Positions 1-36,786 of a DNA stretch of 36,786 nucleotides are shown here, one piece after another. Numbering within the stretch: position 1 is the stretch's first letter; every line of letters starts with the position of its first letter. Made by a program: the position numbers and the translations under genes. The notes under the pieces were generated by a model that made no database searches, was not told the DNA's origin, and saw only the letters and a program-made list of their open reading frames with translations. Origin of the DNA: an uncultured Eubacteriales bacterium (GTDB lineage Bacteria; Acidobacteriota; Aminicenantia; Aminicenantales; Aminicenantaceae); contig CAZEWV010000001.1 in NCBI GenBank assembly GCA_964516025.1, forward strand, positions 3,669 through 40,454. Reading direction: 5' to 3'.

Positions 1-265
1 TCGCAGTAAACTGTTTTGAAACTGAGGCAATATTAAACCTCGTACCCGTGGCGTTAGGCACTAAATACTCAAGACTGGCCGATCCGTAGGCTTTCGAAAA
101 TACCAGCTTGCCATCCTGAACTATCCCTACTGCTCCTCCGGGATGATTGGGCCTATTCCAATCAATAAAGAGTTGGTCAATTTTCTTTTCCGTAGACTCA
201 TCCCATTGCCCGATGGCCGTTATTGAAATCGAAATAATCAGTAAAAATAGCAGTGTTTTTTTCAT
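1..265 (-). CDS. Serine hydrolase / class C beta-lactamase-family protein, N-terminal 88 codons (rest of gene lies left of the window)
   Basis: Absent from the ORF track because it is truncated by the window edge. Reverse complement from ATG 265-263 reads MKKTLLFLLIISISITAIGQWDESTEKKIDQLFIDWNRPNHPGGAVGIVQDGKLVFSKAYGSASLEYLVPNATGTRFNIASVSKQFTA. This is a signal peptide followed by the S-x-x-K (SVSK) nucleophile motif at the usual distance for AmpC/esterase-type serine hydrolases. AAGGTGG lies just upstream of the ATG. Confidence 0.7.
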   Translation of the reverse strand, partial: MKKTLLFLLIISISITAIGQWDESTEKKIDQLFIDWNRPNHPGGAVGIVQDGKLVFSKAYGSASLEYLVPNATGTRFNIASVSKQFTA

Positions 266-373
266 ATCCACCTTATATGTTACAGTTTATTGAAAGTCAA
301 GATTCTCCTTTTCTTATTCACTTCAAGCAGGACAGTTTGATAAGATAAGAACAGTCCTCATGAGGAGAATACC

Positions 374-1153
374 ATGAAAATCTGCAGTTTCAACGTCAAC
401 TCTATCAGAGCCAGGAAGGATCTCATCCTGGCATGGTTGGATCACAGAAATAATGACATCGATGTTCTATGCTTTCAGGAGCTGAAAACAGTCGATGAAG
501 GTTTCCCCCAAGAAGATTTTGAAAGACTTGGCTATCAATGTATGGTTTACGGCCAGAAGGCGTACAATGGAGTGGCTATCTGCACAAAAATTGCACCTGA
601 AAACTCCAGCAAAGGATTCGGCATAAATAACTTGGACGAACAGAAGAGGATCATTTCTGCGAAAATCAAAGGAATACATCTCATCAACATCTACGCACCG
701 CATGGAGGCCAGCAAGGGGAAGACAAATTCAATTATAAACAAGAGTGGTATAGACATTTTACAGAATATCTTAATGCACGATATTCTCCTGAAGATCCCA
801 TCGTCGTCCTTGGAGATTTTAATGTGGCCCATGAAGATATCGATGTCTATTCTCAGGATGATATGGCAGGAACCATTAGTGTTTTAACTGAAGAAAGGAC
901 CGCTTTCAAAAGACTTCTGGATTGGAACCTGATCGATGCCTTCAGGTATCTCTATCCGGACAAAATTCAATTCACCTGGTGGGATTATATCGGCGGTGCC
1001 ATTTGGAAGAACCAGGGTCTGCGCATCGATTATATCCTGGGTACAAGAACACTGCTCAAGAAGCTGAAATATATCGAAGTCGACCTCTGGCCAAGAAAAC
1101 GGCGCAAACCCACACCTTCCGATCACGCCCCTCTTATTGCTGAATTGGAATGA
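374..1153 (+). CDS. xth: Exodeoxyribonuclease III (AP endonuclease, EEP fold)
   Basis: 259-aa ORF. It has the N-terminal MKICSFNVNSIRAR, QELK, GDFNV and C-terminal PSDHAPL signatures of ExoIII/Xth. GAGGAG Shine-Dalgarno lies 6 nt upstream of the ATG. Confidence 0.9.
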   Translation: MKICSFNVNSIRARKDLILAWLDHRNNDIDVLCFQELKTVDEGFPQEDFERLGYQCMVYGQKAYNGVAICTKIAPENSSKGFGINNLDEQKRIISAKIKGIHLINIYAPHGGQQGEDKFNYKQEWYRHFTEYLNARYSPEDPIVVLGDFNVAHEDIDVYSQDDMAGTISVLTEERTAFKRLLDWNLIDAFRYLYPDKIQFTWWDYIGGAIWKNQGLRIDYILGTRTLLKKLKYIEVDLWPRKRRKPTPSDHAPLIAELE

Positions 1154-1232
1154 TACAATTTACTAACCTGAATTATTCACGTAGAAATCATTGAAGATAA
1201 TGAAGGCGTCGGCAGTTTTTATGAATAAGGAA

Positions 1233-3500
1233 TTAGAGCCAGCGTTTAATCTTGGAGGTAATACCTCCTGAGGCTTTAACGATAATCATGGGCTTGCTGC
1301 ACTTTTGCGCTACGGAATGGCAAAGGGTGTCTTTCGTGATGTTACGGATAAGAGGATCCCTGGAAAAACCCATGACGATTAAGTCGTACTCTTCACTTTC
1401 TTTAAGAATAGCTTCCATAGGATTTATAGCTTTCACAAATTTTGTTTTGACACGGTCAGGATTGACATGGGGGTTTTCCGTGATAGTCTCAGACAGTTTA
1501 TCCGAATCTATTTTGCTCTTTTTGTCTCTGACAGCAAATGAAACGATTTCCGCATCGTCTTTTTCGGCTAAAATCCCGGCAATTTCCAATGCGAGTGCGC
1601 TGTTCGGGCCTCCTCTTGTGGGCACAAGAATGCGCTTAAATTCTTGATTGCCTAGTCCCTTGAGGATAGCGACATTGCAGGAAGCTCTTTCCAAAATAAA
1701 ATCGATTGTGCTGCCCAATCTGAAGAGATGCCCTTTGGGTTTTCCATGCCAGCCCATTATCAGCATATCTGTTTTATTTTCTTTCACTGCGCCCAAAATA
1801 CCTCTGGCAATATTCCTGCAGTAGCGGATTGTTGTCGTGATGGGGAATCTTAGAATCAAGCATAGCATGGCCTCAACAATCCCCTCCTTCCCCTCTGTCA
1901 TAAATTTCTCAGCATCACTTAACGGTGTCTGTTCCGGAACAGGAACCATATGAAGGAGTCTGACTTTCGCATTTTTGGCTTCACTAATAAAGTACGTGGT
2001 CCTGGTCATCTCGAGAGCATTTGCCGGATTGGCCACACCCAGTGTGATACTGTACTGCTCTCTTTCAGGAACGATCTGCTCTTCTTCCAAAATCTGGATT
2101 TCATCGGCCGTGGCCACAGTGCGTGTTCTCGAGTAAAAATAGTAGATGGCGATTCCTGTGATAATCCACAAAGGAGCAATAATCCACGCTAAGAGACTCA
2201 TGTTGACAAGCCACACAGCCAGGACTGCTTGACAAATGATGGCGGCAATAGGGGGCCAGGGAAACATGGGCATAAGAAAGCCGTAAGACAATTCATCTCC
2301 CATATTCAGGCGAATTTTGATCACACTCAGATTGACGAGAAAAAAGAGGAAGAGAAACATGATGCTGGCACTGGAGGCCACATCCATTGTCGGAAGAAGA
2401 ACGGCGACAACAATGACAAGGACACCTGTGAACAGCAAGGCAACCCATGGAGTTCTGTGTTTCCGGGAAATGCTGGCAAAAAATTTAGGCAGCATGCGGT
2501 CTCGGCCGAGTGCATACGAGGCGCGTGTGGCCGAGAAAATCGTGGCATTCAATGCAGAGATTGAAGCGAAGATAACTGCCAGAGTCAAAAGGAAATTCCC
2601 GAAGGGAACCAGTTGGGAAACAGCCTCACCGAATCCTCTTTCTTTAAAAGAACCGATCCATTCCCAAACAGCTCCTTCAACCCCCGGAGAACCCGCTTTA
2701 ACCGCGACAATCGCAGCAAAGCCGACAAGCACATAGGTAAACGTGACGATCCCTACGGAATAGAGCATGGCTTTGGGAAGATTTCGTTTGGGATCGATGG
2801 CTTCGTCGCCAGTTTGCGCAATCACCTCAAAGCCTTCGAAAGCCACGTATGTAAAACCCATCGTGATAAGAATTTTTGACCAGCCAAGAGGTAGGAATGG
2901 GGAAAGATTTTGGAGACGAGAAGGATCTTTGATAACAACAAACAGACCCGCTGCACCGATAAAAAGCAGGAAAAGCGTTTGGCCCAGTGTAAATATCGCC
3001 CCAATCCTCCCGGTTTCGGAGGCTCCCCTGTAATTTATATAGAGAAAAAAGAGGGCCACAAGCAATGCCACAATTTTTTCGGCAACCCTTGTCGTAAACG
3101 GGATCCAATTGAGAAGATCTAATCCTTCAAAATACCGTACTGTGTAGATGGCAAAAACCACGGCATAGAGGCTGCCTGCAACACTGGAAGCAAACCACTC
3201 CATCCAGCCTCCTGTGAAACTCGTTGCCCGCCCGAAGGCAAGCCGGGCAAAATTGTACGCGCCACCGGCTTTTGGGATGGCCGAGCTGAGTTCCGCATAG
3301 GACAGGGCCGTAAAAATCGCTATCATTCCGTTTAAGGAAAAAGTCAGGAGAAGACCTCCTGGCCCCACCACGGCAATGGCGTTCCCAATTCCAATAAAAA
3401 CTCCGGCCCCGATCATCATTCCCAAACCCATCATCGTGATATGGAAGAGATTGAGTTCGCGGGAAAGCTCGGCAGATATCTGTGTCTTATTTTCGTCCAT
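1233..3500 (-). CDS. APC-family amino acid permease fused to two C-terminal universal stress protein (UspA) domains
   Basis: The ORF track gives 1233..3608 from a GTG. I prefer ATG 3500, which has AGGA 5 nt upstream. MDENKTQISAELSRELNLFHITMMGLGMMIGAGVFIGIG is a typical APC N-terminus. A long polytopic hydrophobic region is followed by two Usp-like units (..VRLLHMVPVP..MLIMGWHG.. and ..KRILVPTRGGPNS..DLIVMGFS..). Confidence 0.85.
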   Translation of the reverse strand: MDENKTQISAELSRELNLFHITMMGLGMMIGAGVFIGIGNAIAVVGPGGLLLTFSLNGMIAIFTALSYAELSSAIPKAGGAYNFARLAFGRATSFTGGWMEWFASSVAGSLYAVVFAIYTVRYFEGLDLLNWIPFTTRVAEKIVALLVALFFLYINYRGASETGRIGAIFTLGQTLFLLFIGAAGLFVVIKDPSRLQNLSPFLPLGWSKILITMGFTYVAFEGFEVIAQTGDEAIDPKRNLPKAMLYSVGIVTFTYVLVGFAAIVAVKAGSPGVEGAVWEWIGSFKERGFGEAVSQLVPFGNFLLTLAVIFASISALNATIFSATRASYALGRDRMLPKFFASISRKHRTPWVALLFTGVLVIVVAVLLPTMDVASSASIMFLFLFFLVNLSVIKIRLNMGDELSYGFLMPMFPWPPIAAIICQAVLAVWLVNMSLLAWIIAPLWIITGIAIYYFYSRTRTVATADEIQILEEEQIVPEREQYSITLGVANPANALEMTRTTYFISEAKNAKVRLLHMVPVPEQTPLSDAEKFMTEGKEGIVEAMLCLILRFPITTTIRYCRNIARGILGAVKENKTDMLIMGWHGKPKGHLFRLGSTIDFILERASCNVAILKGLGNQEFKRILVPTRGGPNSALALEIAGILAEKDDAEIVSFAVRDKKSKIDSDKLSETITENPHVNPDRVKTKFVKAINPMEAILKESEEYDLIVMGFSRDPLIRNITKDTLCHSVAQKCSKPMIIVKASGGITSKIKRWL

Positions 3501-3645
3501 CGATATCCTGGATAATTTCGCGGGCGGATTGCTGTTTTTTCTTTCTAATTCTTTCGATGGTCTTCCGGCTCCACAGAACAATAAAGAGTATGTAGGCCAG
3601 TGAACCACCTATAATAACCATTCCAAGAACTAGATCTTTAGACAT
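3487..3645 (-). CDS. Candidate 52-aa single-pass membrane protein overlapping the permease start
   Basis: Below the ORF-track size cutoff. Reverse complement reads MSKDLVLGMVIIGGSLAYILFIVLWSRKTIERIRKKKQQSAREIIQDIDGRK*. One hydrophobic helix is followed by a strongly basic tail (positive-inside pattern). Its TAA overlaps the permease start (ATGGACGAAAATAA, 14-nt overlap). No clear SD is present, hence the low confidence. Confidence 0.3.
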   Translation of the reverse strand: MSKDLVLGMVIIGGSLAYILFIVLWSRKTIERIRKKKQQSAREIIQDIDGRK

Positions 3646-3763
3646 AAAACTTTTGCTTTAATTCAACATTTAAATACAAAATTCATTTCTTTTCAAGCGT
3701 CAGAGTATAGTCCAATTAAGAGATTTTGTCTATTAGAGGCATTCCATGTTGAGCCCTGATTTT

Positions 3764-5012
3764 TCACTCATCTTTATCTTTCCGGATCATACGGATACCG
3801 AATATCGATGTAACAGAACTTCCCTCTTCAGCTTCAAAGCGCACGGTGACTTTCTCTTTGCCTTTTATTAGGCTTGCTTCGATGGCATATTCAACATCAA
3901 AAAAGCGTTGGGGATAACTTCTGATCACTTCCTGATGACTGATATGCTTGCCGTCGACAAGGTGCATAGAGATTAATCCAGAGTCTATTTTTCCCTTGAT
4001 AATAGATTCCGTCTCCATACAAAGCATGACTCTCCATTCCCGATCCCACACAGCAGGTGAAACTGCGGAACATCCCCTGATATTCATGCTGGACTCCTCT
4101 ACCGACAGGAACCATATAGCAGGTCCGGCCGTCCTCCGGATCAATAGAGGCCAGAATATGATTAAATAGAGCCCTCTCAAGAAAATCGGCGTAATGGGCG
4201 TCGGGTCGGATCGAAAAAAGCCGGCGGGTCAGCTTGACCATGTTGTAAACGTTGCATGTCTCTGCAGTCCGCCCGTCCACACGTTCACTCAGTTTGCCAG
4301 GTTCACCGAAATATTCATCGTGCCCGTGGCCTCCAGTGGCATAGCTGTGTTGTTGGACAACCTGATCCCAGAAAAAACTTGCAGCCAGAAAGTCTCCTGA
4401 GCTGCCCGTATAGGCATAACGGTCGGCAGAACCGATGAGCTTTGGAACCTGCGTATTACCGTGTTTGCCCGCGAGGATGTCCTGGTGGCGTTTGAGAGGC
4501 TCGATGAAGGAGCGGTGTTCGAATTTATAAGAAAGATCCAGCCATCGTTTATTACCTGTATCGGCATAGAGATCGACCATAATCTCGTTCATGCCTCCAA
4601 ACTCGGTGTTCAGCATCCTCTGTATCTGTCCTGCATCGAGAGGGGCCAGAATACGTTCCGCCCATTCCACAAACTTGATTTCAAGTTCCAATTCCAATGG
4701 ATTGCCCGTATAACGAAAGGCATCCCGTAGGCCTCCGTAGCCCTCGCCCTTTGGTTCCAGACCCGCACGGCTACGGTAACCGGCCAGCATGCGGTCCGGT
4801 TCCAATTGAAGCAGATATTCTTCTGTCACATCCTGAGCTTGCTTGAGTGGACCTCCTAACAATCGGACTTTACTTAAATGAAGGGGCCGTGCTTTAAGGA
4901 TTTTTTCCTCAAAAGCCTTTACGACAGGATCCTGACTCTCTGCAAAAATGTTGCAGCTAAACACCAAAACCAAAAACAGAAGAGAAATTATTTTTGTTTT
5001 CATCATCTCCAC
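3764..5012 (-). pseudogene. Decayed glycoside hydrolase family 127 (DUF1680 / beta-L-arabinofuranosidase-like) gene
   Basis: Two overlapping ORFs in different frames (3897..5012 and 3764..4180). ORF1 has a signal peptide plus GH127-like blocks (LEPDRMLAGYRSRAGL, GGMNEIMVDLYADTGN, AETCNVYNM, FTCCVGSGMESH, LWINLYAP). GYGG runs directly into LRDAFRYTGNP, which suggests an in-frame loss of the usual block of about 100 aa containing the GH..GHYLSA motif. After LYAP the sense continues in the other frame (..VDGKHISHQEVIRSYPQRFFDVEYAIEASLIKGKEKVTVRFEAEEG..), resembling only the extreme C-terminal beta-sandwich. The total is far shorter than the 600+ aa typical of the family. Confidence 0.55.
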
Positions 5013-5122
5013 CTTACCTAGAAATTTTCACTCTTTCTTTCTAAGGGATCGATAGGTGCAAGGGATTCAGATCCACAAACTCCCGGACTGCACGCAGTCG
5101 AGACAAAATTCAACAAGCCCCG

Positions 5123-6205
5123 CTATCGGGGAATGTTAAGAAGCAGCTCTACCGTTCGAGTGTCCAGGACACAACTAATAGGAAGGCCTTGATCTTTCTG
5201 GAAACGTCCGATGGCAAATTGGGTTTGTCTCCCTATGATGCCATCGATACTCCCTTTATATACACCTATCTTCGATAATTTTTTCTGAGCAGCCAAGATA
5301 ATGTCTTTAGGCCTTTCTTCCTCCAAAGACATCAATTCCTCCAAAGAAAAATCATAACCGAAAATGACCACTGGAATCCCGACCGAGAGAGTAGAAAGGT
5401 TAAATATTTCGTCCACATCTGTGTTCCGGAGGGAAATACACCCCCATGTCCAATTCCTTAGAATACTTCCCCAACCACGGTGCTGGCCGTGGATCTGGAT
5501 CTCGCCTCCGATACCTCGATTTTCAGGGATCAACCCCTCGGCCTTCATGAAATCATATTTGAGTCTGTCTGCAGCGTTTGGATAGTTGATGTCAATAGCT
5601 TTATAGAATGTGGCTTTCTCCTGTAGATTTATTATCTTGTAAAGACCTTCCGGAGTTGTCTTGTTGTCCTGGTGGAGTTTTCTTTCGAAAGGGTCTCGTC
5701 CCAGGGAAATTGGATACCTTTTAGCTGTCCTTCCATTGTTTTGGATTTCAAGATAATAGTGTCTTTTGTTGATAAGGATGACCGGTTCGGTCAGTTCTTC
5801 GATGGTGACGTCAGGTGTCAAGATTTCGACCGTGTTGCTTGTGGCAAGAATATCATCTCGATCTTTTTGCCGGATAAAGGCAAGATAGTGATAGGGCACA
5901 TTATGGGCTGTAAAATGATCAAAAAATGTTGTTGGATTTTTGGTATCTATCCGGAATTCGGCAACCGGATATCTAACTTTATCGATATTTGGACTGGTCA
6001 ATTTGACTGTGCTTCGATAGAGAAAAAGCTCATTGCCGGGTAAGTCTGCTGGAATTTTAAAATCGATTCGAATGGTGTGCATGTTCACAACGTGTGCAGA
6101 GATCAAAAAGTTTTTAGCCGGAAGGAACCTAGGGAAGAAAAGAAAAATTAAAGTCGAGACAACATAAGAAAGAGCGAATGTTTTTTTTGTTACGTTTTTT
6201 TTCAC
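5123..6205 (-). CDS. L,D-transpeptidase (YkuD domain) with C-terminal peptidoglycan-binding domain
   Basis: 360-aa ORF with a GTG start (GGAGA 6 nt upstream) and an N-terminal signal anchor. The YkuD catalytic motif is IQIHGQHRGWGSILRNWTWGCISLRN (His ... Gly-Cys). The C-terminal LAAQKKLSKIGVYKGSIDGIIGRQTQFAIGRFQKDQGLP is a PG_binding_1-type repeat. Confidence 0.85.
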   Translation of the reverse strand: MKKNVTKKTFALSYVVSTLIFLFFPRFLPAKNFLISAHVVNMHTIRIDFKIPADLPGNELFLYRSTVKLTSPNIDKVRYPVAEFRIDTKNPTTFFDHFTAHNVPYHYLAFIRQKDRDDILATSNTVEILTPDVTIEELTEPVILINKRHYYLEIQNNGRTAKRYPISLGRDPFERKLHQDNKTTPEGLYKIINLQEKATFYKAIDINYPNAADRLKYDFMKAEGLIPENRGIGGEIQIHGQHRGWGSILRNWTWGCISLRNTDVDEIFNLSTLSVGIPVVIFGYDFSLEELMSLEEERPKDIILAAQKKLSKIGVYKGSIDGIIGRQTQFAIGRFQKDQGLPISCVLDTRTVELLLNIPR

Positions 6206-6462
6206 TGCACTTCTCCATTGCAGTTTAATGCTTGAATTAGAAAAATCAAAGAGAAGAATGAATTATTTTGTTAATGCCTATTCGTCTCATTGTTTCAGGT
6301 TCCGTAACAACAGTTGCCTGAACAAGCACCCATTTTTTTGGCCATTGACCTTGTTTTTTTATCTATGATACTCTCATTCTAGGATATCAGCGGACAACAA
6401 TCAAAAAAAATGAGAAGGGATATGTTGTGAATCCCAATCCTTACAATTGAGGGACAGAAAAC

Positions 6463-7806
6463 ATGGAACATTTCGTAGGATTTCATTGGCCTCTGCATCT
6501 AGACATTTTAGTTTACTTCGGATTGCTGTTTTTGTTGAGTCAGGCAGCAGGAAGGATGGCAACTTGGCTGGGTGCGCCACGGATCATTGGCTATATGATG
6601 GCCGGCCTCCTCTTCGGACCTCACGGTTTTAAGCTGTTTTCTAAGGCATTGATTCACGATCAATTGGGATTGGTTACCGATATAGCCCTGTCTATTATCG
6701 CCTTTTCTATTGGCGGAGCGTTGCAGCTTAAGATGTTGAATAATTTAAAGAAAAGTATTGCATGGATTACTATTCTTCAAGCCTTGGGTGCATTCGTCTT
6801 GGTCTTTATCCTCGTTTTCGCCTTCCTGCCAATTCTGGTTCCACAGGCTGATTCGGCGGGATTTCAAAATACGTATCTAGCTGCAGCCTTAATTTTGGCT
6901 GCCGTGTCGGTGGCAACCGCTCCGGCAGCTATCTTGAGTTTGGTCCACGAATTGAAGGCCAAAGGGAAATTTACCACGGTTTTGTTAGGAGTGGTGGCAT
7001 TAGATGATGCTGTCGCGATTGTGATTTACGGGTATGTCATTGTTTGGATTCGGGCATTGATGGGAGGAGAATTATCGAGTTGGTCCGATGCCATTATCAG
7101 TCCCTTCATTTCCACAGGGATCTCGGCGGCGATTGGATTGTTCGTTGGATTTTTACTCATCAGAATCATTAAATACTGTGGACCTAAGGATATTTTGCTC
7201 GGATTTATTTTAGGTGCAATTCTTTTGACCAGCGGCCTGGCCAAAAGTTTTGGTGTATCGCCGCTTTTGGCGGCAATGGTTTTAGGCTTTATCATTGAAA
7301 ACTTTGTGGCTCATGAACGTGCCAGCGAGGCACATGACGTTATTGAAAGTATCGAGGAACCGATTTTTGGAATATTCTTTTTTCTTGCCGGCGCACATCT
7401 GAGTTTGGACATAGGATTTTCGACACTGGGAATTGCTTTAATTGTTTTGGGAGGACGATTTTTTGGGAAGTTGATAGGAAGTAAATTTGGAGCAAGATTA
7501 GGTGGTGCCTCTCCCTCTGTCAGGAAATACCTAGGATTGGCTTTGCTACCATCGGCTGGAGTAGCCATCGGTTTAGCCTTGGATGCAAAAGGTTTGATGG
7601 ATACAGTATCTCCCATACTCGGCGGCCTGATTGTTAGTGCAGTGGTGGCTAAGACGCTGTTAAACGAAATCATCACTCCTTTTTTGGTACGGTTTGCACT
7701 GATTAAAGCTAAAGAAACACAGGTAGAAAAATCTCATTTTCGTCTGCCGTTAGCTCTACATGGACGAAAGGGTAGTCTTGTCTGCCAAAGAAAGAGAAAA
7801 CTTTGA
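6463..7806 (+). CDS. Cation:proton antiporter (CPA2 / Kef-type Na+/H+ exchanger family)
   Basis: 447-aa polytopic membrane ORF. The N-terminal ..LGAPRIIGYMMAGLLFGPHGF.. block is typical of the Na_H_Exchanger family and no soluble domains are present. The exact start is uncertain. Confidence 0.8.
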   Translation: MEHFVGFHWPLHLDILVYFGLLFLLSQAAGRMATWLGAPRIIGYMMAGLLFGPHGFKLFSKALIHDQLGLVTDIALSIIAFSIGGALQLKMLNNLKKSIAWITILQALGAFVLVFILVFAFLPILVPQADSAGFQNTYLAAALILAAVSVATAPAAILSLVHELKAKGKFTTVLLGVVALDDAVAIVIYGYVIVWIRALMGGELSSWSDAIISPFISTGISAAIGLFVGFLLIRIIKYCGPKDILLGFILGAILLTSGLAKSFGVSPLLAAMVLGFIIENFVAHERASEAHDVIESIEEPIFGIFFFLAGAHLSLDIGFSTLGIALIVLGGRFFGKLIGSKFGARLGGASPSVRKYLGLALLPSAGVAIGLALDAKGLMDTVSPILGGLIVSAVVAKTLLNEIITPFLVRFALIKAKETQVEKSHFRLPLALHGRKGSLVCQRKRKL

Positions 7807-7818
7807 AGCACCTAATCA

Positions 7819-9951
7819 CTAATGAACAGTGACTCGAGCAGGCTCTCCTTCATTATGGGAGGAGGTGACGGCCGCAATCTCGTAAATGTAGGTTCCGCTG
7901 CTGTTCACATTCCGGTGCCAGTACTTAAATACATCGGAATCGACTCTCTGCATGAGCTCCCTGGCTCCACCGTCTATTTTGTAGATCCGGTAGTAGGCGA
8001 TGTTCACAGGACTGTTCTGAGGATTGGCTGCCCAACTAATGACATTAATGTATTCTCCCTGGGCAAGCGAACGGTTGAATACCCTCTGGGCAGTGTAATT
8101 TGCCGGTTTATAAATCCGGGAAAAATGGGCAGCCATGGTCCGGTCCTTGTCCATAGTAATAGAAAGAGTCAATAGAAGGGGATCGTAGGGATAGAAGTCC
8201 CCGGTCCATCCAGTAAACCCATGGTATATATTTTCGATGGCTGAGACATAGATCTGATGTCCCGGATCAAAGACATGGATTCCGGGCGCGGGCTCAGTCG
8301 TCCCCCCGGCTGTGGTGCTGATTGTCAGAGTATAGCTCCCTTTTGTGACATCAAATGTCATTGTATTTCCGGTACTACTGATATTATCGATATTAATGTC
8401 AGTGTGAACTCTATGCCCCCTGGTATTTCGGAAGATAACATGTTCAGTATCATCGCCATCGGTGAGTACCAGATAGGCCCCGGGGAGGGTGTTATCGGGG
8501 TAGGTTGGACCAATAATTGTGTATCCGTTGTCCGCTGAGAAAGTCATACGATGATAGTATGTCTCATATGTACGTAACTTGGTAATAGTAGGATCCAGCC
8601 ATGGAACAAGGGCTTCTACTCCATAAAAGGGGTAATTTGGCTGACCGGCTGCAGGAGAATAATTTTCGTCTATGTGGGTGATCAAGAGCCCGCTGTGACG
8701 CGAAGTGCTGTATTCATAGACAGGATGGGCTTCATTATTCCGATTTTCGATGAGCAGGTATTCCTTTGGTGGTTCGATGTTTATTTTGTACAACCGGGAA
8801 TTGCTGGCGTCTATCAAAGCCAAGGCATCAACCGTAAACGAACCGCCTTGTACGATCTCCACGGGCGTCACCCATCCATAGACCTTGAATTTAATATATC
8901 CGGAGAAATTATTGGCATATGATGTCGATCCCATTATACAGTAATCGCCGATGGGTCTATTATGGAAATCGCTGTAGTCATAGAGATCCGGGGCTCCTGT
9001 CATATGCGCATACTCATGGCAGAATGTGCTGATATCCGTATTTGCTGCTCCCCCAGATTGTCTTTCATTCACAGCATTATAGTTTTGGATATTGACACCG
9101 TATTTTGCTCTCTCGACTCTCCCCATTTGCGGCCAGAAAAAATCATCCCAGATTTCTTTTTTTCCGGCCCAGATGACAATGATGTCCATGGTCCCGTTAT
9201 TGGCATACTGTGTAAAATCAAATGTTGGATCCTGGACTTTGATCCGGTCCATGGCATCCTCAATAATCTGCCACCATATGTCGTTGTCTTTATACCAAGT
9301 GGCAGTTTGGGGAAGAGTGACCCAGGAAGGATAAGTATATCCCATGGGCCAGAAATTATTGAAGGAGACTGCCTTGAAGAAGTTGACCATGCTGACATCG
9401 TTAGGATCAGTACTGAAAATCCGATTGTGGAAGTTGTTTGGAGAATAAGTCCCTTTTGACCATTGTGTGGGGGGGGATGACTCAGACTGGAAATCCACAC
9501 ATACCAAAAAAACCTTTTTGGTGCCAGTGAGGGCTTGTATCTGCCCTTCAGATCCAATGGCTGCTGTTCGAGTGGCCATATCATGGAAAATTTCCGGATG
9601 AGTCCTTCTCAGCTCTTCAATCCTCCCTTCCCTTTCACTTAAATGTTTCTGGATCTTAAATCTAACCATCCTCTTAGTGCGGATTCGTCCTACAACCAAT
9701 CCGGAGGGAATCAGCCAGCCTTCCTTTTTTTCTGCAAATTCAAAGTATCCGGTTTTTTCGTTCAGGACTATCGTGTAACCTTCTTCAGTTTCAATCCGGC
9801 GGTAATACTCGTCACCATAAATATAAGCAATAATACTCTTCCCATCAGGTTGCTTGAGTACAATCTTCTCTCCATCAACAGGATGAGAAAATGAAAAACT
9901 GAATAGAGAAAAGAAGAAAAGGAGCGACACTACGAATTTGGTTGTTTTCAT
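7819..9951 (-). CDS. Secreted M6-like (immune inhibitor A-type) zinc metalloprotease with C-terminal beta-repeat/FN3-like domains
   Basis: 710-aa ORF with signal peptide MKTTKFVVSLLFFFSLFSFSFS. It has an HExxH zinc motif in the M6-like context FCHEYAHMTGAPDLYD. The C-terminal part contains an InlB-B-repeat-like segment (YTLTISTTAGGTTEPAPG...FTGWTGD). Confidence 0.75.
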   Translation of the reverse strand: MKTTKFVVSLLFFFSLFSFSFSHPVDGEKIVLKQPDGKSIIAYIYGDEYYRRIETEEGYTIVLNEKTGYFEFAEKKEGWLIPSGLVVGRIRTKRMVRFKIQKHLSEREGRIEELRRTHPEIFHDMATRTAAIGSEGQIQALTGTKKVFLVCVDFQSESSPPTQWSKGTYSPNNFHNRIFSTDPNDVSMVNFFKAVSFNNFWPMGYTYPSWVTLPQTATWYKDNDIWWQIIEDAMDRIKVQDPTFDFTQYANNGTMDIIVIWAGKKEIWDDFFWPQMGRVERAKYGVNIQNYNAVNERQSGGAANTDISTFCHEYAHMTGAPDLYDYSDFHNRPIGDYCIMGSTSYANNFSGYIKFKVYGWVTPVEIVQGGSFTVDALALIDASNSRLYKINIEPPKEYLLIENRNNEAHPVYEYSTSRHSGLLITHIDENYSPAAGQPNYPFYGVEALVPWLDPTITKLRTYETYYHRMTFSADNGYTIIGPTYPDNTLPGAYLVLTDGDDTEHVIFRNTRGHRVHTDINIDNISSTGNTMTFDVTKGSYTLTISTTAGGTTEPAPGIHVFDPGHQIYVSAIENIYHGFTGWTGDFYPYDPLLLTLSITMDKDRTMAAHFSRIYKPANYTAQRVFNRSLAQGEYINVISWAANPQNSPVNIAYYRIYKIDGGARELMQRVDSDVFKYWHRNVNSSGTYIYEIAAVTSSHNEGEPARVTVH

Positions 9952-10303
9952 GACATATCAATCCTGCTTCAAAAGGTGAGTAGACCAGCGAGTTTCACCC
10001 CTAAATCAGCCTAGCTCCGACTTTGGGCAGGGGTAGATACATCGGGTCGTTCAACTCCATGGATGCCTCCTTATGGTAGTTAAGTGAACTTATCACATGG
10101 GCTTAGAACAGTCAATTCTCGAGAGTTTAGAAAATCAGGGGGAAACCCCAGACTAAGACCAAATCCGAAGTTATCAACCGGAACTGATGGCCGTAGGCTT
10201 CGTATTCTGGATCCTTTCTTTGGCTCTTTGGTGTTCTGATTCGTACTGTCTGGCTGAACTAGGGATTTACAGTATTTGGATTTCAATCACAAATCTTTTC
10301 ATT

Positions 10304-10822
10304 TTATCTTACCGAGTCGAGCATCTCTTGTAGAGGTTTGAAGGCTTCAGCTAGTCCTGTGACATCGTACGTAGCTGTAAGCATATTCTTTTTGTCGGGC
10401 CTTATTTGTGCAATAAACCGATCGACTTTCATCAACTTATCGACAAAATCAAGAGTCTGTCTCTGACTGCCCCTACGCCATGTCTCATCGTGTGTTGAAT
10501 TTAGAGACCATTTAGATTCAAGTTTTGGTCTTCCGTCTCCGAATCTACAAGTGACGACAGGTCCAAAGTTTGAGGTAGGAGAGATATACCTGTTCCAGAT
10601 TAAAATCACTTGGAGTTTCTGTTTCTTAGCTTCGATTTTAATCGCCATAGACTGATCGGGACCATTTTCCGAAGCCAACATAATATAAACAGACTTTACA
10701 TCTGTCATATAATCTGTTGATTCGTGAAACTCCCATTTCCCTGTGTTTTGTGCCTGACACTTCATCGCTAACCCAAAAGTCAGCGCTATGATCATTAAAC
10801 CTAAACCAATTAACTTTTTCAT
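10304..10822 (-). CDS. Hypothetical secreted protein
   Basis: 172-aa ORF with signal peptide MKKLIGLGLMIIALTFGLAMKCQA. I recognise no motif. Confidence 0.55.
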   Translation of the reverse strand: MKKLIGLGLMIIALTFGLAMKCQAQNTGKWEFHESTDYMTDVKSVYIMLASENGPDQSMAIKIEAKKQKLQVILIWNRYISPTSNFGPVVTCRFGDGRPKLESKWSLNSTHDETWRRGSQRQTLDFVDKLMKVDRFIAQIRPDKKNMLTATYDVTGLAEAFKPLQEMLDSVR

Positions 10823-11012
10823 AATATTTGTATCTTATTCTTTTCTTCTCTTTTTCTTTTCCTCATCTGTCGCCGGAGTTCTTTTGAGAAGGACTCTCTG
10901 CCTTGTTTTCATTCTTTCCTTCTCTTGGTTTATTCGCATTTCCTCTCCTGCTAGTTCTGCCCGATTCTACTTTCTCTGATCTAAAAAAGCAAATGGGATC
11001 CCCCCAATTTCC

Positions 11013-11997
11013 GGTGCTTCTTCAGGCAACTGTTGTTACTGAGCCTGAGACCATGAAAACTTCTCTACTCGAATCAGAATTTCCAAAAACATGAAAAACC
11101 ACCAAAAAAGAAGCGCTAGTGCCGTAAAAATTTCTCGAAAGCTGAGTTGCTTTTTGACTAATCCGGACTGCATCGCAGGAGTCCGTATTTCCTCTCCGAA
11201 TTTTAAGACTGAATGCGGCCGGACGAAATTATAATAACACATTTGGAGAGCAAGATTGTCAGCAAGAAGATCTTTCCGCCTGGAATGACAAGCCGTTCGG
11301 CGTCCTAAATACGCACAGCCCTGTCAGATAGTAAGATTAAGTCGATCAATGAATGAGGTGTTGATTGTGGAGGAATCACCTGATTCAGAAGTGTTTTGAC
11401 ATTTCGGTATTTGCGGTTCCCTACAACCTTGGAAATCCACATCCGGGACCAGACTTCGATTGCGACGAATATCCACATAGGCTTCTTCTTTGTTCCGGCA
11501 AAGGTTCGGATTTCATCAGCTTGAAGTTCAATTAACTCAGGGCCTTTGAGATTTTGATCATTAAACTCACCAGTTACTTGACACGCAAGGTATTGCCAGC
11601 TGGCGATCTTATTCCAGGAAAAGCACTTGATCCGCGAAATTGACGAAATCCCGACTCCTTCAACAGTCATTTGAACCACCTCATCAAAATCCAAACGAGA
11701 TTTGTGAAGTCTGTAGTATGGCGTTCCCTTTGTTGAACAGAAAGTTTTTTTACAAGTCTTGCAGAGATAACGCTGACGTCTCCCTTGTCTCGTTGTATAC
11801 TTCGAATGGCGGATGATATTACCTTTACCAAACTTTCCATGATCCTGACAATTTTCGTTCTGGCAGCAGCGATCTCTCACGGGGGCTTATACTTCATTGG
11901 ACATATTCCTAGCAATACGATTGTACTTAGTTTGTTTGGAAATAATAGCTTGCTGGGTATTTTTGATCAAGTAACAACACTTCCCAGAGGAAGCACC
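11013..11997 (-). mobile_element. IS1-family insertion sequence, copy 1 (defective)
   Basis: Bounded by imperfect terminal inverted repeats. These are GGTGCTTCTTCAGGCAACTGTTGTTAC (11013-) and the reverse complement of GTAACAACACTTCCCAGAGGAAGCACC (-11997). The GGTG.. termini and the transposase zinc-finger block ..QRYLCKTCKKTF.. resemble IS1 InsA (..QRYLCSHCRKTW..). The same ends recur at four other places in the window. Confidence 0.8.
11036..11880 (-). pseudogene. IS1-family transposase, disrupted (frameshift, internal deletion and in-frame TGA)
   Basis: N-terminal ORF 11305..11880 (GTG start; ..ELQADEIRTFAGTKKKPMWIFVAIEVWSRMW.. DDE region) and C-terminal ORF 11036..11242 (..MCYYNFVRPH..). 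Compared with copy 3, the segment encoding ..TDGFEPY...KKRRKNRVINVERRMIFG.. is missing. The reading frame shifts near 11380. The codon that is CGA (R) in copy 3 (LTIRQGC) is TGA here. Confidence 0.75.
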
Positions 11998-12020
11998 CGA
12001 ATTTAGCTGAAACGAAACAA

Positions 12021-13220
12021 TCAGGAAATCTTCTGCAGGACATGTTCAATGTCTGCAATTATGTCTGCTTCGTCTTCGATGCCAACAGAGACCCGGATGA
12101 GACTGGGAGGAATATCGGCCTTCGCCAGTTCCTCGGGCCCCAAGACGGAATGAGTTGTGGAAGCGGGATGGGTGACGATTGTCTTGCAGGTGCCCAAATG
12201 GGTAGCATGCACCCATAATTCAAGTGAATCAATCACCTTGACAGCGTCTTCATATGAGCCTTTGAGCACAAAGGACATCAACGAACTACAACCTTTCATT
12301 TGGATTTGGGCCAGCTCATAATAGGGATTGGAATTGAGTCCGGGATAATTGACAGAACTGACCTTCGGATGACTCTCTAGGAATTTGGCAAGCGCGACAG
12401 CATTGCGGCAATGTTTTTCCATACGGAGAGAAAGATGTTCCAATCCGAGGATACTCAGCCATGCATTAAATGGCGACATCGAGGGACCCAGATAGCGCAT
12501 CGAGGTTAAACGGAGGCCATCCACGAGCTCTGCAGATCCACAAATAATCCCACCCAGACTGGTGGCATTTCCACAGATGTACTTGGTCGTCGAATGGACG
12601 ACAAAGTCTGCCCCATGCTCAATGGGTCTTTGGAGGGCGGGTGTGCAGATGGTGTTGTCCACGATAAGAGGAATGCTTTTTTCCTTTGCCAATTCTGCGA
12701 GGGAAGGGATGTCAGCAATAAAGAGGCCAGGATTGCTGGGACTTTCGACAAAAAGGAACTTTGTCCGTGGGGTGATCGCAGAAGCCCAGTCATCCATCGA
12801 TTCGGGATGGGTCACCCAGTTGGTCTTTAGCCCCATTCGTTTAAAACCGGCATCAAATAAACAGAATGTACCACCGTAAATTCGGTTGGAAGAGACAATC
12901 TCATCTCCAGTTGTCAAAAGATGGTGGCAGAGCATGGAAATAGCCCCCATACCTGAAGAGGTGGCAATGGCTGCCTTCGTAAGTTCCAGAGCTGCCATTC
13001 GTTTTTCAAAAACCTGAACTGTCGGGTTGTTCCAACGTCCGTAAGTAAAGCCAGGCTTTTCAGCTGCGAAAATCGCAGCCGCTTCCTTAGCATCTACATA
13101 AGGGTAAGCCGCGGACTGGTAGATTGGAGTGACCATAGAATCGGGTTCAAAACCGGTATGCCCTCCGTGTATGGCCAGGGTATCGAATCCGTATTTTCTC
13201 ATTCTAAACTCCTCCGGCAA
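12021..13220 (-). CDS. PLP-dependent Cys/Met-metabolism (transsulfuration) enzyme, O-acetylhomoserine sulfhydrylase / methionine gamma-lyase-like
   Basis: 399-aa ORF. It has the family blocks ..SSGMGAISM.., ..DNTICTPALQRP.. and the PLP-lysine context ..VVHSTTKYICGNATSLGG... GGAGGAG SD lies upstream. The exact reaction cannot be assigned from sequence alone. Confidence 0.8.
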   Translation of the reverse strand: MPEEFRMRKYGFDTLAIHGGHTGFEPDSMVTPIYQSAAYPYVDAKEAAAIFAAEKPGFTYGRWNNPTVQVFEKRMAALELTKAAIATSSGMGAISMLCHHLLTTGDEIVSSNRIYGGTFCLFDAGFKRMGLKTNWVTHPESMDDWASAITPRTKFLFVESPSNPGLFIADIPSLAELAKEKSIPLIVDNTICTPALQRPIEHGADFVVHSTTKYICGNATSLGGIICGSAELVDGLRLTSMRYLGPSMSPFNAWLSILGLEHLSLRMEKHCRNAVALAKFLESHPKVSSVNYPGLNSNPYYELAQIQMKGCSSLMSFVLKGSYEDAVKVIDSLELWVHATHLGTCKTIVTHPASTTHSVLGPEELAKADIPPSLIRVSVGIEDEADIIADIEHVLQKIS

Positions 13221-13342
13221 TAAATTTCATCGAAATGTGCATTTATTTTGGTGCATCTATCTCAAAATATCAACTACATAATTCAGTTCTCGACCTTCCT
13301 CATGGACCTAATCAGAGGGCAGGTTCACGAGATCAAAAATCT

Positions 13343-13436
13343 GGTGCTTCTTCAAGCAACTGTTGTTACTGAGCAGGAGACCACGAAAACCTCGCTACTC
13401 GGATCCGAGTTCTCAAAAACATGAAAGACCACCAAC
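13343..13436 (-). mobile_element. IS1-family remnant (right-end inverted repeat plus about 65 nt of interior only)
   Basis: GGTGCTTCTTCAAGCAACTGTTGTTACTGAGCAGGAGACCACGAAAAC...CATGAAAGACCACCAA aligns by eye with 11013-11106 of copy 1 and 35392-35480 of copy 3. Homology stops at about 13436. Confidence 0.7.
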
Positions 13437-13461
13437 ATCGCAAGTCTCATTAGGTTTATAA

Positions 13462-13516
13462 GGAGAGAGTCGAACCCACACTCTCCACGAAGAGAACTTA
13501 ATTTTGAGTCCAGCGC
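13462..13516 (-). pseudogene. Decayed 3' fragment of a tRNA-Leu(CAA)-like gene
   Basis: Reverse complement is GCGCTGGACTCAAAATTAAGTTCTCTTCGTGGAGAGTGTGGGTTCGACTCTCTCC. It contains the anticodon-loop CTCAAAA, a long variable arm and a GGTTCGA T-loop. It parallels the better preserved copy at 28010-28071. The anticodon stem is broken and there is no 5' half or acceptor end. Confidence 0.5.
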
Positions 13517-13545
13517 TTCCTCATTTCATAATAGACTTGTCCCCG

Positions 13546-13604
13546 TGTCACTTTGTTGTCACTTTGTGTGACTAACATTGCCTAGTTTTGCCTACGGATG
13601 CCTA
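13546..13604 (-). repeat. Phased protein-binding-site-like array: 3 x TGCCTA (TAGGCA on minus) at 10-bp spacing plus GT(G/T)TCAC repeats
   Basis: TGCCTA at 13579, 13589 and 13599. GTGTCACTTT / TTGTCACTTT at 13546 and 13557. The array lies 55 nt from the tRNA-fMet 3' fragment, the same geometry as array 36207-36243 next to the intact tRNA. Confidence 0.6.
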
Positions 13605-13658
13605 AATCAGAGAAATGGAAAAATTGAGCTTTTTCTTTGGGAATCAGGGGGAATAAGA

Positions 13659-13706
13659 TGGTAGCGGGGATTGGATTTGAACCAACGACCTCCGGGTTAT
13701 AAGCTC
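13659..13706 (-). pseudogene. 3' fragment of initiator tRNA-Met (att-type direct repeat, distal copy)
   Basis: TGGTAGCGGGGATTGGATTTGAACCAACGACCTCCGGGTTATAAGC matches the first 46 nt of 36297-36373 with 2 mismatches, and the anticodon position reads TAT. The 20 nt to the left (GGGAATCAGGGGGAATAAGA) also match the flank of the intact tRNA. Confidence 0.75.
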
Positions 13707-13817
13707 TTTTTGGGCATATAACTTCAGAAAGGAGTTCTAAATTTTAGTCTCTCTCTTTTGGTGATATTTTACCTTATGGTCTAACACTGAAATTTTCTAA
13801 ACTCGCACCACATATCT

Positions 13818-13857
13818 GGTGCTTCCTCAGGGAAGTGTTGTTACTTGGGGAAGCACC
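13818..13857 (+). mobile_element. 40-bp miniature remnant of the IS1-family element (left-end inverted repeat abutted to a 9-nt terminal copy)
   Basis: GGTGCTTCCTCAGGGAAGTGTTGTTACTTG is followed by GGGAAGCACC. This is the 27-30 nt left-end inverted repeat, followed by the reverse complement of the outermost GGTGCTTCC. Confidence 0.55.
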
Positions 13858-13996
13858 AATTTGTCTCTATTTCTTGTAAATTGACCTCTCTGTTTTGTGT
13901 GTGATATGTTTATTCTAGGATGTCAACAAGAAGAAATTTTGAGAGATTGGGGTAGTATGAGGCATACAAAAAAAGAAAATTCTGGTCTGATAAAAA

Positions 13997-16498
13997 ATGA
14001 AAAGTAAAGCTGAACACAGGATTCTTGCGTCAAGAATCTCCCATGATTTTTTACATCTGTCAGATCAGGTTTTCATTTTAACCAATAAGGACATTGCGAG
14101 GATTGATTTTCTCCGCGACTTGTTGATTCTACTCTCAAATTTTTCTAGCTGTTCGTTTGTAGGACTAAGAATTTTAGAAGGGAATAACTATTTACAAAGT
14201 GAGATTTCAGGGATTAAAAAACCTGAATTTCGGTTTCGGGTTAAATCTTGCATGCGGGGAGAAAGAAGTCAGTATATCCCATGTTCGGCGAAAGACACAC
14301 CAATTGAAACGGCATGTGCAAATGTATTTACTTCAAGGTTTCATCCCGGCCTTTGCTGTTTCACTGCAAAGGGGAGTTTTTGGACAGGTGAAAAGGGAAA
14401 TCTTTTGGCATTCCCTCCGAAAAAAGGAGACAAGAGGCACCTGCCGCCTACGAAAAATGGTAATTCATATGAATCTTACATGTTGGTCCCAATTAATACA
14501 GGAGAAGACCGGATAGGGCTCCTGATGATGATGAGTGAAAAGAAAAATTTCTTTTCAGAAAAAGATGTCACCCATTATGAAGATTTTGTGAAGATTCTGG
14601 GAATTGCAATTTCCAGCCAGCTTTCGCAAGCGGCTCTTCGAGAGAGAGTCAAAGAACTGAGATGTCTCTACAGCCTCTCAGAACTGGCCGCATGGCCAGA
14701 TACATCTTTAGACAGCATATTCCGGAGAACAATAATGGCTGTCCCTCCTGGCTGGCAGTATCCTGAAATCACTTGTGCCCGTCTTGTTTTTGAGGGAAAA
14801 GAATTTCTTACTGATAATTTTAAAAAAACACGCTGGAGACAAAAAGCCCCCATAATCGTAGATGGAAAAAAGAAGGGTTCCCTGGAAGTTTTTTACATGA
14901 AAAAGAAAATGGATATCGATGAAGGACCTTTTCTGAAAGAGGAAAGAGAGCTTCTGAATGCTTTAGTTGTCTTGCTCGGATCGATAGTCGAACATAGACA
15001 GACTGAGGAGGCTAGATCCAAGTTGGCATCCATTGTTGAATTTTCGGACAATGCAATTATCAGTAAGAATCTTGACGGAATGATAATCAGTTGGAACAAA
15101 GGAGCTGAAAGACTGTTTGGATATACTGAAGATGCGGTTTTGGGTAAATCTATAACGATACTGATACACCCAGCCTACGCCGGAGAAATTGATGAGTTTT
15201 TAAAAGCAATCAAAAGCGGGAAAAGTATTGATGACAAAGAGACTCTTTTTGTAAAGAAGGACGGGGAAAGTATAGATGTCGCGCTTTCGCTCTCTCCAAT
15301 AAATGATGGAACAGGACGATTGACCGGAGCTTCAACCATTGCGCAAGACATATCGGATCGAAAAAGAGCCGAAAATGCTCTTTTGCAGAGTGAGCACGCA
15401 CTCAAGGAACGAGTTAAAGAATTAACCTGTTTATACAGTCTGGCACAACTCTCCAAGGAGCCAAAAATCTCGCTGGATGAATTGCTCATAGGAATAACCA
15501 AGCTTCTCCCCCCGGCCTGGCAGTACCCAGAGATCACATCCGGCGCTATTTTATTAGATGATAAATACTATGAATCCCAAGGTTTCAGAAAGGGCAAGCA
15601 TATCCAATCTTCAGATATCATAATAAAAGGATACAATCGGGGAAAGATTGAGGTCCACTACTCAGAGGAAATGCCTGAGCTGGATGAAGGGCCTTTTCTC
15701 AATGAGGAAAGAAATCTGATTGATACGATCGCCAAACAGATCAGCGTCATTATTGATAGAAGAGAGACAGAACAGGAAAAAAGTCAATTGAAGGAACAAC
15801 TGCGTCATGCAGACAGACTTGCCACTATCGGACAGCTTGCTGCCGGGGTAGCCCATGAGCTCAATGAGCCTTTAGGGAATATTCTAGGGTTCGCTCAACT
15901 CATGAAGAAAACAGAGGAACTCCCCGATCAGGCGTCTCAAGATGTCAAAAAAATCATCTCTGCATCTTTATTCGCAAGAGAGATCATCAAAAAGCTAATG
16001 TTATTTGCCCGCCAGACTCCCCCACGCAAAACAGAAGTCAATCTGAACAATATTGTTAAAGAAGGAATCGGCTTTCTCAAAAGCCGTGCTTTAAAGGAAG
16101 GGATTAAGATCATTTGGAAACTTTCCCCTCAACTCCCTGAGATAACAGCCGATCCTTCTCAGCTCATCCAGGTTTTTGTCAACCTCGTCGTGAATGCCTT
16201 TCAGGCGATGCCTAAAGGCGGATCATTAACCATCCGGACATTAAGAAAAGCAAATCAAGTCCACCTCCAGATCGTGGATACGGGAGAAGGAATAGACGAT
16301 GATGTGAAAGAAAAGATATTTCTTCCATTTTTTACGACAAAAGACATCGGGAAGGGAACGGGTTTAGGATTGTCTGTTGCCCACGGGATAATCAACTCTC
16401 ATGGAGGGTCTATTATCGTAAAAAGCGAGAGGGGAAAGGGTACGTGTTTCGATATACAATTGCCCCTTAAAGGGCCGAATTCTTCAAAGGAGGGCTAA
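13997..16498 (+). CDS. Cytoplasmic multi-sensor histidine kinase (GAF-like, unknown sensor module, PAS, second unknown sensor module, HisKA, HATPase_c)
   Basis: 833-aa ORF with no hydrophobic segments. The H-box is ..AAGVAHELNEPLGNI.. and the ATPase N/G boxes are ..NLVVNAFQAM.., ..DTGEGI.., ..GTGLGLSV... PAS is ..FSDNAIISKNLDGMIISWNKGAERLFGY... Two paralogous modules of about 125 aa begin at RVKELRCLYSLSEL and RVKELTCLYSLAQL. The start codon is uncertain (no SD). Confidence 0.85.
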   Translation: MKSKAEHRILASRISHDFLHLSDQVFILTNKDIARIDFLRDLLILLSNFSSCSFVGLRILEGNNYLQSEISGIKKPEFRFRVKSCMRGERSQYIPCSAKDTPIETACANVFTSRFHPGLCCFTAKGSFWTGEKGNLLAFPPKKGDKRHLPPTKNGNSYESYMLVPINTGEDRIGLLMMMSEKKNFFSEKDVTHYEDFVKILGIAISSQLSQAALRERVKELRCLYSLSELAAWPDTSLDSIFRRTIMAVPPGWQYPEITCARLVFEGKEFLTDNFKKTRWRQKAPIIVDGKKKGSLEVFYMKKKMDIDEGPFLKEERELLNALVVLLGSIVEHRQTEEARSKLASIVEFSDNAIISKNLDGMIISWNKGAERLFGYTEDAVLGKSITILIHPAYAGEIDEFLKAIKSGKSIDDKETLFVKKDGESIDVALSLSPINDGTGRLTGASTIAQDISDRKRAENALLQSEHALKERVKELTCLYSLAQLSKEPKISLDELLIGITKLLPPAWQYPEITSGAILLDDKYYESQGFRKGKHIQSSDIIIKGYNRGKIEVHYSEEMPELDEGPFLNEERNLIDTIAKQISVIIDRRETEQEKSQLKEQLRHADRLATIGQLAAGVAHELNEPLGNILGFAQLMKKTEELPDQASQDVKKIISASLFAREIIKKLMLFARQTPPRKTEVNLNNIVKEGIGFLKSRALKEGIKIIWKLSPQLPEITADPSQLIQVFVNLVVNAFQAMPKGGSLTIRTLRKANQVHLQIVDTGEGIDDDVKEKIFLPFFTTKDIGKGTGLGLSVAHGIINSHGGSIIVKSERGKGTCFDIQLPLKGPNSSKEG

Positions 16499-17854
16499 GT
16501 GGCCGCTACGCGCAAAAAAGACTGCCTGCTCATTGTGGAAGATTCTTCTGAAACACGGGAAGTCCTTGAGAGGAATTTGATTTCCCAAGGATACAAAGTG
16601 CTTACGGCTCCTGGTGTTGAGGAAGCTGTTCGGATTCTCGAAGGAGAGGAGGTGGATCTTGTGGTCACCGACCTGAAAATGCCAGGCAGTAGTGGATTAG
16701 ATTTAGTCCGGCATGTCCGGGAAAATTTCAAGGACACCGAGGTCATGATGATCACTGGATATGCATCGATTGAAGGCGCAGTCAAGGCAGTGAAAACAGG
16801 TGCTGAAGAATATCTTTCGAAGCCGTTTACGGAAGATGAGCTGTTTGCGGCGGTGAAGAGAATTCTAGAAAAACTCCACCAGCGCAGGATTTCCCAAGCT
16901 TATGATTTTCGTAGGCCGCATACACCACATGGGCTTATAGGGGAATCAGCGGCGATGAATAAAGTGTTTCATGCCATATCTAAAACGGCCTCCACATCCG
17001 CCACAGTCCTGATTACGGGAGAGAGTGGGACAGGGAAAGAATTAGTAGCCAGAGCTACCCACTATGGGAGCCCGAGGTCTGCGGCTCCATTCGTCCCTGT
17101 TAACTGTGGTGGGATTCCCGAAGGGCTTCTGGAGAGCGAGCTTTTTGGCCATATCAAAGGAGCATTTACTGGGGCGACAGGGTCCCGTGCCGGATTTTTT
17201 CAAACCGCGGATGGCGGATCTATTTTCCTTGATGAAATTAGCGAAACAAGTCTTGCTATGCAGGTCAAGCTTCTTCGGGTTCTTCAGGACAAAGAAGTGT
17301 GCATGCTGGGGGCGACACGGACTCGTAAGGTCGATGTCCGAGTTATTGCTGCAACTAACAAGGATCTTGCCAAGTTGGTAAAAAAGGAAGGTTTCAGAGA
17401 AGATCTTTATTTCAGGTTGAACGTTATCACGATCGAAGTCCCTCCTCTTCGTGAGAGAGGAGATGATATTCTCCTCCTAATAAATCATTTTTCTCAGAAG
17501 TTTGCCAAAGAGATAGGCAAAACACCCCTTAGGTTTTCTGAAAGAGCACTCAGCGCACTTAAAAAATACAATTGGCCCGGAAACGTCAGAGAACTTGAAA
17601 ATGTTGTCAATCGTCTTGTTATAATGTGTGAGGTAGAGATTATCAATGCCTCGGATCTTCCATCTCTAATGCGATATTCCGCTCCACGAGGGGCCAGATT
17701 AAACCAGAGTCTGGAGGAAGTCGAAATCGAACATATACGTAATGTCCTTGCCAGCCTCGATGGAAACAAGACTCGCGCCGCCAAGATTCTCGGAATAGAC
17801 CGGAAAACCCTGAGGGAGAAACTGAAAAGCTATAGGATAAATCAGGAATATTAG
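16499..17854 (+). CDS. Sigma54-dependent response regulator (NtrC family: REC, AAA+ with GAFTGA, Fis-type HTH)
   Basis: 451-aa ORF. GTG start lies immediately after the kinase stop (TAAGTG) with AAGGAGGG upstream. It has receiver ..DLVVTDLKMPG.., Walker A GESGTGKE, the sigma54-contact loop GAFTGA, ..ELFGH.. and C-terminal ..GNKTRAAKILGIDRKTLREKLK.. HTH. Confidence 0.9.
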   Translation: MAATRKKDCLLIVEDSSETREVLERNLISQGYKVLTAPGVEEAVRILEGEEVDLVVTDLKMPGSSGLDLVRHVRENFKDTEVMMITGYASIEGAVKAVKTGAEEYLSKPFTEDELFAAVKRILEKLHQRRISQAYDFRRPHTPHGLIGESAAMNKVFHAISKTASTSATVLITGESGTGKELVARATHYGSPRSAAPFVPVNCGGIPEGLLESELFGHIKGAFTGATGSRAGFFQTADGGSIFLDEISETSLAMQVKLLRVLQDKEVCMLGATRTRKVDVRVIAATNKDLAKLVKKEGFREDLYFRLNVITIEVPPLRERGDDILLLINHFSQKFAKEIGKTPLRFSERALSALKKYNWPGNVRELENVVNRLVIMCEVEIINASDLPSLMRYSAPRGARLNQSLEEVEIEHIRNVLASLDGNKTRAAKILGIDRKTLREKLKSYRINQEY

Positions 17855-17961
17855 TGGGGAATTTTTCTCCACCGGTACATTTCGCTCCACCTCAACCGTC
17901 TTCACAGACCACACACATTTGATTAAAAAAGAAAAATATTACTCCTCAATAAACTTTGTGT

Positions 17962-17994
17962 AACCGATTGATATAAAATCAGTTATTCAGTTAT
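17962..17994. promoter_or_regulatory. Candidate upstream activator sequence for the NtrC-type regulator
   Basis: Imperfect 23-bp palindrome AACCGATTGATATAAAATCAGTT (17962-17984) overlaps a tandem TCAGTTAT TCAGTTAT (17979-17994). It lies about 65-100 bp upstream of the -24/-12 element, the usual bEBP distance. This rests on position and symmetry only. Confidence 0.3.
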
Positions 17995-18058
17995 ATCATT
18001 CAGCGCTAAACTCACGCCGGTCTTTCAAACGAAGCCCAATTCCTCAGTTTCAATTTTA

Positions 18059-18074
18059 TGGCACAGATATTGCA
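18059..18074 (+). promoter_or_regulatory. Sigma54 (-24/-12) promoter
   Basis: TGGCACagataTTGCA is an exact match to TGGCAC-N5-TTGCW with canonical GG/GC spacing. It lies about 40 nt upstream of the first operon ATG and directly downstream of a sigma54 activator gene. Confidence 0.8.
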
Positions 18075-18112
18075 CATGAAAAAGGGTGAATACATTATTA
18101 GAGGAGGTATTA

Positions 18113-18475
18113 ATGCAGAACTCAGAGATTCAGGCCCCAGGCAAAGAGAATGAAAAAGAAAACGTTATTGAAAAAGAGGTTGGTACCGGCCCACATCCGG
18201 TTACAGAGAAATTTAATGACCTCTGTGTGAGCTGCAACCACTTGTCTCTCTGTCAATCCAAGAAAAACACAGTACGTCCTGTGTATTTCTGTGAAGAGTT
18301 TGATGATTACATCCCCCCCTTATCCAAAATTGTTCAACAGGAAAAGAAAACGACGGCCTACAAAGACAGGATCGACAACCCGAATCTGGGTTTGTGTATG
18401 AATTGTGCGCACCGTGATGACTGTGGATACTCCAAATCTGAAGGAGGTATATGGCACTGCGAGGAATACGCTTGA
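18113..18475 (+). CDS. Small cysteine-rich protein with tandem CxxCx5Cx11-12CEE[FY] modules (function unknown)
   Basis: The ORF track starts at GTG 18086. I prefer ATG 18113 (GAGGAGG 5 nt upstream, downstream of the predicted sigma54 start site). The 120-aa protein has module 1 LCVSCNHLSLCQSKKNTVRPVYFCEEF and module 2 LCMNCAHRDDCGYSKSEGGIWHCEEY. Confidence 0.75.
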   Translation: MQNSEIQAPGKENEKENVIEKEVGTGPHPVTEKFNDLCVSCNHLSLCQSKKNTVRPVYFCEEFDDYIPPLSKIVQQEKKTTAYKDRIDNPNLGLCMNCAHRDDCGYSKSEGGIWHCEEYA

Positions 18476-18525
18476 CTCAATGTGCAAGGCTAGTTTTGAG
18501 TTGTAAATATAAGAGAGAGGAGTAA

Positions 18526-19374
18526 ATGGAAGTGGAAACTGTTTATAAGATAATTGAGAAACAGGAAGGGGATGAGGGAGGACTCATTTCTATTCTGGAG
18601 GAGATCCAGAATCAATATAGCTATCTCAGCGAGGATGCATTGAGAATCGTCGCGGAAAAAACGGGTTCTTCTCTCGTCGATATCTACGGAATTGCCACGT
18701 TTTACAGATCTTTCAGTTTAAAGCCAAGAGGGAAACATCTGGTATCCGTGTGCCTCGGAACTGCCTGTCATGTCCGAGGAGGTCCGAATGTAGCTAAAGC
18801 GTTCGAACGTATCCTTGGAATAAAAGCAGGAGGAATGACCAAGGATAAGGAGTTTACTCTGGAGACTGTTGCATGCCTTGGGGCATGTGCCTTAGGCCCA
18901 ATTGTCGTCGTCGACGGGCACTATTTCTCCAAGGTCAGAATCTCTGATGTTGATAAAATCTTGAAAAGAGCCAAAAAAGGACTAGATCAGGAGAGAACCG
19001 ATGCCGATTCTCACCTTTTTCCGCTCGAAGTCAGTTGCCCACACTGCAATCATAGTTTAATGGATCACGGCTATTATATAGATGGGCATGCATCGATCCG
19101 TGTAACCGTGTCCTTTGGTCAAAAACATGGCTGGCTTCGAATGTCATCCCTTTTCGGGAGTTACGCGGTTGATTCGGAATATGAAATTCCAATGAAAACA
19201 GTTGTGAATTTCTTCTGTCCTCACTGCCATGCGGAATTAAATTCGGCGTCCAATTGTGTCAAGTGTGAGGCATCCATGGTACCGATGATAGTCCGAAGCG
19301 GAGGTATGCTTCAAATTTGCTCCCGCCGTGGTTGCAGGAACCATATGCTCGATCTCAACGGAGTCAACTTCTAA
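18526..19374 (+). CDS. NuoE/HydC-like thioredoxin-fold [2Fe-2S] subunit with C-terminal four-CxxC zinc-ribbon-like extension
   Basis: 282 aa. The N-terminal 150 aa or so carry the NuoE cluster motifs ..SVCLGTACHVRGG.. and ..VACLGACALGPIVVVDG... The C-terminal 120 aa or so carry CPHCNH, CPHCHAEL, CVKCEA and CSRRGC. GGAG SD lies upstream. Confidence 0.85.
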   Translation: MEVETVYKIIEKQEGDEGGLISILEEIQNQYSYLSEDALRIVAEKTGSSLVDIYGIATFYRSFSLKPRGKHLVSVCLGTACHVRGGPNVAKAFERILGIKAGGMTKDKEFTLETVACLGACALGPIVVVDGHYFSKVRISDVDKILKRAKKGLDQERTDADSHLFPLEVSCPHCNHSLMDHGYYIDGHASIRVTVSFGQKHGWLRMSSLFGSYAVDSEYEIPMKTVVNFFCPHCHAELNSASNCVKCEASMVPMIVRSGGMLQICSRRGCRNHMLDLNGVNF

Positions 19375-19427
19375 ATTTAATTCTCCAGACAACGAAAAAT
19401 TTTATGAAATAAGATGAGGGTAAGTAT

Positions 19428-21278
19428 ATGGAAAAAATCGACACAATAGAAGATTTCAAGACTTTTAAAAGCCTTCTGACCGCGGATCGAGAGCCTGATA
19501 TGCCCACTCTAGTTATCCCTGCCGGGACTTGCGGCCAAGCAAGCGGAGCAAACGAACTTATTCGCATAGCAAAGAGGGAAATCTTGATGAAAGGGTTGGT
19601 AGACAAACTTAACCTCCGTATAACTGGATGTCATGGATTCTGTGAAATGGAGCCCTCAGTACTCGTTGTTCCCCACCGTACATTCTATCCGAAAATCACT
19701 CCTGCAAACATGGTGAAAATCGTCAGTGCAGTAAGTACCGGAAATGTTTTAGAAGATCTGTTATACAGAGACAAAGAATCGACAACAGTGGTGGAAAAGC
19801 AAGAAGATATTCCATTTTTTAAAAATCAGAAACGTGTTCTGCTTGCGAGGAATGAGCAGGTCGATCCGATCCGGATTTTCAACTACATAGAGAGCGGAGG
19901 ATATTCTTCCCTGGCCAAAGTCCTAGAGAAAAAAAGCTCAAAGTGGGTGGTTGATGAAGTGAAAAAATCCGACCTTCGAGGAAGAGGAGGGGCCGGCTTT
20001 TCGACAGGATTGAAGTGGGCGCTCCTTGCAAACCAGACCAATGGCTCAGGAAGTTATTTGGTCTGTAATGCTGATGAGGGGGATCCCGGCGCATATATGG
20101 ATCGGTGTTTGCTTGAAGGGAATCCACACTCCATTATCGAAGGAATGCTTATCGGTGCCTTCGGTACCGGAGCAACAGAAGGAGTGATGTATGTCCGGAA
20201 CGAGTATCCGTTAGCAATCAAACATTTCATTATAGCTCTCCGCCAGGCAAAAGAAATAGGCTTGTTGGGAGAGAATATTCTTGGTACAAGCTTTTCCTTT
20301 AATCTGAGATTGGTCAGGGGAGCGGGTGCATTTGTATGTGGAGAGGAAACCGCTCTCATGCGCTCTATTGAGGGAAACATAGGAGAACCTCGGCAGAGGC
20401 CTCCCTATCCCGTCCAGAGGGGAATCCGGAACAAGCCGACTGCTATCAATAATGTTGAAACTTGGGCTAATATTCCGGTGATCTTCGAAACTGGTGCAAA
20501 AGAATATGCTAAAACAGGAACAAAGAACAATTCTGGAACCAAGATCTTCAGTCTGGTTGGGAAAATCAAGAACACAGGTCTTGTTGAGGTTCCTATGGGG
20601 ATCTCTCTTAAAAGGATTATTGAGGATATCGGTGAAGGAGCTTCGGGCAAAGTAAAAATTAAAGCTGTCCAGACAGGGGGTCCGTCCGGCGGTTGTATTC
20701 CCGCAGATAAATTCAATGTGGCTATAGATTATGATTCTTTGTCCAAAGCCCGATCTATCATGGGATCCGGCGGCATGATCGCAATGGACGAACACACCTG
20801 TATGGTGGATGTCGCAAAATACTTCATGGAATTTCTTAAGGATGAATCCTGTGGAAAATGCTTCAGTTGCAGGAAAGGAACACAACGGATGTATGAGATT
20901 CTTGAGGACATCTCTAGCGGGAAAGGAACATTAGAAGAACTCGATTTACTCGAAGAACTTGCTCTTGTCGTTAAAGACACTACGATGTGCGGTTTGGGTC
21001 AGACAGCACCTAATCCAGTGCTGTCGACTCTTCTCTATTTCAGAGAGGAATTCCTGGAACACATCAAATACATGCGCTGTCCTGCCGGTGTCTGTAAGGA
21101 GCTAATCACGTTTTCCATTAACGAGTTATGTACAGGATGTGGGATCTGTAAGCGCGCCTGTCCTGAAAATGCAATAAGTGGTGAGAAAAAAATGCTGCAC
21201 ATGATCGACGCTGAAAAATGCATCAAATGTGACGCTTGTCGTTCTATCTGTAAATTTGATGCCGTTCAGATTGATTAG
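19428..21278 (+). CDS. NuoF/HydB-like FMN- and NAD(H)-binding subunit with N-terminal 2Fe-2S domain and C-terminal 2x[4Fe-4S] ferredoxin domain
   Basis: 616 aa. Motifs: GRGGAGFSTGLKW (FMN), CNADEGDPGA (NADH), ESCGKCFSCRKGT...MCGLGQTAPNP (N3-type 4Fe-4S). The N-terminal block is ..PAGTCGQASG..ITGCHGFCEMEP... The C-terminal blocks are CTGCGICKRACP and CIKCDACRSICK. Confidence 0.9.
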   Translation: MEKIDTIEDFKTFKSLLTADREPDMPTLVIPAGTCGQASGANELIRIAKREILMKGLVDKLNLRITGCHGFCEMEPSVLVVPHRTFYPKITPANMVKIVSAVSTGNVLEDLLYRDKESTTVVEKQEDIPFFKNQKRVLLARNEQVDPIRIFNYIESGGYSSLAKVLEKKSSKWVVDEVKKSDLRGRGGAGFSTGLKWALLANQTNGSGSYLVCNADEGDPGAYMDRCLLEGNPHSIIEGMLIGAFGTGATEGVMYVRNEYPLAIKHFIIALRQAKEIGLLGENILGTSFSFNLRLVRGAGAFVCGEETALMRSIEGNIGEPRQRPPYPVQRGIRNKPTAINNVETWANIPVIFETGAKEYAKTGTKNNSGTKIFSLVGKIKNTGLVEVPMGISLKRIIEDIGEGASGKVKIKAVQTGGPSGGCIPADKFNVAIDYDSLSKARSIMGSGGMIAMDEHTCMVDVAKYFMEFLKDESCGKCFSCRKGTQRMYEILEDISSGKGTLEELDLLEELALVVKDTTMCGLGQTAPNPVLSTLLYFREEFLEHIKYMRCPAGVCKELITFSINELCTGCGICKRACPENAISGEKKMLHMIDAEKCIKCDACRSICKFDAVQID

Positions 21279-21306
21279 AAGATGATGAAACAAGAGGAGA
21301 AATGGA

Positions 21307-22002
21307 ATGGTTACTTTAAACATTAACGGATTAGATGTGACCGTCGAAAAGAGCATGACTCTATTGGAAGCCGCTCAATTCCTAGGTTTTCCAATTCCAA
21401 CATTATGTCATATGGAAGGCCTTTCCCCATACGGAGCATGCAGGCTCTGTGTGGTAGAAATCGGAGAGGGGAAGAAATCAAAGTTAGTTTCTTCTTGCAC
21501 TTACCCGGTGGAAGAAGGGATTAAAGTCAGGACTACCTCAGAAAGGGTAGCTCGAGCTCGGAAAATGATAATCGAGCTCCTGCTGGCTTCCTGTCCTCAA
21601 TCCAAGCTAATTCAAGACCTAGCTTCTGCTCACAATGTCCAGAAACAGCGTTTCAAACAGGAATTCGAAGATTGCATACTCTGTGGACTCTGTGTCCGGA
21701 TGTGTGAAGAGCAGATGATGGCAAAAGCCATCGGTTTTCGCGGGAGAGGGGAAAACCGCACCATAGGGACTCCCTTTGACATCCGGTCCGAAGAATGCAG
21801 GACTTGTGGTGGATGTCAGTATGTCTGTCCAGCCTGTCAGCTCCGCTGCACGTTCACAGAGCCTGACAAGGCGATATGCGGAGCGTGTGGAAATCTAAGC
21901 CCAACTTGTCTGGAAAAAGATGATTTCAACGATATGATGTGCTACATGGAGCCCTGTGTAGCCTGTGAGATTAAAAATAAAGATGAAAAAAGGAGTATTT
22001 AA
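21307..22002 (+). CDS. Fe-S subunit resembling only the N-terminal part of NuoG/HydA ([2Fe-2S] plus two Cys4 cluster motifs)
   Basis: 231 aa. MVTLNINGLDVTV...LCHMEGLSPYGACRLCVVEI is a plant-type 2Fe-2S N-terminus as in NuoG. This is followed by CILCGLCVRMC and CRTCGGCQYVCP. No catalytic domain is attached. Confidence 0.8.
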   Translation: MVTLNINGLDVTVEKSMTLLEAAQFLGFPIPTLCHMEGLSPYGACRLCVVEIGEGKKSKLVSSCTYPVEEGIKVRTTSERVARARKMIIELLLASCPQSKLIQDLASAHNVQKQRFKQEFEDCILCGLCVRMCEEQMMAKAIGFRGRGENRTIGTPFDIRSEECRTCGGCQYVCPACQLRCTFTEPDKAICGACGNLSPTCLEKDDFNDMMCYMEPCVACEIKNKDEKRSI

Positions 22003-22004
22003 CC

Positions 22005-23621
22005 ATGACACTTTCCAAAATAAACGCAACAGCAGCAACATTAACAAAAAATCGGACTGAAGGATCCGTCGTTCCAGCATCAGGGATGTGCGTAACTTGT
22101 GTTGATGGATGTATTGGAATGTGCGAAATTGGGAAGTCCGCCTACCGCGGTCATGAAGTGATCTATCCACAACCTTTCGGAGTTATAACAACGGCTTCAG
22201 AAAAGAATTACCCTGTCGATTATTCCCATTTAAACATCATGGGCACAGCAACAGGGACCTTTGGAATTGAGGAAGATAGCGACAAAGCAATTTTTCCTGC
22301 CGTAAAACTCGAAGTTGCCTTTGGGCATGATAAAAAACTTCGTTTCAAGTACCCATGGATCATTCCTGGAATCGGTTCTACCGATATTGCAAAAAACAAT
22401 TGGGAGGGATTGGCGATCGGATCCGCATTGGCCGGGACGGGACTGACAATCGGAGAAAATGTTGTCGGGATGGATTCCGAAGCCGTCATAAAGAACGGAC
22501 GCGTGACGGACACGAAGGATCTCAAACGACGTGTTGATCTCTTTAAAAACCATCAGAGGAATGGATATGGAGCGATAATTGTCCAGGCCAATATCGAAGA
22601 TACACGGCTCAAAGTGCAGGAATACGCCATTGAAAAACTAGGGGTTACATGTGTGGAATTGAAGTGGGGACAGGGCGCTAAAAACATCGGAGGAGAGGTC
22701 AAAATCAGAGATATCAAACGGGCCCAAATGCTGCACAAGAGAGGATACGTTGTTCTCCCAAATCCAACTGATCCGCTTGTGATAAAAGCCTATGAGAGAG
22801 GAGCATTCAAGGAGTTTGAAAGACATTCGAGAGTGGGGATGGTGAATGAAGAATCTTTTGCAAAGAGAGTCGAAGAACTTCGTGCTGCAGGAGCAAAGCA
22901 CATCTTCTTAAAGACAGGGGCCTATAGGCCTCTGGACCTTGCCCGGGCAGTCTATTATTCCTCAAAATATCATATCGATCTTTTAACTGTCGATGGAGCG
23001 GGAGGTGGAACCGGCATGAGTCCTTGGAGAATGATGAATGAATGGGGAATCCCTCCGGTTGAACTTCACACTCTATTGTACAGATATGCCAAACAGCTTG
23101 CAGAAAGAGGAGCATACATTCCCGCATTAGCCGTCGCTGGGGGGTTCACATTCGAAGATCAGATCTTCAAGGGCCTTGCCTTGGGTGCCCCTTTCGTGAA
23201 GTTGGTCGGGATGGCAAGAGGCCCGATTGCCGCCGCCATGGTAGGAAAAACCATAGGAAGAACGATTAATGAAAATCAAGTTCCAATCTATGTCGAACGG
23301 TTTGGGAGGACAAGAGATGAGATTTTTGTCACGTCCAGTGATTTACGCAAAGAACTGGGAGATAAGGAATTCGATAAGACACCAACGGGTGCACTGGGAT
23401 TGTATACTTATTATGAGAGACTTGGGCAAGGCCTACGACAGCTGATGGCCGGCTGCCGCAAATTTGCCTTAAAACACATTTCAAGAGACGATCTGGCCGC
23501 GCTGACAAAAGATGTTTCTGATATCAGTGGTATTCCCCATGTAATGGATGTTGACAAGAAAGCTGTCGAGAACTTAATGAACGAGGACTTGATCCAATCA
23601 GAAGTCACAATGGTCCAGTGA
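22005..23621 (+). CDS. Glutamate-synthase FMN-domain-family (GltB domain 2-like) oxidoreductase with N-terminal CxxCxxxCxxxC motif
   Basis: 538 aa. It starts 2 nt after the preceding stop, with AAGGAG upstream. TIM-barrel FMN blocks are ..LTVDGAGGGTGMSPW.. and ..ALAVAGGFTFEDQIFKGLALGAPFV... The N-terminal block is ..GMCVTCVDGCIGMCEIGKS... No amidotransferase or GXGXG domain is present. Confidence 0.8.
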   Translation: MTLSKINATAATLTKNRTEGSVVPASGMCVTCVDGCIGMCEIGKSAYRGHEVIYPQPFGVITTASEKNYPVDYSHLNIMGTATGTFGIEEDSDKAIFPAVKLEVAFGHDKKLRFKYPWIIPGIGSTDIAKNNWEGLAIGSALAGTGLTIGENVVGMDSEAVIKNGRVTDTKDLKRRVDLFKNHQRNGYGAIIVQANIEDTRLKVQEYAIEKLGVTCVELKWGQGAKNIGGEVKIRDIKRAQMLHKRGYVVLPNPTDPLVIKAYERGAFKEFERHSRVGMVNEESFAKRVEELRAAGAKHIFLKTGAYRPLDLARAVYYSSKYHIDLLTVDGAGGGTGMSPWRMMNEWGIPPVELHTLLYRYAKQLAERGAYIPALAVAGGFTFEDQIFKGLALGAPFVKLVGMARGPIAAAMVGKTIGRTINENQVPIYVERFGRTRDEIFVTSSDLRKELGDKEFDKTPTGALGLYTYYERLGQGLRQLMAGCRKFALKHISRDDLAALTKDVSDISGIPHVMDVDKKAVENLMNEDLIQSEVTMVQ

Positions 23622-23795
23622 ATGAATAAAAGAGGAGGGGCTCATCTAAATCCGAGCATGAAGCCGATTAATCAACAGACATATGATTACTTCATTATTA
23701 GTGAAATGTTTGGATGTTAACTGAAAGGAGGGCCCCTCTTCATCATCCGGCTGACTCCCCATACCAAAACCAGAGGAAAACAGGATTTTCAGAGT

Positions 23796-23853
23796 GCCGA
23801 GGGCCGGACTCGAACCGGCACGTAGGATCACCTACGAGGGATTTTTAAATCCC
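23796..23853 (-). pseudogene. 3' fragment of a tRNA-Leu(TAA)-like gene with one extra base in the anticodon loop
   Basis: Reverse complement is GGGATTTAAAAATCCCTCGTAGGTGATCCTACGTGCCGGTTCGAGTCCGGCCCTCGGCA. It has a long variable arm, a perfect T-arm GCCGG/TTCGAGT/CCGGC and the acceptor 3' strand. The anticodon loop is TTTAAAAA (8 nt). Upstream sequence has no D-arm or GCCGAGG acceptor 5' strand. Confidence 0.6.
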
Positions 23854-23897
23854 ATGAGTCCTTCAATGACATTTAAAGTGCTCAATCTGTCTTGTTC

Positions 23898-24803
23898 TTA
23901 ATCATAAAGATTATCGCCTGGGCTGAATTTACTGTGCTGCGATTGGATGTCCTTGAATGTGATATTCACATAATTCCTGACCATATCAAGAGTTTTGTGT
24001 CCAAGGATTTTCTGAAGGCTAAATATATCCCCGCCGTTCATCAGCCAATTCTTTGCAAATGTATGGCGGAAGGTATGAGCTGAGAGCCTTACGTTTTCTA
24101 TTTTAGCTTTAATCCCGATTCTTTCAATTGTTTTGTTCGTCATTCTAATTGTTAAAGGATCTCCGAATTTAGTAAGAAAAAGCACGCCTTCTTTCCCAAA
24201 CAACTTGTTTCTTCTATTCAAATATTTTACTAAACCAATGAGCGACCGATCTCCAAAAGGCACTACTCTCCCCTTTCCACCCTTTCCTCTAACTGTCAGG
24301 ATCTTCTCATCAAGCTGAATATTCTCAATCTTGAGTCCCAATAATTCTGAGATCCTGCAACCCGTATCATAAAGCAGAGTGATTAATGTATGGTTTCTGA
24401 TTCCTGGGAAATCCATCTGATGTTTTGTGACTTCAAGCATTGACATGATCTGGCTAGTGGAAAAAGTAGGAATAACAGCTTGGTCAGTCTTTACCCTTGA
24501 AATTTTCCTCGAAGGATTTTCTATGATCACATCCTCTTCTAACATAAACTTGAAGAGAATCTTCAGCACTTTAATGTGATGGTTAACTCCTCCAGGTGAG
24601 TAATTTTCCTTTATCCCTGAAACGTACTCCCTCAAAATAGTATGGTCGATCTGCTCGAGAGAGACATCAGGATATTGTGACTCCATAAACTCAAGGAATT
24701 TGCTGAGATGCTGGCTGTAGAAAGTGATTGTATTGGGGCTTAGATTCCTTAGCCTCCTGGTTGAGATAAAGGCAGACACCATCCCTCTTAAAGTTGTGGT
24801 CAT
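23898..24803 (-). CDS. Tyrosine site-specific recombinase (XerC/XerD-like phage integrase family)
   Basis: 301 aa. It has an N-terminal SAM-like core-binding domain (..TITFYSQHLSKFLEFM..). Catalytic residues sit in the usual blocks: ..DTGCRISELLGL.. (R), ..AHTFRHTFA.. (H-x-x-R), ..ILGHKTL.. (H), ..VRNYVNI.. (Y). AAGGAGG SD lies upstream. It sits immediately downstream of a tRNA-fMet-derived repeat. Confidence 0.9.
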   Translation of the reverse strand: MTTTLRGMVSAFISTRRLRNLSPNTITFYSQHLSKFLEFMESQYPDVSLEQIDHTILREYVSGIKENYSPGGVNHHIKVLKILFKFMLEEDVIIENPSRKISRVKTDQAVIPTFSTSQIMSMLEVTKHQMDFPGIRNHTLITLLYDTGCRISELLGLKIENIQLDEKILTVRGKGGKGRVVPFGDRSLIGLVKYLNRRNKLFGKEGVLFLTKFGDPLTIRMTNKTIERIGIKAKIENVRLSAHTFRHTFAKNWLMNGGDIFSLQKILGHKTLDMVRNYVNITFKDIQSQHSKFSPGDNLYD

Positions 24804-24885
24804 AAATACCTCCTTATGGGGGGCTAAAGAACGGGTTATGGGCCCTTTGGAGGTGAGAATTTACGTAAGTGGTTGATAAATAAGA

Positions 24886-24962
24886 TGGTAGCGGGGGTTG
24901 AATTTGAACCAACGACCTCCGGGTTATGAGCCCGACGAGCTGCCAACCTGTCCTCCCCTATT
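24886..24962 (-). pseudogene. Pseudo-tRNA-fMet: near-identical 3' 56 nt (att-type direct repeat, middle copy) joined to a strongly diverged 5' part
   Basis: 24886-24941 matches 36297-36352 with a single mismatch. 24942-24962 (reverse complement TAGGGGAGGACAGGTTGGC..) is only loosely alignable to GCGGGGTAGAGCAGTCTGGTA. It can no longer pair with the acceptor 3' strand. Confidence 0.75.
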
Positions 24963-24987
24963 CCTGGGGTAGAGAGCAGTCGAAACG

Positions 24988-25044
24988 TTAGCACCGTTAG
25001 TCAGAATTAGGCATTATTAGGCACAATTTGGCCCGTATTTGGCC
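24988..25044 (+). repeat. Phased site array: TTAGCA, TTAGTC, TTAGGC, TTAGGC, TTGGCC, TTGGCC at 9-11 bp spacing
   Basis: Sites start at 24988, 24997, 25007, 25017, 25028 and 25039. The reverse complement of 36185-36243 shows the same order of sites. Confidence 0.65.
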
Positions 25045-25068
25045 CACAGGGATAGGTATATATATTGT

Positions 25069-25097
25069 TTGACACTCATTCCTCAAATATTTAAGCT
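25069..25097 (+). promoter_or_regulatory. Sigma70-type promoter candidate for the Ser/Thr kinase gene
   Basis: TTGACA (25069-25074), 17-nt spacer, TAAGCT (25092-25097). The extended -35 context GTTTGACACTC is shared with the candidate promoter at 32736. Confidence 0.4.
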
Positions 25098-25122
25098 ATT
25101 ACCATCCAGTATGGAGGAAAAG

Positions 25123-27594
25123 ATGAGCACTGTCTGCCCCAAGTGTCAAACCGCTAATCCCGAAGATTCTAAGTTATGTATGGAATGTTCAAGCTCACTT
25201 GAGCCCACACACGAAATCTCGGCTACAAAAACTCTCGAGACACCAGGCAAAGGAATAACCACAGGAACTACCTTTGCCTCCAGGTATGAAGTCATCAAGG
25301 AGCTCGGGAAGGGAGGTATGGGCAAAGTATATATGGCCTTGGATAATGAGATTGATGAAGAAGTTGCTTTAAAACTTCTTAAACCCGAGATTGCCTCTGA
25401 TGATAGCACAGTTGAACGCTTCCGGAATGAGCTGAAATTTGCCCGAAAGATCTCTCATAAAAATGTCTGTCGTATGTACCACCTTAGTAAAGAAGGAGAG
25501 ATTCCCTATATCACTATGGAGTATGTAGAAGGTGAGGATCTAAAGAGCTTGGTCAAAAAGAGAGGGAAACTGTCAGATGCGGAATCAATATCCATAGTCA
25601 AGCAACTGTGCGAAGGCTTGGCTGAAGCACATAGGCTGGGAGTTGTGCACCGGGATTTAAAGCCTCAAAACATCATGATCGATAAGGAAGGCACTGCAAA
25701 GATCATGGATTTTGGGATTTCCCGATTTGTCGAAGCACCTGGAGTGACGACAACAGGAATGATTATCGGGACTCCCGATTATTTATCACCCGAACAAGCA
25801 GAAGGAGAGGAGACAGATCAACGTGCTGATATCTATTCCTTAGGTGTGATTCTTTATGAATTGACCACAGGCAGGGTTCCATTTAAGGGGGATACGGCAT
25901 TGAGTGTGGCGCTAAAACATAAGTCCAAGGTACCTTCAAATCCAAAGGAACTCAATCCAAATATTTCGGAAAATCTCAACCGATTGATTTTGATCTGCAT
26001 GGCGAAAGAGAGAGAGGAGAGGTATCAGACAGCAGAAGAACTGTTGTTGGATTTAAACAATATTGAAGCAGGTATTCCCTTAGGAAAAAGGATCCTTCCC
26101 AAAAAAAAGAAACTTTTTAAAAAAAGACGTGTAATCAGGTGGAAGCAAATTTTCCTTTTTGGAGGAGTTCCACTTCTGCTGGTTTTGTTTATTGCAGGAG
26201 CATTTTATTTGTACACAACTCGAGCTGCAACCATCCATTCCATAGCGGTCCTCCCCTTTGAGAATCTTACAGGAGATTCCGAGCAGGAGTATTTTGTTGA
26301 TGGAATAACGGATGAATTGATAGGAAATCTTGGACGGATTAAAGCGTTCCGACGAGTGATATCTTTCTGGACTGTAGCACAGTATAAAAACGCGAAAAAA
26401 CCATTGCCTGAGATTGCCCAGGAGCTTAATGTGGATGCCGTAGTGACAGGTTCAGTTCAGAAGACTGGTGGGAGCTTGAGCATTCGGGTTCAATTGATAA
26501 AAGTGAATCCAGATGAACAAAATCTATGGGAGGAGACATATGATCGGATCCTGACCGATGTACTAGTAATGAGCGGAGAGATAGCCCAGACTATTGCCAG
26601 GGAGATCCGGATAAATCTTACAACCGAAGAAAAAACTCTCTTTGCAGATACCCGTCAGATAAATCCAGAAACTTACCAGGCATACCTAAAGGGTATGTCC
26701 TACTTGACAGATATTACAATCGACTCGGAAACGGCAGATAAGGCCATTGCCTGTTTTAATGAAGCTGTTGAAAATGATCCCACAGATCCCTTGGCCTATG
26801 CGGGACTGGCATATGGCTACACTACTATCGGACACAGCTATAATCCGACTCCGGATGCCTGGCCCAGAGCCAGGGCAGCAGCCGACAGAGCATTGAGGCT
26901 AGATCCCATGCTAGCAGAAGGCTATGCAGCCTTAGCAGATGTCAAGCTTTACTACGAATGGGACTGGGAGGGTGCAGAGCAGGCCTTTCTGAGGGCCAAT
27001 GAGCTGAATCCCAATCTGGCCTTGAATCACTTCCACTATGCCTGGTTGCTCGCTGAGATAGGACGCATGGATGAAGCCATTGTCGAACACAAACGTGCCC
27101 AGGAACTAGATCCACTAACTCCTCTGCATACGGCATGGTTAGGAGGGCTGTACTGGATCGATGGAAAATATGATAAGGCAATTATAGAAATACAGAAAGT
27201 ATTTGAATTCGAACCTGATAACCATTTAGCAACATGGCTCCTGGCGTTAGTTTACGCAGACATAGGAAGGTATGAGGAGGCTGTTGAAACTCACGAAAAA
27301 TATATGGCCCCTTGGTGGTCACTAGCACGCCTCTACGCAGAAGTCGGAAGGGAGGATGAGGCAAGAGAGATTGCGGCCAAATTGGAGGAGCAACCTGATC
27401 CTCTGCGTACATTCGGACTGGCTGCAATGTACACAGCCCTTGGGGATAAGGACAAAGCATTCCAGTGGCTGGCTTATAAACCGCACCACGCCTGGATGCC
27501 AGCATTCAGGATTTTCTTCTGGTTCACCCCTCTACACGACGATCCCCGTTTCCATGATCTCCTGCAAAAGATGAACCTGCCTCCTTTGGAATGA
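25123..27594 (+). CDS. Membrane Ser/Thr protein kinase with N-terminal zinc ribbon and extracytoplasmic TolB-N-like plus TPR domains
   Basis: The ORF track starts at TTG 25039. I prefer ATG 25123 (GGAGG 5 nt upstream); ATG 25111 is also possible. It has CPKCQTANPEDSKLCMEC. Hanks kinase motifs are GKGGMGKVY, VALK, HRDLKPQNIM, DFGIS and GTPDYLSPE. One TM helix is followed by ..IAVLPFENLTGDSEQEYFVDGITDELI.. and then TPR-like repeats. Confidence 0.85.
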   Translation: MSTVCPKCQTANPEDSKLCMECSSSLEPTHEISATKTLETPGKGITTGTTFASRYEVIKELGKGGMGKVYMALDNEIDEEVALKLLKPEIASDDSTVERFRNELKFARKISHKNVCRMYHLSKEGEIPYITMEYVEGEDLKSLVKKRGKLSDAESISIVKQLCEGLAEAHRLGVVHRDLKPQNIMIDKEGTAKIMDFGISRFVEAPGVTTTGMIIGTPDYLSPEQAEGEETDQRADIYSLGVILYELTTGRVPFKGDTALSVALKHKSKVPSNPKELNPNISENLNRLILICMAKEREERYQTAEELLLDLNNIEAGIPLGKRILPKKKKLFKKRRVIRWKQIFLFGGVPLLLVLFIAGAFYLYTTRAATIHSIAVLPFENLTGDSEQEYFVDGITDELIGNLGRIKAFRRVISFWTVAQYKNAKKPLPEIAQELNVDAVVTGSVQKTGGSLSIRVQLIKVNPDEQNLWEETYDRILTDVLVMSGEIAQTIAREIRINLTTEEKTLFADTRQINPETYQAYLKGMSYLTDITIDSETADKAIACFNEAVENDPTDPLAYAGLAYGYTTIGHSYNPTPDAWPRARAAADRALRLDPMLAEGYAALADVKLYYEWDWEGAEQAFLRANELNPNLALNHFHYAWLLAEIGRMDEAIVEHKRAQELDPLTPLHTAWLGGLYWIDGKYDKAIIEIQKVFEFEPDNHLATWLLALVYADIGRYEEAVETHEKYMAPWWSLARLYAEVGREDEAREIAAKLEEQPDPLRTFGLAAMYTALGDKDKAFQWLAYKPHHAWMPAFRIFFWFTPLHDDPRFHDLLQKMNLPPLE

Positions 27595-27667
27595 CCAGCC
27601 CCTCCGATCAAAAACCAGGAAGGATAAAGCCTTTGTGCATTTCGAGAAATTCCTCTCCCCCTGAAAA

Positions 27668-27729
27668 GACGCCAACCCCGGCCTCTCTGAAGTTGACGAT
27701 GCGAAGAAGAGGCTGGCTGGATTGAAAGG
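27668..27729 (+). repeat. 61-nt intergenic repeat, copy 1
   Basis: GACGCCAACCCCGGCCTCTCTGAAGTTGACGATGCGAAGAAGAGGCTGGCTGGATTGAAAGG. It aligns without gaps to 32584-32644 and 35298-35358. It contains a CCGGCCTCT / AGAGGCTGG hairpin. Confidence 0.75.
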
Positions 27730-27756
27730 AAAACAATAAGTTTCTCGAGGAAAACT

Positions 27757-27809
27757 TGGTGTGTCCGGCAGGATTCGAACCTACGACCTTCTGATTCGTA
27801 GTCAGGCAC
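27757..27809 (-). pseudogene. 3' fragment of a tRNA-Arg(ACG) gene
   Basis: Reverse complement is GTGCCTGACTACGAATCAGAAGGTCGTAGGTTCGAATCCTGCCGGACACACCA. It has anticodon loop CTACGAA, T-arm GTAGG/TTCGAAT/CCTGC, acceptor 3' strand and encoded CCA. The matching 5' strand GTGTCCG and the D-arm are absent upstream. Confidence 0.65.
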
Positions 27810-27858
27810 TTTGTCCAGGGATAACAGGGGAAGAAAGGTCAGATATTAGTCTCATCGT

Positions 27859-27906
27859 TAGGCAAAAGCAGGCAATTTTAGGCACTTCGTGTCACTTATG
27901 TGTCAC
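27859..27906 (+). repeat. Phased site array: TAGGCA, CAGGCA, TAGGCA at 10-bp spacing then 2 x GTGTCAC at 11-bp spacing
   Basis: Sites at 27859, 27869 and 27879, and GTGTCAC at 27889 and 27900. This is homologous by eye to the reverse complement of 13546-13604. Confidence 0.6.
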
Positions 27907-28009
27907 GTGATAATTAGTACTTGTCCAGAGACCTATCCATAGACAAGTTTAACTAATCTCTAACACACAATTGGCACACAGGGACTAGTCTATTCAGAAT
28001 TAAACAACC

Positions 28010-28071
28010 GCGCTGGACTCAAAATCCAGTTCACTTTATTGTGAGTGTGGGTTCGACTCCCTCCTCCGGCA
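28010..28071 (+). pseudogene. 3' fragment of a tRNA-Leu(CAA) gene
   Basis: GCGCTGGACTCAAAATCCAGTTCACTTTATTGTGAGTGTGGGTTCGACTCCCTCCTCCGGCA. It has an intact anticodon arm (CTGGA/CTCAAAA/TCCAG), a long variable arm, a T-arm with one mismatch and the acceptor 3' strand. There is no GCCGGAG 5' strand or D-arm upstream. Confidence 0.65.
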
Positions 28072-28115
28072 CTCTGTTTTCCCTGAAAAATCCTGAAATT
28101 TATTTGTTTTCTGTT

Positions 28116-28150
28116 TGAGCAATCGTAGGCAATACTAGGCGATTTTGAGG
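28116..28150 (+). repeat. Phased site array T(G/A)AG(C/G) x 4 at 10-bp spacing
   Basis: TGAGCAAT 28116, TAGGCAAT 28126, TAGGCGAT 28136, TGAGGTTG 28146. It starts 45 nt after the tRNA-Leu(CAA) fragment. Confidence 0.5.
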
Positions 28151-28321
28151 TTGACAAATAATAAATAAATTTATAATTTATAGTTATCAAAAGCCAAGGT
28201 AAAGATGGGAAATGATTAATTGCCTTCCATAAACGAGAAGAGTTCCTCTTTTCAATAATTGCACTAGCAATTTATATAGATAAGACAGAATCTTACATTC
28301 AAGAATAATAAGGAGGGGGAA

Positions 28322-29197
28322 ATGAAAAAGCAATTCATTATTTTTGTTATCGCTATTGTAGCGTTTTTTGTGGTTTCTCATGGTGCTTTTGAAGCAGTCA
28401 AAGAAGGAAAGCTTGCAGCATGGGGCTATAACTGGGAAGGCCAGACCGTCCCGTTGAACGGGATCGAAATGTACTACGAAACCGTTGGGGAAGGAGAACC
28501 ACTTGTCCTTCTTCATGCGTGGGCTGCAACTGGTGCGAGTTGGGAGCCAGTCGTCGAAGAACTCTCTGCTCACTACCGACTCATCATACCGGATCTCAGG
28601 GGTCATGGTCGATCAACCAATCCCAGCCAACAGTTCACGCACCGACAGTCCGCCTTGGATGTCTTCGCACTGCTTGACCTGATTGGTGTGGATCGCTTCA
28701 GGGCGATGGGACTCAGCGGGGGTGGCATGACGCTTCTTCACATGGCAACGAGCCAACCCGAGCGTGTAGAGGCAATGGTGTTGATCGGAGCGACTTCCTA
28801 TTACCCGGAAGAGTTACGTGAGATCATGCGAGCTAGCTCCCCGGACAGTGTGACCACAGAGCAGCTTGAAAGGGAAGGCCGGATTCACAGCCGCGGACTT
28901 GAACAGGCCAAGGAGTTGATGAGCCAATTCCATGCTTTCAAGGACAACTATGATGATATGAACTTCACTCCTCCGTATCTGTCGACCATAACTGCCAACA
29001 CCCTGATCCTTCATGGAGACCGTGATCAGTTCATCCCTGTGTACATTCCAGTCGAGCAGTACCAGGCGATCCCCAACTCCTATTTGTGGATTGTGCCGAA
29101 TGGAGAGCATATACCCCTATCCCTCTTTGGCACGGAACGAGGGCTTGAGATGGTCACCTGGGTCGTGCTGGAGTTCCTGGCCGGAAAATGGAGATGA
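28322..29197 (+). CDS. Alpha/beta-fold hydrolase with N-terminal signal/anchor; 3' end supplied by an IS remnant
   Basis: 291 aa. It has MKKQFIIFVIAIVAFFVVSHG, oxyanion-hole block ..VLLHAWAATGASW.., nucleophile elbow ..MGLSGGGM.. (G-x-S-x-G), ..HGDRDQFIP.. and ..NGEHIP... GGAGGGGG SD lies upstream. The last codons and the TGA lie in sequence homologous to the IS1-family element. Confidence 0.8.
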   Translation: MKKQFIIFVIAIVAFFVVSHGAFEAVKEGKLAAWGYNWEGQTVPLNGIEMYYETVGEGEPLVLLHAWAATGASWEPVVEELSAHYRLIIPDLRGHGRSTNPSQQFTHRQSALDVFALLDLIGVDRFRAMGLSGGGMTLLHMATSQPERVEAMVLIGATSYYPEELREIMRASSPDSVTTEQLEREGRIHSRGLEQAKELMSQFHAFKDNYDDMNFTPPYLSTITANTLILHGDRDQFIPVYIPVEQYQAIPNSYLWIVPNGEHIPLSLFGTERGLEMVTWVVLEFLAGKWR

Positions 29198-29425
29198 CGG
29201 CCGCCGTCGTCCTTGTCTCGTTTTATACTTCGAATGACGGATGATATTACCTCTATCAAACTTGCCATGATCCTGACATTTTTCATTCTGGCAACAGCGA
29301 TCTCTCACGGGGGCTTATACTTCATTGGGCATATTCCTTGCCATACGATTGTGCTTAACTTGTTTGGAAATAATAGCTTGCTATGGATTTTTGATCAAGT
29401 AACAACACTTCCCTGAGGAAGCACC
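29190..29425 (-). mobile_element. IS1-family remnant, copy 2 (left-end inverted repeat plus first 36 codons or so of the transposase)
   Basis: 29205-29425 aligns by eye with 11777-11997 of copy 1 and ends in GTAACAACACTTCCCTGAGGAAGCACC. It encodes MRDRCCQNEKCQDHGKFDRGNIIRHSKYKTRQGRR and then diverges. Weaker homology extends back to about 29190. Confidence 0.75.
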
Positions 29426-29664
29426 GAGGTTCCATCCTAAAGATTTCTCATGTTGAGTATCTGGAATGCGATCTGTCTTTATAGGATTATTTGTCCATAG
29501 ATTAGGACAGAAAAATCAGGGAAAATACGAACATTTGTCAGGGACTACTACAAAAAAAGATGGCACTATAAGGTTAAGATCTGGGTACACTGCAAGGATA
29601 ACAAAGAGTGAAACTTACCTTAGATAGCCACTCCGGTCGTTGAACTTCTAATTTAAACAGGCAG

Positions 29665-32361
29665 TCACCAGTTCAGGTACTTTTCGACGAACCTCACGTC
29701 CCTCCTGATAAGCAGCTTCCTTATCTCGTCCCCAAAAAATATGAACAACGCGAACGGGATAGAGAGCGAAATCTCGAAAAAAGTAAGAGGATAGGTGCCG
29801 AAAATCTTATGTGTGAAGGGATTGTATATAATAATCGAGAGAAGTATCAGTTCTGACAGAATCCCCACAAGGACAAACTTGTTACTGAATAGCCCGGCCT
29901 TAAAGACAGACTCCCTGCGCGTCCTGCATATCATGACATCCGCGATCTGACAGATAATGATACTAGCAAAAAAAGCTGTCACGGCTTTGAGGTACAGCGG
30001 ATCTGACGAGGCGAGTTCCTGACCCCATGTCCACTCACCTCTGTAAAGGACAACGAAGTAGGAAAAGAATCCCGCAGCAGCCTGGAGCATACCGACAATA
30101 CCATAAGACATGAAAAGAAGATTCGGTGTGAGGAGTCTTTCGTTCCTGGGTCTGGGGGGTCTCTTCATGACATCATGCTCCGCCTTTTCAACACCAAGTC
30201 CGAGTGCGGGCAGCAGGTCAGTGCCGAGGTCGATCGATAGTATCAGTACGACAGTCAAGGAGAGAGGTATCCCAAGAAGCACAAACGCGATAAAAGGGAG
30301 TATTTGGGGGACATTACTTGTAAGAATATATGCGATAAATTTCTTGATATTATTGTAAACTGTTCTTCCTTCCTCGACCGCATTCACTATGGTGGCAAAA
30401 TTATCATCGAGCAGTACCATGTCCGACGCTTCCTTAGCGACCTCGGTCCCGATGCCCCCCATCGCTACTCCCATATCCGCCTTCTTTATGGCAGGTGCGT
30501 CATTTACGCCGTCCCCGGTAACGGTCACGACCTCTCCTAGCGCCTGCAATGCGGTCACTATTTGAAGCTTCTGTGCGGGTGAGGTGCGGGCAAATATAAT
30601 GTTATCTTTTTTCAAGAATTCCTTCAGATCATCTTCAGAGCTTTTTTCAAGTTCCTCTCCGGTCATTATATTGGCACTGCCCCTTATCATTCCAGCAATC
30701 CTGGCTATCGCCTCAGCGGTTAGGCTGTAGTCCCCTGTTATCATGATCACCTTTATCCCGGCTCCCTTGCATCTGGCTATCGCCTCCGGGATCTCCTTGC
30801 GTGGAGGGTCTATCATGCCAACAAGTGCTACAAAAACAAACTCATCTTCCGACTGCCCGTCTCCCTCCTTGAAACCGAGCGCCAGTACCCGCTCTCCTCT
30901 TGAGGCCAGTCTTTCGTAATATTTTTGGATCTCAGCTTTATGATGGTCCTCAAGTGGGACGATTTCATTGTTTAGAAGTATTTTATTGCTCATAGCGAGC
31001 GCCACCTCGGGCGCACCCTTCATATGAACAACATTATCTTCTCCGTCATTGTTCACTGTTATCATCCGTTTCGTCTTTGAATCGAAAGGAGATTCATGAA
31101 TCCGTCCCCACCTGCTGTTCAGTTCTTCAACATTTATCTTGTCTTTTGCGAAGAGTAGCAGCGCTCCCTCAGTAGGATCCCCGATATAGTAGTCTTTATC
31201 GTTCAGCTTGGCGTTGTTGCAAAGGACTGATATTTTTAACAACATCTCCATACCCGGTATTTCCATTACATTCTTTTCATGAATTAGCCTTTCGTCCAGG
31301 TCAATATATATCGTATTGACCGAGATCCTATTCTCTGTGATCGTGCCGGTTTTATCGGTGCAAATAACAGTGGTGGAACCGAGCGTCTCGACCGAGTCAA
31401 GATTCTTAATGAGCGCCATCCTCTTTGCCATCTTCTTTGAGGCCATACTCAGGCAGAGGGTAACGGTAGGAAGTAGTCCTTCAGGGACATTAGCGACAAT
31501 GATCCCTATAGCAAATACCATACTTGCCATTAGCCTATTTCCGGTCATAAAGCTGACCGCAAAGAATGAGACACCCAGAGTGATTGCAATGGAGGAGATG
31601 ATCTTGATGAAATGGTTTAGCTCTTTTTTGAGGGGGCTTTCCACTTCCCCTGCCTCCCTTGTAAGCTTGGCGATCTTTCCAAGCTGCGTGTTCATTCCAG
31701 TGCCGTAAACAAGAGCAGTGCCATTGCCGGACTGAACAAGGGTACCGGAGAAGACCATGTTCCGTGACTCGAGGATATTCTCATGCGTAGGGACAATCTT
31801 CCTGAGTTGAGGTTCTGACTCGCCTGTGAGTGCGGAGTGGTCTACCTTAAGGGAGTTCTCCTCCAAAAGACGGGCATCTGCGGGTATCTTGTTCCCCTCT
31901 TCAAGATATATTATGTCTCCTGGAACTATCTCACCTGCGAGGAGTTCGGTCCTAGTGCCGTCCCTCTGAGCATAGATCCTTTCCGGCATCATCTTCCTGA
32001 AGCTCTCCATAATTTTTTCGGACTGATATTCTTGTATGAAAGTAAATACAGCGTTCAGGACCACAACCACTGCGAGGGCAATGCCGATATAGAGGTTTCC
32101 GTCGCCGGGAGAAAGGTATTCCGATGTAAAAGCAAGCATAGCTCCGGTCCAAAGAAGAAGGGCGAAAAAATTGACAAGGTGCCTGCCGAACCGTACGAGG
32201 ATTGACTTTTTTTTCTTTTCCTCAAGTACATTTAGCCCGTACTCTAGCTGCCTCTTTTGGGCCTCTTCCAAAGAAAGTCCGTCAGGAACGGCATCAAGCC
32301 GGGCGTAGAGTTCAGCAAGGTCTACCTTATGTTCGTCGTTCTTCTGTTGGGAAGCATCCAT
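29665..32361 (-). CDS. P-type cation-transporting ATPase (type II, Ca2+/Na+-pump-like)
   Basis: 898 aa. Motifs: TGES (..ALTGESEP..), PEGL in TM4, phosphorylation site ICTDKTGTITEN, and hinge TGDGVNDAPAIKKADMGVAMG. A ten-helix-type hydrophobic pattern is present. AAAGGAG SD lies upstream. Confidence 0.9.
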   Translation of the reverse strand: MDASQQKNDEHKVDLAELYARLDAVPDGLSLEEAQKRQLEYGLNVLEEKKKKSILVRFGRHLVNFFALLLWTGAMLAFTSEYLSPGDGNLYIGIALAVVVVLNAVFTFIQEYQSEKIMESFRKMMPERIYAQRDGTRTELLAGEIVPGDIIYLEEGNKIPADARLLEENSLKVDHSALTGESEPQLRKIVPTHENILESRNMVFSGTLVQSGNGTALVYGTGMNTQLGKIAKLTREAGEVESPLKKELNHFIKIISSIAITLGVSFFAVSFMTGNRLMASMVFAIGIIVANVPEGLLPTVTLCLSMASKKMAKRMALIKNLDSVETLGSTTVICTDKTGTITENRISVNTIYIDLDERLIHEKNVMEIPGMEMLLKISVLCNNAKLNDKDYYIGDPTEGALLLFAKDKINVEELNSRWGRIHESPFDSKTKRMITVNNDGEDNVVHMKGAPEVALAMSNKILLNNEIVPLEDHHKAEIQKYYERLASRGERVLALGFKEGDGQSEDEFVFVALVGMIDPPRKEIPEAIARCKGAGIKVIMITGDYSLTAEAIARIAGMIRGSANIMTGEELEKSSEDDLKEFLKKDNIIFARTSPAQKLQIVTALQALGEVVTVTGDGVNDAPAIKKADMGVAMGGIGTEVAKEASDMVLLDDNFATIVNAVEEGRTVYNNIKKFIAYILTSNVPQILPFIAFVLLGIPLSLTVVLILSIDLGTDLLPALGLGVEKAEHDVMKRPPRPRNERLLTPNLLFMSYGIVGMLQAAAGFFSYFVVLYRGEWTWGQELASSDPLYLKAVTAFFASIIICQIADVMICRTRRESVFKAGLFSNKFVLVGILSELILLSIIIYNPFTHKIFGTYPLTFFEISLSIPFALFIFFGDEIRKLLIRRDVRFVEKYLNW

Positions 32362-32583
32362 GCCATGCTCCTTTATTCAACAATTTTACCATTTTTCTTA
32401 TTGCCTTGCTGAATACTTTTTTATTCATGCGTGTTGTCTCATATAAAAACCTAATCGAAGCATCTAACGTTTACTAATCTAAGATTTCACCGAAATAAAG
32501 TAGCCAGGTGGAGGTCTACCCAAAATCTGGTCCATTCAAAAATTAAGTTTTTTGGCCTCTTGTGAGCTCAAGCCAACTAAATT

Positions 32584-32644
32584 GATGCCGATCCAGGCCT
32601 CCCTGAAGTTGACGATGCGAAGGAGAGGCTGGCTGGGTTGAAAG
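32584..32644 (+). repeat. 61-nt intergenic repeat, copy 2
   Basis: GATGCCGATCCAGGCCTCCCTGAAGTTGACGATGCGAAGGAGAGGCTGGCTGGGTTGAAAG. It lies in the divergent region between the ATPase and sulfatase-like genes. Confidence 0.75.
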
Positions 32645-32735
32645 AATAGCACCTATAGATACCTTTTTGAGCCAAGAATCGTAGGTCTGGAGCAGCTCGC
32701 TGGCCAGTGTTCACAACTAATAGTACTTTTGCCGT

Positions 32736-32764
32736 TTGACACTCCATCCCTAAATCAATATTCT
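32736..32764 (+). promoter_or_regulatory. Sigma70-type promoter candidate for the sulfatase-like gene
   Basis: TTGACA (32736-32741), 17-nt spacer, TATTCT (32759-32764). It shares GTTTGACACTC and further bases with the candidate promoter at 25069. Confidence 0.4.
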
Positions 32765-32834
32765 ACAGTCGCTATAGCAAGAGGAAATAATAATTCCTTT
32801 TCGATCCGTCTGAAAGAATATTTGGGAGGCAAAG

Positions 32835-35273
32835 ATGTTCAAGCAAAAAGCGCTGATGTTTTTCACTCTGGTCATTATGTTCATAATGTTTGGCTGCTCT
32901 GGTCCGGACTCGGATCAGCCTCTTCTCACTGCCGAGCTTCCTCTTCACCTTGAAGAGCACATAGAGGCTGCTAGAATCGAGGGCTCCGAGGTCCCACAAG
33001 ACCTTCCTGCCCCAGTCGAGTGGAGTTTTGATGAGCCACATCCGGAGTGGTACCCGGTCAACCATCCCGATTCTAAGAACAGGCCGATTGAGACAAGGCG
33101 TACAGAAGATTCGCTCCGCCTTTTCCTGGGTAAAAATAACGTTTCTGTCGATCCATTTGGAACACGACTGTTACAGGGCGGAATTCATGTCAAAGTACCG
33201 GAGTGGAAACGTGAGGATTGGGCATACATTGCTGTACGGGCACGTTCCTCAGAGAATATAAATGAGATACGAATCGGATTCAACCTGCGCGAGCGGACGG
33301 GATCTACTGCGCTAGAACATGATCCTTTTCTCTTTTCAAGCGAGCCCGTTATAATCATCAATGACGGCATGGAGCATACATACTTGATGCGTCCTGATTG
33401 GTACTGGGAAAATTGGGAAGATCCCTGGAAACACCTCATTCTTCTCGTACGCTCGGACAAACCGGCTCACATTGATATTCTATCGATAAGTGTCATTCCC
33501 AAAGGAGTTAAATATGCCGATCCTCCGACTGGAGTCCAAACAGAGATACGCAATGAAATTTATCGGAAAGCTCTTTTCGTCCACACGCCAGCAAAGCTTG
33601 TGTTTCGGGTGAAGGTGCCAGAAAGCGCGCGCCTTGACTTCTGTTTGGGGCTGTTGAGGAGCGATGTGCCTGTGACTTTTCAGATTAAAGTTAAGCCGGG
33701 CAGGGGAGATTCCAAAATGCTTTGGAATGAGTCTTACTCCGACGAAAAACATTGGGCTCAGCGATCTGTCAATCTGTCAGACTATGAAAACCAAATAATT
33801 ACGCTCATCCTTCAGACGACTTCAGATCAAAATGGGACCGTGGCTCTTTGGGGAACACCGACTATCACCGGTAAGCGAGTCACTCATTTGCCGAATATAA
33901 TCTTATATATCATCGATGGTGCGGGGGCGGATTACCTGAGCGTGTATGGATATAACCGTCGGACGACTCCAAACCTAGAGCGTTTAGCCGAAGAAGGTAC
34001 GGTCTTTGAAAATGCTTTCAGTAACTCCTCATGGACCAAGCCTTCCACCCCTTCTTTTATGACCTCACTTCACCACAGCGTGCTCGGAGGATACAGAACC
34101 GAATCCGATCCTTTACCGGATCAGGCAGTGACCATGGCAGAACACATGCATCAAGCAGGATATCAGACAGCTGTATTCACAACAAACTCTTTCGCTGGTT
34201 CCTTGAGCAGTCTTGAAAGAGGAGTGGATGTCATGCGGGATTCCGAATGTAAGCCCAACTCGATATCATCTGAAGTGTTGCACAAAGCTTTCTGGAAATG
34301 GCGCGAATCCTATCAGGGACAGCCCTACTGGGTACACTTCCAGACTACGGACGTGCATTGGCCTTACAAACCGCCTGCTCCTTTTGCGGGTTTGTACGTC
34401 GAGCCCGACCTGAGAGAAAAATATTACGAATGGGAGTCTAAACTGGCTAAAGCGGCAGGGCTTCAAGGTCCCTCCTGGAGTTATCCTGACGAAGCTTACG
34501 AGAAAACCGGGATCGGCAGAACGGAATTTTTCAACGTTGTCCGCGGTCTTTACGACGAAACAATGGCCCATAACGATTACCAGCTAGGACGACTTGTAGA
34601 ACGACTGAAAAATTCTGGTGAGTGGGAGCACACATTGTTCATCTTAGCTTCCGATCATAGTAGTCGTCACGGTTTAGATTTGTTAGATCCGAAGCCTAAG
34701 ATTTGGGGGGCTTCTTCATTTTCATTCAGATATCGTATCCCTTTAATAGTTATTTGGCCTGAAAGAATAACACCAGGCCTGCGTTTCAGCCAACCGGTCT
34801 CGATGATAGACCTGCTGCCTACAATACTGGGCCTGGCCGGATTACCTCCTGCAGAAACTTTCCAGGGACAATCGCTTGTCCCTTTTTTATTGGGAGAAGG
34901 TATATGGAAGCCGCGGCCCGTTATTCTTGACGAGTTCGGTCTTAACTCCCATACCGGCATCCTCAGCGGAAGGATTCAGGCGATCGATGAGAGATGGATA
35001 GCCAGCTTGAGAATTGAATTGGACACTAAGTCTGGGAAAGAATTAGAAGAAGACGAGTTTCTGCGCTTTGATCTTTTAGACCGCTGGAGAGATCCTCATT
35101 ACGGCGGCAACGTCAGAGAAAAGTACCCGGATATATCGGAAAAATATTTAAATTTTCTGAAGAAGAAGTGGCGCGAACACCAGGAATTTGCAATGCGCTT
35201 TTCCCGATCCGATGAGGAATTTTTGAACCCTAAGCAGCTTGAAACTCTTCGTTCCCTGGGCTATATCAGGTGA
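32835..35273 (+). CDS. Lipoprotein with sulfatase-like (alkaline-phosphatase superfamily) domain carrying Thr in place of the formylglycine Cys/Ser, preceded by an N-terminal domain of about 340 aa of unknown type
   Basis: 812 aa. Lipobox ..IMFGC.. and GGGAGG SD. The sulfatase-fold blocks are ..NIILYIIDGAGADYL..TTPNLERLAEEGTVFENAF.. Then SSWTKPSTPSFMTSL sits where arylsulfatases have C-x-P-x-R (T-K-P-S-T here). ..LFILASDHS.. and C-terminal ..LETLRSLGYI follow. Confidence 0.8.
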   Translation: MFKQKALMFFTLVIMFIMFGCSGPDSDQPLLTAELPLHLEEHIEAARIEGSEVPQDLPAPVEWSFDEPHPEWYPVNHPDSKNRPIETRRTEDSLRLFLGKNNVSVDPFGTRLLQGGIHVKVPEWKREDWAYIAVRARSSENINEIRIGFNLRERTGSTALEHDPFLFSSEPVIIINDGMEHTYLMRPDWYWENWEDPWKHLILLVRSDKPAHIDILSISVIPKGVKYADPPTGVQTEIRNEIYRKALFVHTPAKLVFRVKVPESARLDFCLGLLRSDVPVTFQIKVKPGRGDSKMLWNESYSDEKHWAQRSVNLSDYENQIITLILQTTSDQNGTVALWGTPTITGKRVTHLPNIILYIIDGAGADYLSVYGYNRRTTPNLERLAEEGTVFENAFSNSSWTKPSTPSFMTSLHHSVLGGYRTESDPLPDQAVTMAEHMHQAGYQTAVFTTNSFAGSLSSLERGVDVMRDSECKPNSISSEVLHKAFWKWRESYQGQPYWVHFQTTDVHWPYKPPAPFAGLYVEPDLREKYYEWESKLAKAAGLQGPSWSYPDEAYEKTGIGRTEFFNVVRGLYDETMAHNDYQLGRLVERLKNSGEWEHTLFILASDHSSRHGLDLLDPKPKIWGASSFSFRYRIPLIVIWPERITPGLRFSQPVSMIDLLPTILGLAGLPPAETFQGQSLVPFLLGEGIWKPRPVILDEFGLNSHTGILSGRIQAIDERWIASLRIELDTKSGKELEEDEFLRFDLLDRWRDPHYGGNVREKYPDISEKYLNFLKKKWREHQEFAMRFSRSDEEFLNPKQLETLRSLGYIR

Positions 35274-35297
35274 AGTTTATGTTGTTTTTATTCTAGA

Positions 35298-35358
35298 GAC
35301 ACCGATCCCGGCCTCTCTGAAGTTGAGGATGCGAGAGAGAGGCTGGCTGGGTTGAGGG
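35298..35358 (+). repeat. 61-nt intergenic repeat, copy 3
   Basis: GACACCGATCCCGGCCTCTCTGAAGTTGAGGATGCGAGAGAGAGGCTGGCTGGGTTGAGGG. It has the longest hairpin of the three copies (CCGGCCTCTCT / AGAGAGAGGCTGG). It starts 24 nt after the sulfatase-like stop and ends 33 nt before IS copy 3. Confidence 0.75.
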
Positions 35359-35391
35359 ATATTAATATCTAAGACCCCCTATGGGGAATTA

Positions 35392-36127
35392 GGTGCTTCC
35401 TTCATTAACTGTTGTTACTACGCCGAAATCCACCCAAATTTCTCTATTCGAACCCGAGTTCTCAAAAACATGAAAATCCAGCAAAAAAGGATTTCCATTG
35501 AAGTAAAGATTTCACGAAAACTGAGCTGTTTTTTGACTAATCCTGCCTGCATTGCAGGTGTCCGGATTTCACCCCCGAATTTTAAGGCTAAATGTGGCCG
35601 AATAAAATTGTAATAACACATTTGTAATTCAAGATTGTTTGCAAGCAAATCTTTATGCCTGGAATGACAAGCCGTTCGGCGTCCCAAATACGCACAGCCC
35701 TGTCGGATAGTAAGATTAAGTCGCTCTATGAATGAGGTATTTATTGTGGAGGAATCTTCTGATTCAAATAGGAGTTGTTCCATCTTTGACTTGGTCCCAA
35801 AGATCATTCGCCGTTCTACATTGATGACACGATTCTTCCGGCGTTTCTTGATGACTTGCGCATACAAACAGATAGGGCTTAAAAGGTTTCTTGTGGCCCA
35901 AGAATAGGGTTCAAAACCATCGGTTGTGAAAATGAATGGCGGATGATATTCCCTTCAACAAGCTTTCTATAATCCTGACATTTTTCGTTCTGGCAGCAGC
36001 GATCTCTCACGGAGGCTTAAACTTCATTAGACATATTCCTAGAAACAAACTTGTACTTAACTTGTTTGGAAATAGTATCTTGCTGAGTGTTTTTGATCAA
36101 ATAACAACACTTCCCTGAGGAAGCACC
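35392..36127 (-). mobile_element. IS1-family element, copy 3 (internally deleted, frameshifted)
   Basis: The ends are GGTGCTTCCTTCATTAACTGTTGTTAC (35392-) and the reverse complement of ATAACAACACTTCCCTGAGGAAGCACC (-36127). The N-terminal (V)RDRCCQNEKCQDYRKLVEGNIIRHS is joined out of frame to ..FTTDGFEPYSWATRNLLSPICLYAQVIKKRRKNRV...TINTSFIERLNLTIRQGCAYLGRR...MCYYNFIRPH (ORF 35418..35867). The zinc-finger and first DDE region are missing. Confidence 0.8.
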
Positions 36128-36184
36128 CGACACACGGATTAGGAATCCGTTGCTCTAAGCACAGACTCATCCCCTTCTCCCCGT

Positions 36185-36243
36185 GGGACAAATACGGGAC
36201 AATTTCTGCTTAAACTTGCCTAATTCTGAATAACGGTGACTAA
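36185..36243 (-). repeat. Phased site array, mirror image of 24988-25044
   Basis: Plus strand: GGGACAA at 36185 and 36196, then TGCTTAA 36207, TGCCTAA 36217, TGAATAA 36227 and TGACTAA 36237 (10-bp spacing). The reverse complement reads TTAGTCA, TTATTCA, TTAGGCA, TTAAGCA, TTGTCCC, TTGTCCC. Confidence 0.65.
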
Positions 36244-36296
36244 AGAGAAAGACCGAACAAACAAATGATTTTCTAGGGGAATCAAGGGGAATAAGA

Positions 36297-36373
<77 letters not shown>

Positions 36374-36384
36374 GTACCAGGCCA

Positions 36385-36412
36385 ATTATAGCAAAAATAT
36401 TCTCTTTGTCAA
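36385..36412 (-). promoter_or_regulatory. Consensus sigma70 promoter for the tRNA-fMet gene
   Basis: On the minus strand: TTGACA (36412-36407), 16-nt spacer, TATAAT (36390-36385), then 11 nt to the mature tRNA 5' end. Confidence 0.6.
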
Positions 36413-36530
36413 AGCATATTGATAATTTGTCATATATGGATTTTTTGACGTAAAATACGGCATTTTTTCATAAATTTTCGTGTACATTTTCCCAGGAAAA
36501 AATCTTTGTTGCTTTTCTGTCAAATAATCC

Positions 36531-36560
36531 TTGACAAGGGTAAAAGTCAGTAAATATAAT
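36531..36560 (+). promoter_or_regulatory. Consensus sigma70 promoter upstream of nuoJ
   Basis: TTGACA (36531-36536), 18-nt spacer, TATAAT (36555-36560), 15 nt before the ATG. Confidence 0.5.
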
Positions 36561-36575
36561 GAGTCCCTTAATCAC

Positions 36576-36786
36576 ATGGAACACTTCCTTTTCTTTTTTT
36601 TGGCAATAGTGTGTGTGGGGGCTGTTGGGGGAATGATTATCCTTAAAAACCAAGCCTATAATGCCATCTTGCTTATTCTTGCATTCTGTGCGACAGCCGG
36701 GCTCTTTGCCCTCCTAGATGCTCCTTTCATTGCGGCTGTCCAAATTATTATCTACGCCGGGGCCATCATGGTTTTGTTTATTTTTG
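36576..36786 (+). CDS. nuoJ: NADH-quinone oxidoreductase subunit J, N-terminal 70 codons (continues beyond window)
   Basis: Absent from the ORF track because it runs off the window. It reads MEHFLFFFLAIVCVGAVGGMIILKNQAYNAILLILAFCATAGLFALLDAPFIAAVQIIIYAGAIMVLFIF. The ..FIAAVQIIIYAGAIMVLF.. block is the hallmark of NuoJ/ND6. Confidence 0.75.
   Translation, partial: MEHFLFFFLAIVCVGAVGGMIILKNQAYNAILLILAFCATAGLFALLDAPFIAAVQIIIYAGAIMVLFIF

Follow-up and report, generated by a model that had tools for sequence, protein, structure and literature searches.

A conserved sigma54-linked operon predicted to join a Bfu-type NADH/ferredoxin core to a glutamate synthase-like FMN protein

The window analyzed here, a stretch of 36,786 nucleotides from a contig (CAZEWV010000001.1) of an uncultured bacterium, encompasses an operon of five genes, g1 to g5, spanning positions 18113-23621 (Table 1). 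The open reading frame (ORF) scan of the window recovered these genes and the gaps between them (50, 53, 28, and 2 nt) exactly as given in the original prediction, with an AGGAG-like Shine-Dalgarno sequence ahead of each start codon. The longest g1 ORF opens at GTG 18086, and ATG 18113 was taken as the start. No transmembrane helices were found in the g1-g5 products. The candidate terminator lies 200 nt past the g5 stop codon and is weak, such sites in this region being no more frequent than in shuffled sequences.

Table 1 Features of the operon and its surroundings in the window
Feature	Position	Strand	Evidence
Sensor histidine kinase, 833 aa	13997..16498	+	Pfam: GAF-like, PAS, HisKA, HATPase_c; no clear TM helix
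Sigma54-dependent response regulator (bEBP)	16499..17854	+	Pfam: REC, AAA+ sigma54-interaction, HTH_8
Candidate upstream activator site, inverted repeat GATTGATATAA-N14-TTATATCATTC	17966..18001	.	Repeat search; inference only
Sigma54-type -24/-12 element TGGCACagataTTGCA	18059..18074	+	Exact match; position conserved in related loci
g1, 120-aa Cys-repeat protein	18113..18475	+	Translation; first gene after promoter
g2, BfuC/HydC/NuoE-type [2Fe-2S] subunit with C-terminal extension	18526..19374	+	PF01257, PDB matches
g3, BfuB/HydB-type NADH/FMN subunit, 616 aa	19428..21278	+	Pfam, NCBIfam, phmmer
g4, short Type-2 BfuA, 231 aa	21307..22002	+	Pfam, PDB match
g5, FMN TIM-barrel protein, 538 aa	22005..23621	+	Partial PF01645, AF2, Foldseek
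Candidate intrinsic terminator, hairpin CGTAGG-ATCA-CCTACG, then T-run	23821..23846	+	Consensus scan only
Tyrosine recombinase	23898-24803	-	One such gene; 277 nt downstream

The exact TGGCAC-N5-TTGCA-type element noticed originally is present and ends 39 nt ahead of the g1 ATG. Taken alone, the -24/-12 motif is not significant in the window (at least one match at ≤1 mismatch in 41 of 100 shuffles); its position recurs, however: of 42 related loci, 19 have an equivalent element (≤1 mismatch) in the 300 nt ahead of g1, vs none of 42 coding-region controls. The inverted repeat precedes the -24 element by about 60-95 nt, a position that fits a bEBP enhancer and makes it a candidate site. The sensor kinase and bEBP, which had been read as dedicated to the operon, are both confirmed by Pfam and both recur beside the cassette: in 36 related loci, a kinase upstream of the cassette matches the C-terminal ~45% of the window kinase at 50-62% identity, and the activator is 59-71% identical to its orthologue in 35 loci. 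The kinases of the related loci are cytoplasmic GAF-HisKA-HATPase proteins. No specific NCBIfam equivalog was found for the kinase (the best match, AtoS, falls below its cut-off), and the activator scores below the AtoC, NtrC, and ZraR equivalog cut-offs, so that it is an unassigned NtrC-family member. A GAF/PAS histidine kinase, cytoplasmic and dedicated to the operon, would switch on expression together with this NtrC-family activator, which would act at the sigma54 promoter before g1.

The first gene behind the promoter, g1, is conserved across related loci and encodes two C-x2-C-x5-C-x11-12-C-E-E-[FY] repeats with 8 invariant cysteines. It has no Pfam or NCBIfam match, AF2 gave no usable model, and every one of its 490 homologues is annotated 'hypothetical'. 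For g2-g5, searches of Pfam and NCBIfam confirmed the families assigned originally: a NuoE/HydC-type 2Fe-2S protein, a NuoF/HydB-type subunit with an extra N-terminal 2Fe-2S and a C-terminal 2x[4Fe-4S] domain, the Fe-S N-terminus of NuoG/HydA devoid of a catalytic domain, and a protein with a GltS-type FMN domain. In g2, the [2Fe-2S] subunit domain (PF01257, E 2e-45; best PDB matches HydC 8a6t_C, NiFe-BfuC 7t2r_C, and WorC 9mqx_C) occupies residues 8-149 and is followed by a 130-aa C-terminal extension in which 8 invariant cysteines form four C-x2/4-C knuckles (Cys conservation over 47 orthologues). All 8 cysteines of g1 and all 8 of the g2 extension are invariant or nearly so.

The g3 protein combines PF01512, PF10589, and two C-terminal Fer4 domains with an N-terminal 2Fe-2S-ferredoxin-like stretch, and carries the B1 [4Fe-4S] cluster, the B2-site ligands, and the C-terminal 2x[4Fe-4S] ferredoxin domain. 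Its phmmer matches are NiFe-BfuB 7t2r_B (E 5e-208), 7q4v_B, 9n5u_B, and 9mqx_B. Residue-level comparison with Bfu enzymes shows that g3 keeps equivalents of C438, H525, C531, and C536, the serine at position 476, and the motifs GDPGA(Y)MDR and GAGAFVCGE (in g3, C458, H545, C551, C556, S496, GDPGAYMDR, and GAGAFVCGE). In the list of Bfu-specific residues of Schut et al. 2022, the equivalents of His525, Cys531, and Cys536, together with A202/M204 and F282, separate bifurcating BfuB from non-bifurcating homologues. The N-terminal 2Fe-2S-like domain of g3 has three cysteines only, as does that of NfnB 9n5u_B. Judged from their sequences, g2 and g3 make up a complete BfuC/BfuB core, with the NADH/FMN site, B1, the B2-site ligands, ferredoxin-type clusters B3/B4, the N-terminal 2Fe-2S-like domain, and the C1 [2Fe-2S] cluster.

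The g4 protein is only 231 aa long and, with PF13510 and Fer4_7, accommodates a [2Fe-2S] and two [4Fe-4S] clusters; it has neither a His-ligated cluster nor a catalytic domain. A Cys-rich tail adds 8 further invariant cysteines (C177-C220), and all 20 cysteines are 95-100% conserved in 57 orthologues that are 70-83% identical. The best PDB match (E 1e-38, residues 4-186) is WorA 9mqx_A, a subunit of the tungsten aldehyde oxidoreductase Bfu complex that lacks A3 and recruits its catalytic partner by a C-terminal Zn-finger/helix adaptor. By these features, g4 is classed as an Fe-S wire of the Type-2 BfuA kind, whose 8-Cys tail is an addition.

The presumed catalytic subunit is g5, an FMN TIM barrel (AF2 model, pLDDT 83.6, with residues 1-40 modelled at low confidence). 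The PF01645 match, at 52.7 bits, is confined to positions 185-303 of the 369 in the profile. When aligned with E. coli GltB, g5 shows the GltS-type motifs E-x-K-x2-QGAK and DG(x)GGTG(A/M)SP, so the catalytic Lys motif of GltS is retained, whereas the GltS 3Fe-4S motif is absent and an invariant N-terminal motif, C29-x2-C32-x3-C36-x3-C40, stands in its place. The Arg of the GltB IAxxR motif, which we take to bind the distal carboxylate of 2-oxoglutarate, aligns in this low-confidence alignment to a conserved Leu, so that the substrate need not be 2-oxoglutarate itself. Accordingly, the GltS assignment of the original prediction holds for the domain family and the separate CxxCxxxCxxxC motif, but the relationship is only remote: phmmer against the PDB gave no match, a search with the g5 family profile brings up GltS only at E=0.14, and Foldseek ranks GltS 1ofd_A first by just a narrow margin over IDI-2 and alpha-hydroxy-acid oxidases. 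That g5 is not a conventional GltS was also anticipated correctly: the window ORFs of 100 aa or longer encode no amidotransferase (GATase) or GXGXG domain, and neither does any of the 82 related loci. There are more than 8000 g5 homologues, and g5 forms a compact family in the representative search. More distant relatives (30-50% identity) stand alone, and those at 39-50% identity occur without any NuoEF genes.

At least 597 species-level genomes from more than 15 phyla carry the cassette, including the regulators, the promoter, and g1; the best 80 of these genomes are all MAGs. In the 82 loci, the g2-g3-g4-g5 order and orientation are kept wherever the locus is long enough, and no neighbours recur other than the kinase, the activator, and g1. 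The most conserved genes are g4 (70-83% identity) and g5 (73-96% across phyla). The g3 of the window represents a minority form: in about three quarters of the loci, the 2x[4Fe-4S] domain of the NuoF-like subunit is replaced by a fused GltD-like FAD/NAD(P)H domain, so that the family does include a GltD partner. The fused variant still holds bifurcation-type residues, for example, RHIEDKRCDAYVC in L008, and g4 is ~78% identical in both variants. In most relatives, the GltD-like 2x[4Fe-4S]/FAD/NAD(P)H domain would provide an NADP(H) terminus instead of, or beside, the ferredoxin one. Schut et al. 2022 regard B3/B4 as a constant feature of Bfu enzymes; given that the majority variant lacks them, the family may not bifurcate to ferredoxin at all.

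A glutamate dehydrogenase (GDH) gene lies within 10 kb of the cassette in 12 of 74 loci (~16%), from at least 6 phyla, where it follows g5, precedes g2, or is inserted between g1 and g2. In one locus (L057), GDH and g1 each have the identical sigma54 element ahead of them, and in another (L095), g1 heads a GDH operon beside the redox genes. GdhA-type GDH genes have thus been recruited to the operon or regulon repeatedly and independently in several phyla, and this synteny, along with the shared promoters, offers a lead on the substrate.

Taken together, the Bfu residues of g3, the Type-2 BfuA g4, and the conserved order and regulators uphold the core of the original prediction, a sigma54/two-component operon with a HydBC/Bfu module and a stand-alone GltS-type FMN protein. 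We consider it somewhat probable, on balance, that the operon encodes a soluble multi-cluster Fe-S flavoprotein complex of the Bfu (BfuABC/HydABC) family with g5 as a new catalytic module and, probably, a 2-oxo or 2-imino acid of the glutamate/2-oxoglutarate/ammonium pool as the substrate. The substrate is the weakest step of this reading, suggested by the repeated recruitment of GDH and the retained catalytic Lys motif. Electrons would pass between NADH and substrate through the g3 FMN, B1, A1-A2-A4 in g4, the g4 tail site or sites, the Cys4 cluster, and the FMN of g5, with a second branch, B2-B3-B4, leading to ferredoxin; the g4-to-g5 wiring is suggested by gene adjacency and the likeness to WorA. 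NADH and reduced ferredoxin would jointly effect reduction at the g5 flavin, or the reverse reaction would bifurcate electrons. Several observations count against this explanation: the majority variant without B3/B4, the three-Cys N-terminal domain, the adjacency of GDH in only ~16% of the loci, and the stand-alone distant relatives of g5.

The same evidence can be read as a bona fide glutamate synthase of new architecture, in which the g5 FMN site reductively aminates 2-oxoglutarate with free ammonia or a glutaminase encoded elsewhere, using electrons from NADH (at the NuoF site), NADPH (at the GltD-like domain of the common variant), and/or ferredoxin. The PF01645 match with the QGAK and GGTG motifs, the first Foldseek rank of GltS, the fusion of NuoF in about three quarters of the loci to the natural partner of GltB, the syntenic and co-regulated GDH, and an NtrC-family regulator with a GAF-domain kinase all fit. 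We nevertheless regard this reading as fairly unlikely, given the missing amidotransferase/GXGXG domains and 3Fe-4S motif, the Arg aligned to Leu, the profile E-value, and regulators below the NtrB/NtrC cut-offs; moreover, an ammonia-dependent GltS would duplicate the neighbouring GDH. Another reading is a non-bifurcating, linear NAD(P)H-dependent reductase with no role for ferredoxin; were the substrate couple a 2-oxo acid/amino acid one, NADH alone would be a sufficient reductant. Here, the NuoEF-like subunits would be the NADH input, the role that they have in NAD-reducing hydrogenases and NAD-dependent formate dehydrogenases, and the C-terminal 2x[4Fe-4S] or GltD-like domain would wire straight to g5, as GltD does to GltB. 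The swap, in most relatives, of the putative ferredoxin-binding B3/B4 for a GltD-like domain, whose two [4Fe-4S] clusters naturally pair with a GltB-type FMN domain, is consistent with this scheme, but it appears doubtful because g3, the fused variant included, retains all bifurcation-separating residues of Schut et al., and the ~78% identity of g4 in both variants would be odd if the g3 C-terminal domain wired g5.

That the operon merely co-transcribes two unrelated enzymes, a BfuABC-like NADH:ferredoxin module lacking a catalytic partner beside a ferredoxin-dependent, GltS-like flavoenzyme that acts independently, is highly improbable. The distant g5 relatives found without NuoEF genes imply that g5 can work with other donors, but the gene order and orientation hold without exception in the informative loci, which span more than 15 phyla, g4 and g5 are separated by 2 nt in the window, g4 itself lacks a catalytic domain, and these two genes are the most conserved; the same linkage argument was used for Por-, Codh-, and Mbh-Bfu (Schut et al. 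2022). Very unlikely, too, is mobile accessory cargo on an integrative island, such as a reductase that detoxifies a xenobiotic or a nitro compound, even though a recombinase gene lies downstream in the window, the cassette in L001 is followed by an unrelated integrase and an ISL3 transposase, a nitroreductase-family gene separates the activator from g1 in 3 loci, the cassette is self-contained with its own regulators, and some nearest neighbours cross phylum lines. The integrase-bearing island envisaged originally comes down to one tyrosine recombinase, with no homologue in any of the 82 related loci and no GC or skew discontinuity in the window, and the flanking genes are ordinary chromosomal genes. 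Furthermore, g5 identities group largely by taxon (Planctomycetota ~90% mutual, Thermodesulfobacteriota with Deltaproteobacteria 93%), and 72,556 plasmid records yield two distant (39-42%) near-full-length matches and four more that are weak and partial.

The favoured Bfu-type complex, which is uncharacterised and whose cassette occurs in hundreds of uncultured anaerobes, is predicted to link a GltS-like FMN enzyme of very high conservation to the NADH/ferredoxin core of electron-bifurcating hydrogenases. Orthology to a characterised complex, the outcome that the original prediction had set against itself, was not found among the published Bfu types, none of which has a GltS-like FMN catalytic module. 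The potential of the 2-oxoglutarate/glutamate couple is about -140 mV. This is far from the approximately -400 mV of the third substrate in most known Bfu enzymes, which counts against our explanation; Nuo- and Rub-Bfu, for their part, have been proposed to work with high-potential partners.

As predicted from the sequence alone, the five operon genes, g1 to g5, are separated by gaps of 50, 53, 28 and 2 nt, and every start is preceded by an AGGAG-type ribosome-binding site. Pfam and NCBIfam agree with the domains originally assigned to g2-g5, and g1 has no family match in either database (its AF2 model has pLDDT 51 and pTM 0.16). Together with the kinase and activator genes and the promoter, these genes are here called the cassette, and its related copies in other genomes are the loci (L001 and so on).

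Coordinates of the cassette and of other features discussed in the text
Feature	Sequence	Position	Strand	Remark
Amino-acid permease with two universal-stress-protein domains	window	1233-3608	-	791-aa fusion
Sensor histidine kinase gene	window	13997-16498	+	start of co-directional string
Sigma54-dependent response regulator gene	window	16499-17854	+	followed by 258-nt intergenic region
Candidate enhancer, inverted repeat	window	17966-18001		predicted
Sigma54-type element TGGCACagataTTGCA	window	18059-18074	+	39 nt 5' of g1 ATG
g1	window	18113-18475	+	first of five operon genes
g2	window	18526-19374	+	NuoE/HydC-type
g3	window	19428-21278	+	NuoF/HydB-type
g4	window	21307-22002	+	Fe-S N-terminus of NuoG/HydA/HoxU, 231 aa
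g5	window	22005-23621	+	PF01645 (Glu_synthase)
Recombinase gene	window	23898-24803		
Ser/Thr protein kinase	window	25039-27594	+	851 aa
ORF with IS1-like match	window	35418-35867	-	149 aa
Fused NuoF-like protein	L008	6123-9299		
Fused NuoF-like protein	L019	4982-8164		
Fused NuoF-like protein	L093	10208-13450		
GDH	L075	121-1461		upstream of NuoE gene
GDH	L065	3666-4991		between g1 and NuoE gene
GDH	L095	9627-10913		directly after g1
Sigma54 element TGGCACACTCATTGC	L057	2821 and 4761		identical copies
PPDK_N protein	L058	10482-13241		adjoins GDH and cassette
PPDK_N protein	L075	2112-5090		adjoins GDH and cassette
PPDK_N protein	L095	10951-15899		adjoins GDH and cassette
Nitroreductase-family gene	L001	2755-3798		
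Nitroreductase-family gene	L023	3571-4614		
Nitroreductase-family gene	L031	4591-5664		
Second g1-like ORF	L001	9590-9973		
Second g1-like ORF	L023	~12246-12557		
Second g1-like ORF	L036	11971-12774		
Distant g5 relative	L091	8533-10521		replicon EAL2_808p

The promoter motif alone is unremarkable in 36.8 kb, a match with at most one mismatch appearing in 41 of 100 shuffles, so that its meaning derives from context and conservation rather than from statistics within the window: TGGCA[CT]-N5-TTGC, again with at most one mismatch, occurs in the 300 nt 5' of g1 at 19 of 42 loci, compared to none of the 42 size-matched coding controls. The GG-N10-GC element of the -24/-12 type, located at the right distance and conserved in orthologous loci, thus points to the sigma54-controlled operon with an adjacent bEBP that had been proposed. 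The activator shows the NtrC-family REC-AAA+-HTH_8 architecture and is 59-71% identical across loci; it reaches no equivalog cut-off, with AtoC and NtrC scoring best. The kinases of the loci share a cytoplasmic GAF-(PAS)-HisKA-HATPase organization. An NtrBC identity of the two regulators is unsupported, given that the scores are below the NtrB/NtrC/AtoSC equivalog cut-offs.

Membership of g2-g4 in the Bfu family, that is, the electron-bifurcating enzymes of the BfuABC/HydABC type, was judged by the feature set of Schut et al. 2022 (PMC9304861). Among solved structures, those most closely related to g3 are without exception BfuB subunits of electron-bifurcating enzymes, namely, NiFe-BfuB (7t2r_B, E 5e-208), HydB (7q4v_B), NfnB (9n5u_B) and WorB (9mqx_B), with NuoF of complex I far behind (~1e-97). 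The NuoF-type FMN/NADH domain (PF01512, E 1e-41; PF10589, E 2e-32) is accompanied by C475-x2-C478-x2-C481...C521, which aligns with the cysteines of the B1 [4Fe-4S] cluster of 7t2r_B. Bifurcating BfuB proteins contain a set of B2-site ligands, C438/H525/C531/C536 in A. mobile numbering, with residue 476 variable, that is missing in non-bifurcating homologues (PMC9304861); C458, H545, C551 and C556 of g3 align with these ligands, and the variable position is occupied by Ser496, as in 55 of 1558 BfuB sequences (PMC9304861). Bifurcating BfuB further contain GDPGA[FY]MDR (A202, M204) and GAGAFVCGE (F282), in contrast to G(E/D)PG(S/T)xKDR and GAGAY in non-bifurcating enzymes (PMC9304861), and the NADH/FMN-site signatures of g3 are of the former kind: NADEGDPGAYMDR (GDPGAYMDR) and RGAGAFVCGEETALM (GAGAFVCGE). 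The B3/B4 C-terminal ferredoxin domain, a further mark of bifurcating BfuB (PMC9304861), is found at residues 561-615, with two CxxCxxCxxxC motifs. The N-terminal 2Fe-2S-like domain (NF041613, residues 31-111), at the place of the thioredoxin-like [2Fe-2S] (B5) domain of BfuB, contains only three cysteines (C35, C68, C72), the same pattern as in Csac NfnB 9n5u_B; 7t2r_B and 7q4v_B have C-x4-C.

Among solved structures, g2 matches HydC, BfuC and WorC; it contains the [2Fe-2S] (C1) domain (PF01257, E 2e-45), with C76, C81, C117 and C121 conserved at 98-100% in 47 orthologues. Its 130-aa C-terminal extension (residues 150-282), with four invariant Cys pairs (CPHC...CPHC-x9-CVKC...C-x4-C), has no counterpart in solved HydC/BfuC structures and may form Zn ribbons or rubredoxin-like iron sites. 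The g4 protein, with WorA (9mqx_A, E 1e-38) as the best PDB match, contains PF13510 and two CxxCxxCxxxC motifs and lacks H-x3-C-x2-C-x5-C, as is characteristic of Type-2 BfuA; its A1, A2 and A4 motifs are followed by a tail with eight more cysteines that are invariant in 57 orthologues. It also scores against the HoxU model, all HoxE/HoxU scores being below the equivalog cut-offs. Type-2 Bfu enzymes combine a BfuA that carries A1, A2 and A4 only with one or more separate catalytic subunits (PMC9304861), a definition that g4, having these motifs and no catalytic domain of its own, fits. On the features tested, g2-g4 of the window are, at the sequence level, members of the Bfu family; the predicted HydBC/Bfu-like electron module is a Bfu core, more than merely NuoEF-like, given the BfuB signatures of g3.

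The C-terminal 2x[4Fe-4S] domain originally predicted for the NuoF-like subunit is present in the window, whereas most relatives have a GltD-like module in its place, so that the window represents a minority variant. Some 49 of the 66 full-length orthologues have a NuoF-like protein of ~1060 aa, to which Fer4_20 plus Pyr_redox_2 (GltD/NfnB-like) are fused C-terminally instead of the ferredoxin domain; no GltD-type partner is encoded in the window. B3/B4 are accordingly missing in approximately three-quarters of the orthologous loci; the FAD and NAD(P)H Rossmann motifs of the fused proteins are intact, and the B2-site His and Cys are kept. The same domain replacement characterizes the 'sub-type I BfuB' of Hydrogenedentota hydrogenases (PMC11406978).

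The candidate catalytic protein, g5, matches PF01645 with 52.7 bits (cut-off 20.4), over profile positions 185-303 of 369 only. No solved structure was found with phmmer, there is no NCBIfam model for g5, the g5 family profile reaches glutamate synthase (GltS) only at E=0.14, with de novo TIM barrels ranking before it, and hhalign with the FMN domain of E. coli GltB, the large GltS subunit, aligned only residues 321-411 (probability 67%). For the AlphaFold model of g5, a (beta/alpha)8 barrel predicted with confidence (mean pLDDT 83.6), the best Foldseek match is the Synechocystis GltS FMN domain (1ofd_A, E 2.5e-9, 16% identity), with nearly equal scores for type-2 IPP isomerase and for glycolate/lactate oxidases. 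Despite the close scores of these oxidases, we dropped a 2-hydroxy-acid oxidoreductase as the primary reading of g5 because QGAK and GGTGxSP are conserved rather than the His/Arg/Tyr set of alpha-hydroxy-acid oxidases. In the Smith-Waterman alignment used for residue comparison with E. coli GltB, three GltS-specific motifs are kept, ELKWGQGAK, ERHS and DGAGGGTGMSP of g5 corresponding to QIKVAQGAK, PHHD and GYDGGTGASP. The first of these is part of V-E218-L-K220-W-G-Q223-G-A-K226, which corresponds to the catalytic motif of GltS (E-x-K-x2-QGAKPG), aligns with IQIKVAQGAK and is nearly invariant in the g5 family, and the last is the FMN-phosphate motif.

The GltS [3Fe-4S] motif, C-x5-C-x4-C after beta-8 (GCKYLRICHLNNC in GltB), is absent from g5, where residues ~405-425 include no cysteine. 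The cysteines of g5 are C29, C32, C36, C40, C216 and C483; instead of the 3Fe-4S motif, there is an N-terminal C29-x2-C32-x3-C36-x3-C40, invariant or nearly so in the family. The Arg of the GltB IAxxR motif, which binds 2-oxoglutarate in GltS, aligns with Leu243 (at least 90% conserved), in a low-confidence stretch of the alignment. Glutamine amidotransferase, central and GXGXG domains, which in archaeal-type GltS are encoded by neighbouring genes, are found neither anywhere in the window, as noted originally, nor among the recurrent neighbours of 82 loci. Judged by sequence, g5 belongs to the PF01645 superfamily but lacks three defining features of glutamate synthase proper, in agreement with the proposed stand-alone, non-conventional GltS-type FMN protein, although the likeness to GltS is distant. 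Given that the GltS motifs are kept whereas the cluster motif and the Arg differ, the chemistry of g5 is probably GltS-like, with the flavin mediating the reduction of a 2-oxo or 2-imino acid, and 2-oxoglutarate is not necessarily the substrate.

Homologues of g5 fill more than 8000 clusters at 90% identity. Among the best 120, which share 79-83% identity with the window protein, the only names are 'FMN-binding glutamate synthase family protein' and 'glutamate synthase domain-containing protein 2'; each named source is a MAG. A scan with one genome per species detected g5 in at least 597 genomes, of which the best 80 represent Zixibacteria, Planctomycetota, Acidobacteriota, Bacteroidota/Ignavibacteria/Chlorobi, Verrucomicrobiota, Eisenbacteria, Latescibacterota, Krumholzibacteriia, Riflebacteria, Coatesbacteria, Marinimicrobia, Spirochaetales, Myxococcota, Thermodesulfobacteriota/Deltaproteobacteria and Syntrophorhabdus; all these best matches are uncultured MAGs, so current pathway annotation does not reveal what g5 does. 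The 71 full-length g5 proteins compared share 73-96% identity pairwise (median 81%), with partial clustering by taxon, a pattern that fits very slow evolution with some lateral transfer. Spanning more than 15 phyla at this level of identity, g5 is among the most conserved uncharacterised enzymes that we have encountered. An exhaustive search of 1.84 billion cluster representatives yielded only 1044 matches with E at most 1e-3, among which full-length relatives (30-53% identity) are but a handful, so that the g5 family is compact and isolated from canonical GltB. The distant relatives are stand-alone genes, and the diverged paralogues P0122 and P0124, stand-alone or on a short contig, are uninformative on the substrate.

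The NuoE-like, NuoF-like, g4 and g5 genes recur in this order in all sufficiently long loci among the 82, so the linkage seen in the window extends across genomes; in most loci, the kinase, the activator and a g1 homologue, the latter often missed by gene finders, are located upstream. Clustering of all neighbouring ORFs identified, as the only other recurrent neighbours, glutamate dehydrogenase of the GdhA type (GDH; 12 of 74 loci), a PPDK_N protein of ~1000 aa (9 loci) and a nitroreductase (3 loci). PPDK_N, the ATP-grasp domain of pyruvate phosphate dikinase/PEP synthase, is the sole recognised domain of such large proteins (600-1080 aa), found mainly in FCB-group MAGs; apart from the loci in the table, they occur in L020, L033, L041, L062, L066, L074 and L084, and one also contains NTP_transf_2. 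In the three loci, all from Planctomycetota, the nitroreductase-family gene (347-357 aa) separates g1 from the sigma54 activator gene. In L001, L023 and L036, a second g1-like 8-Cys ORF is present downstream of g5, so some cassettes encode two copies of the small Cys-rich protein.

The suggestion that the operon resides in an integrase-bearing island did not hold and was rejected: the recombinase has no homologue in any related locus, the GC content is flat across the window (0.42-0.48), and the flanking genes are ordinary, encoding a PLP-dependent Cys/Met enzyme, a Na+/H+ exchanger, GH127, an L,D-transpeptidase, an amino-acid permease-Usp protein, a Ser/Thr kinase-TPR protein, a hydrolase, a P-type ATPase and a sulfatase. 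The permease is fused to two universal-stress-protein domains, and the kinase, encoded directly after the recombinase gene with no evident operon link, carries a zinc ribbon at its N-terminus, TPR repeats at its C-terminus and a TolB_N-like stretch. Besides the recombinase, mobile DNA is hinted at in the window solely by a short ORF with a weak match to IS1 transposase (E 0.0045, below the cut-off). Plasmid records include only two near-full-length but distant g5 homologues (39-42% identity) and four others that are weak and partial; the two come from Peptoclostridium acidaminophilum and Acetoanaerobium noterae, in each case from a large secondary replicon and without NuoEF genes. In the former (DSM 3953), a cultured amino-acid fermenter and a possible tractable model for the wider family, the 39%-identical relative directly follows a gene for a 133-aa 'FMN-binding protein'.

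The placement of GDH bears on the role of the cassette. The GDH gene is downstream of g5 in L012, L018, L043 and L056, upstream of the NuoE gene in L018, L051 and L075, and between g1 and the NuoE gene in L065; in L057, it follows its own copy of the identical sigma54 element, in L095, it forms, directly after g1, a GDH-PPDK_N operon beside divergent NuoE/NuoF-GltD genes, and in L084, it is also adjacent to, within or co-controlled with the cassette. Such differing positions in differing phyla imply independent recruitment, which argues for a functional link of the cassette to the glutamate/2-oxoglutarate/ammonium node. The varied placement also suggests that g1 goes with the regulon and need not be a part of the redox complex.

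The sequences show that the cassette combines cofactor-binding motifs, Bfu signatures, obligatory gene linkage, sigma54/activator pairing and soluble subunits. We propose that the subunits form one complex, a 'GltS-like-FMN Bfu', in which g4, by analogy with WorA, would wire the BfuBC core to the Cys4 cluster and flavin of g5, ferredoxin would dock on B3/B4, and the g5 flavin would perform a (con)furcating reduction or oxidation; the GltS-like FMN TIM barrel would be a new addition to the range of Bfu modules. The least secure element of this scheme is the substrate, which might be a 2-oxo or imino acid of the glutamate pool. Several considerations count against the mechanism: B3/B4 are lost in most orthologues, an ammonia-dependent GltS would be redundant with GDH, and the redox potential of 2-oxo acid/amino acid couples is high for a third substrate, compared to those typical of Bfu enzymes. 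The Bfu survey nevertheless does propose Nuo-Bfu (-74 mV) and Rub-Bfu (PMC9304861).

The most far-reaching reading, ATP-independent ammonium assimilation or glutamate turnover by an electron-confurcating 'glutamate synthase' that has no glutaminase domain and acts with the co-regulated GDH, appears unlikely to us. Under this reading, NADH and reduced ferredoxin (NADPH in the fused variant) would drive reductive amination of a 2-oxo acid at the GltS-like flavin in a large share of the uncultured anaerobes among Planctomycetota, Zixibacteria, Acidobacteriota, the FCB group and others; if true, it would establish a new Bfu catalytic class and a widespread node, so far unrecognised, in the nitrogen and redox metabolism of anaerobes. 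It was only recently recognised that anaerobes use Bfu enzymes to couple NADH and ferredoxin to a third redox couple. For the GltS-like-FMN Bfu as such, the GDH recruitment and the dedicated sigma54 switch make the substrate question directly testable, the five-gene operon being self-contained, and the answer would inform how the balance of nitrogen and redox is modelled for anoxic sediments, groundwater and digesters.

Full-text searches of the published literature found no description of the cassette. The published Bfu types are Codh, FdhFeFe, F420, Fdh, FeFe, Mbh, Nfn, NiFe, Nuo, Por, Rub and Wor (plus Bam), with hydrogenase, pterin enzyme, CODH, POR, GltD-like NADPH site, F420 site, rubrerythrin and complex I as the catalytic modules (PMC9304861); a GltS-like FMN module is not in this catalogue, and the word 'glutamate' is absent from PMC9304861 and its supplement. 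The soluble NAD+-reducing hydrogenase/HoxEFU diaphorase and NAD-dependent formate dehydrogenase resemble the cassette in their NuoE/NuoF/HoxU-like soluble NADH-linked input/output but lack the B2 ligands, the B3/B4 domain and the A202/M204/F282-type residues of g3. A closer counterpart is WorABCSL (Wor-Bfu), the tungsten aldehyde oxidoreductase of Acetomicrobium mobile, a Type-2 Bfu (PDB 9MQX; PMC12318220), in which the 247-aa WorA lacks A3 and a catalytic domain and docks separate catalytic subunits through a C-terminal Zn-finger/helix adaptor (PMC12318220). The BfuC and BfuB domains and cluster ligands are identical in kind to those of g2 and g3, and g4, like WorA, is short, without A3 or a catalytic domain, and ends in a Cys-rich element. 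However, the catalytic partner in the cassette is a GltS-superfamily FMN TIM barrel rather than a tungstopterin AOR with a polyferredoxin, the g4 tail has eight invariant cysteines compared to four in WorA, and the cassette adds the 8-Cys extension of g2, the small 8-Cys g1 and the sigma54 two-component system.

The Nfn-Bfu/StnABC transhydrogenase (9N5U; PMC11829005, PMC10482914) shares with the cassette family the Bfu core and a GltD/NfnB-like 2x[4Fe-4S]-FAD-NAD(P)H module, and its NfnB matches the three-Cys N-terminal domain of g3; in Nfn-Bfu, however, BfuA carries the GltD-like domain, which itself serves as the site of the third substrate, whereas the window variant has no such domain. The Hydrogenedentota 'sub-type I BfuB' (PMC11406978) has DPD_II and FAD/NAD(P) domains in place of B3/B4, as in the majority cassettes. 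Unlike these enzymes, both cassette variants include the extra GltB-like FMN subunit and no hydrogenase H-cluster. With GltB itself (1EA0, 1OFD; PF01645), g5 has in common the FMN-binding (beta/alpha)8 barrel, a flavin fed by an Fe-S cluster (predicted for g5), E-x-K-x2-QGAK, D-G-x-GGTG-A/M-SP and the HH/RH before beta-5, along with the GltD-type module associated with the family. The two differ in that identity is only ~16%, the amidotransferase, central and GXGXG domains are absent from g5, the 3Fe-4S motif is replaced by the N-terminal C-x2-C-x3-C-x3-C, the IAxxR Arg aligns with Leu243, and the electrons of g5 would, by analogy, come from a Bfu core.

Follow-up and report, generated by a model that had tools for sequence, protein, structure and literature searches.

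An eight-cysteine mini-protein encoded between a sigma-54 two-component system and a glutamate-linked redox enzyme operon

What does a very small, cysteine-rich protein do as the first product of an operon for a much larger redox enzyme? The question is raised by a stretch of 36,786 nucleotides from an uncultured bacterium of the Aminicenantaceae (hereafter the window), where a double-Cys4 mini-protein of 120 residues (P0001; 18113..18475, + strand) is encoded downstream of a histidine kinase and a sigma-54 activator and upstream of the genes for a NuoE-NuoF-FeS-GltS(FMN) enzyme. An initial sequence-only reading had proposed a metal- or Fe-S-binding accessory subunit, a chaperone or a redox sensor.

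Two Cys4 modules on a variable linker

The assignment of the coding sequence relies on translation, family conservation and dN/dS. Translation probably begins at the ATG at 18113, since a Shine-Dalgarno sequence read directly from the DNA (AGAGGAGG, 18100..18107, + strand) precedes it by 5 nt and several homologues of 121 residues span 99–100% of the mini-protein. By comparison, a GTG at 18086 would be leaderless, because the sigma-54 element at 18059..18074 would place the transcript start near 18085. Close pairs of homologues have dN/dS values of 0.13–0.41, which argues that purifying selection is acting on the mini-protein.

The chain begins with a Lys/Glu-rich N-terminal tail (residues 1–36, 18113..18220, + strand) that is variable and predicted to be disordered (pLDDT 54–61), differs in length among homologues and is missing in some of them. 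Module 1 (residues 37–63, 18221..18301, + strand; LCVSCNHLSLCQSKKNTVRPVYFCEEF in the translation) follows the pattern L-C-x2-C-x5-C-x12-C-E-E-F, with the cysteines spaced C38-x2-C41-x5-C47-x12-C60. Module 2 (residues 94–119, 18392..18469, + strand; LCMNCAHRDDCGYSKSEGGIWHCEEY), delimited by alignment and translation, reads L-C-x2-C-x5-C-x6-GGIWHC-E-E-Y, spaced C95-x2-C98-x5-C104-x11-C116, and is followed by one final residue. The linker between them (residues 64–93, 18302..18391, + strand; pLDDT 59–71) had been described as Lys/Glu-rich, which holds to a moderate degree only; in the family the linker is variable and has a median length of 34 residues (range 26–43, 146 homologues). The two-copy C-x2-C-x5-C-x11/12-CEE[FY] build was confirmed by translation and by alignment of module profiles built from 146 homologues, which match each other with an hhalign probability of 98.8% (E 5e-17). 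Thus, the repeat is not due to chance, and by profile comparison the two modules are homologous, arising from an internal duplication.

Among the 146 homologues the eight cysteines and W114 are invariant, whilst conservation reaches 90% or more at F63, G93, L94, G112, H115, E117, E118 and Y119, and in 140 of them the chain stops exactly one residue past CEEY. The median pI of the family is 5.9. Variants with two or three modules occur, as do lone modules inside fusions; long family members, inspected for informative domain fusions, instead carry additional modules or low-complexity tails. In the AlphaFold model of P0001 the modules are confident (pLDDT 84–92), with a pTM of 0.36, no confident packing between the modules and no beta-hairpins. 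The model of a short family member has low confidence (pLDDT 64, pTM 0.26), and likewise gives no confident packing between the modules.

Grouped at 50% identity, the family forms at least 1,756 clusters (1,756 representatives counted at E ≤ 1e-3), with relatives in 525 species genomes from more than 15 phyla that are mostly uncultured and generally regarded as anaerobic, including Planctomycetota, Zixibacteria, WOR-3, Ignavibacteriota, Aminicenantes, Cloacimonadota and Desulfobacterota. All host genome records examined were metagenome-assembled genomes, with no isolate found, and every source name seen for cluster members was either 'hypothetical protein' or blank. The family has no match in Pfam (for P0001 and WhiB, none at E ≤ 1) or NCBIfam, no PDB sequence match and no Foldseek match, which agrees with the initial view that the module lacks the signature of standard ferredoxins, rubredoxins and zinc ribbons. 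Full-text literature searches returned no mention of the mini-protein or of a glutamate-linked Bfu enzyme, and a survey of the Bfu family (PMC9304861) mentions neither. Judged from these comparisons, the family is real, widely conserved and unstudied.

Regulatory neighbours and exchangeable cargo

The mini-protein gene stands first behind a perfect sigma-54 (-24/-12) promoter (TGGCACAGATATTGCA, 18059..18074, + strand), as its proposed promoter-proximal position would have it. The element matches TGGCAC-N5-TTGCA exactly and is the sole exact sigma-54 consensus match in the window; no sigma-70-like site was found on the + strand upstream of the gene. In related intergenic regions GG-N10-GC elements are present in 57 of 73, where 9.9 would be expected. 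Further upstream, the segment at 17856..17891 (+ strand; GGGGAATTTTTCTCCACCGGTACATTTCGCTCCACC) is probably an upstream activator site and consists of a relaxed version of the conserved GGGGA-N5-TCCCC inverted repeat with a third TCCCC-like half-site. Of 73 loci, 32 have the strict repeat directly past the end of the regulator gene, compared with ~1 expected from shuffles, and the copy in the window fits the relaxed form only.

Immediately upstream are a cytoplasmic sensor histidine kinase of 833 residues (13997..16498, + strand) and an NtrC-type response regulator and sigma-54 enhancer-binding protein (16499..17854, + strand; Pfam Response_reg, Sigma54_activat, AAA_lid_14 and HTH_8). The kinase comprises a weak GAF domain, two copies of an unannotated domain of ~125 residues ('KELxCLY...GWQYP...FLxEER') and PAS, HisKA and HATPase_c domains, as assigned by Pfam and, for the internal and shared domain, by BLASTP. 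Of 74 loci, 71 have an orthologue of the activator upstream of the mini-protein, immediately adjoining it in 66, and 70 have a homologous kinase there; in a second, unranked sample the activator is upstream in 58 of 68 loci. The activator orthologues form one clade in the tree. In approximately 10–15% of loci no kinase/activator pair adjoins the mini-protein, as in examples from Cloacimonadota where it lies beside a Glu/Gln-tRNA synthetase gene. The constant neighbour of the mini-protein is the histidine kinase with the sigma-54 activator, not NuoE/NuoF. As would be expected of an accessory of such a system, its gene is probably a direct target of the activator and is inherited together with it, and we infer that its transcription depends on the adjoining activator.

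The cargo in the window begins with a NuoE/HoxE-like 2Fe-2S subunit bearing a Cys-rich (double zinc-ribbon-like) C-terminal extension of ~130 residues (18526..19374), followed by a NuoF-like FMN/NADH subunit that carries a 2x[4Fe-4S] domain at its C-terminus (19428..21278) and a HoxU/NuoG-N-terminal-like 2Fe-2S + 4Fe-4S protein (21307..22002), all on the + strand and assigned by Pfam and NCBIfam, with the fusions described below as additional evidence for the first. The last gene of the operon (22005..23621, + strand) encodes a stand-alone glutamate-synthase-type FMN-domain protein (GltS-FMN; Pfam PF01645) that is 77–82% identical across many phyla, and a terminator-like hairpin lies past it at 23821.

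Whether homologues always precede NuoE/NuoF genes, a check put forward with the initial reading, is answered in the negative. A NuoE-like gene comes next in 55 of 78 mini-protein loci (~70%) and a glutamate dehydrogenase (GDH) gene in 21 (~27%; 19 small GDH and two large NAD-GDH). The remaining two have no same-strand follower, one having a convergent GDH and the other none; no gene but that of the mini-protein lies on its strand past the promoter in L163 and L056, and the convergent GDH of L163 has no canonical sigma-54 promoter element upstream. The second sample adds a Zn-ADH-like gene with an aminotransferase, and a PPDK_N protein, as cargo types. On the activator tree the type of cargo changes at least eight times across well-supported branches, sister loci with unlike cargo, such as L037 and L062, have near-identical modules, and a search for cargo-specific residues found no module column that distinguishes cargo types. 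A GltS-FMN homologue is found in none of seven GDH-type genomes and in both positive controls, and two of four GDH-type genomes are without any NuoE-like gene.

The converse comparison was made across 50 enzyme operons with GltS-FMN proteins 77–82% identical and with room upstream. Both mini-protein and activator are present in 33 of these, neither in 12, the mini-protein only in three and the activator only in two, such that presence of the one tracks presence of the other in 45 operons, with five discordant. On the GltS tree, the resolution of which is too poor for independent events to be counted, only two events of joint loss are forced by supported branches. The mini-protein is independent of the type of cargo enzyme, and its co-occurrence with the Bfu-like NuoE-NuoF-FeS-GltS(FMN) complex is not obligatory. 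Of the initial proposal of a metal or Fe-S accessory subunit, the metal or Fe-S part fits the invariant Cys4 sets, but a dedicated subunit of the redox complex does not survive, because of the GDH cargo, the seven GDH-type genomes lacking GltS-FMN, the 12 of 50 operons without a mini-protein and the constancy of the kinase/activator pair.

Bound metal, enzyme contact and competing explanations

The spacing C-x2-C-x5-C is a known [4Fe-4S] ligand pattern, found in the N5 cluster of NuoG, in WhiB and in endonuclease III. Pfam matches among 146 family members at E ≤ 0.1 are weak and favour [4Fe-4S] families with C-x2-C-x5-C in common, namely WhiB (17 members), Cas4 (three), NuoG-N5 (one) and NuoF (one), over zinc-ribbon families, with one weak match each. 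From the ligand pattern, these weak matches and host lineages generally regarded as anaerobic, each module probably holds one [4Fe-4S] cluster; zinc or mononuclear iron may be bound instead. Two known domains have a comparable architecture, namely the N5 motif of NuoG/HoxU (PF10588, H-x3-C-x2-C-x5-C) and the N-terminal 'FeS' domain of RnfB/CFeSP (PF04060, C-x2-C-x4-C-x16-C). Both span ~30–40 residues, bind one cubane cluster by a CxxC-x4/5-C core with one distant ligand and are found on NADH-linked Fe-S enzymes. PF10588 matches a single one of the 146 members weakly (E 0.0039), PF04060 is not among the 25 families listed in the Pfam scan of these members, and the G-L-C, P-V, GGVWHC and CEE[FY] signatures of the mini-protein family are absent from both domains.

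A physical tie to the redox enzyme of the operon, which the sequence-only reading had envisaged, is supported by gene fusions elsewhere. Single modules are fused to NuoE-like proteins at 11 distinct loci (~10% of operons), with a module-1-type domain at the N-terminus (L004/L195, L167, L226, L228, L233 and L234) or a module-2-type domain at the C-terminus (L011, L016, L026, L039 and L165), and contact between the mini-protein and the NuoE-like subunit is thus likely. In L233 and L234 the fused module is kept with no kinase/activator pair nearby. Modules fused to a kinase or an activator were not seen, whereas fusions to NuoE-like subunits exist; by Rosetta-stone logic the physical partner would therefore be the enzyme, and this observation speaks against an accessory of the regulators.

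The fusions, including the two retained away from any kinase/activator pair, also speak for the main rival, in which the mini-protein serves as a dedicated carrier of electrons or as an auxiliary subunit with clusters. With one [4Fe-4S] cluster per module, it would attach to the NuoE-like subunit and act there as a mini-ferredoxin or as an additional electron port for the Bfu-like complex, and in GDH loci it would serve ferredoxin-dependent steps after glutamate oxidation, such as 2-oxoglutarate:ferredoxin oxidoreductase. The ligand pattern, the position at the head of an operon with many Fe-S proteins and the host lineages regarded as anaerobic are all in keeping with such a carrier, as is the internally duplicated Cys4 repeat, which recalls clostridial 2x[4Fe-4S] ferredoxins and polyferredoxins (Fer4 clan): these are likewise small, contain two, sometimes three, Cys4 repeats and occur in redox operons of anaerobes. 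However, ferredoxins have C-x2-C-x2-C-x3-C-P rather than C-x2-C-x5-C-x11/12-C-E-E-aromatic, and they are compact and acidic, whereas the modules are spaced by long variable linkers (~34 residues) without predicted packing in a protein of near-neutral pI (median 5.9). Fer4 domains were found in the neighbouring NuoF-like and HoxU-like proteins, but the same Pfam scan gave no Fer4-family match (PF00037, PF12838 etc.) for P0001, nor is one among the 25 families listed for the 146 relatives; the mini-protein has neither the motif nor the profile of a Fer4 ferredoxin. Moreover, it is equally conserved in GDH-only genomes, which have no GltS-FMN (none of seven) and sometimes no NuoE-like gene, although GDH needs no ferredoxin or other Fe-S partner, while 12 of 50 near-identical enzyme operons do without any module and no module residue tracks the cargo. 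We regard a dedicated carrier as a tentative possibility, for which the odds are unfavourable.

An adaptor or chaperone of the zinc (or iron) finger type with no redox role, whose structural Cys4 knuckles would tether, stabilize or mature the co-expressed dehydrogenases or bind nucleic acid, appears unlikely. Modules of ~30 residues that behave autonomously are typical of zinc fingers, as is the beads-on-a-string build of two to three modules on disordered linkers, and the fusions adjoin the zinc-ribbon-like tail of NuoE-like subunits. In addition, the best PDB sequence match, which is not significant (E 0.27), falls on the zinc ribbon of the ribosomal protein eL43 (9spj_r), with a local CxxC...G-I-W-H-C string in common. 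The mini-protein differs from eL43, however, in having no second CxxC knuckle and in its third cysteine, which lies inside the hairpin region. Indeed, the 2/5/11–12 spacing with a lone fourth cysteine is neither a zinc-ribbon nor a treble-clef pattern, at most two members out of 146 match any one zinc-finger family, with E-values below threshold, and with one CxxC per module, no rubredoxin match and a model without beta-hairpins P0001 belongs with neither rubredoxins nor zinc ribbons. Glutamate dehydrogenases, furthermore, need no assembly factor, and an adaptor of this kind would leave the restriction to lineages regarded as anaerobic unexplained.

Distant homology to the actinobacterial WhiB-like proteins (Wbl, PF02467), Fe-S transcription factors that bind a sigma factor or RNA polymerase, is very improbable. 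Both proteins are small and cytoplasmic, share a C-x2-C-x5-C motif with a G-[VI]-W turn a few residues after it and occur in a regulatory setting, and 17 of 146 members have sub-threshold Pfam WhiB matches (best E 0.0012). Yet assignment to this family was rejected at an hhalign probability of 1–3% against a WhiB1-orthologue profile, itself of low diversity (80 orthologues, Neff ~1.5). The ligand order of WhiB is C-x(14-27)-C-x2-C-x5-C with G[VI]WGG and a basic DNA-binding tail, that of the mini-protein C-x2-C-x5-C-x11/12-C with GG[VI]WHC, so that the fourth cysteine is C-terminal rather than N-terminal; the module is also duplicated in tandem, and the chain ends CEEY-x without a basic tail. 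No actinobacterial host was seen, and PF02467 matches nothing in the window's own genome. A significant profile match, the WhiB ligand order and the tail are all lacking, and the likeness is one of motif, not demonstrated homology. Finally, the notion that 18113–18475 is an untranslated leader or regulatory RNA region, which has its shortness and position past the promoter in its favour and nothing else, is effectively refuted by conservation, given the strong Shine-Dalgarno AGAGGAGG, the thousands of homologues that preserve frame, eight Cys codons and stop position, the dN/dS well below 1 and the modules in frame within NuoE-like proteins.

A proposed accessory of a sigma-54 regulatory cassette

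Our preferred reading, to which we assign a probability of roughly 0.4, is that the mini-protein is an autonomous cytoplasmic mini-metalloprotein acting as an accessory of the kinase/activator regulatory cassette. It would consist of two independently folding Cys4 modules of ~30 residues on a flexible linker. The conserved cassette would comprise the kinase with its 'KELxCLY' sensor domain, the NtrC-type sigma-54 activator and the unit of activator site, sigma-54 promoter and mini-protein gene, with the mini-protein as its constant first product. The cassette is proposed to turn on exchangeable enzymes that deaminate glutamate or other amino acids, NuoE-NuoF-FeS-GltS(FMN) here and small or large GDH elsewhere. 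The mini-protein itself would report the redox or metal state, or give feedback, to the kinase/activator pair and, where a NuoE-like complex exists, would act by docking on the NuoE-like subunit, rather than as a stoichiometric catalytic subunit.

Besides the fusion pattern and the loci without an adjoining kinase/activator pair, two points caution against this assignment. Since the mini-protein, kinase and activator genes adjoin, they may be gained and lost together through their physical linkage and not through a common function; a regulator as the first gene of its own regulated operon is plausible, but not diagnostic.

Small accessory proteins under their own two-component or sigma-54 systems are known, as ZraP with ZraSR, CpxP with CpxAR and PspA with PspF illustrate. 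Like the mini-protein, each is small, is encoded by a gene that the adjoining system targets and is co-inherited with it, and ZraP is in addition metal-binding and sigma-54 dependent, as proposed here. The mini-protein shares no sequence similarity with these periplasmic or membrane-associated stress factors, its cargo consists of metabolic enzymes and its feedback is a proposal. Control of a GDH gene by sigma-54 and an enhancer-binding protein likewise has a precedent in Bacillus subtilis, where RocR and SigL (sigma-54) control rocG, the gene for the catabolic enzyme, although RocR does not belong to the two-component response regulators and rocG is not known to follow a gene for a Cys-rich mini-protein.

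More broadly, and more doubtfully than the accessory role itself, the modules may represent a new class of autonomous Cys4 sensors of ~30 residues, probably [4Fe-4S], that form the third, signal-reporting part of a widespread kinase/sigma-54 activator/mini-protein system and couple the redox or Fe-S state to the expression and, via the NuoE-fused copies, the activity of enzymes that deaminate glutamate, across more than 15 anaerobic and largely uncultured phyla.

If the modules bind Fe-S clusters, they would constitute a new minimal cluster-binding fold. If the mini-protein feeds back on the kinase/activator pair, the cassette would be a new three-component sigma-54 system, and if it is instead a carrier, it would be a new type of ferredoxin that serves the NuoE-NuoF-GltS(FMN) enzyme, itself unstudied. 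In sediments and digesters, the deamination of glutamate is central to the fermentation of amino acids and to nitrogen release, and the mini-protein marks what appears to be a portable regulatory cassette for this step in many uncultured anaerobes.

A promoter-proximal gene for two Cys4 modules

The 120-aa double-Cys4 protein (hereafter the mini-protein) is obtained by translation of window 18113–18475 (+) and is preceded by a Shine-Dalgarno sequence, AGAGGAGG (18100–18107), and by a sigma-54 consensus, TGGCACAGATATTGCA (18059–18074), that is the sole exact match within the window; no sigma-70-like site was found upstream of the gene on the + strand. Between this gene and the next four, no terminator-like hairpin was found, the sole nearby hairpin (18267–18284) being within the mini-protein coding sequence, and a terminator-like hairpin lies 3' of the operon's last gene. 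Thus, the mini-protein ORF is predicted to be the first gene of a five-gene sigma-54 operon, as the sequence-only reading had proposed in calling it promoter-proximal. Translation from the ATG at 18113 is supported by several 121-aa homologues that align over 99–100% of the mini-protein.

The eight cysteines are arranged as C-x2-C-x5-C-x12-C-E-E-F in module 1 (residues 37–63) and C-x2-C-x5-C-x11-C-E-E-Y in module 2 (residues 94–119), so that the two CxxC-x5-C repeats originally noticed are present with the spacing assigned to them. The two module profiles align with an hhalign probability of 98.8% (E 5e-17), which makes the repeat a true internal duplication. A word-index search returned only four relatives, the alignment of which, used as the query of an exhaustive HMMER scan, recovered 1,756 cluster representatives (50% identity) at E≤1e-3, 988 of them at E≤1e-10; among the best 150 of these, which were listed, lengths are mostly 90–180 aa. 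The relatives seen are MAG-derived throughout and are named 'hypothetical protein' in every case. Within an alignment of 146 proteins, no substitution occurs at any of the eight Cys or at W114, and conservation reaches at least 90% at F63, G93, L94, G112, H115, E117, E118 and Y119. Module 1 keeps a 2/5/12 spacing and module 2 a 2/5/11 spacing, and the inter-module linker is variable (median 34 aa), while the C-terminus lies exactly one residue past CEEY in 140 of the 146. Some family members carry three modules, and dN/dS between close homologue pairs is 0.13–0.41.

The mini-protein has no match in Pfam or NCBIfam, nor in the PDB by Foldseek, and PDB sequence profiles gave insignificant matches only (eL43 zinc ribbon, E 0.27; a Fur-family protein, E 1.2), in agreement with the initial failure to recognise a standard ferredoxin, rubredoxin or zinc-ribbon signature. 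A Pfam scan of the 146 relatives yielded sub-threshold matches only, mostly to [4Fe-4S] families with C-x2-C-x5-C (WhiB 17, Cas4 3, NuoG-N5 1, NuoF 1). Assignment to the WhiB family was rejected, as hhalign against a profile of 70 WhiB1 orthologues gives a probability of 1–3%; the resemblance appears to be one of motif (CxxCx5C...G[VI]W), with no demonstrable homology. AlphaFold, run with the 146-sequence alignment, models the modules with pLDDT 84–92 and the N-terminus and linker as floppy (pTM 0.36), and models a 90-aa family member with pLDDT 64 and pTM 0.26; nothing in these predictions suggests packing of the modules into one compact domain. Literature searches and the Bfu-family survey PMC9304861 gave no account of the family, and it appears to be without a characterised relative.

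The sigma-54 two-component cassette

Genomic context was sampled by tblastn, with proteins encoded in the window as probes, in 79 genome loci, four further contigs and the window itself; genes were called by custom ORF and tblastn scripts. The upstream counts cover the 74 loci in which 2.5 kb or more precedes the mini-protein gene: an NtrC-type sigma-54 activator (window 16499–17854) lies upstream in 71 and directly adjacent in 66, and a histidine kinase (window 13997–16498) is present too in 70; the activator was upstream in 58 of 68 loci of a second, unranked sample. The interval between the activator and mini-protein genes contains a conserved GGGGA-N5-TCCCC inverted repeat in 32/73 loci (~1 expected) and a GG-N10-GC sigma-54 element in 57/73 (9.9 expected). 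Two loci hold paired mini-protein genes with no adjoining kinase/activator pair, namely L007 (4283–4612 and 6648–6977, each with its own sigma-54-like promoter) and L051 (in tandem, 4905–5279 and 5339–5653).

A ~125-aa domain without a Pfam match, 'KELxCLY...GWQYPEI...FLxEER', occurs twice in the kinase (window 14636–15010 and 15392–15775; residues 214–338 and 466–593); it is shared by the kinases of most cassettes and is probably the signal-sensing domain of the cassette. It is also found at the N-terminus of a PPDK_N/nucleotidyltransferase protein encoded after glutamate dehydrogenase (GDH) in loci L001 (9764–12988) and L037 (36% identity, E 3e-21). A small accessory protein under its own sigma-54 two-component system is known from ZraP/ZraSR, which the mini-protein would resemble in this respect.

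Exchange of the downstream enzyme genes

The downstream counts cover the 78 loci with 1 kb or more of sequence past the mini-protein gene. A NuoE-like gene follows in 55 of them, a ~430-aa GDH in 19, a ~1,000-aa NAD-GDH in two, a convergent GDH in one (L163) and nothing related in one (L056); the survey that the sequence-only reading had suggested thus shows that homologues do not always precede NuoE/NuoF genes. The mini-protein gene is the sole same-strand gene past the promoter in both L163 and L056, and in L163 a hairpin lies 3' of it. In the second, unranked sample (118 loci), the counts were NuoE-like 71, GDH 25 and other 13, the last including a Zn-ADH-like gene with an aminotransferase and an amidohydrolase, PPDK_N proteins, and solitary mini-protein genes next to a Glu/Gln-tRNA synthetase gene. 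A quickly built tree of 73 activator proteins, to which the usual caveats apply, requires at least eight changes of cargo type (GDH or NuoE-like) even when only branches with SH-aLRT ≥95 are counted, for example between L037 and L062, between L027 and L072, and between L001 and its Planctomycetota sisters. Modules are nearly identical in sister loci of differing cargo, and no module column discriminates the cargo types. The enzyme genes behave as exchangeable cargo of a single unit made up of kinase, activator, promoter and mini-protein. Sigma-54 control of GDH is known from RocR/rocG of Bacillus subtilis, and the cassette would be alike in this.

The data fit a mini-protein that is inherited together with the sigma-54 two-component cassette, whichever glutamate or amino-acid dehydrogenase comes next. 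The reading that we rank first, at a probability of about 0.4, is a cassette-level accessory that reports redox or metal state or gives feedback.

In L163, an HGD-D (2-hydroxyglutaryl-CoA dehydratase-type) gene and that of its activator BcrAD_BadFG (10727–12799 and neighbours) lie beside a three-module stand-alone mini-protein gene and the convergent GDH, with thiolase, enoyl-CoA hydratase and methylmalonyl-CoA mutase genes in the vicinity; this is a glutamate-fermentation neighbourhood. Stand-alone mini-protein genes in L255, L316 and L354 (Cloacimonadota and others) have no adjoining kinase/activator pair and are divergent from a class-I Glu/Gln-tRNA synthetase gene, another glutamate-related neighbour. 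In the window, a convergent tyrosine recombinase gene (23898–24803, −; Phage_integrase, E 1e-35) directly downstream of the operon may be relevant to cassette mobility. Two genes downstream, 25039–27594 (+) encodes an 851-aa Ser/Thr protein kinase that has a zinc-ribbon-like CxxC pair in its N-terminal part and a TPR array at its C-terminus, and that probably has no bearing on the mini-protein.

Probable contact with the NuoE-like subunit and candidate roles

Two sets of counts speak against the mini-protein being a subunit of the enzyme complex. A homologue of the GltS-type FMN protein (E≤1e-20) was found in 0/7 GDH-type genomes, both positive controls being positive, and a NuoE-like gene is absent from two of four, these being MAGs in which absence is no proof. 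Fifty GltS-FMN operons have room upstream: 33 are preceded by mini-protein and activator, 12 by neither, three by the mini-protein only and two by the activator only. The enzyme operon thus exists without the mini-protein, whose presence tracks the kinase/activator pair, although joint loss could be a single deletion because the genes are adjacent; the GltS tree is too shallow for counting independent gains and losses.

In L004/L195, L167, L226, L228, L233 and L234, the NuoE-like subunit carries a single module-1-type domain fused to its N-terminus, and in L011, L016, L026, L039 and L165 it carries a single module-2-type domain (ending ...GGVWHCEEY-x) fused to its C-terminus. A separate two-module gene is retained at most of these loci; in L233 and L234 the fusion stands alone and the kinase/activator pair is missing. 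Modules fused to a kinase, an activator or GDH were not observed. The C-terminal fusions join directly behind a Cys-rich C-terminal extension of the NuoE-like subunit (~130 aa; window 18976–19374; residues ~150–282). This extension, which every related operon conserves, contains four pairs of CxxC type (CPHCNH...FFCPHCH...CVKC...CSRRGC) and gives weak double-zinc-ribbon matches. These gene fusions argue for physical contact, such that the mini-protein may sit on the NuoE-like subunit. In this position it might instead be a dedicated electron carrier or an extra cluster port, a reading that we rank second and consider somewhat less likely than the cassette-level role; the presence of nearly the same modules ahead of GDH counts against it.

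The stand-alone GltS-type FMN protein (window 22005–23621; loci L167–L246) retains 77–82% amino-acid identity across more than ten phyla (Zixibacteria, Planctomycetota, Acidobacteriota, Bacteroidota, Ignavibacteriota, Spirochaetota and others) versus only ~40% for the mini-protein across comparable loci, which points to very strong constraint on the enzyme operon and/or its recent horizontal spread. In the Aminicenantes-type locus L165, one gene (9412–12588; 1,058 aa) combines the NuoF-like sequence with a GltD-like Fer4_20/Pyr_redox_2 domain, which ties the complex more strongly to glutamate-synthase chemistry.

The mini-protein would be an autonomous metal-binding protein with independently folding modules. 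Ligand pattern, the census of weak Pfam matches and hosts of lineages generally regarded as anaerobic make a [4Fe-4S] cluster somewhat more likely than Zn, and a non-redox zinc adaptor or chaperone, ranked third, is improbable. The mini-protein would represent a small Cys4 metalloprotein module, its metal predicted, whose signature is new and whose place in the genome is distinctive and conserved.
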